A DNA stretch of 24,000 bases, taken from positions 65,041 to 89,040 of the forward strand of contig NZ_JAWXXL010000008.1 of NCBI RefSeq assembly GCF_034334985.1. Direction: 5' to 3'. Below, piece by piece: positions 1 to 24,000 of this stretch (positions are counted from its first letter, which is position 1; every line of letters starts with the position of its first letter). The position numbers and the translations under genes were made by a program. The DNA is from Acutalibacter intestini (GTDB lineage: Bacteria > Bacillota > Clostridia > Oscillospirales > Acutalibacteraceae). The notes below the pieces were generated by a model, which was given only the letters and a program-made list of their open reading frames with translations, did no database searches and had not been told where the DNA came from.

Positions 1-998
1 TTGAAGTCCACGAAGTCTTCTATATATTCTCCAATCTGATAGCCGGGCTCATGCTGCGTGATGTATTCTCCCACGTCCGCGCAGGTTTCCGCTCCGTCCA
101 TGATAATGAAATCATGAAAATGGTCCGCCAGTTTTCTGATCTCATCCGCCTCAAGTGTTTCCGCATAGTCCGCAATATACAATAAGCTATGGGCGTCCAG
201 GTCTTTTCTGCTAAGAACCCCGGCAAGAGTATTGGCGTCTTCCAGACCCGCCTGATCAAAGACCTGCTGCAATATATCCAGCCAGATTTCGTCTTCATAT
301 GATAGGAGTTCAATCTCCATCGTACAGTCACTCCGGCATGGCGCCTCCAGCCTTTTCAAGGCTTTGTTGATAGAGATATCTTCCTCCGGCAGATACAGAT
401 ATTCGGTCTTTTCCATATAGTGCATATGTACGACCGCGATTGCGTCCTCCCTATCCATGAGGGGGAAAACTGTGCCATCGTAGACCTGCTGAAAGGGTAC
501 TTCTTCATTCTCAAACAGCAGGCCGTATTCCGTAGGAATACCCCTGCCGGAGGAGAGCAGATCGCGCCCTACTTGAGTGAAGTCGATGGTTTCCAGCTCG
601 GCCTTTGAAAGGGAGCCCTGGATGTTTAAGAGATGGCGCTTGCCGGTCCCGGTCCAATCGGAAACATCCCGGATAACCGTATAGCGGCTGACATTGAATG
701 ATAGGTTGATAAGCCGCTCCAGGTCTGGACTTTTCTCAAGACTCGCCGCTGCCATAAACTGGCTATACTCGCTGTCATTGAGGCGCTCCAGGCTCTTGGC
801 GAGGAAGTTCAGCTCATCCATGCTGACAGCCAGTTCCCTTAACATGCCCAAGCCCTTGGGCCAGATGATGCCGGAGCTTGGTACCTTATTTCCGCTGCCA
901 ATGGACTTTAGTTTGTCTGCCAGCTCGCTGTCTTTCATAGGGAAATCCCAGGCAGCGCTGCCCTCATTGTCGCTGATTTGTATTTTTATACTCACCAC
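1..998 (-). CDS. Hypothetical protein, 3' end outside the window; possible ArdA-like antirestriction repeats.
   Basis: This frame is open from 998 to the window edge and is absent from the ORF track because it has no stop in the window. GTG at 998-996 lies 5 nt after a GGAGG; an in-frame ATG at 1010 is an alternative start. Translation: VVSIKIQISDNEGSAAWDF...ELNFLAKSLERLNDSEYSQFMAA...LADHFHDFIIMDGAETCADVGEYI...IEDFVDF. The acidic helical LN-LA-L-L-D-E blocks recall ArdA, from memory only. Confidence 0.55.
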   Translation of the reverse strand, partial: MVSIKIQISDNEGSAAWDFPMKDSELADKLKSIGSGNKVPSSGIIWPKGLGMLRELAVSMDELNFLAKSLERLNDSEYSQFMAAASLEKSPDLERLINLSFNVSRYTVIRDVSDWTGTGKRHLLNIQGSLSKAELETIDFTQVGRDLLSSGRGIPTEYGLLFENEEVPFQQVYDGTVFPLMDREDAIAVVHMHYMEKTEYLYLPEEDISINKALKRLEAPCRSDCTMEIELLSYEDEIWLDILQQVFDQAGLEDANTLAGVLSRKDLDAHSLLYIADYAETLEADEIRKLADHFHDFIIMDGAETCADVGEYITQHEPGYQIGEYIEDFVDF

Positions 999-1014
999 TT
1001 TCACCTCCATTTTA

Positions 1015-2637
1015 TTACATATTTTCCGTTCTCGTCTTACCATCCTTAAATGTGATTTCTATTTCCTCTGCCGACTTCACATGGATGGTCGAGACCAGCC
1101 TGCGGGTCAGGATGTCATCGTATTCCATACCGCTTTCGGCAAACTGCCCGAGCAGTTCGTCAATTTCAGCCATGCGGGAGTCCGTGATGGCCCGGTTCTT
1201 TTGCTGGCTCTCTATGCCTGCCAGCCGCTGATTTAACTGTTCCAGCTCGTTCACAATATTGGTGAGGAGCAGTTCATATTTTGTAATGTCGTTTTCTTCC
1301 ATGCACCGGGCTACTAAGTCCTGTTTTTGCCGGGTCAGCTCCGTAATCCTAGCCCGGATATCTGCCTCGCCGCCGGGTATCTGGGGGGCCAGCGCCCGGT
1401 CCAGGTTTGCTTTGAGCAGTTCCATGTCAGCGCCCACATTTATGTACTGATTCATGATGCCGTTGACAATGGCGGTGTGGAGGGCTCCTTCTTCCAGCGT
1501 AGGGGACTCATTGCAAAACTGAGTACCGTAGTCCAGCCGTGTCCCGCACCGCCAGACAATTTTCTTCTTGCCCTTTTTTGCCCAGGTGGTTCGCCGGTAG
1601 GGGGAGCCGCATTTTCCACAGACCAGCAGCTCGCTGAGAGCGTATTTGCCCCGGTGCCTGCCCTCCAGCGGGTTCTTGGCTTTCTCCGTGGAAGCCCGCT
1701 TTGCCCTGCGCCGGGCGATTTCTTCCTGTACCTGCTGCCAGAGCTCCGGCTCGACGATGACCGGCAGGCAGTTGCTGACATAGTACTTGGCGCGTTCTCC
1801 GTTATTGACTTTGCTCCGTTCTGCGAACAGGCTGGGGCTAAATGTCTTTTGCAGGAGCGCGTCGCCCCGATATTTTTCATTTTGCAGAAGGGCCAGGATC
1901 ACCGTTGTGCTCCAAGTATCGCGGCCAAATGCTGTCTTGATGTGCATCCTTTCCAGCTTTTTCTTGATATCTCCGGGCGTCATGCCATCCAGATAATCCT
2001 TGTAGATCATCCGCACAACCCCAGCCTGTTCCTCGTCAATGACAGGCTCTCCATCTCCGCCTTTTTTGAACCCGAACATAGCCGGACTTACGCTGACCTT
2101 GCCCTGGGCGTAGGCCATGGCGTTGCCCCGGATGATGTTCTCCCGGATGGACTCGGACTCTGACTGGGAGAAGGCGCTGAAGAAGGCCAGCATCAACTCC
2201 GAGGTCATCTGGCTGGTATCCAGATTCTCCTTTTCAAATATTACGGTAACGCCCCTTTCCCGCAGGTTCCGCACCGTGCGCATGATGTCCACTGTGTTCC
2301 GGCCAAATCGGGACACCGACTTTACCAGAATCAGGTCAATGCGCCCCTCCCGGCAGTGCCGGAGCATCCGCTTGAACTCGTCCCGCTTTTTCATAGACAC
2401 GCCTGAGATGCCCTCGTCTGCGAAGATATCAGCCATTTTCCAGTTGGGATTGCTGGCGATTTTCTCGGTGTAATAGGTCTTCTGCACCTCAAAGCTGTTG
2501 AGCTGCTCGTCCTTGTCGGTGGAAACCCGGCAGTAAGCGGCCACCCGCAGTTTCTTCTTGGCAGGCTGGCCGGGGGCGGGGCCTTGGGTCTTGGCGGGTA
2601 TCACGGTGACGTTTTTTGCGTGAGCGTTCATGTTCAT
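1015..2637 (-). CDS. Large serine recombinase (resolvase catalytic domain, recombinase domain, zinc ribbon, coiled coil).
   Basis: N-terminus VAAYCRVSTDKDEQLNSFEVQ with the catalytic Ser; KSVSRFGRNTVD; YAQGK...FGF recombinase block; CGKCGSPY...WRCG zinc ribbon. The start overlaps the upstream stop (ATGA at 2634-2637). Confidence 0.95.
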   Translation of the reverse strand: MNMNAHAKNVTVIPAKTQGPAPGQPAKKKLRVAAYCRVSTDKDEQLNSFEVQKTYYTEKIASNPNWKMADIFADEGISGVSMKKRDEFKRMLRHCREGRIDLILVKSVSRFGRNTVDIMRTVRNLRERGVTVIFEKENLDTSQMTSELMLAFFSAFSQSESESIRENIIRGNAMAYAQGKVSVSPAMFGFKKGGDGEPVIDEEQAGVVRMIYKDYLDGMTPGDIKKKLERMHIKTAFGRDTWSTTVILALLQNEKYRGDALLQKTFSPSLFAERSKVNNGERAKYYVSNCLPVIVEPELWQQVQEEIARRRAKRASTEKAKNPLEGRHRGKYALSELLVCGKCGSPYRRTTWAKKGKKKIVWRCGTRLDYGTQFCNESPTLEEGALHTAIVNGIMNQYINVGADMELLKANLDRALAPQIPGGEADIRARITELTRQKQDLVARCMEENDITKYELLLTNIVNELEQLNQRLAGIESQQKNRAITDSRMAEIDELLGQFAESGMEYDDILTRRLVSTIHVKSAEEIEITFKDGKTRTENM

Positions 2638-3485
2638 TTTTTCCTTTCTGTTACGATATGTCTATTCTGCAATTCCAGCCCCAGCGAACCGTCTGGACGC
2701 AGCAGTATTCTCCTGACCGTGCGTTGGAACAGCTCTCTCTGAAAATCCAGGGATGGTTTGGACTTTGCGAAGTCAGCCATGAGCCTTGCCGTGATAGACT
2801 CCCGGCTGTCAATGGCCTGGTAATTCGCCGCCCCGATTTCAAATACCATCTTGATGAGCTCACCCTCGCTGGCCTGCCTACTGTCCAGCGCACGGTGAAA
2901 CTCGTTTAAGAGACGCTTGCTTTCCAGGATGCGCACTTCCGGGGCAGGATCGTCCGGGGAGGCAGTGTCAGGCGTGTTAATCAGGGTGTTCATGATAGTG
3001 ATAACCTGTGCCTTGAATCCATCATCCGACGGCCTCACCGACCAGCCGCAGTCCGGGCATTTCCAAGAGACCGGCTCGGCGGACCGGGAATCTGTTCGGC
3101 GGGTGACCTTTTTGCCGCATTTGGCGCAGACTGTAAGCTCTTTAAACAGCTTGGTGTCATCGTCTATGGTGAGCTTGTTGGTATTCGTCTGCTCCTTTTT
3201 GAGATTGGCCGCTACAAACTGTTCTCTTTGGATGAGGGCTGGGTATTCGTCTGAACCGATATACCTGCTGTTCTCCAAAATGCGCTTGATGCGGGCCTTG
3301 TCCCAACTCGTCTTTCCGGGGCTGTACTCCAACTGCCGGTGGGTCAGGTCCTCCGCTATCACCTTGAGGGAATCTCCGGCGCAGTAGCGGTGGAATATCT
3401 CCCCCACGATCTGGCTCTCGTCGGGGTGGGGGACCGGCTGTCCGGCCTCAAACTTGTATCCGTAGGGAATGTAGCGGTTACTCAT
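2634..3485 (-). CDS. Recombinase-domain and zinc-ribbon protein with no resolvase catalytic domain (truncated serine-recombinase paralogue).
   Basis: Begins directly with IPYGYKFEAG, the start of the recombinase domain. Also has ENSRYIGSDEYPALI and CAKCGKK...WKCPDCGW (zinc ribbon). No RVS(T/S) catalytic block. ATGA overlaps at both ends (3482-3485 and 2634-2637). Confidence 0.85.
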   Translation of the reverse strand: MSNRYIPYGYKFEAGQPVPHPDESQIVGEIFHRYCAGDSLKVIAEDLTHRQLEYSPGKTSWDKARIKRILENSRYIGSDEYPALIQREQFVAANLKKEQTNTNKLTIDDDTKLFKELTVCAKCGKKVTRRTDSRSAEPVSWKCPDCGWSVRPSDDGFKAQVITIMNTLINTPDTASPDDPAPEVRILESKRLLNEFHRALDSRQASEGELIKMVFEIGAANYQAIDSRESITARLMADFAKSKPSLDFQRELFQRTVRRILLRPDGSLGLELQNRHIVTERKK

Positions 3486-5014
3486 GATGGGATTTCCTCC
3501 GTAAGCTCCAGACCGCAGTGCAGCCGGAAGGTCAGTTTATTGCCTGCCGTGGGGATGATTTTCTCTACTATCTCGTCAAATTGGTCAATGTCAAACTCTG
3601 TGGGCACACCCGGCCAACTGGAAAGAATGGCCTGCAATTCCTCCAGCTTTTCCATAGCTGAGTGGGATTGCAGGCCATGTAGTTTTTTGTTTCGCTCTGC
3701 TGACAGCTTTTTCCGCTGGGAGGTAAGGCTTTCGTTCTGGATACGGAACTCGTCCGGGCTGATGAAACCCTTGCTGCTGAGTTTTTGCAGAGTGAGGGAT
3801 TTGTCATTAAGAGCGGCGATGGATTGGTTCAGCTCGAAGAGCTTGGTTTCGACAGTATTTTGACAATACTCTACTTCCATCAGCAGCCCACAAATCCCCG
3901 AAAGCAGTTGTTCATAGCAGAGAAATAGTTTTATGTTGAAATTTGCAATTGTCGTGCATATCGTTTCTTCTCTAAAGCGATAGGGCGAACAGGTGTCTGA
4001 GCCGTTCGCTCTATTGGGACAAATCCAATAAGATTTATCATTCGCTTGTAAGTGCCTAAAGAATCTGCCACAATCAGGGCATACTATTTTGTGCGTAAAT
4101 ATATGTCTCTTACGATTCGAATTACCGTTTTTGGATTTTAGCATAACCTGTGTGAGCTCAAAATCTCTTTTTGATATAATTGGAGGGTGTGAATTTGCAA
4201 CATAGTATTGTGGGCATTCGCCTCTATTTTTCCGTTTATAGTGCTTTAGAGAATCAGCCGTATAATGTTTTTGCAGTAAAGCATCGCCAATGTACCTCTC
4301 GTTATCTAAAAGCTGACGAACCGTTGAATACAGCCACTTTCTTCCGTGATGTGCCGTGATTCTTTTTTCATTCAGCCTCATAGCTATCTTTCCTATACTC
4401 TCGCCAGAAAGATATAATTTGAAAATATTTCTAACAATTTCTGCTTCTTCTGGGACGATTTCAAGTTGACTGTTAGATAACTTGTATCCATATGGAGTAC
4501 GTGTTCCGAAAAATGTGCCGTTCTCCATTCTTTTTTGATAGCTCCACTGTATGTTCCTAGATATTGACAGGCTCTCCTCCTGCGCCGCCATAGCGTACAT
4601 GGTGAGCTGCATCTCTCCAAGCACCTGGGAGGTATCAAAGCCCTGCTCCTCAAAAACAACGACCACGCCCAAGTCCTTCAGCTCGCGCGTGGTCTCTAAC
4701 AGCTCTGTTGTATTTCTGGCAAACCGGGACACGGATTTCACCAGCACCCGCTGGATCTTCCCCTCCCGGCAGTCTGCCAGCATCCGCTTGAACTCGTCCC
4801 GCTTGTCGATGCTGGTGCCTGTTATGCCCGCATCGGCATATAGGTCGTACAGCTCCCAGTCGGGGTTGTCGTTTATCAGCTTGGTGTAGTAAGCAATTTG
4901 AGAGTGATAGGAGTTGAGCTGGTCCGCTGAATCAGTGGATACCCTGCAGTAAGCCGCAACGGATTCCTTTTCGCTGGGCAGTACTATGGGGTCTATTCTC
5001 TGCACCTGCAGCAT
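3482..5014 (-). CDS. Large serine recombinase.
   Basis: VAAYCRVSTDSADQLNSYHSQ, KSVSRFARNTTE, TPYGYKL, DNERYIGDALLQK, CPDCGRFF...WICP zinc ribbon. ATG 5014 lies about 10 nt after AAAGGAGA; the ORF-track start GTG 5023 abuts the SD and is less likely. Confidence 0.93.
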   Translation of the reverse strand: MLQVQRIDPIVLPSEKESVAAYCRVSTDSADQLNSYHSQIAYYTKLINDNPDWELYDLYADAGITGTSIDKRDEFKRMLADCREGKIQRVLVKSVSRFARNTTELLETTRELKDLGVVVVFEEQGFDTSQVLGEMQLTMYAMAAQEESLSISRNIQWSYQKRMENGTFFGTRTPYGYKLSNSQLEIVPEEAEIVRNIFKLYLSGESIGKIAMRLNEKRITAHHGRKWLYSTVRQLLDNERYIGDALLQKHYTADSLKHYKRKNRGECPQYYVANSHPPIISKRDFELTQVMLKSKNGNSNRKRHIFTHKIVCPDCGRFFRHLQANDKSYWICPNRANGSDTCSPYRFREETICTTIANFNIKLFLCYEQLLSGICGLLMEVEYCQNTVETKLFELNQSIAALNDKSLTLQKLSSKGFISPDEFRIQNESLTSQRKKLSAERNKKLHGLQSHSAMEKLEELQAILSSWPGVPTEFDIDQFDEIVEKIIPTAGNKLTFRLHCGLELTEEIPS

Positions 5015-5085
5015 CTCTGTCACTCTCCTTTCGTCTGGTTACCAACACACTACCACACCCGGCCCCGAAAATCCATTCACGAATG

Positions 5086-5235
5086 TCACCGAATGTACTC
5101 CCGGTCAGGGTGCAGGATTTCGGCGTTGTACCTACTGGCCCGCGCGCGTTCTTCTTCGTTGATGGCTCCCTGTTCCACCAGGAAATCCAGGGCCTTTTGC
5201 AGAAGATAAAACTTGACGTTATTCTCTTGGTTCAT
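5086..5235 (-). CDS. Small hypothetical protein (49 aa), translationally coupled inside the recombinase cassette.
   Basis: Found by hand; it is below the ORF-track size cutoff. Translation: MNQENNVKFYLLQKALDFLVEQGAINEEERARASRYNAEILHPDREYIR. Its ATG overlaps the stop of the upstream gene (ATGA at 5232-5235). Confidence 0.5.
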   Translation of the reverse strand: MNQENNVKFYLLQKALDFLVEQGAINEEERARASRYNAEILHPDREYIR

Positions 5236-5615
5236 AGCATCTGCCCTCCCATCTCTATATTATCGGCGGCTTGCTCCGCAAGCACATCCGGCAAGGTGCA
5301 AATATTCTCTCTTACAAGGCACAGTCCTTTCCCGCACTGTGAAAGCTCCTGGCCTATCTGGAGTATCCCGCGAATATCCCCACCGAATCGGGAAATACTG
5401 ACCGCCGCCAGCACATCGAAGGTGTCCTGTTCTACGGCGTTGTGTACCAGCTCCAGCAGTTCATCTCTGCCGTTGCCAGTCACCAACGTTGTTCCCACAA
5501 TCGTCAAATCATGCTCAGCGCAAAAGCGCTCCAGCTCCGTCTTTTGCAGTGCCAGATGGTCGCTTGCGTCTGCACTCCAGCCGTTTGCCACCCGGCAGTA
5601 TAACCATGCTCTCAT
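5232..5615 (-). CDS. Resolvase-type N-terminal domain protein with Ala in place of the nucleophilic Ser (predicted catalytically dead).
   Basis: MRAWLYCRVANGW aligns with the (A/L)YCRVSTD block of the two full-length recombinases here but reads RVA instead of RVS. AAVSISRFGGD aligns with KSVSRFGRN. There is no recombinase or zinc-ribbon domain. ATG 5615 is preceded by AAAGGAA; the ORF-track start 5699 adds 28 non-homologous residues. Confidence 0.7.
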   Translation of the reverse strand: MRAWLYCRVANGWSADASDHLALQKTELERFCAEHDLTIVGTTLVTGNGRDELLELVHNAVEQDTFDVLAAVSISRFGGDIRGILQIGQELSQCGKGLCLVRENICTLPDVLAEQAADNIEMGGQML

Positions 5616-6091
5616 AACTTCACGTTCCTTTCTGTTTTTCTGCTCATGATACACAGGCGGGGATAGATACAGTTCGCCTATCCCCGTAGCGTCTATCATG
5701 AAAAATAGAAATCTGATTTTAGTTCTCTGGCCATATTTGCCCTGCGCCCCCGGCCCCGGGAATGTATCGGACGGATGCTGGCTAACACCCTCATGGTGAT
5801 CTCAACCCCGCGCGGTTCTCGCCCGGCTGCCCCCATTGCGTGAGTCTGTGGCTGGACAGAAGTTCTCAGCCTCCTGCTGGTCCTCGCCGGGATGGGGCCC
5901 GCCTATCCCCTGGGCCAATCGGCCCGCTGGCTTGCAGTCAGAAGGTGATGTATCCGATACATTGCGTATTTTGTTGTCAAAGTCCGCAAGAGCTACAGAG
6001 GGCGTTTCCGGGGTGAATTATGGCCTTTTGGCATCCCCGGAAAATGTCCCTCTATATATTCCGTACATTTTCGGGGCTAAAATTGCCCCCC

Positions 6092-6511
6092 TCAAGAAAA
6101 TTTCTCGCATATTTTTCTGAGGGCAACTTCTCCGCGCTCTATACTCCGGGATATTGTTGCTGGGTTACAGCCTTCTGAACGGGCAATTTCAGCCTTGCTC
6201 ATACCCAAAAAGTAGTAGGCAATAAGGCGTGACCGCTGCTTTTCCGGCAAGGACTGCAAACCCTTATATAGAAGCTCTCTCATATTGCTCTGCTCCAGAA
6301 TTTCCTCCGGGAGCGGTCCTTCTGCCGGGAACTCCCGAATCTCATTCATCAGTTCCAGCGAGTACATGGCCTTGTGGCGGTATGTACGGATGCGCAGAGC
6401 ATCCTCGGCCCGGGCAAGCTCTTGCAGGAGGTCAGCCACCTCATCGGGAACTTGTACCATAACATCGTGAGTGTAGTTCGGGTAGTATTTCCGCAGATTA
6501 ATTTCTTTCAT
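6092..6511 (-). CDS. Sigma-70 region-4 / ECF-like HTH regulator of the conjugative-transposon type.
   Basis: LPEKQRSRLIAYYFLGMSKAEIARSEGCNPATISRSIERG is a classic region-4 HTH. ATG 6511 follows GGAGAG with a 6-nt spacer. Confidence 0.8.
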   Translation of the reverse strand: MKEINLRKYYPNYTHDVMVQVPDEVADLLQELARAEDALRIRTYRHKAMYSLELMNEIREFPAEGPLPEEILEQSNMRELLYKGLQSLPEKQRSRLIAYYFLGMSKAEIARSEGCNPATISRSIERGEVALRKICEKFS

Positions 6512-6522
6512 TTTGCTCTCTC

Positions 6523-6560
6523 CAATCTGATTTTTGTTGTTGTGAACCAAAATCAGATTG
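6523..6560. promoter_or_regulatory. Perfect 12-bp inverted repeat (CAATCTGATTTT, 14 nt, AAAATCAGATTG) abutting the RBS of the sigma-like gene.
   Basis: Arms at 6523-6534 and 6549-6560, read directly. It could be an operator or a 5'-UTR hairpin. Confidence 0.4.
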
Positions 6561-6589
6561 AAAAGGCGGGGAGCGGCAGCGGGGTCGGA

Positions 6590-6660
6590 CCGTAAAAAAG
6601 GGCATAAAAAGAGCCTGTATGCATTTCCTGGATTTATCCAGAAAGTGTATACAGGCTTCT
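6590..6660 (-). terminator. Rho-independent terminator downstream of agrB.
   Basis: 9-bp stem AGCCTGTAT/ATACAGGCT (6612-6620 and 6649-6657) with an inner CTGGAT/ATCCAG pairing. On the minus strand it is followed by CTCTTTTTATGCCCTTTTTT. A second hairpin, CCACTGC/GCAGTGG, lies at 6702-6723. Confidence 0.55.
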
Positions 6661-6803
6661 TTATGATTCTGAAAGGCTAGGACACAAGAGGAAAGGCCCG
6701 GCCACTGCTGAAAAACGCAGTGGTCAGGAAGATGGCTTTAGCAAAACAGGATTGAATTGGCGAAAAGATAGGAAACCGAAAGTATCAATACCCATTTTGC
6801 TGA

Positions 6804-7400
6804 TTATTGTCCCTCCCTTTCATGGTAACGCTTTTTGAGAAAAAGGCATGGAAACTGGAGCGCTGCCGAGAGAATTAGTCCAGAGCCAACCGAAACAGCC
6901 GCCCAGGTCTGATGAAAAGCCGTCAGCACAGCGCATATGGCAATGGTGATCATGGATAGAACGATGGTAATTTTCTTAAAGACCTTCTTTTCGTTCTGCG
7001 TCAGCCTCCGGCCCTCTGAATCTATGGGGCTGAACACAATAATTTGAGCAGCCGCAAGTAGTAGCACCGCACACCACCAGCCATATCCCGATGTATCAAG
7101 GACCAAGCGTATTCCTAACAGGAATGCGGTTAATACTAAGGTTGACACGATGCCGCAGAGCACAGAAGACTGGAAGTGGAACCCTCCGCAAAACTTGCGG
7201 ATCAAGATAAAGGGGATAATCAGCAGAATCCCCTCTACAACCATGTGGAGGAACATGCTGATAATCAGCACCAGACCCAAAGGACACAGAGTGAAAAGAA
7301 AACTGTAGATGCCGTACTCGTAGAGTTCCACGTCACTAGCAGAAATGGCTCCTGCCTGCAGGAGCCATTTTGCAGTGACGGCGGCTAACCGCTTGATCAC
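6804..7400 (-). CDS. agrB: AgrB-family autoinducer-processing membrane peptidase.
   Basis: Polytopic membrane protein with IRKFCGGFHFQSSVLC. The His, and a Cys 7 residues later, have the same spacing as the catalytic His/Cys pair of S. aureus AgrB (RRHAHGAHAPSSFWC, from memory). GTG 7400 overlaps the agrD stop (GTGA). Confidence 0.88.
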   Translation of the reverse strand: MIKRLAAVTAKWLLQAGAISASDVELYEYGIYSFLFTLCPLGLVLIISMFLHMVVEGILLIIPFILIRKFCGGFHFQSSVLCGIVSTLVLTAFLLGIRLVLDTSGYGWWCAVLLLAAAQIIVFSPIDSEGRRLTQNEKKVFKKITIVLSMITIAICAVLTAFHQTWAAVSVGSGLILSAALQFPCLFLKKRYHEREGQ

Positions 7401-7552
7401 TTGAGCTTGCTGAACCGGCGCAGGGTCTCGGGGGCTTTGGGCTGGAATACAACGCAAGAAGAGGCTGAATTGGCGCCCACAAACAGTACTGCAGATAAGA
7501 AAAAAGCGGTAAGCCCAGCAAGACGGGAAACGGCAGCTTTAATAGTTGTCAT
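7397..7552 (-). CDS. agrD: AgrD-type cyclic (thio)lactone autoinducing-peptide precursor, 51 aa.
   Basis: MTTIKAAVSRLAGLTAFFLSAVLFVGANSASSCVVFQPKAPETLRRFSKLK: a hydrophobic leader, a single Cys followed by C-x4-P-x2-PE, and a charged tail. GGAGG lies 8 nt upstream of ATG 7552. The gene sits immediately upstream of agrB and overlaps it. Confidence 0.8.
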   Translation of the reverse strand: MTTIKAAVSRLAGLTAFFLSAVLFVGANSASSCVVFQPKAPETLRRFSKLK

Positions 7553-7583
7553 TGAGATGACCTCCTTGTTATATGATAAATTT

Positions 7584-7655
7584 ATTATAATACATCTCAG
7601 CAAAAAAAGATAGGGCCTTTGCATGAACGGTTAATAATCAATTAAAAATGGTATT
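7584..7655 (-). promoter_or_regulatory. agrD-agrB promoter with paired LytTR-type boxes.
   Basis: Minus strand reads AATACCATTTTTAATTGATTATTAACCGTTCATGCAAAG, gccc, TATCTT (weak -35), 17 nt, TATAAT. ACCGTTCAT fits the LytTR 9-mer consensus [TA][AC][CA]GTTN[AG][TG]. A second ACC-box sits exactly 21 bp upstream. Confidence 0.55.
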
Positions 7656-7820
7656 TTTTGGAGAAAAAAGCCAAAATACACTTGTTTGAATGTGAAAGTT
7701 CGTTATAAAACAAGAAAAAGCAAAAAGCACACATTGCAGTGTGTAGTTAAATTATAATTTGTCGTTTTCTCATTCCAACCATGCTAAAATATGTGTATGC
7801 CTTTAGGAAAGGAGAAACTA

Positions 7821-8150
7821 ATGGAATTCAATCGAGCTGAGGTGGGTCGCAGGATAGCAAAGCGGCGTAAGGAATTGGGCGTAAAACAAAATGTGCTTGC
7901 AGAGAAACTGGGGTATCATAAAAATCATCTCTCCGGAATTGAACACGGTCGGATTGCTCCGAGCATGGATTTGTTTGTAGGAATATGCAAGGAACTAAAT
8001 GTGTCTCCGAACTACCTACTAGAGGGTGCCATGCACCCAGAAAATGTTCCTCTTGACATTGTGGCTGACATAAACAGATGCAGGGATGAGGATAAGGAGG
8101 TCATCGCAGAAATCGTTAAAATCTACGTTGACAAAGCTGAAAAAACGTGA
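7821..8150 (+). CDS. XRE-family HTH transcriptional regulator.
   Basis: IAKRRKELGVKQNVLAEKLGYHKNHLSGIEHGRIAPSMDLFVGICKELNVSPNYLL. ATG 7821 follows AGGAGA. Confidence 0.9.
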   Translation: MEFNRAEVGRRIAKRRKELGVKQNVLAEKLGYHKNHLSGIEHGRIAPSMDLFVGICKELNVSPNYLLEGAMHPENVPLDIVADINRCRDEDKEVIAEIVKIYVDKAEKT

Positions 8151-8175
8151 CATCCATGCACAAATAAGGTATAAT
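8147..8175 (+). promoter_or_regulatory. Sigma-A-like promoter for the response-regulator/kinase pair.
   Basis: GTGACA (8147-8152), 17 nt, TATAAT (8170-8175), overlapping the end of the XRE gene. Confidence 0.45.
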
Positions 8176-8199
8176 ATATCTTGAGGAGGGATGTCTCCA

Positions 8200-8916
8200 A
8201 TGAGGATAGTGTTCTGTGATGACGATGTAACCGTTATGGATAAGCTGGAGAAGTATCTTCGGGCATATTTCAGTGAGAATAAATTGAAACAGCCTGAGTA
8301 CGAAGCTTACATCAATGGAGAGGAATTACTGAATTCAGACAAGAGAATTGATATAGCTTTTCTTGATGTGGAGATGCCAGGTATAGACGGTATCACAGTT
8401 GGAGCTAGGTTAAAGGCCCGGTTTCCCTATGTGAAAATCATAATACTTACGTCATTTTCGGACTACTTGGACGAAGCTATGAAATTTCATGTGTTTCGCT
8501 ACTTATCAAAGCCGCTTGAGAAAAGTCGCTTATATAGAAACATGAAAGAGGCATTGTATCAAATCAGTGTTGATACAAAACCTGTGTTGATTGAAACCGC
8601 CGATGAGTCCGTCACAAGATTTGCCGATGAAGTGATTATGGTAGAGGCAAACAAGCACAAGGTGAAAGTTTTTACTGTGGATAAGGTATACGATTCCGTT
8701 CAACCGATGAAACATTGGGAAACTCTTTTGGAAATAGGAAGTTTCTACCATACCCATCGCAGCTACATTGTAAATATGAAGTTTGTTCGCTCCTTCGATG
8801 CAACTACACTCAAGATGGGTTCACCAAGCGGTGAGAACCATCGGGCGTATATGGCCCGCAGAAAGTATCCAGGATTCAAGAGTGCATATGTGCGGTTTCT
8901 GGAGGCGATGAAATAA
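8200..8916 (+). CDS. LytTR-family response regulator (AgrA-like).
   Basis: Receiver domain (MRIVFCDDD..., IAFLDVEMPGIDG, IIILTS) followed by a LytTR DNA-binding domain (FYHTHRSYIVNMKFV). ATG 8200 lies 10 nt after GAGGAGG; ATG 8191 abuts the SD. Confidence 0.93.
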   Translation: MRIVFCDDDVTVMDKLEKYLRAYFSENKLKQPEYEAYINGEELLNSDKRIDIAFLDVEMPGIDGITVGARLKARFPYVKIIILTSFSDYLDEAMKFHVFRYLSKPLEKSRLYRNMKEALYQISVDTKPVLIETADESVTRFADEVIMVEANKHKVKVFTVDKVYDSVQPMKHWETLLEIGSFYHTHRSYIVNMKFVRSFDATTLKMGSPSGENHRAYMARRKYPGFKSAYVRFLEAMK

Positions 8917-10220
8917 TGCAAACAATCACCTTTATCTGTGTCTACTTAGTAGAGGGGATAACTGCTTGGCAGTATTTTTCCTCCCTGTTTATTCCGAAAA
9001 AGAAGCCCATCATACGAATTTCGCTATTTATACTTGGGTATGCACTCGGTTGTCTGCTATTCAATTTATCTATAATTTGGATTAATACAATTTTCTTTAC
9101 CCTGCTCAATTTATTACTGCTTAAGTCTTTCTATATTTGTTCCTGGAAAAGCTGCATTTATCATACTGTGTTGCTGACTTGCCTTACTTTAGGCACAGAA
9201 ATTCTCGTGGAGTTTCTCCTTGGAATGCTTTTCGGAGGGGCTGAGAAATATCAGGACAGCCTTCCAATTCTAGTTTTTCTCTGTGTTTTTAGTAAACTAC
9301 TCTATTACACACTGACAAAACTGTGCATCCGCCTTTCACCCAAATCATTGACAAATATACACGATGCAGGCCCCATCGCGCTTTTGCTAGGCAGTTTCTC
9401 GTTTTCAACGATTTTCATTCTGCTCATTATGGCGTACTCAGCGCTGTATTGTAATTTGCCGCCCTTTATTGAAACCTTGATGATGGTAGGAGCGCTGATC
9501 CTTCTTCTTTCTGCCTTGGCAATATTTGCAGGATATCAGTATAGTCAGAAGCTTAATAAGGAGAATCTAGAACTCCAGTTGATAAAGCAGAAGGATCAGG
9601 TGGAAGGAGAATATTTCAGTGCTCTTGAGGATCAATATGAACGTCAGCAGGTCCTGCTCCACGATTTACGGCGGCATCTTACTGCCATCAAAGAATTTGC
9701 GCTGGAGAATGAAGACCAACAGGTGGTGCACTATGTCTCCAATTTACAAAACCTCCCAGCGCTTCAGCGAAAGCTGAAATATTGTGAGAACCTAATGCTA
9801 AATGTGGTTCTAGCCCGTTATAAGGAACTAAGCGATGAGAAAGGCATCCAGTTTTCCGCAGATGTCCGAGATGTAGATATGGATTTTTTGGCGCAAAACG
9901 ACATAACCGCTCTGTTCGGGAATTTGCTGGAGAACGCTGTGGAGTCTGCTGAAAATTCAGAAAAGCCCTATATTGAGCTTATAATTGGCTCCAACGGAGA
10001 TACACATTCTGATGCTAAGCTCTTTGTTTCCCTGACAAACTCCTGCGACAATGAGCCACTTAAAGACAGTGCCGGTAATTTTCTGACACACAAACTAAAC
10101 AAGGAGTGGCATGGAATGGGGCAGAAAAGTATTAAGAGAGCCGTGAAGAAATATGGCGGTACTTTAGAACACCAATATTGCAAGGAAACTCATCTGTTCC
10201 ACACGTCCATTTTATTTTGA
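8916..10220 (+). CDS. AgrC-type (HPK10) sensor histidine kinase with GHKL ATPase.
   Basis: About 6 N-terminal transmembrane helices, H-box LLHDLRRHLTAI, N-box NLLENAVES, G-box HGMGQKSIKRAVKKYGG. ATGA overlap with the regulator gene. Confidence 0.9.
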   Translation: MQTITFICVYLVEGITAWQYFSSLFIPKKKPIIRISLFILGYALGCLLFNLSIIWINTIFFTLLNLLLLKSFYICSWKSCIYHTVLLTCLTLGTEILVEFLLGMLFGGAEKYQDSLPILVFLCVFSKLLYYTLTKLCIRLSPKSLTNIHDAGPIALLLGSFSFSTIFILLIMAYSALYCNLPPFIETLMMVGALILLLSALAIFAGYQYSQKLNKENLELQLIKQKDQVEGEYFSALEDQYERQQVLLHDLRRHLTAIKEFALENEDQQVVHYVSNLQNLPALQRKLKYCENLMLNVVLARYKELSDEKGIQFSADVRDVDMDFLAQNDITALFGNLLENAVESAENSEKPYIELIIGSNGDTHSDAKLFVSLTNSCDNEPLKDSAGNFLTHKLNKEWHGMGQKSIKRAVKKYGGTLEHQYCKETHLFHTSILF

Positions 10221-10241
10221 GAAAGTACACTGTGATATGAA

Positions 10242-10285
10242 CACCCCCTTTTTGACCATGCTTGTCAAAAAGGGGTGCTTTTTTG
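10242..10285 (+). terminator. Rho-independent terminator of the regulator/kinase operon.
   Basis: CACCCCCTTTTTGAC, catgctt, GTCAAAAAGGGGTG, followed by CTTTTTT. Confidence 0.8.
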
Positions 10286-10357
10286 CAGAAAACCCACTGC
10301 TTTCTAGGGCTCCCGGCGCTTTAACACACTAAAAATAAATCGATACAAGAATACTTA

Positions 10358-10429
10358 TATACCAAAATATGCCGTTTTTTAACCGTTCGTGCAGAGCTAC
10401 TTGAAAAGGAAAACCGCTTGTGCTAAACT
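10358..10429 (+). promoter_or_regulatory. Promoter of the Cys-rich secreted-protein gene, with the same LytTR-box layout as the agrD promoter.
   Basis: TATACCAAAATATGCCGTTTTTTAACCGTTCGTGCAGAG, ctac, TTGAAA (-35), 17 nt, (TGc)TAAACT (-10). The proximal 18-mer matches the agrD-side 18-mer at 16 of 18 positions, with identical offsets to the -35 and -10. Confidence 0.55.
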
Positions 10430-10627
10430 ATGGGCAGTTGAACGAAACCCGAACCGCAGACCGGTTTTCATTCAATCAGCGCTGGCCAGCGTGATTTTCT
10501 AAAGGAGTTTGAGTCGCGTCTCTGCGGGAGCGTTTCGACTCCTGTCCGCCCCGGCACTTGTGCGTGGGATATAAACATAAGGCAAGTCTTTTGCTTGCGT
10601 GATATCAGAAGAAAGGAAGTCATCAAT

Positions 10628-10969
10628 ATGACAAAAAGATTTGTTTCTCTGCTCATGGCTTTGATGCTGATTATTGGCATCTTTGCAGTACCGGCTTTGG
10701 CGGCCCAAGGCGATGACGGCATCGAGCCCCATACAAGAGTTTGGTGTGCGAACTGCGGAGCCCTTGATGGAAATCAACAGTATCGGTGGGATAGGGTTGA
10801 CTGGAGCGACCGTACCGTGGCCTGTACAATGGGCGCGGGCGGATGCGGCGGCGATTATACCGCAAGGAAGTATACGGGACTTCGGTGTTCAAGCTGCCTC
10901 TATGTGTATAATAGTAAGCACGTTGATACTGGCAAATTTTGCCCTGGCTTTGGCGGCTATTACTATTAA
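10628..10969 (+). CDS. Small secreted Cys-rich protein (113-aa precursor), function unknown.
   Basis: Signal peptide MTKRFVSLLMALMLIIGIFAVPALAAQG (AxA site). The mature part has 7 Cys, including CANC and CSSC knuckles, and a Gly/Tyr-rich C-terminus. ATG 10628 follows GAAAGGAAG. Confidence 0.75.
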   Translation: MTKRFVSLLMALMLIIGIFAVPALAAQGDDGIEPHTRVWCANCGALDGNQQYRWDRVDWSDRTVACTMGAGGCGGDYTARKYTGLRCSSCLYVYNSKHVDTGKFCPGFGGYYY

Positions 10970-11063
10970 AATATAGCCCGATATATAAAGGGCGCATGGC
11001 CATTCTAGTCTTTCTATAAAAAACTGCATATACACATAATTAAAACAAAAATGGAAAGCATTG

Positions 11064-11110
11064 GGCAGAATCCGATTAGGCACACGATTGATTCTGCCTA
11101 TATGCTATTT
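11064..11110 (+). terminator. Hairpin, possible terminator after the Cys-rich protein gene.
   Basis: GGCAGAATC (11064-11072) pairs with GATTCTGCC (11090-11098), followed by TATATGCTATTTT. The U-tract is weak. Confidence 0.35.
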
Positions 11111-11124
11111 TGGGAGGTTTAACG

Positions 11125-12474
11125 ATGAAAACAAGGATTACAAAAAGAATAATCCATGCTCTTTTGTTGATTAATGCTCTTTCCGTTTTTACATTCTTCT
11201 ATGGATGTGAAAGTATGGAAAATAAAAGTGAGGAGAAAATTGATTCAACGTCTTCTGAAGGTTCTCCTATGGAAGTCCTCGAAATCTGCATTGACTCTCA
11301 GATCGATCCTTCTGTAATGGAATCGAGTTTTCTCGAATCAATGGAGTTGGTTCCCGGTTATCAAGAAGACTTTACCGTAAGCGTTTCCAGCCTTCCGGGG
11401 GATGTAGTTTTGTCAGAACAGGATTTGAACAATAGGGAAAACGCGCTTGTACGAATTAAAACGGAAATAATGGCCGGCGGCGGGCCGGATTTATTTATAT
11501 GCGTTTGCCCCAGGCCGAGCTATGGCACAGAGCGGACAAATCGTAAAGGACTATTTCCCTATCCCGAATCAGCTATGGAGTCAAATCTCTTCCTTGATTT
11601 AAGCGCAGTTATTTCACAATCGAAATTGATTGAATGGGATAACCTGGTTCCACAAATAATGGATGTCGGAAAGTACAAAGAGAATCAATTTATACTACCC
11701 TTGACCTATACATTTGGAATAACTGGCTTCGAGCGTAATTTGCACAAAATGGCAAGCGTTTCTCCGATGACACGATTTGACCAGCTCAACAGTAAGAATG
11801 GTAGCATCCGGCAGGCTGGCCATACAAATGAAATTTTTTCCGTATTTGGTAGAATCGCGGACTATGAAAATGACATCTTAACTTTCACAGAAAACGACTT
11901 ATTGACCTGCATAAAGGATTATTGGAAACCGTTGGATTTATCAGAGGATGAATTTCCTGATACTCCCGCAGGACTCATGGTTGGGTTGCCAAATATGCTA
12001 AATGACAAAGGAAAGATGAGGTTTGGGCAAAATTCCCCTGAATATATTTTTATCCCACAGTACAACACAATCAGTGGTGTTACCGCATATATAACGTCAT
12101 TTATAGCAGTTAATCGGAATACGCAGTACCCGAAAGAGGCACTCGCCATCATTGAAATCCTCATGAGTAAGGAAGGGCAGCAGAACGCCCCATTGTATGG
12201 TGACTTGTACGGGATGCCCACCCACATGGAAGTTGGTAGCGAGGACTCACCTGCCTATAGCTCTTACGGTCCATGGTATATGAACGATGCAAATTTCAAT
12301 GAGTTTTGCAAGTTGCGTGGCCAAATAAACGCGGTTAACTTCTTCACTCCATTGGAGGCGGAAATCGACAAAATGCTGTGGACCTGTTATGAAACCGAAC
12401 TGACAGATGTCGAAATAGAAGAGCTTGTATCAGACTCTTACCGTGTTATGACTATGATGATTGGGGAAAGCTGA
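11125..12474 (+). CDS. ABC-transporter extracellular solute-binding lipoprotein (carbohydrate/CUT1-like).
   Basis: Signal peptide ending FFYGC (lipobox-like). About 450 aa, placed immediately upstream of two CUT1-type permeases. GGGAGG lies 7 nt before ATG 11125. Confidence 0.8.
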   Translation: MKTRITKRIIHALLLINALSVFTFFYGCESMENKSEEKIDSTSSEGSPMEVLEICIDSQIDPSVMESSFLESMELVPGYQEDFTVSVSSLPGDVVLSEQDLNNRENALVRIKTEIMAGGGPDLFICVCPRPSYGTERTNRKGLFPYPESAMESNLFLDLSAVISQSKLIEWDNLVPQIMDVGKYKENQFILPLTYTFGITGFERNLHKMASVSPMTRFDQLNSKNGSIRQAGHTNEIFSVFGRIADYENDILTFTENDLLTCIKDYWKPLDLSEDEFPDTPAGLMVGLPNMLNDKGKMRFGQNSPEYIFIPQYNTISGVTAYITSFIAVNRNTQYPKEALAIIEILMSKEGQQNAPLYGDLYGMPTHMEVGSEDSPAYSSYGPWYMNDANFNEFCKLRGQINAVNFFTPLEAEIDKMLWTCYETELTDVEIEELVSDSYRVMTMMIGES

Positions 12475-12475
12475 C

Positions 12476-13342
12476 ATGATATTCCGTTTTAAACTTTCTC
12501 TACAAGGCTACCTCCTAATCACCCCCCTCCTCCTCGGCTGCCTCCTATTCTACGCCATCCCCTTCGTGCTGGTGGTGCAATACTCTCTCAGCACCGGCAG
12601 CGGCGGGGCCAGCAATTTCATCGGCTTCATCAACTACCAGGATGTGAGTGCCAACGGCATGTTCACCCTGGCCTTTGGCAACACCATGCGCTTTCTTGCG
12701 GCGGCCCTGCCCCTCATCATGGTGCTGGCCTACGCCATCGCCCTGCTCATGCAGAAACACGCCAACAAGCATAAACTGCTCAAATCCGTGTTCCTGTTCC
12801 CCTACATCATGCCGGTGGTGGGCGCGGTCATTCTGGTGGAACTGCTCTTTGCCGACAGTGGCCTAATTCCCAGCATTGCCAATGCCCTGGGCCTGCCCCT
12901 GGTAGACTGGTTGGGCGGACCCGCGGCGTTTGGCGTGGTACTGCTGCTCTATCTCTGGAAGAACACCGGTTACAGCGTGATTCTGCTGCTGGCCGGGCTT
13001 GTTACCATCCCGGAGGAGCAATACTCTGCCGCCGATCTGGACGGAGCCTCCGACTGGCAGAAGTTCTTCTACATCACCACGCCGCAGATGTGGTACTCGG
13101 TGTTCTTCGCCATCATCTTCTCGCTGATCAACGCCTTCAAGTGTTTCCGGGAGATTTTCCTCATCGGCGGCACCCATCCCAACGAAAACATCTACATGCT
13201 CCAGCACTTCCTCAACAACAGCTTTGAGAATCTGAATTACGCTAAGCTGTCCGTGGCCTCGGTGCTGCTCTTGGTTGTGGTTCTGGTAGTATTTGCCGTG
13301 TTCTACGGGTTCGTTCGCAGGAAGGAGGCGTTCCGGGCATGA
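12476..13342 (+). CDS. Carbohydrate ABC-transporter permease (MalF/UgpA-like).
   Basis: Six transmembrane segments and an EAA loop, IPEEQYSAADLDGASDWQKFFYITTPQM. Confidence 0.92.
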   Translation: MIFRFKLSLQGYLLITPLLLGCLLFYAIPFVLVVQYSLSTGSGGASNFIGFINYQDVSANGMFTLAFGNTMRFLAAALPLIMVLAYAIALLMQKHANKHKLLKSVFLFPYIMPVVGAVILVELLFADSGLIPSIANALGLPLVDWLGGPAAFGVVLLLYLWKNTGYSVILLLAGLVTIPEEQYSAADLDGASDWQKFFYITTPQMWYSVFFAIIFSLINAFKCFREIFLIGGTHPNENIYMLQHFLNNSFENLNYAKLSVASVLLLVVVLVVFAVFYGFVRRKEAFRA

Positions 13343-14112
13343 AGAAAACTTACAAAATCAGCGAGGCAATTGCGCTTTTATTGGCAGCTATTTCTGTTTT
13401 ACCCTTCTGTTATGTGTTGGCGCTCAGCTTTCTGCCTGCTGGCGGCGGCATCACATTTGACTATTATTACGATGTGTTCCTGGGTTCGCCCCAATACCTG
13501 CTGCGGTTCTGGAAAAGCATGGGCATCTGCCTGTGCATCGTGGCGGGACAGCTTGTGGTATCCGTACTGGCGGGGTACGGGTTTGCCAAGTGTGAGTTCA
13601 AGGGACGGGACACCATCCTTTTCGTGCTCATGATTCTCATGGTCCTGCCCCTGCAGGTTACCTTGGCCCCCAACTACATTATGCTTGACAAATTGGGCCT
13701 GCTGGATACCTACTCAGCCCTAATTCTTCCGTCCATCTTCATGCCCCTGGGCACGTTCATCCTGACCCAGAGTTTCAAGTCCGTCAGCGACGACATCATT
13801 GACGCCGCCAAGTTGGACGGCTGCGGTCTGTTCCGTCTGCTGACAAAAGTCATCCTGCCCATGAACACCAGTGGGCTGGTCTGCGTCACGCTGCTGTCGT
13901 TCTTAGACGGATGGAATATGGTAGAACAGCCCATCGCCTATATCAAGGACTTTCTTCGCTACCCCCTCTCGGTGGCACTGGCATATGTGCCGCCCGCTGA
14001 CCCGACGTTGCAATTGGTCTGCTGTATTCTGGTGGTGCTGCCGCCCCTGTTCCTGTTTACCTATTTTAACCGGGAACTGGTGGAGGGCATCGTCCTGGCG
14101 GAGGTGAAATGA
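13339..14112 (+). CDS. Carbohydrate ABC-transporter permease (MalG/UgpE-like).
   Basis: EAA loop DDIIDAAKLDGCGLFRLLTKVILPM. ATGA overlap with the upstream permease. Confidence 0.92.
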   Translation: MKKTYKISEAIALLLAAISVLPFCYVLALSFLPAGGGITFDYYYDVFLGSPQYLLRFWKSMGICLCIVAGQLVVSVLAGYGFAKCEFKGRDTILFVLMILMVLPLQVTLAPNYIMLDKLGLLDTYSALILPSIFMPLGTFILTQSFKSVSDDIIDAAKLDGCGLFRLLTKVILPMNTSGLVCVTLLSFLDGWNMVEQPIAYIKDFLRYPLSVALAYVPPADPTLQLVCCILVVLPPLFLFTYFNRELVEGIVLAEVK

Positions 14113-15221
14113 TGAGGAAGATAGACAAAAACGACCCGTATGAGAAGTATTTGTTTAGTGACCGGCCGCCCTGGAAACCCACCACACTAAAGCAGAAAGC
14201 CTTGTGGGTATCCGCCCTGGTCTTTTGGCTGATTGCCGCCTGCACCCTTTTCGCTGTTAAAAATCAGGAGCTGATGACCCCGCAGGTTACCACTGTGAGT
14301 GCCGAAAACAGCTACAACTCAGGTTCCCCGGCAAAGCTGCCTCTTGACTGCCTGCAGTTGGACAGCGAAGGTGGGATGCACCTTTACGAGATTTATGAGG
14401 GTACCGGCTGGGAGGCTGGGGTGCGGGTCCGGGAGGTACAGGGGTTCTCCTTGGACGAAGACAATGTACTCCTGGACAATGGCGGCTGGGGGGAGTATGT
14501 CCAGTATGCCTCAAAGACTCTGACCGATGGCGAGCTGGTGGAGGTGATTCGGGGCGGGGAAAAAGCCGCTGACCACTGGCTTGCCGTGTTCCCGGAGGAC
14601 GCGCCGGAGCCAGATCATCTCCCTAGTGGCGTGGAGATCGTGGCCCAGGACGGCAACGCCCTACTGCTGTCCGTGGAATCTGACCAGCAGCCCTTCATGG
14701 AGGGCCGGGCCAAGAGCCTTGTGCCGGAGCTTTCCGGGGCCAGGATCTATAGCTTGTCTGCCATGGAGCAGTTCCAGGGCAATTTCATCTGCATGGGCCT
14801 GCTGCTCATGATATTTGTCATCCTGTTCTGGATGTGGGGCTACGCCTGGTATGAGAATCAGCTTGACAAAAGGTATCCCCGGATGTGGCCCATGAGCGTT
14901 GGCATCAGCGTGGTGCTTTTGGGCGGCATAGCGGTGATCCTGCACTTTGTGAACCTGCCCTCCTCCCTGTTGCCGCCGGAGCAGATCACGGACCTGTGGT
15001 ATTACGGCCACGATTTTGGCCAGGCTTTCCCAGCCCTGGAGCGCTTTGGGGAGCAGTTTGAGAGAGGGAACCGGCTGGTTATAATGCAGACGGTCGCACT
15101 CTTTTGCAGTCTTGGGTTTATGGCCGTGGGCGCGGGGATCGGCTACCTGATTGCGCGGGTGGAAGAGTTTTATATGGAGGAGATCTGCGTTAAGAGGATG
15201 CGCCGGGGGGAATGGCGGTAA
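14109..15221 (+). CDS. Hypothetical polytopic membrane protein coupled to the ABC permeases.
   Basis: ATGA overlap at 14109-14112. One N-terminal transmembrane helix, an extracytoplasmic segment of about 170 aa, then 4-5 C-terminal transmembrane helices. No motif recognised. Confidence 0.7.
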   Translation: MMRKIDKNDPYEKYLFSDRPPWKPTTLKQKALWVSALVFWLIAACTLFAVKNQELMTPQVTTVSAENSYNSGSPAKLPLDCLQLDSEGGMHLYEIYEGTGWEAGVRVREVQGFSLDEDNVLLDNGGWGEYVQYASKTLTDGELVEVIRGGEKAADHWLAVFPEDAPEPDHLPSGVEIVAQDGNALLLSVESDQQPFMEGRAKSLVPELSGARIYSLSAMEQFQGNFICMGLLLMIFVILFWMWGYAWYENQLDKRYPRMWPMSVGISVVLLGGIAVILHFVNLPSSLLPPEQITDLWYYGHDFGQAFPALERFGEQFERGNRLVIMQTVALFCSLGFMAVGAGIGYLIARVEEFYMEEICVKRMRRGEWR

Positions 15222-15245
15222 CTGACGGAGGATGAAAAAGGGGAG

Positions 15246-15276
15246 GACGCCGCAATTTTTAGCGGCGCCCTTTTTT
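15246..15276. terminator. Bidirectional terminator hairpin between convergent genes.
   Basis: CGCCGC (15248-15253), aattttta, GCGGCG (15262-15267), then TTTTTT on the plus strand. On the minus strand the hairpin is followed by TCCTCCCCTTTTTC. Confidence 0.6.
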
Positions 15277-18163
15277 ACAGCCCATACTTTTTCTTAACAT
15301 ACTGGAGAAAATGCTCGATCTCATATTTCGCCTCATCGGGGAGTTTTCTTGCCGTTACCCACTTCGGGATGACAACGTGAGCCGTTCCTTCCTCCTGCCT
15401 GTGAAACGTCGCCTTTTCCCGCTCAAAGTCCAGCTTGAACAGCTTATAACCCTCCGTCACCCAAGCCTCCGCCATGGCGTTCTGGTCGGGCCGGGTGTAC
15501 CAGCGGGAGGTGTGCTTTCTTGCCGATGGGGATAGATCGCGGCCCAGGATCGTTTCAATCTCCTTAAATTTGAGGGTGATAGAGGCGTCGTTCTGTTTTG
15601 CAAACCATTTTTTCAAAGGCATGAACGGCCAGTTCGACCGTAGCGGACCAGGGGCTTTCTCTCTGGCATCCGGGCCGAGGGCAGTGGTCATCTCCTGCGC
15701 TCCATCCACCAGTTCCCTGTGAGTGTAAACGCTGACGTCTCCCAGCACTTCATGAACCGTCAGCTCGTTAGGTCTGCACAGCTCATGCACATAGGCAAAA
15801 TTGGAGGGCAGCGCGGGGCCTGTCGGGTCGATCAGCATCACTTCTCTGGGGTGGTCCGGCAGAATCGGCCTGCCGCAGTAGTAGCAGCGGCCTTGCTGGC
15901 GTTTCCATACTTCTTGATATTTTCCGGTTGCCCCAACGATATTTTTTCGCTCATGGCGGCTCTGAAAGTATTCTATATCAATGTAGGGATTTTTGTTCAG
16001 CAGAATTTTCTCGTAACACTCCACCAGCAAAGTTTCAGAAATCTTTCGGACACGCACACTCCTGTTGTGGGGCAGACTGTATACCGATTTTCCCTTTGAA
16101 TCTGTGTACCAATACTTTGCCCGTAGTTTCGGCGGGTTCATCCGAGGGTGCCGGGCCAAAGCCGCTTTCCACAGGCAGCTCTCCACCAGTTCATCAATCT
16201 CCCGGAACGCGGCCCTAGCGTTAGAGTAGTGGTGATAGGAGGCCCAGCCGGAGAGCTTGCGGTTGATAGAGTCTATCAGGTTCTTCTGAGAGCGATTGTG
16301 GGTGAGTATCAGCTCCTGCAAACCGGCCTTGATCCGGGCTACCGCCGATTGTGAGGGTGTGAGGTGTATATGACCGTTTTCCTTGACGTAATGTCGGGAG
16401 ATGAAATCAAAGCCCTGATAAACGGAAACCACCTTTGTTTTTTCTTCTGAGACCTGCAGACCCCGCTCCGCCAGAAAACTCCGGGTGATTCCTACCATCT
16501 TCTCAGCGTCCTCTCTGCTCTTTGCTGACAGGAAAATGTCGTCCGCAAACCTGACAAGATTTCCGTTCGCGTAATCAGAAACAGGCATACCATTATATAA
16601 GTGCTTGTATATGTACCCTTGCAGCCCGTCCAGTACATGATTTGCCATCATGGGCGAAAGGTTGGCTCCCAGCGATATGCCGGATTCTTCTTCCGGAAAC
16701 AACTCCCCGGCAAACACATGACCGGCGCGAAGAAATTCTCCCAACACTTTCTTATCCATAGGAATATGCTCCATAAGCCAAGTACGCTGTATGTTTGAAT
16801 AATATGCCTTTACATCTATGACAGCAACCCACTTGGGCGGATTTAGCCCCTGCAGGACTTCCAGAATGTAAGCGTGAGCGTCCAGTGCTGAACGCCCCAC
16901 TCGGAACGCAAAGGACTTCTTTTCTCCCCAAGCCTCCAACACCGGGGCCAGGGAAAAGCCGTAAAGTATCTGCATGGCCCGGTCAAAGTAGGTGGGAAGG
17001 CCATAGGTGCGCTCCCTGCCGGTTGGCTTGGACTTTACCTTAATATCCCGCAAGGGCTGGGCGTGGTAGTTCTTGGAGGTCAGCATGAGCGCGGCCCGCA
17101 TTTTCTCTCCAGGCGTTTTCCACTTGATACCATCTACCCCCGGCCCGGAATCGCCGCTGCACACCTTTCGTACTGCAAGCTGCTTGATTTCTGTCCGGCG
17201 GACTAACTGCATTTGCAGTGCCTTTATCTTCTCGCCGTCCCGCTGCTGTGCCGCCAATGCTATCACCTTTTGCAGGCTCGCCAGTATCTGCTCTGCGGCT
17301 GTCCAGTCCGTTTCCTCCCACAGCTCCCCCAGGAACGCATCGGGGAAGTCAATGGAGGGCCGCATGGCGCGCAGCTTGGAGCAATCGAACTTTTCCCCGG
17401 CCACATAGTTCAAGTGGATTTTCAGCTCAATGGGGCAGTGGTCAGAGCCGAAAATCTCCGTGTGATGTTCCACCCCGTGGATTCGTTTCGCCAGATTCCG
17501 GTCAACAAGAAAGTAATCCAGCCGCCAGCCATCATTCTTTGAACGCTTGTCAAAACGCTGGCTCCACCAGGTATAGGCCCCTTCCTGGTCAGGGTGCAGG
17601 AGCCGGAAAGCGTCCACGAATCCGCTGTCTAACAGGGTTTCCAGATTGTCCCTCTCCACTGAAATATATCCCTTTTCCTGGTCCTGGATGCGGGTGTTTT
17701 CCGGGAACACGTCTATGGCGCTGCGGGTGACATTGAAGTCCCCGCATATGATGACCGGCTTGTATTCTTTCAGTTTCTGTACGAAAACAAACAACGCCTC
17801 GTCCCACCGGCCGCGGTAGGCCCGACGTTCCGGGCTGTCCTGCGCGTTGGGGACATAGGCGTTGATAATATAAAATGCCTGGTATTCAAGTGTGATGATG
17901 CGGCCCTCCCGGTCCAGGCTCTCTTGGCCCAGGCCCATCCGCACATCCAGAGGTTCTTCCTTTGCCATCGTCAATACTCCGGCGTAGCCCTCCCGCTTCC
18001 CGGTTTCCCAATAGTGGCGGTATCCCGGCAGCACTTTAGGGCGGCGGTTGGTCCGAACCTCTTGCAGGCACAGGATGTCCGGCTGCAATGCCTCTATCGG
18101 TTCAAACCCATTTTTGTCTATGCAGGCCATAAGGCCGTTGACGTTCCAGCTTATGATTATCAC
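15275..18163 (-). CDS. Fusion protein: ExoIII/APE-type EEP nuclease, group-II-intron-like reverse transcriptase, X/maturase-like domain, degenerate HNH and a C-terminal extension (962 aa).
   Basis: aa 1-250: MIIISWNVNG, ILCLQEV, ICGDFNV, GWRLDYFLV, GSDHCPIEL (the full ExoIII motif set). aa 280-600: DWTAAEQILASLQ (RT0), GVDG, RTYGLPTYFDRAMQ, FAFRVGRSALDA, VIDVKAYYSNI, SLGANLSPMMANHVL, RFADDIF (codons at 16538-16549), EEKTKV..GFDFISRHY. aa 630-650: RKLSGWASYHHYS (X/GIIM-like). aa 759-797: CYYCGRP...EVMLIDP...SNFAYVHELC (HNH-like). The GTG start is supported by alignment to ExoIII N-termini (MK-ISWNVNG). Confidence 0.95.
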   Translation of the reverse strand: MIIISWNVNGLMACIDKNGFEPIEALQPDILCLQEVRTNRRPKVLPGYRHYWETGKREGYAGVLTMAKEEPLDVRMGLGQESLDREGRIITLEYQAFYIINAYVPNAQDSPERRAYRGRWDEALFVFVQKLKEYKPVIICGDFNVTRSAIDVFPENTRIQDQEKGYISVERDNLETLLDSGFVDAFRLLHPDQEGAYTWWSQRFDKRSKNDGWRLDYFLVDRNLAKRIHGVEHHTEIFGSDHCPIELKIHLNYVAGEKFDCSKLRAMRPSIDFPDAFLGELWEETDWTAAEQILASLQKVIALAAQQRDGEKIKALQMQLVRRTEIKQLAVRKVCSGDSGPGVDGIKWKTPGEKMRAALMLTSKNYHAQPLRDIKVKSKPTGRERTYGLPTYFDRAMQILYGFSLAPVLEAWGEKKSFAFRVGRSALDAHAYILEVLQGLNPPKWVAVIDVKAYYSNIQRTWLMEHIPMDKKVLGEFLRAGHVFAGELFPEEESGISLGANLSPMMANHVLDGLQGYIYKHLYNGMPVSDYANGNLVRFADDIFLSAKSREDAEKMVGITRSFLAERGLQVSEEKTKVVSVYQGFDFISRHYVKENGHIHLTPSQSAVARIKAGLQELILTHNRSQKNLIDSINRKLSGWASYHHYSNARAAFREIDELVESCLWKAALARHPRMNPPKLRAKYWYTDSKGKSVYSLPHNRSVRVRKISETLLVECYEKILLNKNPYIDIEYFQSRHERKNIVGATGKYQEVWKRQQGRCYYCGRPILPDHPREVMLIDPTGPALPSNFAYVHELCRPNELTVHEVLGDVSVYTHRELVDGAQEMTTALGPDAREKAPGPLRSNWPFMPLKKWFAKQNDASITLKFKEIETILGRDLSPSARKHTSRWYTRPDQNAMAEAWVTEGYKLFKLDFEREKATFHRQEEGTAHVVIPKWVTARKLPDEAKYEIEHFLQYVKKKYGL

Positions 18164-18169
18164 AAGTCC

Positions 18170-18610
18170 TCACTTCCTCGTTGGATATAAGGTGATGATC
18201 CTCCCCTTTGCCGGTATAGCACAATCCTTACTTTTATGGTTGTCCTTTCTTTGCGCATATTCCAATATAATTTCATCCAATTTGGCAAGCTGCTCCTCCC
18301 TTTCGTACTTATTCATCCCGCGCAGACTTCCGCCAAAGCACTTGTCCATAGCCGCCGGATCGGAATACTCTCTCCAAATTTTGACCCATTCATCTGCTGA
18401 ATCTGTTGTGCCTATATACAGCGGTTCCCCACCCCAGCTATCGTAAGCCAATAGCTGGCCTTTGGATTCCATAAGACGCAGGGTTAGCCTGCCTAAAGCT
18501 GGGAAATGCAGAATTTTCTTTTCAATCAAGTCACCCAAGGTGAATGGAGTTTGCTCCCTCCAATAGTCCTTTAGTATTTTCCGCTGGGTGAATGTAAGGA
18601 AATGTTTCAT
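18170..18610 (-). CDS. Hypothetical protein (146 aa), middle gene of the RT operon.
   Basis: ATG 18610 follows AAGAAAGGTGGA. The stop lies 6 nt before the RT start. MKHFLTFTQRKILKDYWREQTPFTLGDLIEKKILHFPALGRLTLRLMESKGQLLAY could be a winged helix; this is a guess. Confidence 0.65.
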   Translation of the reverse strand: MKHFLTFTQRKILKDYWREQTPFTLGDLIEKKILHFPALGRLTLRLMESKGQLLAYDSWGGEPLYIGTTDSADEWVKIWREYSDPAAMDKCFGGSLRGMNKYEREEQLAKLDEIILEYAQRKDNHKSKDCAIPAKGRIITLYPTRK

Positions 18611-18626
18611 GCAGTATCCACCTTTC

Positions 18627-19097
18627 TTAGGCCATGTTGATAATGGCAAGTCCATGAGTTCGCGCATAGTTGACTGTGTATGCTGTCCCGCCCGTGTTCT
18701 GCATCTGATAGCAGACACAGACACTGCTGCCATCTACCAAATGCCGGTTGCGTTTGTACATACACCCTGACGTGTACTCCTGGCTGACATATTTTACCTT
18801 GTTTGCCCTGCGCTTGATTTCTTCATATCGTGCCACATCTTCAGCTTTCCAGCCCTTTGTCTGATTCAAACATGGCAAAACTAAAATCAACCGCATATTT
18901 TGCAAGCTGCCATCCCGCAGGCGTAGGACTGTTTCGGCTGCGAGGGCATCAAATCCCAAAGCACCCCCAGCGCGATAGTTAATAATACCATTATTATACA
19001 GCTTTATTATAGTCTGTTCCAGCTTTTCTTCTATCAAGGCGTAATCTTTTTCTGGTATGTGTCTGTGGCCGGTAAAACAACAGATTTTTTCACGCAT
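18627..19097 (-). CDS. SLOG-superfamily protein (DUF1273, YpsA/YoqJ-like).
   Basis: ICCFTGHR, AGGALGFDALAAETV, LILVLPCLNQTKGW and KRNRHLVDGSSVCVCY..GGTAY match the YpsA/YoqJ block order, recalled from B. subtilis YpsA. GGAG lies 6 nt before ATG 19097. Confidence 0.78.
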   Translation of the reverse strand: MREKICCFTGHRHIPEKDYALIEEKLEQTIIKLYNNGIINYRAGGALGFDALAAETVLRLRDGSLQNMRLILVLPCLNQTKGWKAEDVARYEEIKRRANKVKYVSQEYTSGCMYKRNRHLVDGSSVCVCYQMQNTGGTAYTVNYARTHGLAIINMA

Positions 19098-19151
19098 GGT
19101 TAGCTCCTTCTGTGTATTCTATTTTGAATATCGCAATTAGAATATATCCAT

Positions 19152-19181
19152 AATATACCAAATGGGATATAATCTTGTCAA
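19152..19181 (-). promoter_or_regulatory. Promoter of the SLOG / unknown / EEP-RT operon.
   Basis: Minus strand: TTGACA (19181-19176), 18 nt, TATATT (19157-19152). A 7-bp inverted repeat, TATTCTA (19115-19121) and TAGAATA (19138-19144), lies just downstream, around the predicted +1. Confidence 0.5.
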
Positions 19182-19197
19182 GAAGGAGGAGGGTGCC

Positions 19198-19374
19198 ATG
19201 CCTAAATTTGTTCCGAGAAAACCGGAGAAGGAAGTAATTTCCATGCGCATTGCCGTTGACACCCTCCGGGAAGTCGATGAAAGGGCCTCTGAATATGGAC
19301 TGAGCCGAAACGAGCTGATGAATCAAATGATTGATTTTGCCCTTGCGAATATGGATGATGTTTCCACAGAGTAG
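19198..19374 (+). CDS. Ribbon-helix-helix (CopG/Arc-type) DNA-binding protein, 58 aa.
   Basis: EVISMRIAVDTLREVDERASEYGLSRNELMNQMIDFAL shows a beta-strand, helix, helix pattern. GGAGGAGG lies 6 nt upstream of ATG 19198. Confidence 0.8.
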   Translation: MPKFVPRKPEKEVISMRIAVDTLREVDERASEYGLSRNELMNQMIDFALANMDDVSTE

Positions 19375-19383
19375 CGTATAGGC

Positions 19384-19412
19384 AGAAAGCGCCGGTTTCC
19401 CCGGCGCTTTCT
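19384..19412. terminator. Bidirectional terminator hairpin.
   Basis: Perfect 12-bp stem AGAAAGCGCCGG / CCGGCGCTTTCT with loop TTTCC, between convergent genes. Confidence 0.75.
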
Positions 19413-19418
19413 TGCATT

Positions 19419-19655
19419 TCAATCTATGAACTGCTCTGGATTAAAGAACAAAGAAGGTTCCACGCCGAAGACTTCAGCTATCTTCTTTACTTTACCCAAA
19501 TCCGGGCAGACTTTGCCCGTCTCATAGTACACATAGCTAGTGCGGGATATGCCCAGTTTTTTGGCTGTTTCCGATTGGCTTAGGCCAGCATTCTTGCGCT
19601 GCATGCGCAGCATTAGACCCAAATTCGTTTGAAATTCTGATTGATAATGCTCCAT
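19419..19655 (-). CDS. XRE-family HTH regulator (78 aa).
   Basis: LRMQRKNAGLSQSETAKKLGISRTSYVYYETGKVCPDLGKVKKIAEVFGV. Its RBS, GGAGG, lies inside the last codons of the upstream gene. Confidence 0.9.
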   Translation of the reverse strand: MEHYQSEFQTNLGLMLRMQRKNAGLSQSETAKKLGISRTSYVYYETGKVCPDLGKVKKIAEVFGVEPSLFFNPEQFID

Positions 19656-19658
19656 TTT

Positions 19659-20093
19659 TTACGCCTCCATTCTTATGTTTTTTAGGGCCTCTTGAATCTC
19701 CGGCAGCGCCTTTATGTCCTTCACACTGTCCCTAGGGCACCAGGCATAGAATACTACTGAGATACCCTCCGAGACAATAAGCCGGCACTCGTAATAGTCG
19801 CTTTCACTGTCATGATAAAAAACCTCATGTCCCCTCATCCCATTGTGCAAAATTTGTGCTATGGGCGAGTAGGGGACAAAGGTTGAACTCTCGTCTGTAA
19901 AAAGAGTCTCCAGGTCCGCCCGTGGGTCATCTTCATCGTCTACGAAAATTTCAAACCATAGATTATATTTTTCCAGCCAGGCCGTAAGCCCATATTCAAA
20001 GGATGCGGCTGCCTCGGTTTCCAGGCATGCTCCTTCCGGCAGCCGGAACGATACGCCGCCAGCATGAAAGCTGCCATTTTTGTATTTAAGCAT
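19659..20093 (-). CDS. Hypothetical acidic protein (144 aa).
   Basis: ATG 20093 follows GGGGGA. The stop lies 3 nt before the XRE gene. No motif recognised. Confidence 0.65.
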   Translation of the reverse strand: MLKYKNGSFHAGGVSFRLPEGACLETEAAASFEYGLTAWLEKYNLWFEIFVDDEDDPRADLETLFTDESSTFVPYSPIAQILHNGMRGHEVFYHDSESDYYECRLIVSEGISVVFYAWCPRDSVKDIKALPEIQEALKNIRMEA

Positions 20094-20210
20094 GAAATCC
20101 CCCTTTTTTCTATAACGCAAATTACATTTGCTATTTAAGTCCATTTGGACTACCGAACAGCTTGCGGATTGCTCACACGCTGGACGAGTAATGCCGCCTT
20201 TGCCTAATCA

Positions 20211-20924
20211 TCACCGGTTTAGATAATCGGCCATAGCATAGATAAATTCCACCGGCATAGGCTTTTCTACAACCTCATGTTTTACAATGCGGCTGTAGAC
20301 CGGCGGGTTCTCAGTAAACCCCCAAATATTACTGACCATACGTTTCAATTCACGGTCTACCACTGCCGGATCTGCTTTTTCGTTAGCTGAAACCCGTTCA
20401 CATATTTCAAGCGTAGTCAAGCGTTCCGGCAAATCAATCACAGCCTCGCGGATGGCGCTCACCAGGAATGGATAACCCTTGTAGGTTTTCTTGATGTTGA
20501 ATTGTTTCAGCGCATCCTCTACGTTGCTTGAAATCTTGTCGTGAGTCTTGGCAAGGAAGTTTGTTTTCAGCCTATGGGCTGCTATCATCTGCTTTTCTTC
20601 TTCACTCAAATCACCCAGCTTTTGGGGGTCCACAGTAGGCATGTGGCGGACTCGCTGCCGGGCCGTTTCGAGGTTCGCATACTCATCCGGGTGAAGAAAG
20701 GACTCCGGCGGGATTTGGAAGATCGCGCCCAGTTTCAGCAAGGTCATTATGTCAGGGCAGATTTTCCCGGTTTCGTAGTTGGTGTAGGTGGCCCGGTTCA
20801 CACAAAGCATGGCCGCTATATCGCCTTGGGTAAAACCGCAGAACATGCGAACCGAGCGCAGCATCCTTTGCAGGTTGTGCTTATACGCCGTTTCCTGTGT
20901 TAGGTTTATCTCAGCTAACGTCAA
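20211..20924 (-). CDS. XRE HTH domain fused to a Spo0A C-terminal-like DNA-binding domain.
   Basis: N-terminus: FCGFTQGDIAAMLCVNRATYTNYETGKICPDIMTLLKLGAIF. C-terminus: YKGYPFLVSAIREAV...VDRELKRMVSNIW...KPMPVEFIYAMADYL, which parallels Spo0A IKGYLYLREAI...VERAIRHAIEVAW...KPTNSEFIAMVADKL (from memory). TTG start lies 7 nt after GAGGTG. Confidence 0.75.
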   Translation of the reverse strand: MTLAEINLTQETAYKHNLQRMLRSVRMFCGFTQGDIAAMLCVNRATYTNYETGKICPDIMTLLKLGAIFQIPPESFLHPDEYANLETARQRVRHMPTVDPQKLGDLSEEEKQMIAAHRLKTNFLAKTHDKISSNVEDALKQFNIKKTYKGYPFLVSAIREAVIDLPERLTTLEICERVSANEKADPAVVDRELKRMVSNIWGFTENPPVYSRIVKHEVVEKPMPVEFIYAMADYLNR

Positions 20925-20951
20925 GTTTATTCACCTCTCTTTGTATAAATT

Positions 20952-20995
20952 AAGGCGGAAGCGGTCCCCTCTTAACTTGGCCACACTTCCGCCTT
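20952..20995. other. 10-bp-stem hairpin between operons; possibly a weak terminator.
   Basis: AAGGCGGAAG (20952-20961) pairs with CTTCCGCCTT (20986-20995), with a 24-nt loop. No clean U-tract on either strand. Confidence 0.35.
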
Positions 20996-21024
20996 TATGT
21001 TTACTTTCCGCCGTATAGGAGCAA

Positions 21025-21279
21025 TCATACCTGCGTTCCGATGGTGATCCAGTAGGGGTCAACCCAATAGCCACGGGTTTCGTTCCACCGGCGTTTCTGC
21101 AGTTTGCCCTGATAGGCCCGGTACTTGGTGACGATTACATCCGCATGGGGCTGAATGTCAGTGCCAGCGGCCTGCGCTGCGAACTGCTCTATGGCTGCAG
21201 CCTGTGCGGTAGCTGTCATTGCGGAAACGGCAATCATCACCGAGAACAGGATTGACAGGAGCTTTCCGGCTTTTTTCAC
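21025..21279 (-). CDS. Small secreted protein (84-aa precursor) with a C-terminal RRWNETRGYWVDPYWI motif.
   Basis: Signal peptide MKKAGKLLSILFSVMIAVSAMTATAQA. The GTG start overlaps the M56 stop (GTGA at 21276-21279). Confidence 0.72.
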   Translation of the reverse strand: MKKAGKLLSILFSVMIAVSAMTATAQAAAIEQFAAQAAGTDIQPHADVIVTKYRAYQGKLQKRRWNETRGYWVDPYWITIGTQV

Positions 21280-22358
21280 GATAATGCACCTCCTTCTTTA
21301 TATATGGCAGAAGTTTCCTCCTGCTGTATTGCTGCTATCTCGGATGCGGAAACAATAAAGTTTCCGCTCTCCGTGCGAAAAATATAGCTGCCGTCCTCTT
21401 GCTGTTCTATGACGCCCTCATGGATAGCGTATTGCCGATAATCAGCGCTCTCCGGCTGATAGGCGGGCTGCAAAAGAATCAGGTAACTCATTAGCAGGGC
21501 CAGCGCAACAATGGCTGTCACAAGATGGCGCGCTGTTCCAGCTCCGGCATCTCTGTATAGGATAAGGTAAAATCGGCTTTTCAGGGACGCCGACGCGAAC
21601 TGGCGGGTCGGGCTGGGATACCGGCTGGCAAATTCCAGCAGAGTCCGGCAATAATATCGTTTGGCGCTGGGGCTGGCCGATTGCAGGGCCTCTGTGTCGC
21701 AACGATGGTCACACAGCCTGACAGCTACCGCACGGCAAATCAGAACACTGGGGTTCCACCAGAACAGGACGCAAATCAGGCAGAGGGCAAAATCCAGCAG
21801 GCCGTCGTGGTGCCTGACATGGGCATATTCATGCCGGAGAATATAATCAAGCTGCTTATGGGTGTAGCTGGTATCAGGCAGCAAGATGGTTTCGCGCCAA
21901 AATCCAATGACACAAGGCGTGAAAACCCTTGGGGTGAAAGCCACCCGCAAGCCAGATATGCCGTGCTTCCGGCAAAACCGCTGTATTCGGTCATCGTCCG
22001 TAACGGGCAGATTTCTCGCCGCCCAAAGTCGAACGGTGTATTTGGGGAGCCATAGGACAAGTCCCAATACTGTCCCCGTAAACCAGATTTCAAAAAACCA
22101 GGTCTCTGGTGTGGGCGAACCTGCCGCCCGGTCGATGAGCTTATGCAGGCGGTTCAATGTGGCTGCGCCGACTTCCTTGGTGACCTGCAGCTCTACCGGC
22201 AGGCAGCACCGGGCCAGCGCTGCGGCAGTGAGCACCACCAGCGGGGTCACCCCAAACCGGCAGAGGAACCATCTGCTCCGGCTCAGAGCGGACAGGCCCA
22301 GGGCCATCAGCCCGCCCCACAGAATACTGTTGAATATGGAATGGATGGTCACGGTCAT
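21276..22358 (-). CDS. Peptidase M56 (BlaR1/MecR1-type) membrane metalloprotease without a penicillin-binding sensor domain.
   Basis: HEXXH within ILRHEYAHVRHHD. Multiple transmembrane helices. Short C-terminal tail of about 60 aa. ATG 22358 overlaps the upstream stop (ATGA). Confidence 0.88.
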   Translation of the reverse strand: MTVTIHSIFNSILWGGLMALGLSALSRSRWFLCRFGVTPLVVLTAAALARCCLPVELQVTKEVGAATLNRLHKLIDRAAGSPTPETWFFEIWFTGTVLGLVLWLPKYTVRLWAARNLPVTDDDRIQRFCRKHGISGLRVAFTPRVFTPCVIGFWRETILLPDTSYTHKQLDYILRHEYAHVRHHDGLLDFALCLICVLFWWNPSVLICRAVAVRLCDHRCDTEALQSASPSAKRYYCRTLLEFASRYPSPTRQFASASLKSRFYLILYRDAGAGTARHLVTAIVALALLMSYLILLQPAYQPESADYRQYAIHEGVIEQQEDGSYIFRTESGNFIVSASEIAAIQQEETSAIYKEGGALS

Positions 22359-22885
22359 TTTTTCTTGGAATCCTCGATTAGCTGTTCTAAGTCTTCTTTC
22401 TGTTTCTGGCTGATACTTTGGGTGAAACACAATGAGGAGGATAAACGATAGGAACTAGTGCTGGGGTTTGTTCCCCCCTCTTGTTTACCAGCGGAAAAAT
22501 AATACGTTAACCATTTGGTGTAGCGTTCCAGACAGTCAAGTTTGAGGTTCCTTTTCTGCCATATTTCAAGATAGCGGACATAAAGGGAATACAGCGGGGT
22601 CCCTTTGAGTTTATACGCGAAATGACACTTCCTGATCAGTTGTACAAACTTCTTGTCCTGTACTGGCCCCTTGACTAAAGAATCCATTGATATGGAAAGC
22701 ACATTACATATCCTGACTATTTGGCTTACGGAGGGTTCTGGCCCCCTGTCCCGCAAAAAGCTCGATAGCGCATGGGCGGGAAAGTCTGTCAGGTCGGCAA
22801 AGGCTTCTTCCGTCATTTCATTGGAAAAAAGGTAACTGCGAATCTGATAGGCCAATTCATAACTGCTAATATCTGAGAGTGTCAC
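22355..22885 (-). CDS. XRE-like HTH regulator with a C-terminal extension, first gene of the M56 operon.
   Basis: GTG 22885 lies 7 nt after GGAGG. ELAYQIRSYLFSNEMTEEAFADLTDFPAHALSSFLRDRGPEPSVSQIVRICNVLSISMDSLV follows the HTH_XRE pattern. It occupies the position normally held by BlaI. Confidence 0.65.
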   Translation of the reverse strand: MTLSDISSYELAYQIRSYLFSNEMTEEAFADLTDFPAHALSSFLRDRGPEPSVSQIVRICNVLSISMDSLVKGPVQDKKFVQLIRKCHFAYKLKGTPLYSLYVRYLEIWQKRNLKLDCLERYTKWLTYYFSAGKQEGGTNPSTSSYRLSSSLCFTQSISQKQKEDLEQLIEDSKKK

Positions 22886-23025
22886 CCTTATGCCTCCTGT
22901 ATAAAAACTTAATTTCTTCTGCAAGACGCAAAACACAGCATAAGCGTATTTTGCGTTTGTGTATGCCTTAAAATAACTGTACAATACTTATCGTATAGAC
23001 AGTACCATACAGGAGGAAACAGGAA

Positions 23026-23337
23026 ATGCGAAACCTAAAGCATCTTAGGCTTGAAAAGGGTCTAAACCAGTTTGAAATGGCAAGCGAACTGGATATGCCG
23101 CAATCAACCTACCAGCAGTATGAGGCTGGAATAACTGAGCCGAGATTTTCAACTGTGATACAGATTGCGGATTACTTCAATGTGTCTATCGACTACCTGA
23201 TTGGCCGGACAAACGTCCGAGAACCATGGGACAGGTCGGGGGACAGAGTTTCTGCCGAGATTGCCTGTCTACGAAACCCGAAAGCGCGGCAGGCACTGCT
23301 TACTCTGCTTCGGGAGATTCGTTCAGACGAGCTTTGA
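23026..23337 (+). CDS. XRE-family HTH regulator (103 aa).
   Basis: LKHLRLEKGLNQFEMASELDMPQSTYQQYEAGITEPRFSTVIQIADYFNVSIDYLIGR. An AGGAGG RBS is present. Confidence 0.9.
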   Translation: MRNLKHLRLEKGLNQFEMASELDMPQSTYQQYEAGITEPRFSTVIQIADYFNVSIDYLIGRTNVREPWDRSGDRVSAEIACLRNPKARQALLTLLREIRSDEL

Positions 23338-23474
23338 GATACTTCCTCACCTTTATAATACACCACTAAAATAGTAATGTCAACCGGGAATCTAATTATA
23401 ATTCAGTTATTTCGTTTCTCAATGCCAACTGTTATACTAAAATCGTAGTAACACTGGCTGGAGGTAAAGGGACG

Positions 23475-24000
23475 ATGGTAAAAAACTTACGGATGCTCAG
23501 GGAGGACATGGGGCTTTCTCAGGAAAAGCTGGCTTCGCTAACCGGGTTGACTGCCCGGAGGGTCTTTTCATATGAACGGGAATCCAACGAGCCGGACATA
23601 GAAACCTTGGCCCTTCTGGCGGACTTTTTCGGGGTAACTATTGATTTTCTAGTCGGGCACACAGAGGATGAGAACGAGTGCGGTCCGAGCAGCTCTCTGA
23701 ATTTGACCCGGTTCGGCGTTCGTATCCGGCAGTTTCGAGAGAGCAAGGACATGGAGCGCCCGGAACTTGCCAAACGAGTGGGCGTTACCTCTGCTTATTT
23801 GGGGCTGATTGAAAACGGCGGGAAGATACCCAAACTGGAAACCTGCCTTAAAATACTCAATGCTTTGGGGATGTCTGCGGACGCAGCTTTTATGGACAAT
23901 CTTGATGCTGCCGTCCCTCAAAAGGCCAACTTGCTGCAGAGCAAAATTGCCGCGCTGCCCCCAGAAAAACAGCGGTTTATACTGAATCTTCTGGAATCCA
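23475..24000 (+). CDS. Tandem double-XRE HTH regulator; 3' end outside the window.
   Basis: Hand translation: MVKNLRMLREDMGLSQEKLASLTGLTARRVFSYERESNEPDIETLALLADFFGVTIDFLVGH...FGVRIRQFRESKDMERPELAKRVGVTSAYLGLIENGGKIPKLETCLKILNALGMS... The frame is open to the window end. GGAGG lies upstream of ATG 23475. Confidence 0.85.
   Translation, partial: MVKNLRMLREDMGLSQEKLASLTGLTARRVFSYERESNEPDIETLALLADFFGVTIDFLVGHTEDENECGPSSSLNLTRFGVRIRQFRESKDMERPELAKRVGVTSAYLGLIENGGKIPKLETCLKILNALGMSADAAFMDNLDAAVPQKANLLQSKIAALPPEKQRFILNLLES

Follow-up and report, generated by a model that had tools for sequence, protein, structure and literature searches.

The locus described here is probably an agr-type quorum-sensing circuit in which two activator-dependent promoters would be read by one LytTR response regulator. 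One promoter precedes agrD and the other precedes a gene for a secreted Cys-rich protein, and a putative role for the latter as a direct quorum-sensing output, like that of agr P3 or fsr ef1097, is well supported by the sequence comparisons. The original prediction had named this gene the output of the circuit, which should read an output. The argument is built on gene identities, on the architecture of the sequence and on its in-register conservation across divergent alleles. The window is the whole 24,000-nucleotide stretch of DNA that was analysed; related loci are given as L numbers.

The agr genes and their regulators

Profile searches found AgrB, AgrD, an AgrC-type kinase and a LytTR regulator, as in agr-type systems. 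The genes and signals of this part of the window are:

6804..7400, minus strand: agrB, AIP-processing membrane peptidase (Pfam AgrB PF04647, 3.7e-31, 179/185 profile positions)
7397..7552, minus strand: agrD, 51-aa autoinducing-peptide precursor (NCBIfam TIGR04223, 30.2 bits, cutoff 19)
7821..8150, plus strand: XRE-family HTH regulator, first gene of an HTH-RR-HK unit (Pfam HTH_3, 1.7e-12)
8147..8175, plus strand: candidate box-independent promoter of the regulator and kinase genes, by consensus match only (GTGACA-17-TATAAT, 11/12)
8191..8916, plus strand: AgrA-like response regulator (Pfam Response_reg PF00072, 2.4e-16; LytTR PF04397, 6.8e-14)
8916..10220, plus strand: AgrC-like sensor histidine kinase (Pfam HATPase_c_5 PF14501, 8.1e-17)
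10245..10275, plus strand: intrinsic terminator closing the HTH-RR-HK unit (perfect 12-bp stem, then a T run)

The probable start of agrB is the GTG at 7400, which overlaps the agrD stop (the mechanical ORF extends to 7457), and AgrB of relatives is 191-198 aa long and 80-92% identical. AgrD has the predicted ring CVVFQ followed by PKAPE, and the rings aligned with it in relatives are CIIHQ, SIIHQ and CMVHQ. The ATG of the XRE gene at 7821 is preceded by AAGGAG (the mechanical ORF begins at 7791), and its product shares just ~40% identity with the copies of relatives, among which the kinase forms allele groups of 47-81% identity. As had been stated, the regulator at 8191-8916 is the sole LytTR protein among the ORFs of the window; it falls below the cutoffs of every NCBIfam equivalog, e.g. 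LytR and BtsR, and is thus a family member and not an orthologue of a named regulator.

These genes do not form a single autoinduced agrBDCA operon: agrD-agrB is divergent from XRE-RR-HK, and of these two units only the agrD side carries boxes. The strong terminator at 10245-10275 separates the Cys-rich gene from the kinase gene, which therefore leaves the Cys-rich gene in need of its own promoter.

Two promoters with a common box

The two boxed promoters and their parts are:

7584..7655, minus strand: agrD autoinduction promoter, P2-like (PWM rank 1 in the window, 22.0 bits; register kept in relatives)
7652-7644, minus strand: its distal 9-mer, ACCATTTTT
7631-7623, minus strand: its proximal 9-mer, ACCGTTCAT
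7612-7607 and 7589-7584, minus strand: its nominal -35 TATCTT and its -10 TATAAT
10358..10429, plus strand: output promoter, P3-like (PWM rank 2, 20.8 bits)
10361-10369, plus strand: its distal 9-mer, ACCAAAATA
10382-10390, plus strand: its proximal 9-mer, ACCGTTCGT
10401-10406 and 10421-10429, plus strand: its -35 TTGAAA and its extended -10 TGcTAAACT

The letters quoted in the original prediction for 10358-10429 (plus strand) and 7655-7584 (minus strand) are exact, and its 39-mers, hexamers and spacings are as claimed. The agrD side reads AATACCATTTTTAATTGATTATTAACCGTTCATGCAAAG, gccc, TATCTT, 17 nt, TATAAT, and the Cys side reads TATACCAAAATATGCCGTTTTTTAACCGTTCGTGCAGAG, ctac, TTGAAA, 17 nt, TAAACT. 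On recounting, the 39-mers agree at 26/39 positions and the proximal 18-mers at 16/18, with box-to-hexamer offsets that are identical between the two promoters. Both proximal 9-mers fit the LytTR/AgrA consensus [TA][AC][CA]GTTN[AG][TG] (taken from PMC5600425) at 9/9 positions, as predicted, and both are preceded at 21 bp by an ATACCA box; the pattern ATACCA-N14-TTAACCGTTC matches these two sites alone in the window. The repeats lie 9+12+9 bp in both promoters, and the proximal repeat lies 10 bp upstream of the -35. This layout matches reported LytTR-regulated promoters, which have spacers of 12-13 bp and repeats upstream of the -35 (PMC5600425) and sites biased to 10 bp from the -35 (PMC6193735).

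The agrD-side TATCTT agrees with TTGACA at just 1/6 positions and is therefore a position, not a hexamer. The sturdy feature shared by both promoters is the equal distance from proximal box to -10. The distal 9-mers fit the AgrA consensus at 7/9 on the agrD side (ACCATTTTT) and 4/9 on the Cys side (ACCAAAATA), where GCCGTTTTT (10371-10379), 11 bp from the proximal box, fits better at 7/9, so the geometry given for that side is tentative.

Chance resemblance in AT-rich intergenic DNA would account for the weak consensus fit of the distal boxes and for the confinement of the likeness to the 39-mer, beyond which the promoters are no more alike than random (the full 72-mers agree at 35/72, a value equalled by unrelated places). 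It is effectively refuted by the numbers. With up to 3 mismatches, the 18-mer TTAACCGTTCRTGCARAG occurs in the 24-kb window at two places only, both of them these promoters; shuffles gave a mean of 0.05 matches, and at least two were reached in 0/100 shuffles. When the agrD-side 39-mer was compared with every position on both strands (~48,000), the best non-self position was 10358, with 26 matches (z = 5.8), against a runner-up of 22, a mean of 9.8 and an SD of 2.8. The same architecture also stands at both promoters of several divergent relatives. Among 185,579 species genomes, a set that does not include the source genome, the 18-mer gave 33 single matches in unrelated taxa, none of them near agr genes and in total roughly what chance would give, and a plasmid collection searched with 6800-11000 gave no match.

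In five to six divergent loci both promoters retain a box of ACC type, followed at 21 bp by a second box, and an equal -10 offset; an alignment of ten promoters, drawn from six loci, stays in register between the distal box and the -10. The regulator and kinase of these relatives are merely 47-54% identical to those of the window, and the surrounding intergenic DNA is no longer alignable. In a blastn comparison with L007, similarity begins at 10418 and stops within agrD at 7510, and the motif positions persist. The box consensus of the clade itself is ACC(A/G)TTT, and TGCTAAACT of the output promoter is near-invariant across all relatives. A PWM trained on the relatives' sites alone ranked the two window sites 1 and 2 of 47,924 positions; the next best score, 11.0 bits, lies within a recombinase gene and was rejected as a third box. 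The related promoters are orthologous, and to that extent the PWM result is due to shared ancestry.

Proximal 18-mers agree better within a genome than across genomes: 16 matches vs 7-10 for the window, 15 vs 11-12 for L019 and 13 vs 10-12 for L007. In L015, from the isolate Oscillospiraceae bacterium 42-9 (GCA_041223885.1), which has a complete genome and shares this architecture, the proximal boxes of the two promoters agree at only 9/18. Box sequences co-segregate with the regulator allele, yet are physically linked to it. The boxes of L012 and L021 are degenerate, with a 3-nt deletion and loss of the proximal CC, and the -35 there is a perfect TTGACA; this pairing is consistent with activator dependence.

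The gene order agrBD, divergent from HTH-RR-HK-Cys-rich, was found in every related locus with enough context, the distant L064 included, and the Cys-rich gene adjoins the agr module in every informative locus. The shared box was not found in L064 (27/85 matches, anchored on TTGC), where each promoter region holds its own 21-bp-spaced repeat and the two repeats are unrelated.

The 39-mer could be a real element and yet not the site of the LytTR regulator: it might serve the co-encoded XRE HTH protein or some other factor, or have been left behind when a promoter was duplicated or recombined, and the Cys-rich operon would then not be under density control. We regard this as improbable. A gene for an XRE regulator invariably lies between the boxed sites, the inter-box spacer GTATCGaTTTT is itself conserved, and in relatives the palindrome CCACAATATATTGTGG (L015 3890; L007 3011 and 5555) lies both on the ribosome-binding site of the HTH gene and 25-30 nt upstream of the output boxes, so the HTH protein very probably touches the output promoter region. 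XRE proteins normally bind palindromes, however, and the candidate operator in relatives is separate and outside the 39-mer. The 39-mer itself is directly repeated with a period of 21 bp and stands 10 bp from the -35, the signature of LytTR sites (PMC5600425, PMC6193735). Moreover, the agrD-side promoter is without a usable -35 and therefore needs an activator. Binding by the LytTR regulator is the reading we keep, and the placement of CCACAATATATTGTGG upstream of the boxes in relatives hints that the XRE regulator provides a further input.

The probable output operon and its hypervariable cassette

Downstream of the output promoter lie:

10436..10627, plus strand: 5' leader, ~190 nt long, in which RNAalifold predicts five to six hairpins
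10628..10969, plus strand: secreted Cys-rich protein, 113 aa
10733..12502, plus strand: hypervariable cassette, covering the mature domain of the Cys-rich protein, the hairpin between the genes and the whole SBP-like lipoprotein gene
11063..11111, plus strand: hairpin with T-rich tail between the Cys-rich and lipoprotein genes, candidate leaky terminator
11125..12474, plus strand: 449-aa lipoprotein with solute-binding-protein (SBP) fold (profile vs PDB 7x0o, CbpC, 4.4e-18)
12461/12476-13342 and 13339-14112, plus strand: two ABC-importer permeases (Pfam BPD_transp_1)
14109..15221, plus strand: 370-aa protein, last gene of the operon (67-94% identity in relatives)
15248-15267: terminator after the gene for the 370-aa protein, ending the probable five-gene operon

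The output probably comprises all five genes as far as the terminator at 15248-15267. In the Cys-rich protein, residues 1-35 (the signal peptide plus GDDGIEPH) are conserved and residues 36-113 hypervariable: among relatives the signal peptide is 78-100% identical vs 25-42% for the mature part. The protein is a member of a family, so far unannotated, that numbers ~220 clusters and is marked by a signal peptide, the motif DEGIxP and the pattern CxxCG…C…HxH…CxxCG…C, in which CxxC(G)...CxxC(G) is near-invariant. Scans of 42 members against Pfam and NCBIfam returned no family, all zinc-ribbon matches being below threshold, and Pfam, NCBIfam and a fold search placed the protein in no known bacteriocin family. 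AF2 models are of low confidence (pLDDT 55 with 7 sequences, 63 with 28), and the best Foldseek match in the PDB has an E-value of 0.33; the matches there, to zinc-ribbon ribosomal proteins and cystatins, are meaningless.

Breakpoints of the cassette were taken from a blastn comparison of the window with L016, and its flanks are conserved. The lipoprotein, which matches CbpC (7x0o) at 5.6e-8 as a single sequence, is 96% identical in L007 and 25-31% in other relatives, and its identity groups mirror those of the Cys-rich protein, so that the two co-vary as one cassette, which is swapped between related strains. The export signal is conserved, the mature part varies and the neighbouring gene varies with it, which is the pattern expected of a Sec-dependent bacteriocin with a cognate immunity gene; it would also be compatible with a ligand/receptor pair. 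Each cassette type has a hairpin at the same place as 11063..11111, of different sequence.

The permeases are 82-95% identical in relatives. Profile searches gave no significant family match for the 370-aa protein, and neither the operon nor the rest of the window encodes an ABC ATPase; in the CUT1 class of importers, shared ATPases from other loci are known. The CUT1-type importers (SBP plus two MalFG-like permeases, e.g. CbpC) have the same order of lipoprotein SBP, permease, permease. The operon here differs in having no ATPase gene and in an SBP that is 25-31% identical between strains, its permeases being ~90% identical.

Distant members of the Cys-rich family adjoin an RRNPP-type quorum-sensing regulator (L057-L062), and the Cys-rich/SBP-like pair of distant relatives has no accompanying permease. 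Homology of the window SBP with its counterparts at the RRNPP loci was tried and rejected: BLASTP returned no match, and the hhalign probability was only 50%, over 41 columns. As judged from these comparisons, the Cys-rich/SBP pairing recurs as a fold, not as orthologues.

It is also conceivable that the chief product of the output promoter is an RNAIII-like regulatory RNA, made of the 190-nt leader with or without a short ORF, and that the Cys-rich protein is secondary, as delta-haemolysin is secondary to RNAIII. The position of the promoter mirrors agr P3, and in the leader alignment 94% of cells are paired, vs 35-48% in slid controls, with 8 pairs of compensatory change among the five to six hairpins. 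A hairpin and T-rich tail follow the short ORF in every cassette type, which makes a short, abundant transcript plausible. Against this, nucleotide conservation of the leader (69-88%) is about the synonymous-site identity of the permease gene (57-90%), by which an ultra-conserved leader was rejected; folded as a single sequence, the leader does not exceed shuffles in stability (z = -0.14), and it had no Rfam match at gathering or E-value thresholds. Only the close clade has the leader, whereas members of the protein family occur widely, and the Cys framework is kept intact across ~220 clusters, so the protein is under selection. An RNA as chief product is thus unlikely in our judgement, and the secreted protein stays the preferred output. 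A leader peptide in the 5' UTR was likewise rejected: AAGGAG at 10503-10508 is without a start codon at a usable distance, and indels break the frames.

Proposed circuit and known systems

In the proposed circuit, AgrD would be cut and cyclised by AgrB to the predicted CVVFQ thiolactone ring, the peptide would be sensed by the AgrC-like kinase and the regulator would be phosphorylated. A dimer of the regulator would then occupy two 9-bp direct repeats with a 12-bp gap, the proximal one 10 bp upstream of the -35 position. One site would drive agrD-agrB in positive feedback, like agr P2 or the fsrB promoter of fsr. The other would drive a transcript, likened to that of agr P3 or of ef1097/gelE in fsr, with the 190-nt leader and the secreted Cys-rich protein, and read-through of the hairpin would allow expression of the SBP-like lipoprotein, the two permeases and the 370-aa protein too. 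The regulator and kinase genes would be transcribed from their own apparent box-independent promoter, as is fsrA. Regulator binding and induction, as well as how far the operon reaches and what its output does, are inferred.

Staphylococcus aureus agr is alike in its AgrB, AgrD, AgrC-type kinase and LytTR regulator, in imperfect 9-bp repeat pairs with a 12-bp spacer and in separate autoinduction and output promoters (PMC5600425, PMC4227749); the proximal boxes of the window fit the AgrA consensus at 9/9, and AgrD and the kinase show the same allelic, pherotype-like divergence. Here, in contrast, agrD-agrB and XRE-RR-HK lie on opposite strands, the latter with an apparent promoter of its own, and the boxed promoters are 2.7 kb apart and not back to back. 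Their -35/-10 spacing is 17 nt vs 18 and 20 nt in agr P2 and P3, the regulator also varies between alleles (52-54%), and the output is a secreted protein operon and not RNAIII.

The best functional analogy is the fsr system of Enterococcus faecalis (FsrABDC; gelE-sprE, ef1097/EntV), in which one box likewise marks both the autoinduction promoter and a gene for a secreted protein. It is of agr type with a constitutive regulator gene and has LytTR sites before pheromone-processing genes and output genes: FsrA sites precede fsrB, gelE and ef1097, and fsrA is constitutive (PMC5454873). The ef1097 product is a Sec-secreted bacteriocin precursor, exported and giving a small disulfide-containing antimicrobial protein (PMC5454873). 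The two systems differ in that ef1097 is unlinked, 800 kb from fsr, whereas the output here is adjacent; EntV has no sequence relationship to the Cys-rich family, the locus here has no accompanying protease gene, and fsr has no hypervariable partner lipoprotein.

The streptococcal blp/com and Lactobacillus pln systems (BlpR, ComE, PlnC/D) also use peptide quorum sensing via a LytTR regulator. In the hypervariable cassette of the blp bacteriocin-immunity region, secreted peptides whose N-terminal export sequences are conserved and whose mature parts vary are encoded beside their cognate genes, and the output region here is built in a similar way. Conserved direct repeats stand before each operon of these systems, as here (PMC5600425 ref. 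11, PMC6193735). Unlike them, the pheromone here is an AgrD cyclic peptide and not a double-glycine-leader peptide, export is by a Sec signal peptide, and the product has 85 aa, six or seven of them Cys. It co-varies with a 450-aa lipoprotein of SBP fold and not with a small membrane immunity protein, and an antimicrobial role of the Cys-rich product is putative.

The output is most likely a cognate pair of secreted protein and lipoprotein for strain-specific interaction, either toxin/immunity or ligand/receptor. A fuller version can be offered tentatively, as a possibility short of even odds: a strain-discriminating two-component cassette of a new kind in gut Clostridia, in which a Sec-secreted Cys6His2 mini-protein, metal-binding in appearance, would be recognised by the SBP-fold lipoprotein, the parts co-diversifying by exchange between conserved flanks and having been recruited independently under agr/LytTR and under RRNPP regulators (L057-L062). 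The lipoprotein would then be either the immunity protein of a new bacteriocin class or the receptor for a private ligand, feeding the conserved ABC importer.

Agr-like systems are common in gut Clostridia and the targets they control are largely unknown; this locus offers a concrete candidate for a direct target, with a defined candidate binding site that comes with natural controls in the form of deletion variants and box-degenerate variants. The mature domain and the partner lipoprotein vary jointly between otherwise near-identical strains, and the family also lies beside another class of quorum-sensing regulator. This combination is the signature of molecules for strain-level competition or recognition. 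If the proposed circuit is true, these proteins would be a new class of density-controlled interaction factors in the Oscillospiraceae, an abundant and poorly studied gut family.

The two promoters and the proposed regulator site

Pfam and NCBIfam matches agree with the gene assignments assumed in the original prediction, and the two 72-nt promoter stretches, re-read at their coordinates, are identical to the sequences quoted there.

Features of the locus (window positions)
6804-7400, minus strand: agrB (Pfam, 3.7e-31)
7397-7552, minus strand: agrD, 51 aa (TIGR04223, 30.2 bits, cutoff 19)
7655 to 7584, minus strand: agrD-side promoter, AATACCATTTTTAATTGATTATTAACCGTTCATGCAAAG / gccc / TATCTT / 17 nt / TATAAT
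7821-8150, plus strand: XRE-type HTH gene (domain search)
8147-8175: putative own promoter of the regulator and kinase genes, GTGACA-17-TATAAT
8191-8916, plus strand: response regulator, receiver and LytTR domains (domain search)
8916-10220, plus strand: AgrC-type kinase, HATPase_c_5 (domain search)
10245-10275, plus strand: strong terminator
10358-10429, plus strand: Cys-side promoter, TATACCAAAATATGCCGTTTTTTAACCGTTCGTGCAGAG / ctac / TTGAAA / 17 nt / TAAACT
10628-10969, plus strand: Cys-rich ORF, 113 aa
11063-11111: hairpin with a T-rich tail, between the Cys-rich gene and the remaining operon genes
15248-15267: bidirectional terminator, possible far end of the output transcript

Inspection of the window ORFs bore out that the 8191-8916 regulator, encoded between the two promoters, is the sole LytTR regulator; no second LytTR protein is encoded anywhere in the window.

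The likeness of the two promoters exceeds chance. When the agrD-side 39-mer, which contains a distal and a proximal 9-bp repeat, was slid along both strands of the whole window, the best non-self match was at 10358 (26/39), with a next best of 22 and a mean of 9.8 (SD=2.8). At 3 or fewer mismatches the proximal 18-mer matches the window only at the two promoter sites (0.05 in shuffles), and the two-box pattern returns the same two matches. Outside the 39-mer the likeness is lost: the two promoters have different hexamers, and identity across the 72 nt is ordinary. Proximal 18-mers of the same genome match at more positions than those of other genomes in the window (16 vs 7-10) and in the related loci L019 (15 vs 11-12) and L007 (13 vs 10-12), the exception being L015 (9). 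Box-to-hexamer offsets had been described as identical; the distance to the -10 is indeed shared, but the agrD-side "-35" (TATCTT) agrees with TTGACA at 1 position. The agrD promoter combines a perfect -10 with the lack of a -35, the typical design of a promoter that needs an activator. The Cys-side -10 is preceded by TG (TGcTAAACT), which makes it an extended -10.

AgrA binds imperfect direct repeats with the consensus [TA][AC][CA]GTTN[AG][TG], 12-13 bp apart, upstream of the -35 (PMC5600425), and in a survey of LytTR-regulated operons most spacers were 12 bp long and the repeats showed a strong preference for a position 10 bp before the -35 (PMC6193735). Both window promoters have a 9+12+9 arrangement, with exactly 10 bp between the end of the proximal repeat and the -35 position. 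As claimed, both proximal repeats fit the published 9-mer consensus (9/9); the distal repeats fit it at 7/9 (agrD side) and 4/9 (Cys side). Between the Cys-side boxes, 11 bp from the proximal one, GCCGTTTTT (10371-10379) reaches 7/9 and so outscores the nominal distal box; the repeat occupied on that side may therefore differ from the nominal one. The equivalent spacer region (CGaTTTT) is conserved in relatives, and the Cys-side spacer may be part of the regulator site or an aid to DNA bending.

Promoters and flanks in related loci

Close homologues of the Cys-rich protein are few, and their contigs were used for comparison. The order agrB-agrD, divergent from HTH-regulator-kinase-(terminator)-Cys-rich-lipoprotein-permease-permease-370 aa, is kept in all loci with enough context (L007, L008, L012, L013, L015, L016-L019, and L022); the source of L015 is an isolate, Oscillospiraceae bacterium 42-9. 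Across related loci the regulators are 52-78% and the kinases 47-96% identical, in three allele groups. Blastn similarity between the window and L007 ends inside agrD (7510) and restarts only at 10418. Despite this loss, ten promoters (six Cys-side and four agrD-side), cut 80 nt upstream of each -10, align without gaps, and in every one a distal [T/G/A]ACC box is followed by a [G/A]ACC box 21 bp on, the -35 position, and the -10. The clade consensus is tGACCATTTtGTATCGaTTTTtGACCATTTg. A PWM trained on eight sites from relatives only was run over 47,924 window positions and gave its highest score at 7655-7617 (22.0 bits) and the next at 10358-10396 (20.8 bits), the third being 11.0.

The output promoters of L012 (1820-1900) and L021 (about 1335-1414) have degenerate boxes and a 3-nt spacer deletion, the proximal box now being GATATTTT, and their -35 is a perfect TTGACA. 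This is the pattern expected of an activator-dependent promoter turned constitutive, and these promoters seem to have made that change. L001 and L002 (window 7416-12736) are 100% identical to the window apart from a clean 2,154-bp deletion of 8443-10596, by which the kinase, the terminator, and the output promoter are lost along with most of both the regulator and the leader, leaving the Cys-rich gene after a truncated regulator gene. In L018 the regulator/kinase carries another internal deletion. With these deletion variants, which occur in metagenomes, quorum-sensing-null forms are in circulation, as they also are for staphylococcal agr.

In relatives, the palindrome CCACAATATATTGTGG coincides with the ribosome-binding site of the XRE HTH gene and is also present 25-30 nt ahead of the output-promoter boxes (L007, 3011 and 5555; L008, 2009; L015, 3890; L019, 651; L020, 35; L022, 2525), and is a candidate operator for a second input from the XRE protein. 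It is absent from the window, which has CACACATTGCAGTGTG instead at 7727-7743 and an HTH allele about 40% identical.

Beyond agrB (1015-5699, 5791-5863, and 6092-6550, all minus strand) are three or four serine recombinase genes, a pemK RNA motif (Rfam RF02913, 44 bits), and a sigma-70 region-4 protein, a combination that points to a mobile element; in L007 an IS110 transposase lies on that side of agrB too. A 962-aa ORF (15275-18163, minus strand) joins Exo_endo_phos (AP-endonuclease-like), RVT_N/RVT_1 reverse transcriptase, GIIM group II intron maturase, and DUF7662 domains, an endonuclease-then-RT order that recalls LINE elements; relatives have only parts of it, such as the 187-aa DUF7662 protein of L011. 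Farther along, a 237-aa protein (20211-20924, minus strand) is an unusual fusion of an XRE HTH and a Spo0A C-terminal domain, near a BlaR1-type M56 peptidase gene (21276-22430, minus strand).

Predicted regulation and the output transcript

With a promoter architecture that is shared and kept in relatives, the proposal that the Cys-rich gene is a quorum-sensing output is supported as far as sequence analysis allows; we have fairly high confidence that the shared-promoter observation is confirmed and this interpretation supported. The phosphorylated regulator would activate both boxed promoters, with autoinduction from the agrD-agrB promoter and output from 10358-10429, and the regulator and kinase genes would apparently be driven by their own promoter (8147-8175). 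This resembles fsr of E. faecalis, in which fsrA is constitutive and fsrB, gelE, and ef1097 are each preceded by FsrA sites; the product of ef1097 is an antimicrobial pre-proprotein exported through Sec (PMC5454873).

Transcription from the output promoter probably begins near 10436 and could run on to the terminator at 15248-15267. Every cassette type has a hairpin, differing in sequence, in the same place after the Cys-rich gene, and with its T-rich tail this makes a short abundant transcript plus read-through past 11063-11111 plausible. The ~190-nt leader (10436-10627) is predicted from an alignment of nine loci to form five to six hairpins, with 94% of cells paired (35-48% in slid controls) and eight pairs with compensatory change, a level reached by 2/500 shuffles; in one long hairpin, CUCCU is the pairing partner of an internal AAGGAG. 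The single-sequence fold of the window leader is not unusually stable, Rfam has no match to it, and the leader is limited to the close clade. Its nucleotide identity (69-88%) equals or slightly exceeds that at synonymous sites of the permease gene (57-90%), so it is not hypervariable, and this comparison rules out ultra-conservation. The leader is a candidate cis-regulatory element; an RNAIII-like role is possible, if weakly supported.

The Cys-rich family and its lipoprotein partner

The Cys-rich protein begins with a typical Sec signal peptide, read as MTKRFVSLLMALMLIIGIFAVPALA/AQ. A profile run against 1.84 billion representatives returned 220 clusters at E <= 1e-3, nearly all of 95-120 aa, with a consensus of signal peptide, D(D/E)GI(E/M)P, CxxCG, ~20 residues, C, ~6, HxH, ~10, CxxCG, ~15, C; the window's protein lacks HxH and has one extra Cys. 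Pfam and NCBIfam gave no family match, zinc-ribbon models being sub-threshold only, and structure prediction was poor and the fold search empty.

Relatives share 78-100% identity in the signal peptide and 82-95% in the permeases, versus 25-42% in the mature Cys-rich part and 25-31% in the 449-aa lipoprotein (L007/L008 excepted, both >90%). The variable cassette (10733-12502, from Cys-rich codon 36 up to where the first permease begins) contains the mature Cys-rich domain and the entire lipoprotein gene between conserved flanks (compared in L007, L011, L015, L016, and L022). The lipoprotein has a solute-binding protein fold (profile vs PDB 7x0o CbpC, 4.4e-18) and groups as {window, L007} (96%), {L011, L015, L016} (59-64%), and L022 alone. 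The Cys-rich groups mirror these; the kinase groups differ ({window, L016}, {L007, L015, L019}, {L012, L022}), and by these groupings cassette alleles shuffle independently of regulator/kinase alleles.

Among distant members, P0047, P0157, and P0165 (L057-L062; around 6636-9700 in L057) are three alleles of a single locus flanked by uvrA and a recD2-like gene in related genomes. Their first 38 residues are identical and their mature parts about 25% identical. The gene downstream encodes an SBP_bac_1-like lipoprotein of 448-456 aa, for which the alleles share 45-56% identity; paralogue fragments come next, and this locus lacks permeases. Upstream and divergent, an HTH + TPR/RNPP_C regulator (315 aa) with a 71-aa secreted pro-peptide gene is an RRNPP-type quorum-sensing pair. 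The P0161 gene (L064) again follows agrB-agrD and divergent HTH-LytTR regulator-kinase genes, with unrelated genes downstream; a common box was looked for in its two promoter regions and was not demonstrable. Members of the family thus recur beside peptide quorum-sensing genes, in most cases with an SBP-fold lipoprotein as well.

The regulatory circuit follows a familiar plan, that of agr P2/P3 or fsr, with variations; the new element is the target, a family of secreted Cys-rich proteins that has no annotation, together with its co-varying lipoprotein partner. We suggest, tentatively and at odds of about one in three, that the two may be a cognate pair for strain-level interaction, as either bacteriocin and immunity protein or private ligand and receptor.

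Follow-up and report, generated by a model that had tools for sequence, protein, structure and literature searches.

An exonuclease III paired with a group II intron-type reverse transcriptase: an apparently undescribed protein family of gut Clostridia

Introduction

An APE-type nuclease followed by a reverse transcriptase (RT) is the defining combination of LINE ORF2. The same domain order was noticed, in a reading of the sequence alone, in a single bacterial gene within the 24,000-nucleotide stretch of DNA analysed here (the window), and the locus raises an obvious question: is the protein, which we call ExoIII-RT, a relative of ORF2p, the product of a group II intron, a defence enzyme, or something else, and what might it do?

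Several bacterial RTs offer points of comparison. RTs that lie phylogenetically near the group II intron RTs and lack the intron RNA structure are classed as G2L, and many group II intron-derived bacterial RTs are defence enzymes (PMC8632793). The G2L4 RT, which has a conserved YIDD active site, plays a role in double-strand-break repair (PMC11761039), and PrimPol-RT has a role in the oxidative-damage response (PMC12439943).

Results

The gene is a 962-aa open reading frame on the minus strand (15275..18163), with a GTG start and, as the sequence-only reading held, no stop inside it (Table 1). The motifs named in that reading were all found in place: SWNVNG (aa 5-10), LCLQE (31-35), GDFN (141-144), WRLDY (213-217) and SDHCP (240-244) in the EEP nuclease, and RFADD (aa 538-542) and KLSGWASYHHYS (aa 636-647) in the RT and X domain. 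Profile searches bear out the claim that a single gene encodes two enzymes, an intact ExoIII/APE-type nuclease and then a group II intron-type RT; Pfam assigns Exo_endo_phos to aa 4-242 (E 2e-27) and places RVT_N, RVT_1 and GIIM in order behind it. An HNH domain drew no Pfam match, the region in question being a degenerate HNH zinc finger. The earlier list of EEP nuclease, RT and X domain was right as far as it went, and missed both this putatively dead HNH remnant and DUF7662. Its flank distances were nearly exact: 6 nt separate the end of the upstream ORF (18170) from the start, and the convergent ORF, ending at 15221, leaves 53 nt beyond the stop, not 54.

Table 1. Features of the ExoIII-RT locus, in window coordinates
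Feature	Coordinates	Strand	Basis
Bidirectional intrinsic terminator; takes up the 53 nt that separate the stop from the convergent gene	15244..15271		Terminator prediction
Whole 962-aa gene: ExoIII, group II-like RT, X domain, HNH zinc finger (predicted dead), DUF7662	15275..18163	minus	Stop codon 15275-15277
C-terminal helix with invariant tail ..KKYGL	15278..15364	minus	Alignments, model
DUF7662, aa 848-921; predicted alpha-beta-alpha-alpha-beta-beta fold, winged-helix-like	15401..15622	minus	Pfam E 6.5e-9, AF2, Foldseek
Degenerate HNH (En) domain retained as zinc finger	15764..15910	minus	Alignments, structure comparison
Maturase-specific X/thumb domain (GIIM), aa 609-685	16109..16339	minus	Pfam
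RVT_1 fingers and palm, aa 379-587; FADD active site at 16538-16549	16403..17029	minus	Pfam, alignment, structure
RVT_N (RT0 / N-terminal extension of group II-type RTs), aa 282-359	17087..17320	minus	Pfam
Linker, aa 251-281, poorly conserved; stop/start overlap of split relatives falls here	17321..17413	minus	Alignments
ExoIII/Xth AP-endonuclease domain, aa 1-250, catalytic residues all intact	17414..18163	minus	TIGR00633, Pfam, AF2 model, alignments
146-aa gene, true start ATG at 18610 with RBS; translationally coupled to RT gene (6-nt gap); no Pfam match	18170..18610	minus	ORF, RBS, neighbour comparison
YpsA/SLOG-family gene, first in operon; commonest module neighbour elsewhere	18627..19097	minus	Domain searches, context counts
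Promoter-like site TTGACA-18-TATATT, extended -10, upstream of the YpsA / 146-aa / RT operon	19152..19181	minus	Consensus match only

The N-terminal domain is an equivalog-level match to NCBIfam TIGR00633 (252 bits against a cutoff of 99), and its AF2 model superposes on B. subtilis ExoA and H. pylori XthA with TM 0.91-0.92 at 40% identity; for the repair enzymes ExoA, XthA and human APE1 taken together the values are about 40% identity and TM 0.9, and identity to standalone ExoIII genes is 42-47%. The EEP catalytic residues, the conservation of which called for a check (N7, N9, E35, Y103, D142, N144, D216, D241 and H242), do not vary across an alignment of 20 sequences, and in an alignment of 115 each is conserved at 90% or more. 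Like housekeeping ExoIII/Xth/ExoA, the domain matches the equivalog over its full length, has every catalytic residue (N, E, Y, D, N, D, D, H) and is predicted to fold almost identically; unlike them, it has GDFN in place of GDLN, K206 in place of A, D121 in place of E and a 2-aa insertion, and it belongs to a separate lineage that is always tied to an RT. In a neighbour-joining tree, drawn like that of the RT without support values, RT-linked ExoIIIs split from 76 standalone ExoIIIs at one branch; they appear to form a group of their own, apart from the sampled standalone genes. On these comparisons we take the ExoIII part to have stayed close to the repair enzymes and not to have diverged into a toxin.

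The best PDB match of the RT part is the T.el4h group IIB maturase (phmmer E 2e-81, TM 0.85, identity 30-35%). The family motif is R-[F/Y]-A-D-D, with A540 invariant, and residues R538, A540, D541 and D542 are as strongly conserved as the EEP residues in the two alignments (no variation among 20 sequences, 90% or more among 115). Group II intron-encoded proteins (T.el4h, PDB 6ME0/8FLI) have in common with ExoIII-RT the blocks RT0-RT7, the X/thumb, the DNA-binding region and, at the C-terminus, a homologous zinc finger of the HNH type; ExoIII-RT differs from them in that no ribozyme surrounds the ORF, the HNH catalytic histidines are gone family-wide, and an ExoIII partner and a C-terminal DUF7662 have been acquired. 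Four zinc ligands (C760, C763, H793 and C796) are invariant among the aligned members, and at M776-L777, the position of the catalytic His-His in the T.el4h maturase, no aligned family member has a histidine. The HNH region is therefore predicted to be catalytically dead, its zinc finger kept. ExoIII-RT is far longer than the group II RT chains matched in the PDB (about 430 aa) because this D/En remnant was retained. In the AF2 model of the C-terminal domain, pLDDT averaged over 10-residue blocks is 76-95 across the DUF7662 segment, and Foldseek returned only weak MarR-type winged-helix matches (E at least 0.02); DUF7662 may, tentatively, resemble a winged helix.

Is this an intron ORF? The sequence-only reading argued that it is not, and we agree. 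Rfam scans at gathering and permissive (E<=5) thresholds found no group II intron RNA around the gene in the window, nor any intron or other Rfam RNA adjoining the module in the window or at 11 related loci. The flanks of just 6 nt and 53 nt leave no room for one, and the score against the NCBIfam intron maturase TIGR04416, 221 bits, falls under the equivalog cutoff of 300. These results, with the loss of the HNH histidines, led us to reject a mobile group II intron ORF. An RT that matches a group II maturase and has no intron RNA in Rfam scans belongs with G2L as defined above, an assignment based on the PDB and structure match. ExoIII-RT is best explained as a free-standing, intron-less descendant of a group II intron RT. 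Like G2L, G2L4, PrimPol-RT/DRT7 and RT-Cas1, it is an intron-less group II-derived RT co-opted for a function of the cell or element, in some cases by fusion to another nucleic-acid enzyme; its ExoIII partner and DUF7662 are described for none of the G2L, UG and DRT classes in the sources that could be searched.

The family is large. Among the matches listed are 120 homologues of 39-97% identity, 114 of them full-length and aligned, and more than 110 clusters have the full architecture, including RefSeq WP_217957900.1 from Acutalibacter muris, which is labelled just 'exodeoxyribonuclease III'. A frame mis-joined between the two enzymes had been a concern; the 114 full-length homologues, one of them in a RefSeq isolate genome, and a low dN/dS that extends to the linker dispose of it. 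In the functional domains dN/dS is 0.06-0.19, and in the two closest comparisons it is 0.06-0.14 in every domain, with the linker included in the closest pairs. At values near 0.1, all domains are under purifying selection. The gene is confirmed as a real, conserved protein of a gut Clostridia mobile element.

Fused and split forms both emerged when the same fusion was sought in genomes and metagenomes. In about half of the relatives ExoIII is a separate gene immediately upstream, usually with a 4-nt ATGA overlap; a metagenome scan gave approximately 21 fused and 25 cleanly split loci, and the three unfused representatives all have ExoIII directly upstream with a 4-nt overlap. Every locus inspected that has enough upstream DNA carries ExoIII, including all 11 loci first flagged as ExoIII-less and the other disrupted loci examined; the remaining loci are cut by contig ends. 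Fused and split forms intermingle in the RT tree. Fusion, which the sequence-only reading had placed at the centre, is real but does not define these proteins. It is one of the forms taken by an obligate two-gene ExoIII + RT module, in which fusion and splitting have happened repeatedly.

The module is common in Clostridia of the human gut, rumen and termite gut, and at least one species in culture, Acutalibacter muris, carries it. A species-genome scan with full-length alignment gave at least three fusion loci among the matches listed, most of which were ordinary ExoIII genes; the plasmid and phage reference sets held no full-length fusion, and IMG/VR viral contigs held only about nine loci. 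PADLOC, NCBIfam and Pfam contain no family that describes ExoIII-RT, and the searchable literature, which omits most subscription journals, contains no description of an ExoIII/EEP-RT pairing in bacteria. The earlier statement that no known bacterial RT class has an N-terminal EEP nuclease agrees with this: none is named in PADLOC, NCBIfam or that literature, and the family is apparently undescribed.

Across contexts we found no obligate partner gene besides ExoIII. YpsA is present in approximately 20% of contexts and directly upstream in about ten, and 7 of 43 (about 16%) have a Y-family polymerase no more than 5 kb away. The window holds three serine recombinases, XRE regulators and the YpsA/SLOG gene; many copies lie in accessory regions of conjugative elements beside restriction-modification (MmeI, type I), AbiE, PemK, WYL, XRE and helicase genes, and some are in plain chromosomal contexts. 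All-against-all BLASTN of the sequences up- and downstream of the module detected similarity only between syntenic loci, so that no flank is conserved. Each variant has one stable genomic context, even across hundreds of contigs, and no repeats, truncated copies or multicopy signal of the module were seen. A search upstream of 43 modules turned up neither a LexA nor a Cheo box, and hence no hint of SOS control.

Discussion

We suggest, tentatively, that ExoIII-RT most likely works in DNA repair or damage tolerance, as a DNA-processing enzyme that nicks or trims and then extends. An RT that lost its HNH catalytic histidines and kept the zinc finger would have become obligately partnered with a dedicated ExoIII paralogue (AP endonuclease / 3'-5' exonuclease), N-terminal in the protein described here. 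With the zinc finger and DUF7662 presumably holding the DNA, ExoIII would incise an abasic site or nick, or trim a damaged or blocked 3' end, to give a clean 3'-OH from which the RT, acting as a strand-displacing polymerase, would copy a DNA or RNA template. Such an enzyme could serve base-excision-type gap filling or end joining, both for the conjugative elements that carry it and for the chromosomes of gut Clostridia, and would parallel the repair functions of the domesticated G2L4 and PrimPol-RT enzymes. The coupling of the two activities, the template and the repair role are what we infer from the repair-type ExoIII, the maturase-like RT, their obligate linkage, purifying selection, the lack of flanking RNA, the Y-family polymerase contexts, and the G2L4 and PrimPol-RT precedents. 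Other observations weigh the other way. ExoIII-RT has FADD where YIDD is the hallmark of G2L4, there is the lack of any sign of SOS control, the winged-helix matches are weak and the trees lack support values. The RT also retains the RVT_N and X regions, which bind RNA in intron proteins, and an RNA partner or template is possible.

A second reading, which we consider unlikely yet worth weighing, is that ExoIII-RT belongs to a conflict system on conjugative elements: an anti-phage or anti-plasmid RT in which ExoIII is effector or cDNA processor, or a counter-defence or establishment factor that, after transfer, repairs element DNA which the host's defences have damaged. ExoIII also has RNase H activity. 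A scattered distribution, with neighbours that vary within the accessory regions of integrative conjugative elements, suits this reading as well as it does repair, and the reading gains from the recombinases and regulators of the window, the restriction-modification, PemK, AbiE, WYL and helicase genes at other loci, the YpsA/SLOG gene directly upstream, and the frequency of defence enzymes among group II intron-derived RTs. Against it, PADLOC's best match is a generic 'RT', the UG and DRT models match only partially and weakly, and the retron model reaches 25 bits where 235 are required; unlike retrons, DRT2 and DRT9, the module has no adjacent non-coding RNA or conserved non-coding region. 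A conservative ExoIII, copies in plain chromosomal contexts, rarity in viral contigs and absence from the plasmid and phage reference sets also tell against it. The domesticated defence RT proposed from the sequence alone is possible, then, but we do not favour it over a role in DNA repair.

The resemblance to LINE ORF2p remains to be accounted for. In ExoIII-RT an APE-type EEP nuclease lies N-terminal to an RT in one polypeptide, even if about half of the relatives are split; the order of APE/EEP nuclease, RT and Cys/His-rich C-terminal region is common to both proteins, and both RTs fall within the broad group II / non-LTR RT superfamily. Here the likeness ends. The nuclease of ExoIII-RT is of the bacterial ExoIII lineage, about 40% identical to ExoA and APE1; its RT groups with intron maturases; the module also occurs as two separate genes; and the 50 best structural matches consist of intron maturases and repair AP endonucleases, ORF2p being absent. 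Nor did we see LINE-type mobility, in that conserved flanks and UTR-like elements are lacking and each variant keeps to one context. The likeness to LINE ORF2 is convergent, without shared origin, and of the 'LINE-ORF2-like' description the domain order stands, as an analogy only: the ExoIII is about 40-47% identical to repair enzymes, and the RT comes closest to a group IIB intron maturase.

One functional version of the analogy strikes us as improbable: ExoIII, replacing the dead HNH, would open DNA at abasic sites or nicks and the RT would copy RNA into the break, giving RNA-templated repair or cDNA insertion and an independent bacterial counterpart of ORF2p. A shade more improbable still is a target-primed reverse transcription machine in which the RT writes an RNA, either its own mRNA or a transcript of the cell, into target DNA that ExoIII has nicked, whether as a LINE-like retroelement or for RNA-templated repair or insertion. 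The order of APE and RT with both active sites intact is what such a machine would need; ExoIII is always present, as if a substitute for the now dead HNH, whose task in mobile introns is to prime reverse transcription; and the RNA-binding RVT_N and X regions are kept. However, no 5' or 3' flank or UTR-like element is conserved across contexts, the gene in the window is flanked only by 6 nt and a terminator, every variant has its single stable context even on hundreds of contigs, repeats, truncated copies and a multicopy signal are missing, and the closest structures are maturases and repair nucleases. With unconserved flanks, a fixed context per variant and variable neighbours, the retroelement suggested from the sequence alone gains no support.

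That the gene is an artefact or decaying remnant, either a mis-assembled join of exoA to an intron ORF or a dead intron protein beside a housekeeping nuclease, we regard as ruled out for practical purposes: frameshifts do break some metagenomic relatives and NCBI names members only 'exodeoxyribonuclease III', but over 110 full-length clusters, independent of one another and obtained from several sources with several assemblers, a RefSeq isolate protein, invariant catalytic residues, a dN/dS of about 0.1 in every domain and an ExoIII lineage of its own speak against it.

With ExoIII-RT the domesticated RTs of group II intron descent gain a large, apparently undescribed family, one with a distinctive rule (the RT always travels with an AP endonuclease) and a public name, 'exodeoxyribonuclease III', that hides it. 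If it is a repair enzyme, it extends the emerging theme of RTs in bacterial DNA repair. The APE + RT pairing of LINE ORF2 appears to have arisen independently in bacteria, via replacement of a dead HNH nuclease, and the step from intron protein to nick-priming RT is therefore open to experiment. Should target-primed reverse transcription prove true, the family would be a tractable model of how APE-RT retroelements arise from group II intron proteins; should the RT prime on nicks made by ExoIII, it might offer genome engineering a compact natural 'nick-and-write' enzyme.

Individual neighbourhoods differ in their details. One locus adjoins rubrerythrin, rubredoxin and CoA-disulfide-reductase-like genes and another adjoins glmS, and the 146-aa gene of the window is kept upstream only in the closest RT relatives.

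Results

One uninterrupted frame encodes both a nuclease and a reverse transcriptase (RT), as the sequence-only reading had held. All the motifs it quoted are present, and profile searches recover Exo_endo_phos, RVT_N, RVT_1 and GIIM together with a further domain, DUF7662 (see table); residues 1-249 score as ExoIII at equivalog level (NCBIfam TIGR00633, 252 bits; cutoff 99). The full-length AF2 model (mean pLDDT 80) resembles the T.el4h group IIB intron maturase (TM 0.84-0.85, 32-34% identity) and, in its nuclease, B. subtilis ExoA, H. pylori XthA and human APE1 (TM 0.82-0.92, ~40% identity); LINE ORF2p is absent from its top 50 structural matches. The fusion is genuine and under selection. 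It recurs well beyond this genome: 114 of the 120 homologues listed from a search of 5.8 billion proteins (39-97% identity) are full-length with the same architecture, and the homologues include RefSeq WP_217957900.1 from cultured Acutalibacter muris, annotated just as "exodeoxyribonuclease III".

Features of the window, of the ExoIII-RT protein (aa) and of related loci (L) and proteins (P)
Feature	Position	Strand	Remark
Three tandem large serine recombinases	1015-5023	-	middle one (283 aa) without a Resolvase catalytic domain match
pemK RNA motif RF02913	5791-5863	-	44 bits, above gathering score; gap after recombinases
agr-like quorum-sensing cargo set	6804-10220
AgrB	6804-7457	-	then XRE regulator
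LytTR response regulator	8191-8916
GHKL histidine kinase	8916-10220
Bidirectional terminator	15244-15271		fills gap between stop and convergent gene
ExoIII-RT ORF	15275-18163	-	962 aa, GTG start
Exo_endo_phos	aa 4-242		Pfam, E 2e-27
RVT_N	aa 282-359		Pfam
RVT_1	aa 379-587		Pfam
GIIM	aa 609-685		Pfam
DUF7662	aa 848-921		Pfam, fifth domain
C-terminal KKYGL	aa 958-962; 15278-15292
Upstream gene, 146 aa	18170-18610	-	true start ATG at 18610; no Pfam match
YpsA/SLOG gene	18627-19097	-	precedes 146-aa gene
sroD match	19327-19413	+	27 bits (gathering score 50), E 0.04
YpsA/SLOG upstream of module	L001 7394-7921; L090 6957-7433; L105, L142, L143, L160, L170, L104, L097		also in window
Y-family polymerase near module	L002 12120-14120; L001 12178-14540; L090 16433-18402; L118 7194-8672
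Distant RT + DUF7662 proteins	P0217 (L193 6001-8394); P0197, P0211, P0219, P0231, P0241, P0246

The two enzymes also occur as neighbouring genes. With residues 255-962 (RT to C-terminus) as query, an exhaustive HMMER search through 1.84 billion representative proteins returned about 20 fused representatives of 920-980 aa, in which the match begins near residue 250-300, and about 25 of 675-716 aa, matched from residue 2-14, that lack ExoIII in the same chain. In all three unfused representatives inspected, a separate ExoIII gene (249-266 aa) lies directly upstream, with a 4-nt overlap at the start of the RT gene. Scanning metagenomes with a C-terminal alignment specific to the family yielded 80 loci, about 21 fused and about 25 cleanly split, chiefly with an ATGA overlap. 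ExoIII proved to be directly upstream in all 11 loci initially scored as ExoIII-less and in the other disrupted loci inspected; those that remain are interrupted by contig ends. Among loci with inspected upstream DNA, ExoIII and the RT are thus an obligate two-part module. In a neighbour-joining tree calculated without support values, a single split parts the 79 nucleases linked to an RT, whether in one chain or as a separate gene, from 76 standalone ExoIII proteins, with two exceptions, both truncated family loci. The RT-linked enzymes differ subtly from the standalone ones (GDFN versus GDLN, K206, D121, a 2-aa insertion), and the active site is spared. Fused and split forms mingle on the RT tree, also without support values, where parsimony requires at least 11 changes. 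Some 10 metagenomic copies (L118, L119, L122, L145, L147, L155, L157, L164, L165, L171) carry frameshifts or stops in the RT, reflecting either sequencing errors or real decay in some lineages.

The closest match to the RT is the T.el4h maturase (E 2e-81), and the RT shares 30-35% identity with plasmid-borne genes annotated as ltrA; the NCBIfam group II intron maturase model gives it 221 bits, below the cutoff of 300. Rfam searches, run on the window at a permissive threshold as well, detected group II intron RNA neither there nor in 11 related loci. The upstream gene does end 6 nt before the RT gene, and a convergent gene does follow closely, 53 nt after the stop instead of the 54 first given; with intron RNA absent and flanks so short, the claim that this is not an intron ORF stands. 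Residues 738-800 are homologous to the HNH endonuclease domain of T.el4h, whose catalytic EIHHILP aligns with EVMLIDP; histidine is missing at this position from all 16 family members aligned, and the four zinc ligands C760, C763, H793 and C796 are invariant in the family. With the catalytic histidines lost and the zinc ligands kept, the intron protein's own priming nuclease is dead and survives solely as a zinc finger.

For residues 735-962, AF2 (pLDDT 74; 10-residue block means of 76-95 in DUF7662) predicts a zinc-finger unit, a disordered linker, an alpha-beta-alpha-alpha-beta-beta unit and a long helix. The Foldseek matches to this model are weak (E of at least 0.02), and all are MarR-type winged-helix DNA binders. 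The zinc finger and DUF7662 are probably extra DNA-binding modules. The terminal KKYGL is near-invariant across the family though synonymous sites vary, which points to a docking or tail motif at the level of the protein.

With its three large serine recombinases, agr-like set, ABC permeases, XRE and Spo0A_C-type regulators and a BlaR1-like protease, the window as a whole resembles an integrative conjugative or mobilisable element. In related locus L091 the same triple-recombinase layout lies downstream of the RT, marking where a Clostridial integrative element ends, and in L090 a kinase similar to the window's GHKL histidine kinase lies near the RT. RF02913 is the sole Rfam match at gathering threshold in the window. 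The weak, sub-threshold Rfam match to sroD, which falls between genes ahead of the YpsA operon and overlaps a small ribbon-helix-helix-like ORF (19162-19374), is probably due to chance.

Since the 146-aa ORF starts after the YpsA/SLOG gene, the ExoIII-RT gene is the last in a three-gene operon. The 146-aa gene and the RT gene are translationally coupled, and the former is kept directly upstream only in the nearest RT relatives, L091 (61% identity) and L002 (45%); the mechanical ORF call, which begins at 18733 and gives 187 aa, runs into the YpsA gene and is probably overlong. A same-strand YpsA/SLOG gene lies just upstream of fused and split modules alike in about 10 of 43 dereplicated contexts, often 20-134 nt away; it may be an optional third component or just part of a common element backbone. 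This gene and a Y-family polymerase are the commonest neighbours in the 43 contexts. No neighbour is universal, and conservation of flanking non-coding DNA is limited to syntenic loci.

Discussion

Judged from its sequence, the RT is an intron-less group II-type enzyme with intact polymerase residues, accompanied at every inspected locus by a dedicated ExoIII of the repair type whose catalytic residues are intact. In the simplest mechanism, ExoIII would make a 3′-OH, or clean one up, where the DNA has an abasic site, a nick or a damaged end, and the RT would extend it. We tentatively favor a role for the module in DNA repair or damage tolerance, because the nuclease is so conservatively of the repair type, because some copies are chromosomal (one beside rubrerythrin, rubredoxin and CoA-disulfide-reductase-like genes, another beside glmS) and Y-family polymerases (IMS) recur close by, and because G2L4 (PMC11761039) and PrimPol-RT (PMC12439943), also domesticated group II-like RTs, act in repair. 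In 7 of the 43 contexts the polymerase, with conserved companion genes of ~150 and ~85 aa, lies no more than 5 kb from the module. No LexA boxes were found upstream of the module.

A serious rival, if a less likely one, is a role in conflict, as defense or as counter-defense for conjugative elements. It draws on the mobile, variable contexts, in which relatives, carried by elements like that of the window, adjoin genes for a T4SS coupling protein, MmeI, PemK, AbiE, and WYL, LexA-like and ImmA-like proteins; against it, no PADLOC family matches and no adjacent RNA was seen. The full-length fusion is absent from PLSDB and INPHARED, and the family is rare in IMG/VR. Target-primed reverse transcription or a LINE-like retroelement, a kind of reading that the sequence-only account also entertained, we consider improbable, unsupported as it is by copy number, flanks or context; module variants found on dozens to hundreds of contigs each keep a constant context. 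The likeness to LINE ORF2 holds for domain order, nuclease then RT, and fails for LINE membership: both enzymes are nearest bacterial repair and intron proteins, the family also occurs split over two genes, and a mobility signature is absent.

Being group II-like and without an intron, ExoIII-RT is by definition a G2L-type RT; its FADD, where G2L4 has YIDD, rules out membership of that class, nor does it fit any named class among the UG, DRT or retron RTs. We found no description of a bacterial ExoIII-RT pairing in the literature, of which our coverage is incomplete, so that one may exist elsewhere. The family adds to the domesticated group II-like RTs, and a broader clade of these may be marked by DUF7662: more distant proteins that combine an RT with this domain (750-860 aa, ~30% identity) have neither ExoIII nor a GIIM match. 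One of them, P0217, has ribosomal-protein, GatC and RNase HII genes as neighbours, a housekeeping setting on an archaeal-looking chromosome.

What the first reader, a model, noticed from the sequence alone, without database searches (positions are those of the whole stretch)
15275..19374. Compact SLOG / unknown / EEP-RT operon with a divergent RHH regulator: candidate new defence or retroelement module
Three minus-strand genes are spaced 16 nt and 6 nt apart behind a single good promoter (TTGACA, 18 nt, TATATT). They encode a SLOG/DUF1273 (YpsA/YoqJ-like) protein, a 146-aa protein of unknown family, and the nuclease-RT fusion. An RHH protein is encoded divergently from the same 100-bp intergenic region. 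The module is closed on both sides by strong bidirectional terminators (15246-15276 and 19384-19412). SLOG domains are nucleotide-binding folds that comparative-genomics work has repeatedly linked to conflict systems. An RT combined with a nuclease effector and a small partner resembles DRT/Abi logic. The setting, between an ABC operon and an XRE-rich mobile-element region, fits a defence-island or cargo location.
Basis: inference. Interest (0 to 1): 0.85.

Follow-up and report, generated by a model that had tools for sequence, protein, structure and literature searches.

The report
Exonuclease III–reverse transcriptase repair-like operon
A gut-Clostridia mobile element carries an operon whose main gene fuses a genuine DNA-repair nuclease (exonuclease III) to an intron-less group II-type reverse transcriptase; relatives of this apparently undescribed family repeatedly sit beside error-prone DNA-polymerase cassettes, so DNA-damage repair looks more likely than phage defence or a jumping retroelement.

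Summary
Three tightly spaced minus-strand genes (YpsA-type SLOG, a 146-aa protein, a 962-aa EEP-RT fusion) lie behind one conserved promoter and operator. A small RHH gene is divergent, and strong hairpins close both ends.

The nuclease is a bona fide exodeoxyribonuclease III (Xth). The RT is a near-complete group II intron protein: RT, maturase/thumb, DNA-binding region and a catalytically degenerate HNH kept as a CCHC zinc finger, plus C-terminal DUF7662. No intron RNA, ncRNA, DGR repeats or conserved flanks were found. The family is large (hundreds of clusters, 39-97% identity). Xth and RT are either fused or translationally coupled adjacent genes.

Only Xth+RT is constant. SLOG is directly upstream in 9 of 34 distinct loci. 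The 146-aa protein, modelled as a winged helix, occurs in 4. The strongest outside association is a Y-family polymerase + YolD-like cassette, found in about 14 of roughly 36 contexts and ending 29 bp beyond this window.

Best reading (about 0.5): a mobile-element DNA-damage repair/tolerance module in which Xth makes 3'-OH ends that the RT extends. Defence (about 0.25) and LINE-like target-primed reverse transcription are not excluded. I found no description of this family in the searchable literature.

The parts
15275..18163 (-). Xth-RT fusion protein, 962 aa, GTG start. The core gene of the module.
   Evidence: There are 802+ homologues. The EEP and RT catalytic residues are invariant in alignment A1.
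17414..18163 (-). Exodeoxyribonuclease III (Xth/EEP) domain, aa 1-250.
   Evidence: TIGR00633 scores 252 bits against a cut-off of 99. PDB ExoA/APE1 hits reach E 1e-65. N7, E35, D142/N144, D216 and D241/H242 are invariant.
16403..17320 (-). Group II-type RT fingers/palm (RVT_N + RVT_1), aa 282-587, with active site R-F-A-D-D.
   Evidence: The best PDB hit is the T.el4h intron protein 6ME0, E 4e-81.
16109..16339 (-). Maturase/thumb domain (GIIM), aa 609-685.
   Evidence: Pfam PF08388, E 1.8e-13.
15776..15901 (-). Remnant of the HNH endonuclease domain, kept as a CCHC zinc finger (C760, C763, H793, C796).
   Evidence: The four ligands are invariant, while the HNH general-base His (mostly Q) and the Asn are not conserved. 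The region aligns to the D/En part of 6ME0.
15401..15622 (-). DUF7662 C-terminal domain, aa 848-921.
   Evidence: Pfam PF24698, E 6.5e-9. Elsewhere it is mostly a stand-alone small protein, or is fused to GmrSD-like, XRE or zinc-ribbon proteins. No PDB relative was found.
18170..18610 (-). 146-aa accessory protein ('U146'): predicted winged helix-turn-helix plus a C-terminal helix.
   Evidence: No hit in Pfam, NCBIfam, PADLOC or PHROGs. The family has 40 representative clusters. The AF2 model has pLDDT 78 with wHTH topology. All top Foldseek hits are wHTH proteins, but weak (E 0.008-0.07). A BlaI-type wHTH occupies the same position in L142.
18627..19097 (-). YpsA-type SLOG protein, 156 aa.
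   Evidence: Pfam PF06908 scores 60 bits against a cut-off of 27.7. The profile hits the B. subtilis YpsA structure 2NX2 at E 3e-16. The motifs TGHR, GxAxGxD, RNR and GT..T..YA are invariant.
19152..19181 (-). Operon promoter: TTGACA, 18 nt, TG-n-TATATT.
   Evidence: Conserved in L181 and L182.
19139..19175 (.). 11-nt inverted repeat overlapping the promoter spacer and -10 box. Candidate RHH operator.
   Evidence: 91% complementary, 15-nt spacer. Conserved. Its function is inferred.
19198..19374 (+). Divergent RHH/CopG-like regulator. Probably 58 aa; the ORF could start at 19162.
   Evidence: Weak RHH_1/CopG hits and PHROG repressor hits. Orthologues of 72-93% identity sit in the same divergent position in L181 and L182.
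15244..15271 (.). Bidirectional terminator hairpin, 3 nt after the RT stop codon.
   Evidence: and (-23 kcal/mol, z -3.4).
19385..19413 (.). Hairpin closing the RHH gene and the upstream XRE gene.
   Evidence: -25 kcal/mol, z -5.8. Not flagged by the consensus scan.

Best explanation
What it is: an operon carried as cargo on a serine-recombinase integrative element of gut Clostridia (Acutalibacter-like hosts). Its core is a domesticated, intron-less group II intron-type reverse transcriptase coupled to a genuine exonuclease III. In this window the two are fused; in many relatives they are adjacent, translationally coupled genes.

Proposed function: DNA-damage repair or tolerance for the element and its host.
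- The Xth domain incises abasic sites or nicks and trims blocked 3' ends, producing a 3'-OH.
- The RT domain extends that end on a DNA or RNA template. Group II-type RTs as a class show strand displacement, lesion bypass and microhomology end-joining.
- The DNA-binding region, the CCHC finger and DUF7662 hold or target the DNA.
- The YpsA-SLOG protein is a facultative helper. Its B. subtilis homologue protects against H2O2 and blocks cell division.
- The winged-helix protein is also facultative. The RHH protein represses the shared promoter.
- The module works alongside the neighbouring Y-family polymerase/YolD translesion cassette.

Shown: gene and domain identities, intact catalytic residues, absence of intron RNA, the fused and split forms, and the neighbourhood statistics.

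Inferred: every biochemical step and the biological role.
For: Identity of the two enzymes:
- Xth scores above NCBIfam's equivalog cut-off and is about 45% identical to housekeeping xth genes.
- The RT is closest to a mobile intron protein, including its D/En region.
- The catalytic residues of both enzymes are invariant from 39% to 97% identity.

Tight Xth-RT coupling: in split forms the stop and start codons overlap (ATGA/GTGA) behind a GGAGG.

No RNA partner: there is no intron RNA or ncRNA, no TR/VR repeats and no conserved flanks.

Link to translesion cassettes:
- In a census of 149 neighbouring proteins from 26 other contexts, the commonest Pfam family is IMS/IMS_C, the Y-family polymerase.
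- A Y-family polymerase gene plus a YolD-like gene lies within the fetched flanks in 9 distinct contexts. Its small partner genes alone appear at contig edges in 5 more.
- The arrangements differ between contexts. They include same-strand runs IMS-GNAT-YolD-like-Xth-RT (L135), IMS-EEP2-YolD-like-Xth-RT (L100) and IMS-YolD-x-HTH-XthRT (L188).
- In this element the cassette ends 29 bp beyond the window's right edge.

Literature precedent:
- G2L4 and a group II intron RT perform translesion synthesis past AP sites and 8-oxoG, and MMEJ repair (bioRxiv 10.1101/2022.03.14.484287).
- A PrimPol-RT fusion acts in the oxidative damage response (PMC12439943).
- YpsA protects B. subtilis against H2O2 and inhibits division (PMC6459960).
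- YolD-type small subunits of PolY are variable (PMC12926913).

Other neighbours: oxidative-stress genes sit next to the gene in L088 (rubrerythrin) and L121 (flavodoxin).
Against: - No experiment exists; the functional argument is guilt by association.
- The loci are mostly on related mobile elements. Part of the PolY linkage could therefore be shared backbone synteny rather than function.
- RM (MmeI, Mrr, HsdM), AbiE and Macro genes are also neighbours, and DUF7662 occurs in a GmrSD-like restriction enzyme. Both fit defence equally well.
- A tightly repressed operon suggests toxicity.
- ExoIII resection yields recessed 3' ends, which is not the classical MMEJ substrate.
- About 60% of contexts show no PolY gene in the sequence available.
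Confidence: 0.5

Rival explanations
1. Anti-phage or anti-plasmid defence system, a new DRT-like type. The RT synthesises DNA on sensing infection and the Xth nuclease is the effector or processes the product. SLOG senses a nucleotide signal, and DUF7662 or the winged-helix protein senses the invader.
For: - Cargo position on mobile elements next to MmeI RM, AbiE, Mrr, HsdM and SNF2 helicases.
- Patchy distribution with variable accessory genes.
- DUF7662 is fused to a GmrSD-like enzyme.
- SLOG domains are tied to conflict systems (PMC6459960).
- The operon is tightly repressed.
Against: - The RT is not in UG/Abi clades, and the DRT models hit only weakly.
- It keeps a canonical thumb, and no ncRNA template was found.
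- The nuclease is a housekeeping-type repair enzyme.
- The commonest conserved neighbour is a translesion polymerase cassette, not a defence gene.
- No member occurs in PADLOC models.
Confidence: 0.25
2. Establishment or anti-restriction function for the mobile element. The module repairs or rebuilds element DNA that is damaged, nicked or cut on entry into a new host, for example by end-joining after restriction or by second-strand/gap synthesis after conjugative ssDNA entry.
For: - Found on elements with relaxases, conjugation-type hydrolases and serine recombinases.
- ParB_N/DUF6551 genes, which I recall (unverified) as typical of plasmid leading regions, lie nearby in L181.
- YpsA is the sister family of the ssDNA-binding protein DprA (weak DprA hits).
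- Group II-type RTs have MMEJ activity.
Against: - It cannot be distinguished from the main explanation with sequence alone.
- The position relative to oriT or the leading region is unknown.
- Some copies sit among ordinary chromosomal genes.
Confidence: 0.1
3. A self-mobile, LINE-like retroelement. Xth nicks a target, and the RT copies its own mRNA into the nick by target-primed reverse transcription.
For: - The domain order nuclease-RT-CCHC finger matches the one I recall for APE-type LINE ORF2 proteins.
- The RT is very close to mobile intron proteins.
- Some copies are solitary genes in unrelated surroundings.
Against: - Each protein variant is found in one context only: 24 contigs read for P0004, 24 for P0018 and 21 for the window protein.
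- No flanking sequences are conserved between different contexts, and there are no convincing flanking repeats.
- Here the gene starts 6 nt after another gene and ends 3 nt before a terminator.
- The nuclease is Xth-type, not LINE-type: Exo_endo_phos_2 scores below its cut-off.
Confidence: 0.07
4. A decaying remnant of a group II intron ORF that happens to abut an xth gene and has no function of its own.
For: The HNH endonuclease is degenerate. Some copies are frameshifted or truncated (L105, L108, L125, L142, L183).
Against: Hundreds of full-length members keep all catalytic residues down to 39% identity. Xth-RT adjacency or fusion is universal, with translational coupling.
Confidence: 0.03

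Closest known systems
G2L (group II intron-like) reverse transcriptases, especially the G2L4 RT of Pseudomonas aeruginosa
   Same: Free-standing RT derived from a group II intron protein, with the thumb/maturase domain retained and no intron RNA. G2L4 has a proven DNA-repair role (translesion synthesis, MMEJ) that a true intron RT shares.
   Different: The active site is (F/Y)ADD, not the YIDD of G2L4. This RT keeps the D region and an HNH remnant, carries DUF7662, and is always paired or fused with Xth. It is probably an independent domestication, because its best structural relative is an En-containing mobile intron protein. No phylogeny was made.
PPRT / DRT7 (PrimPol fused N-terminally to a group II-like RT)
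   Same: A DNA-metabolism enzyme is fused to the N-terminus of a group II-like RT. A dual role in oxidative-damage response and defence has been reported (PMC12439943).
   Different: The partner here is an exonuclease III, not a PrimPol. The thumb is canonical, not an alpha-repeat domain. The 1000-aa C-terminal domain is absent.
APE-type non-LTR retrotransposon ORF2 protein (e.g. LINE-1)
   Same: Same order of parts: EEP-fold nuclease, then an RT of the non-LTR/group II type, then a Cys/His finger. The possible logic is the same, with a nick providing the primer for the RT.
   Different: The bacterial nuclease is a close relative of host Xth. There are no UTRs, no multicopy distribution and no target-site duplications. 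The resemblance is best read as convergence.
Mobile group II intron proteins (LtrA, T.el4h IEP)
   Same: 30-35% identity across RT, X, D and part of En.
   Different: There are no ribozyme domains around the ORF. The HNH catalytic residues are lost. Xth and DUF7662 are added.
UvrX-YolD / YqjW-YqjX Y-family polymerase cassettes of Gram-positive prophages and ICEs
   Same: They share genomic company and probably SOS-type regulation. Such cassettes flank or precede Xth-RT in many loci.
   Different: They are separate genes, and the cassette lies outside the finding and outside the window. No physical or functional interaction is shown.

Membership tests
Mobile group II intron | Ribozyme RNA (domains I-VI) surrounding the ORF | tested here: not met
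   Rfam gave no Intron_gpII or group-II-D1D4 hit, either at gathering threshold on the window or at E<=1 on 14800-19800. The ORF starts 6 nt after another gene and ends 3 nt before a terminator.
Mobile group II intron | Intron-encoded protein with RT, X/maturase, D and an active HNH En domain | tested here: inconclusive
   RT, GIIM and a D-like region are present. The HNH general-base His and the Asn are not conserved, and only the CCHC ligands are invariant. TIGR04416 scores 221 bits, below its cut-off of 300.
G2L (group II-like, intron-less RT) | RT sequence closest to group II intron proteins, with no intron RNA | tested here: met
   The best PDB hit is 6ME0, E 4e-81. ltrA genes match at 30-35% identity in plasmids. 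No intron RNA was found.
G2L4 subgroup | YIDD active-site motif | tested here: not met
   R(F/Y)ADD in all 16 aligned members.
UG/Abi defence RTs (DRT) | Membership of a UG/Abi clade, with the thumb replaced by an alpha-repeat domain or with an adjacent ncRNA | tested here: not met
   The best PADLOC hits are the generic RT and the CRISPR-RT models. DRT models score <=54 bits, and the NCBIfam Drt models fall far below their cut-offs. A GIIM thumb is present. No ncRNA or conserved intergenic region was found.
Exodeoxyribonuclease III (Xth) | Equivalog-level sequence match and the EEP catalytic residues | tested here: met
   TIGR00633 scores 252.5 bits (cut-off 99) and TIGR00195 227 bits (cut-off 182.6). 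Catalytic N, E, D, N, D, D and H are invariant. Enzymatic activity was not tested.
APE-type non-LTR retrotransposon | LINE-type endonuclease domain (Exo_endo_phos_2) N-terminal to the RT | tested here: not met
   PF14529 scores 20.9 bits, below its cut-off of 27.4. The domain scores far better as bacterial Xth.
APE-type non-LTR retrotransposon | Independent mobility: several copies, varied insertion sites, target-site duplications, 3' UTR or tail | tested here: not met
   Each variant occurs in one context. No flanks are shared between different contexts and no convincing flanking repeats were found. Genome-wide copy number was not measured.
YpsA clade of the SLOG superfamily | PF06908 above the gathering score, and similarity to the B. 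subtilis YpsA structure | tested here: met
   60 bits against 27.7. 2NX2 matches at E 3e-16. The pocket motifs are conserved.
Diversity-generating retroelement | Template/variable repeat pair and a DGR-type RT | tested here: not met
   The window has no direct repeat longer than 35 nt and none near the module. The RT is group II-type.
Retron | msr/msd ncRNA next to a retron-clade RT | tested here: not met
   No Rfam retron RNA was found. The retron RT model scores 25 bits against a cut-off of 235.
Winged-helix DNA-binding proteins (for the 146-aa protein) | Helix-helix-helix followed by a beta-hairpin wing | tested here: inconclusive
   The AF2 model (pLDDT 78; above 87 for residues 1-80) has this topology. 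The Foldseek top hits are all wHTH, but with E 0.008-0.07. No sequence-profile link to any wHTH family was found.

The most novel reading that the evidence does not exclude
Bacteria have independently assembled a LINE ORF2p-like machine. A group II intron protein lost its HNH nuclease and captured the host AP endonuclease Xth. The combination performs nick-primed (target-primed) reverse transcription. It would be used either for RNA-templated repair of damaged DNA on mobile elements or for a so far unseen form of retrotransposition. That would give a living analogue of the step thought to have produced APE-type non-LTR retrotransposons, and a natural compact 'nickase-RT' enzyme.
Probability: 0.15. 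Interest if true: 0.9.

Novelty: new variant of a known kind. Interest (0 to 1): 0.68.

Why it matters
Domesticated group II-type RTs are only now being linked to DNA repair (G2L4, PPRT). This family would add a large, gut-Clostridia-wide branch in which the RT is physically tied to a classical base-excision nuclease and genomically tied to translesion-polymerase cassettes on mobile elements.

It would show that mobile elements carry more elaborate damage-tolerance kits than the known umuDC/rumAB type.

It is also a natural example of nuclease replacement in a retroelement protein (HNH lost, APE-type gained), which parallels LINE evolution.

Finally, it is a compact natural nuclease-RT fusion that could interest genome engineers.

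If the family instead proves to be a defence system, it would be a new RT-based type built on a group II scaffold.

Tried and rejected
- **Genome-contig scan.** The whole-protein alignment picked ExoIII motifs and returned mostly housekeeping xth genes.
- **Group II intron RNA, retron RNA or any Rfam family near the module.** Nothing found. Two attempts to scan relatives exceeded the size limit and were dropped, so absence of intron RNA is shown only for the window.
- **DGR-type repeats.** None found.
- **Conserved 5'/3' flanks or flanking repeats as signs of an element boundary.** Only same-context matches, plus one 23-nt match of borderline E-value.
- **Phage and plasmid collections.** Only ordinary group II intron proteins at 30-35% identity, and no family member.
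- **First structure model of the 146-aa protein, 13 sequences.** pLDDT was 46, so it was not used. The deeper alignment worked.
- **Sequence link of the 146-aa protein to BlaI/MecI.** Not supported by the full HMMER search. Only the fold-level resemblance is kept.
- **DUF7662.** The homologue search gave almost only small stand-alone proteins, and the PDB profile search gave nothing, so the domain's role stays open.
- **Literature.** No paper describing an Xth/EEP-RT fusion in bacteria or DUF7662 was found. The library lacks most subscription journals, so this is not proof of novelty.

Full report
**1. The observation**

The three minus-strand ORFs exist as described:
- a 156-aa gene at 18627-19097;
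- a 146-aa gene at 18170-18610, which uses an internal ATG of a longer ORF;
- a 962-aa gene at 15275-18163, with a GTG start.

They are separated by 16 and 6 nt, and each has its own Shine-Dalgarno sequence. Pfam calls the first YpsA/SLOG. It finds nothing in the second. In the third it finds Exo_endo_phos, RVT_N, RVT_1, GIIM and DUF7662.

The promoter TTGACA-18-TATATT at 19181-19152 is the best site on that strand. Promoter-like sites are not enriched in the region overall. However, the promoter and an 11-nt inverted repeat across its -10 box are nearly invariant in two relatives whose RT is only 80% and 59% identical. That is good evidence that the signal is real.

The downstream hairpin was found by the terminator scan. 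The upstream one was not, but it folds at -25 kcal/mol with z = -5.8.

The divergent RHH gene is probably 58 aa (19198-19374), judging from its orthologues.

**2. The large protein**

*Nuclease domain.* The N-terminal 250 residues are a true exodeoxyribonuclease III. The NCBIfam equivalog models are passed with a wide margin. PDB ExoA and APE1 match at E 1e-57 to 1e-65. Housekeeping xth genes of many Clostridia are about 45% identical.

*RT portion.* Residues 281-781 align with the intron-encoded protein of the mobile T.el4h group II intron at E 4e-81, through its DNA-binding region and part of its endonuclease region. In an alignment of 16 members spanning 39-100% identity:
- the EEP catalytic residues and the RT aspartates (RFADD/RYADD) are invariant;
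- four Cys/His ligands of the former HNH domain are invariant;
- the HNH general base is mostly Gln and the Asn is lost.

So the intron endonuclease has decayed to a zinc finger while an Xth nuclease has been added at the other end.

*C-terminal domain.* The last domain is DUF7662. Elsewhere it is mostly a stand-alone 80-150-aa protein. It is also fused to a GmrSD-like restriction enzyme, to XRE proteins and to zinc-ribbon proteins. It has no solved relative.

**3. What it is not**

- Not an intron or a retron. Rfam finds no group II intron RNA, retron RNA or other structured RNA near the module.
- Not a DGR. There are no template/variable repeats.
- Not a recognised DRT. DRT and Abi models match only weakly, and the protein has a normal thumb.

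**4. The family**

The protein search returned 802 hits from the 8000 candidates scored. The best 120 listed are mostly full-length proteins of 930-980 aa, with a few shorter entries, mainly from gut, rumen and termite metagenomes and Clostridia genomes.

In many loci the nuclease (about 255 aa) and the RT (about 695 aa) are separate genes. The stop and start codons overlap (ATGA or GTGA) behind a GGAGG, the signature of translational coupling. Xth plus RT is therefore the invariant unit, either fused or coupled.

**5.

I collected loci from encoding contigs, a metagenome scan with the family-specific C-terminus and a viral-contig scan. After collapsing loci above 90% nucleotide identity, 34 contexts could be scored.

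- **SLOG.** A YpsA-type SLOG gene lies directly upstream on the same strand in 9 contexts (26%). These span RT identities from 38% to 100% and include both fused and split forms. For a family that I estimate at about one gene per Firmicute genome, this is a strong, real linkage, but a facultative one. In L181 the SLOG gene has been deleted, leaving its first codons behind.
- **146-aa gene.** It occurs in only four contexts (the window, L183, L181 and the L081 group). Its family is small, with 40 representative clusters. A 36-sequence alignment gave a usable AlphaFold model (pLDDT 78) with a winged-helix topology plus a long C-terminal helix. All top Foldseek hits are winged-helix proteins, though with weak E-values. 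In L142 a BlaI-type winged-helix gene occupies the same slot.
- **Other upstream genes.** They are unrelated to one another, and many Xth-RT genes stand alone.
- **Regulator.** A small divergent regulator (RHH or XRE) is constant in the near clade.

**6. The setting**

The window lies inside an integrative element. Its parts are:
- three serine recombinases at 1015-5023;
- a sigma-region-4 protein;
- an agr-type quorum-sensing set;
- an ABC transporter;
- the module;
- XRE/Spo0A_C-type regulators and an M56 peptidase.

The identical RT gene occurs in 21 contigs, always in this element. Homologues of the 146-aa protein name Acutalibacter as host.

Each RT variant that I looked up occurs in a single context. 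No non-coding flank is shared between different contexts. There is thus no evidence that the gene moves on its own.

**7. The unexpected result: a translesion-polymerase neighbour**

A Pfam census of 149 neighbouring proteins within 3.3 kb, from 26 other contexts, put the Y-family polymerase domains IMS/IMS_C first. They ranked ahead of resolvases, relaxases and YpsA.

Searches with the polymerase and its small downstream genes found the polymerase within the fetched flanks in 9 distinct contexts:
- the L081 group, L087, L100, the L105 group, L121, L135/L185, L136/L142 and L188;
- the window's own element, where the cassette ends 29 bp past the window's right edge.

The small partner genes alone appear at contig edges in 5 more contexts (L102, L122, L181, L182, L183).

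The small partner is YolD-like. It is weak in L135 (E 0.002) but above Pfam's threshold in L188. A recent survey describes such variable YolD-type subunits of PolY (PMC12926913).

The relative order and orientation differ among contexts. They include same-strand runs such as IMS-GNAT-YolD-like-Xth-RT (L135), IMS-EEP2-YolD-like-Xth-RT (L100) and IMS-YolD-x-HTH-XthRT (L188). This variety argues against simple inheritance of one fixed backbone, although these elements are related and the counts are not phylogenetically independent.

**8. Interpretation**

Group II-type RTs have documented DNA-repair activities. G2L4 and a true intron RT bypass AP sites and 8-oxoG and join breaks by microhomology. 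A PrimPol-RT fusion contributes to oxidative-damage tolerance. As textbook knowledge, Xth is the classical enzyme for AP sites and blocked 3' ends after peroxide damage. YpsA protects B. subtilis against H2O2 and blocks division when overproduced, which resembles an SOS-type checkpoint.

Together with the PolY/YolD linkage, the most economical reading is a mobile-element DNA-damage repair or tolerance module. In it, Xth creates or cleans a 3'-OH and the RT extends it. I give this about 0.5.

- **Defence, about 0.25.** This stays a serious rival. RM, Abi, Mrr and Macro genes are also neighbours, DUF7662 occurs in a restriction enzyme, and the operon is tightly repressed.
- **Establishment or anti-restriction repair for the element, about 0.1.** This is a variant of the main idea.
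- **Autonomous LINE-like retrotransposition, about 0.07.** This is unlikely on present evidence.
- **Functionless intron remnant.** This is excluded by the conservation pattern.

**9. Novelty**

I found no description of an Xth/EEP-group II-like RT fusion, of its PolY association or of DUF7662. The RT surveys and related papers I read for this point were. The library is incomplete, so this is provisional.

I rate it a new variant of a known kind (a domesticated group II-like RT), with a notable convergence on the LINE ORF2 domain order.

Noticed in passing
window 5791-5863 (-): The only Rfam hit above gathering score in the window is pemK RNA (RF02913, 44 bits, E 4e-5). It lies between a short resolvase-like ORF (5232-5699) and a sigma-region-4 gene.
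   Followed up: no
window 1015-5023 (-) and 5232-5699 (-): Three consecutive large serine-recombinase genes plus a short resolvase-like ORF mark one end of an integrative element. A similar run of serine-recombinase genes follows Xth-RT in L093 and L181.
   Followed up: partly
window 6804-10220: An agr-type quorum-sensing set is carried as cargo on the element: AgrB (6804-7457, -), a LytTR response regulator (8191-8916, +) and a GHKL histidine kinase (8916-10220, +). A 51-aa ORF precedes agrB in L175.
   Followed up: no
window 19659-20144 (-); L182 5447-5878 and 3815-4633: The 161-aa protein with no family hit has paralogues in related elements. In L182 one copy sits between SLOG and Xth-RT, in the slot of the 146-aa gene. 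Another copy is fused to a Spo0A_C-like domain.
   Followed up: partly
window 20211-20924 (-): A 237-aa protein combines an XRE HTH with a Spo0A C-terminal-like domain. It is conserved upstream of the module in L175, L181 and L183.
   Followed up: no
L181 about 3320-3390: A deletion scar: the first codons of the SLOG gene (MRE..CCF.GHRH) remain behind the conserved promoter, but the gene is gone. The 146-aa gene and Xth-RT stay intact.
   Followed up: yes
L183 6422-7648: Here SLOG and the 146-aa gene are followed by a truncated Xth-RT of 408 aa (Xth plus RVT_N only) and then a GNAT gene. It is a decayed or shortened copy.
   Followed up: no
L100 2829-3488; L121 794-1480: A second, shorter EEP-family gene (219-228 aa, Exo_endo_phos E 8e-13) sits directly after the Y-family polymerase gene, a few genes upstream of Xth-RT.
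   Followed up: partly
L161, L164, L174 (3496-6309): A 938-aa GmrSD-like protein carries DUF7662 at its C-terminus; I read the DUF262 (DGQQR) and DUF1524 motifs by eye. Other DUF7662 proteins have N-terminal zinc ribbons (L151, L154, L157, L159, L172) or an XRE HTH (L150).
   Followed up: partly
L087 10877-12053; L092 1-14; L113 190-1247: Proteins with RNA-polymerase alpha-CTD-like (helix-hairpin-helix) domains recur next to Xth-RT in three unrelated contexts. The L113 assignment rests only on sequence resemblance by eye; Pfam found no family in that protein.
   Followed up: no
L088 2158-5742; L121 3329-3814: Oxidative-stress or redox genes lie immediately upstream of Xth-RT on the same strand: a rhodanese-disulfide reductase, a rubredoxin-domain protein and rubrerythrin in L088, and flavodoxin in L121.
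   Followed up: no
window 21706-21159 vs L175 6556-7005: The otherwise 98-99% identical element in L175 differs from the window by a rearrangement inside the M56 (BlaR1-like) peptidase gene: 236 aa in L175 against 360-384 aa here and in L176.
   Followed up: no
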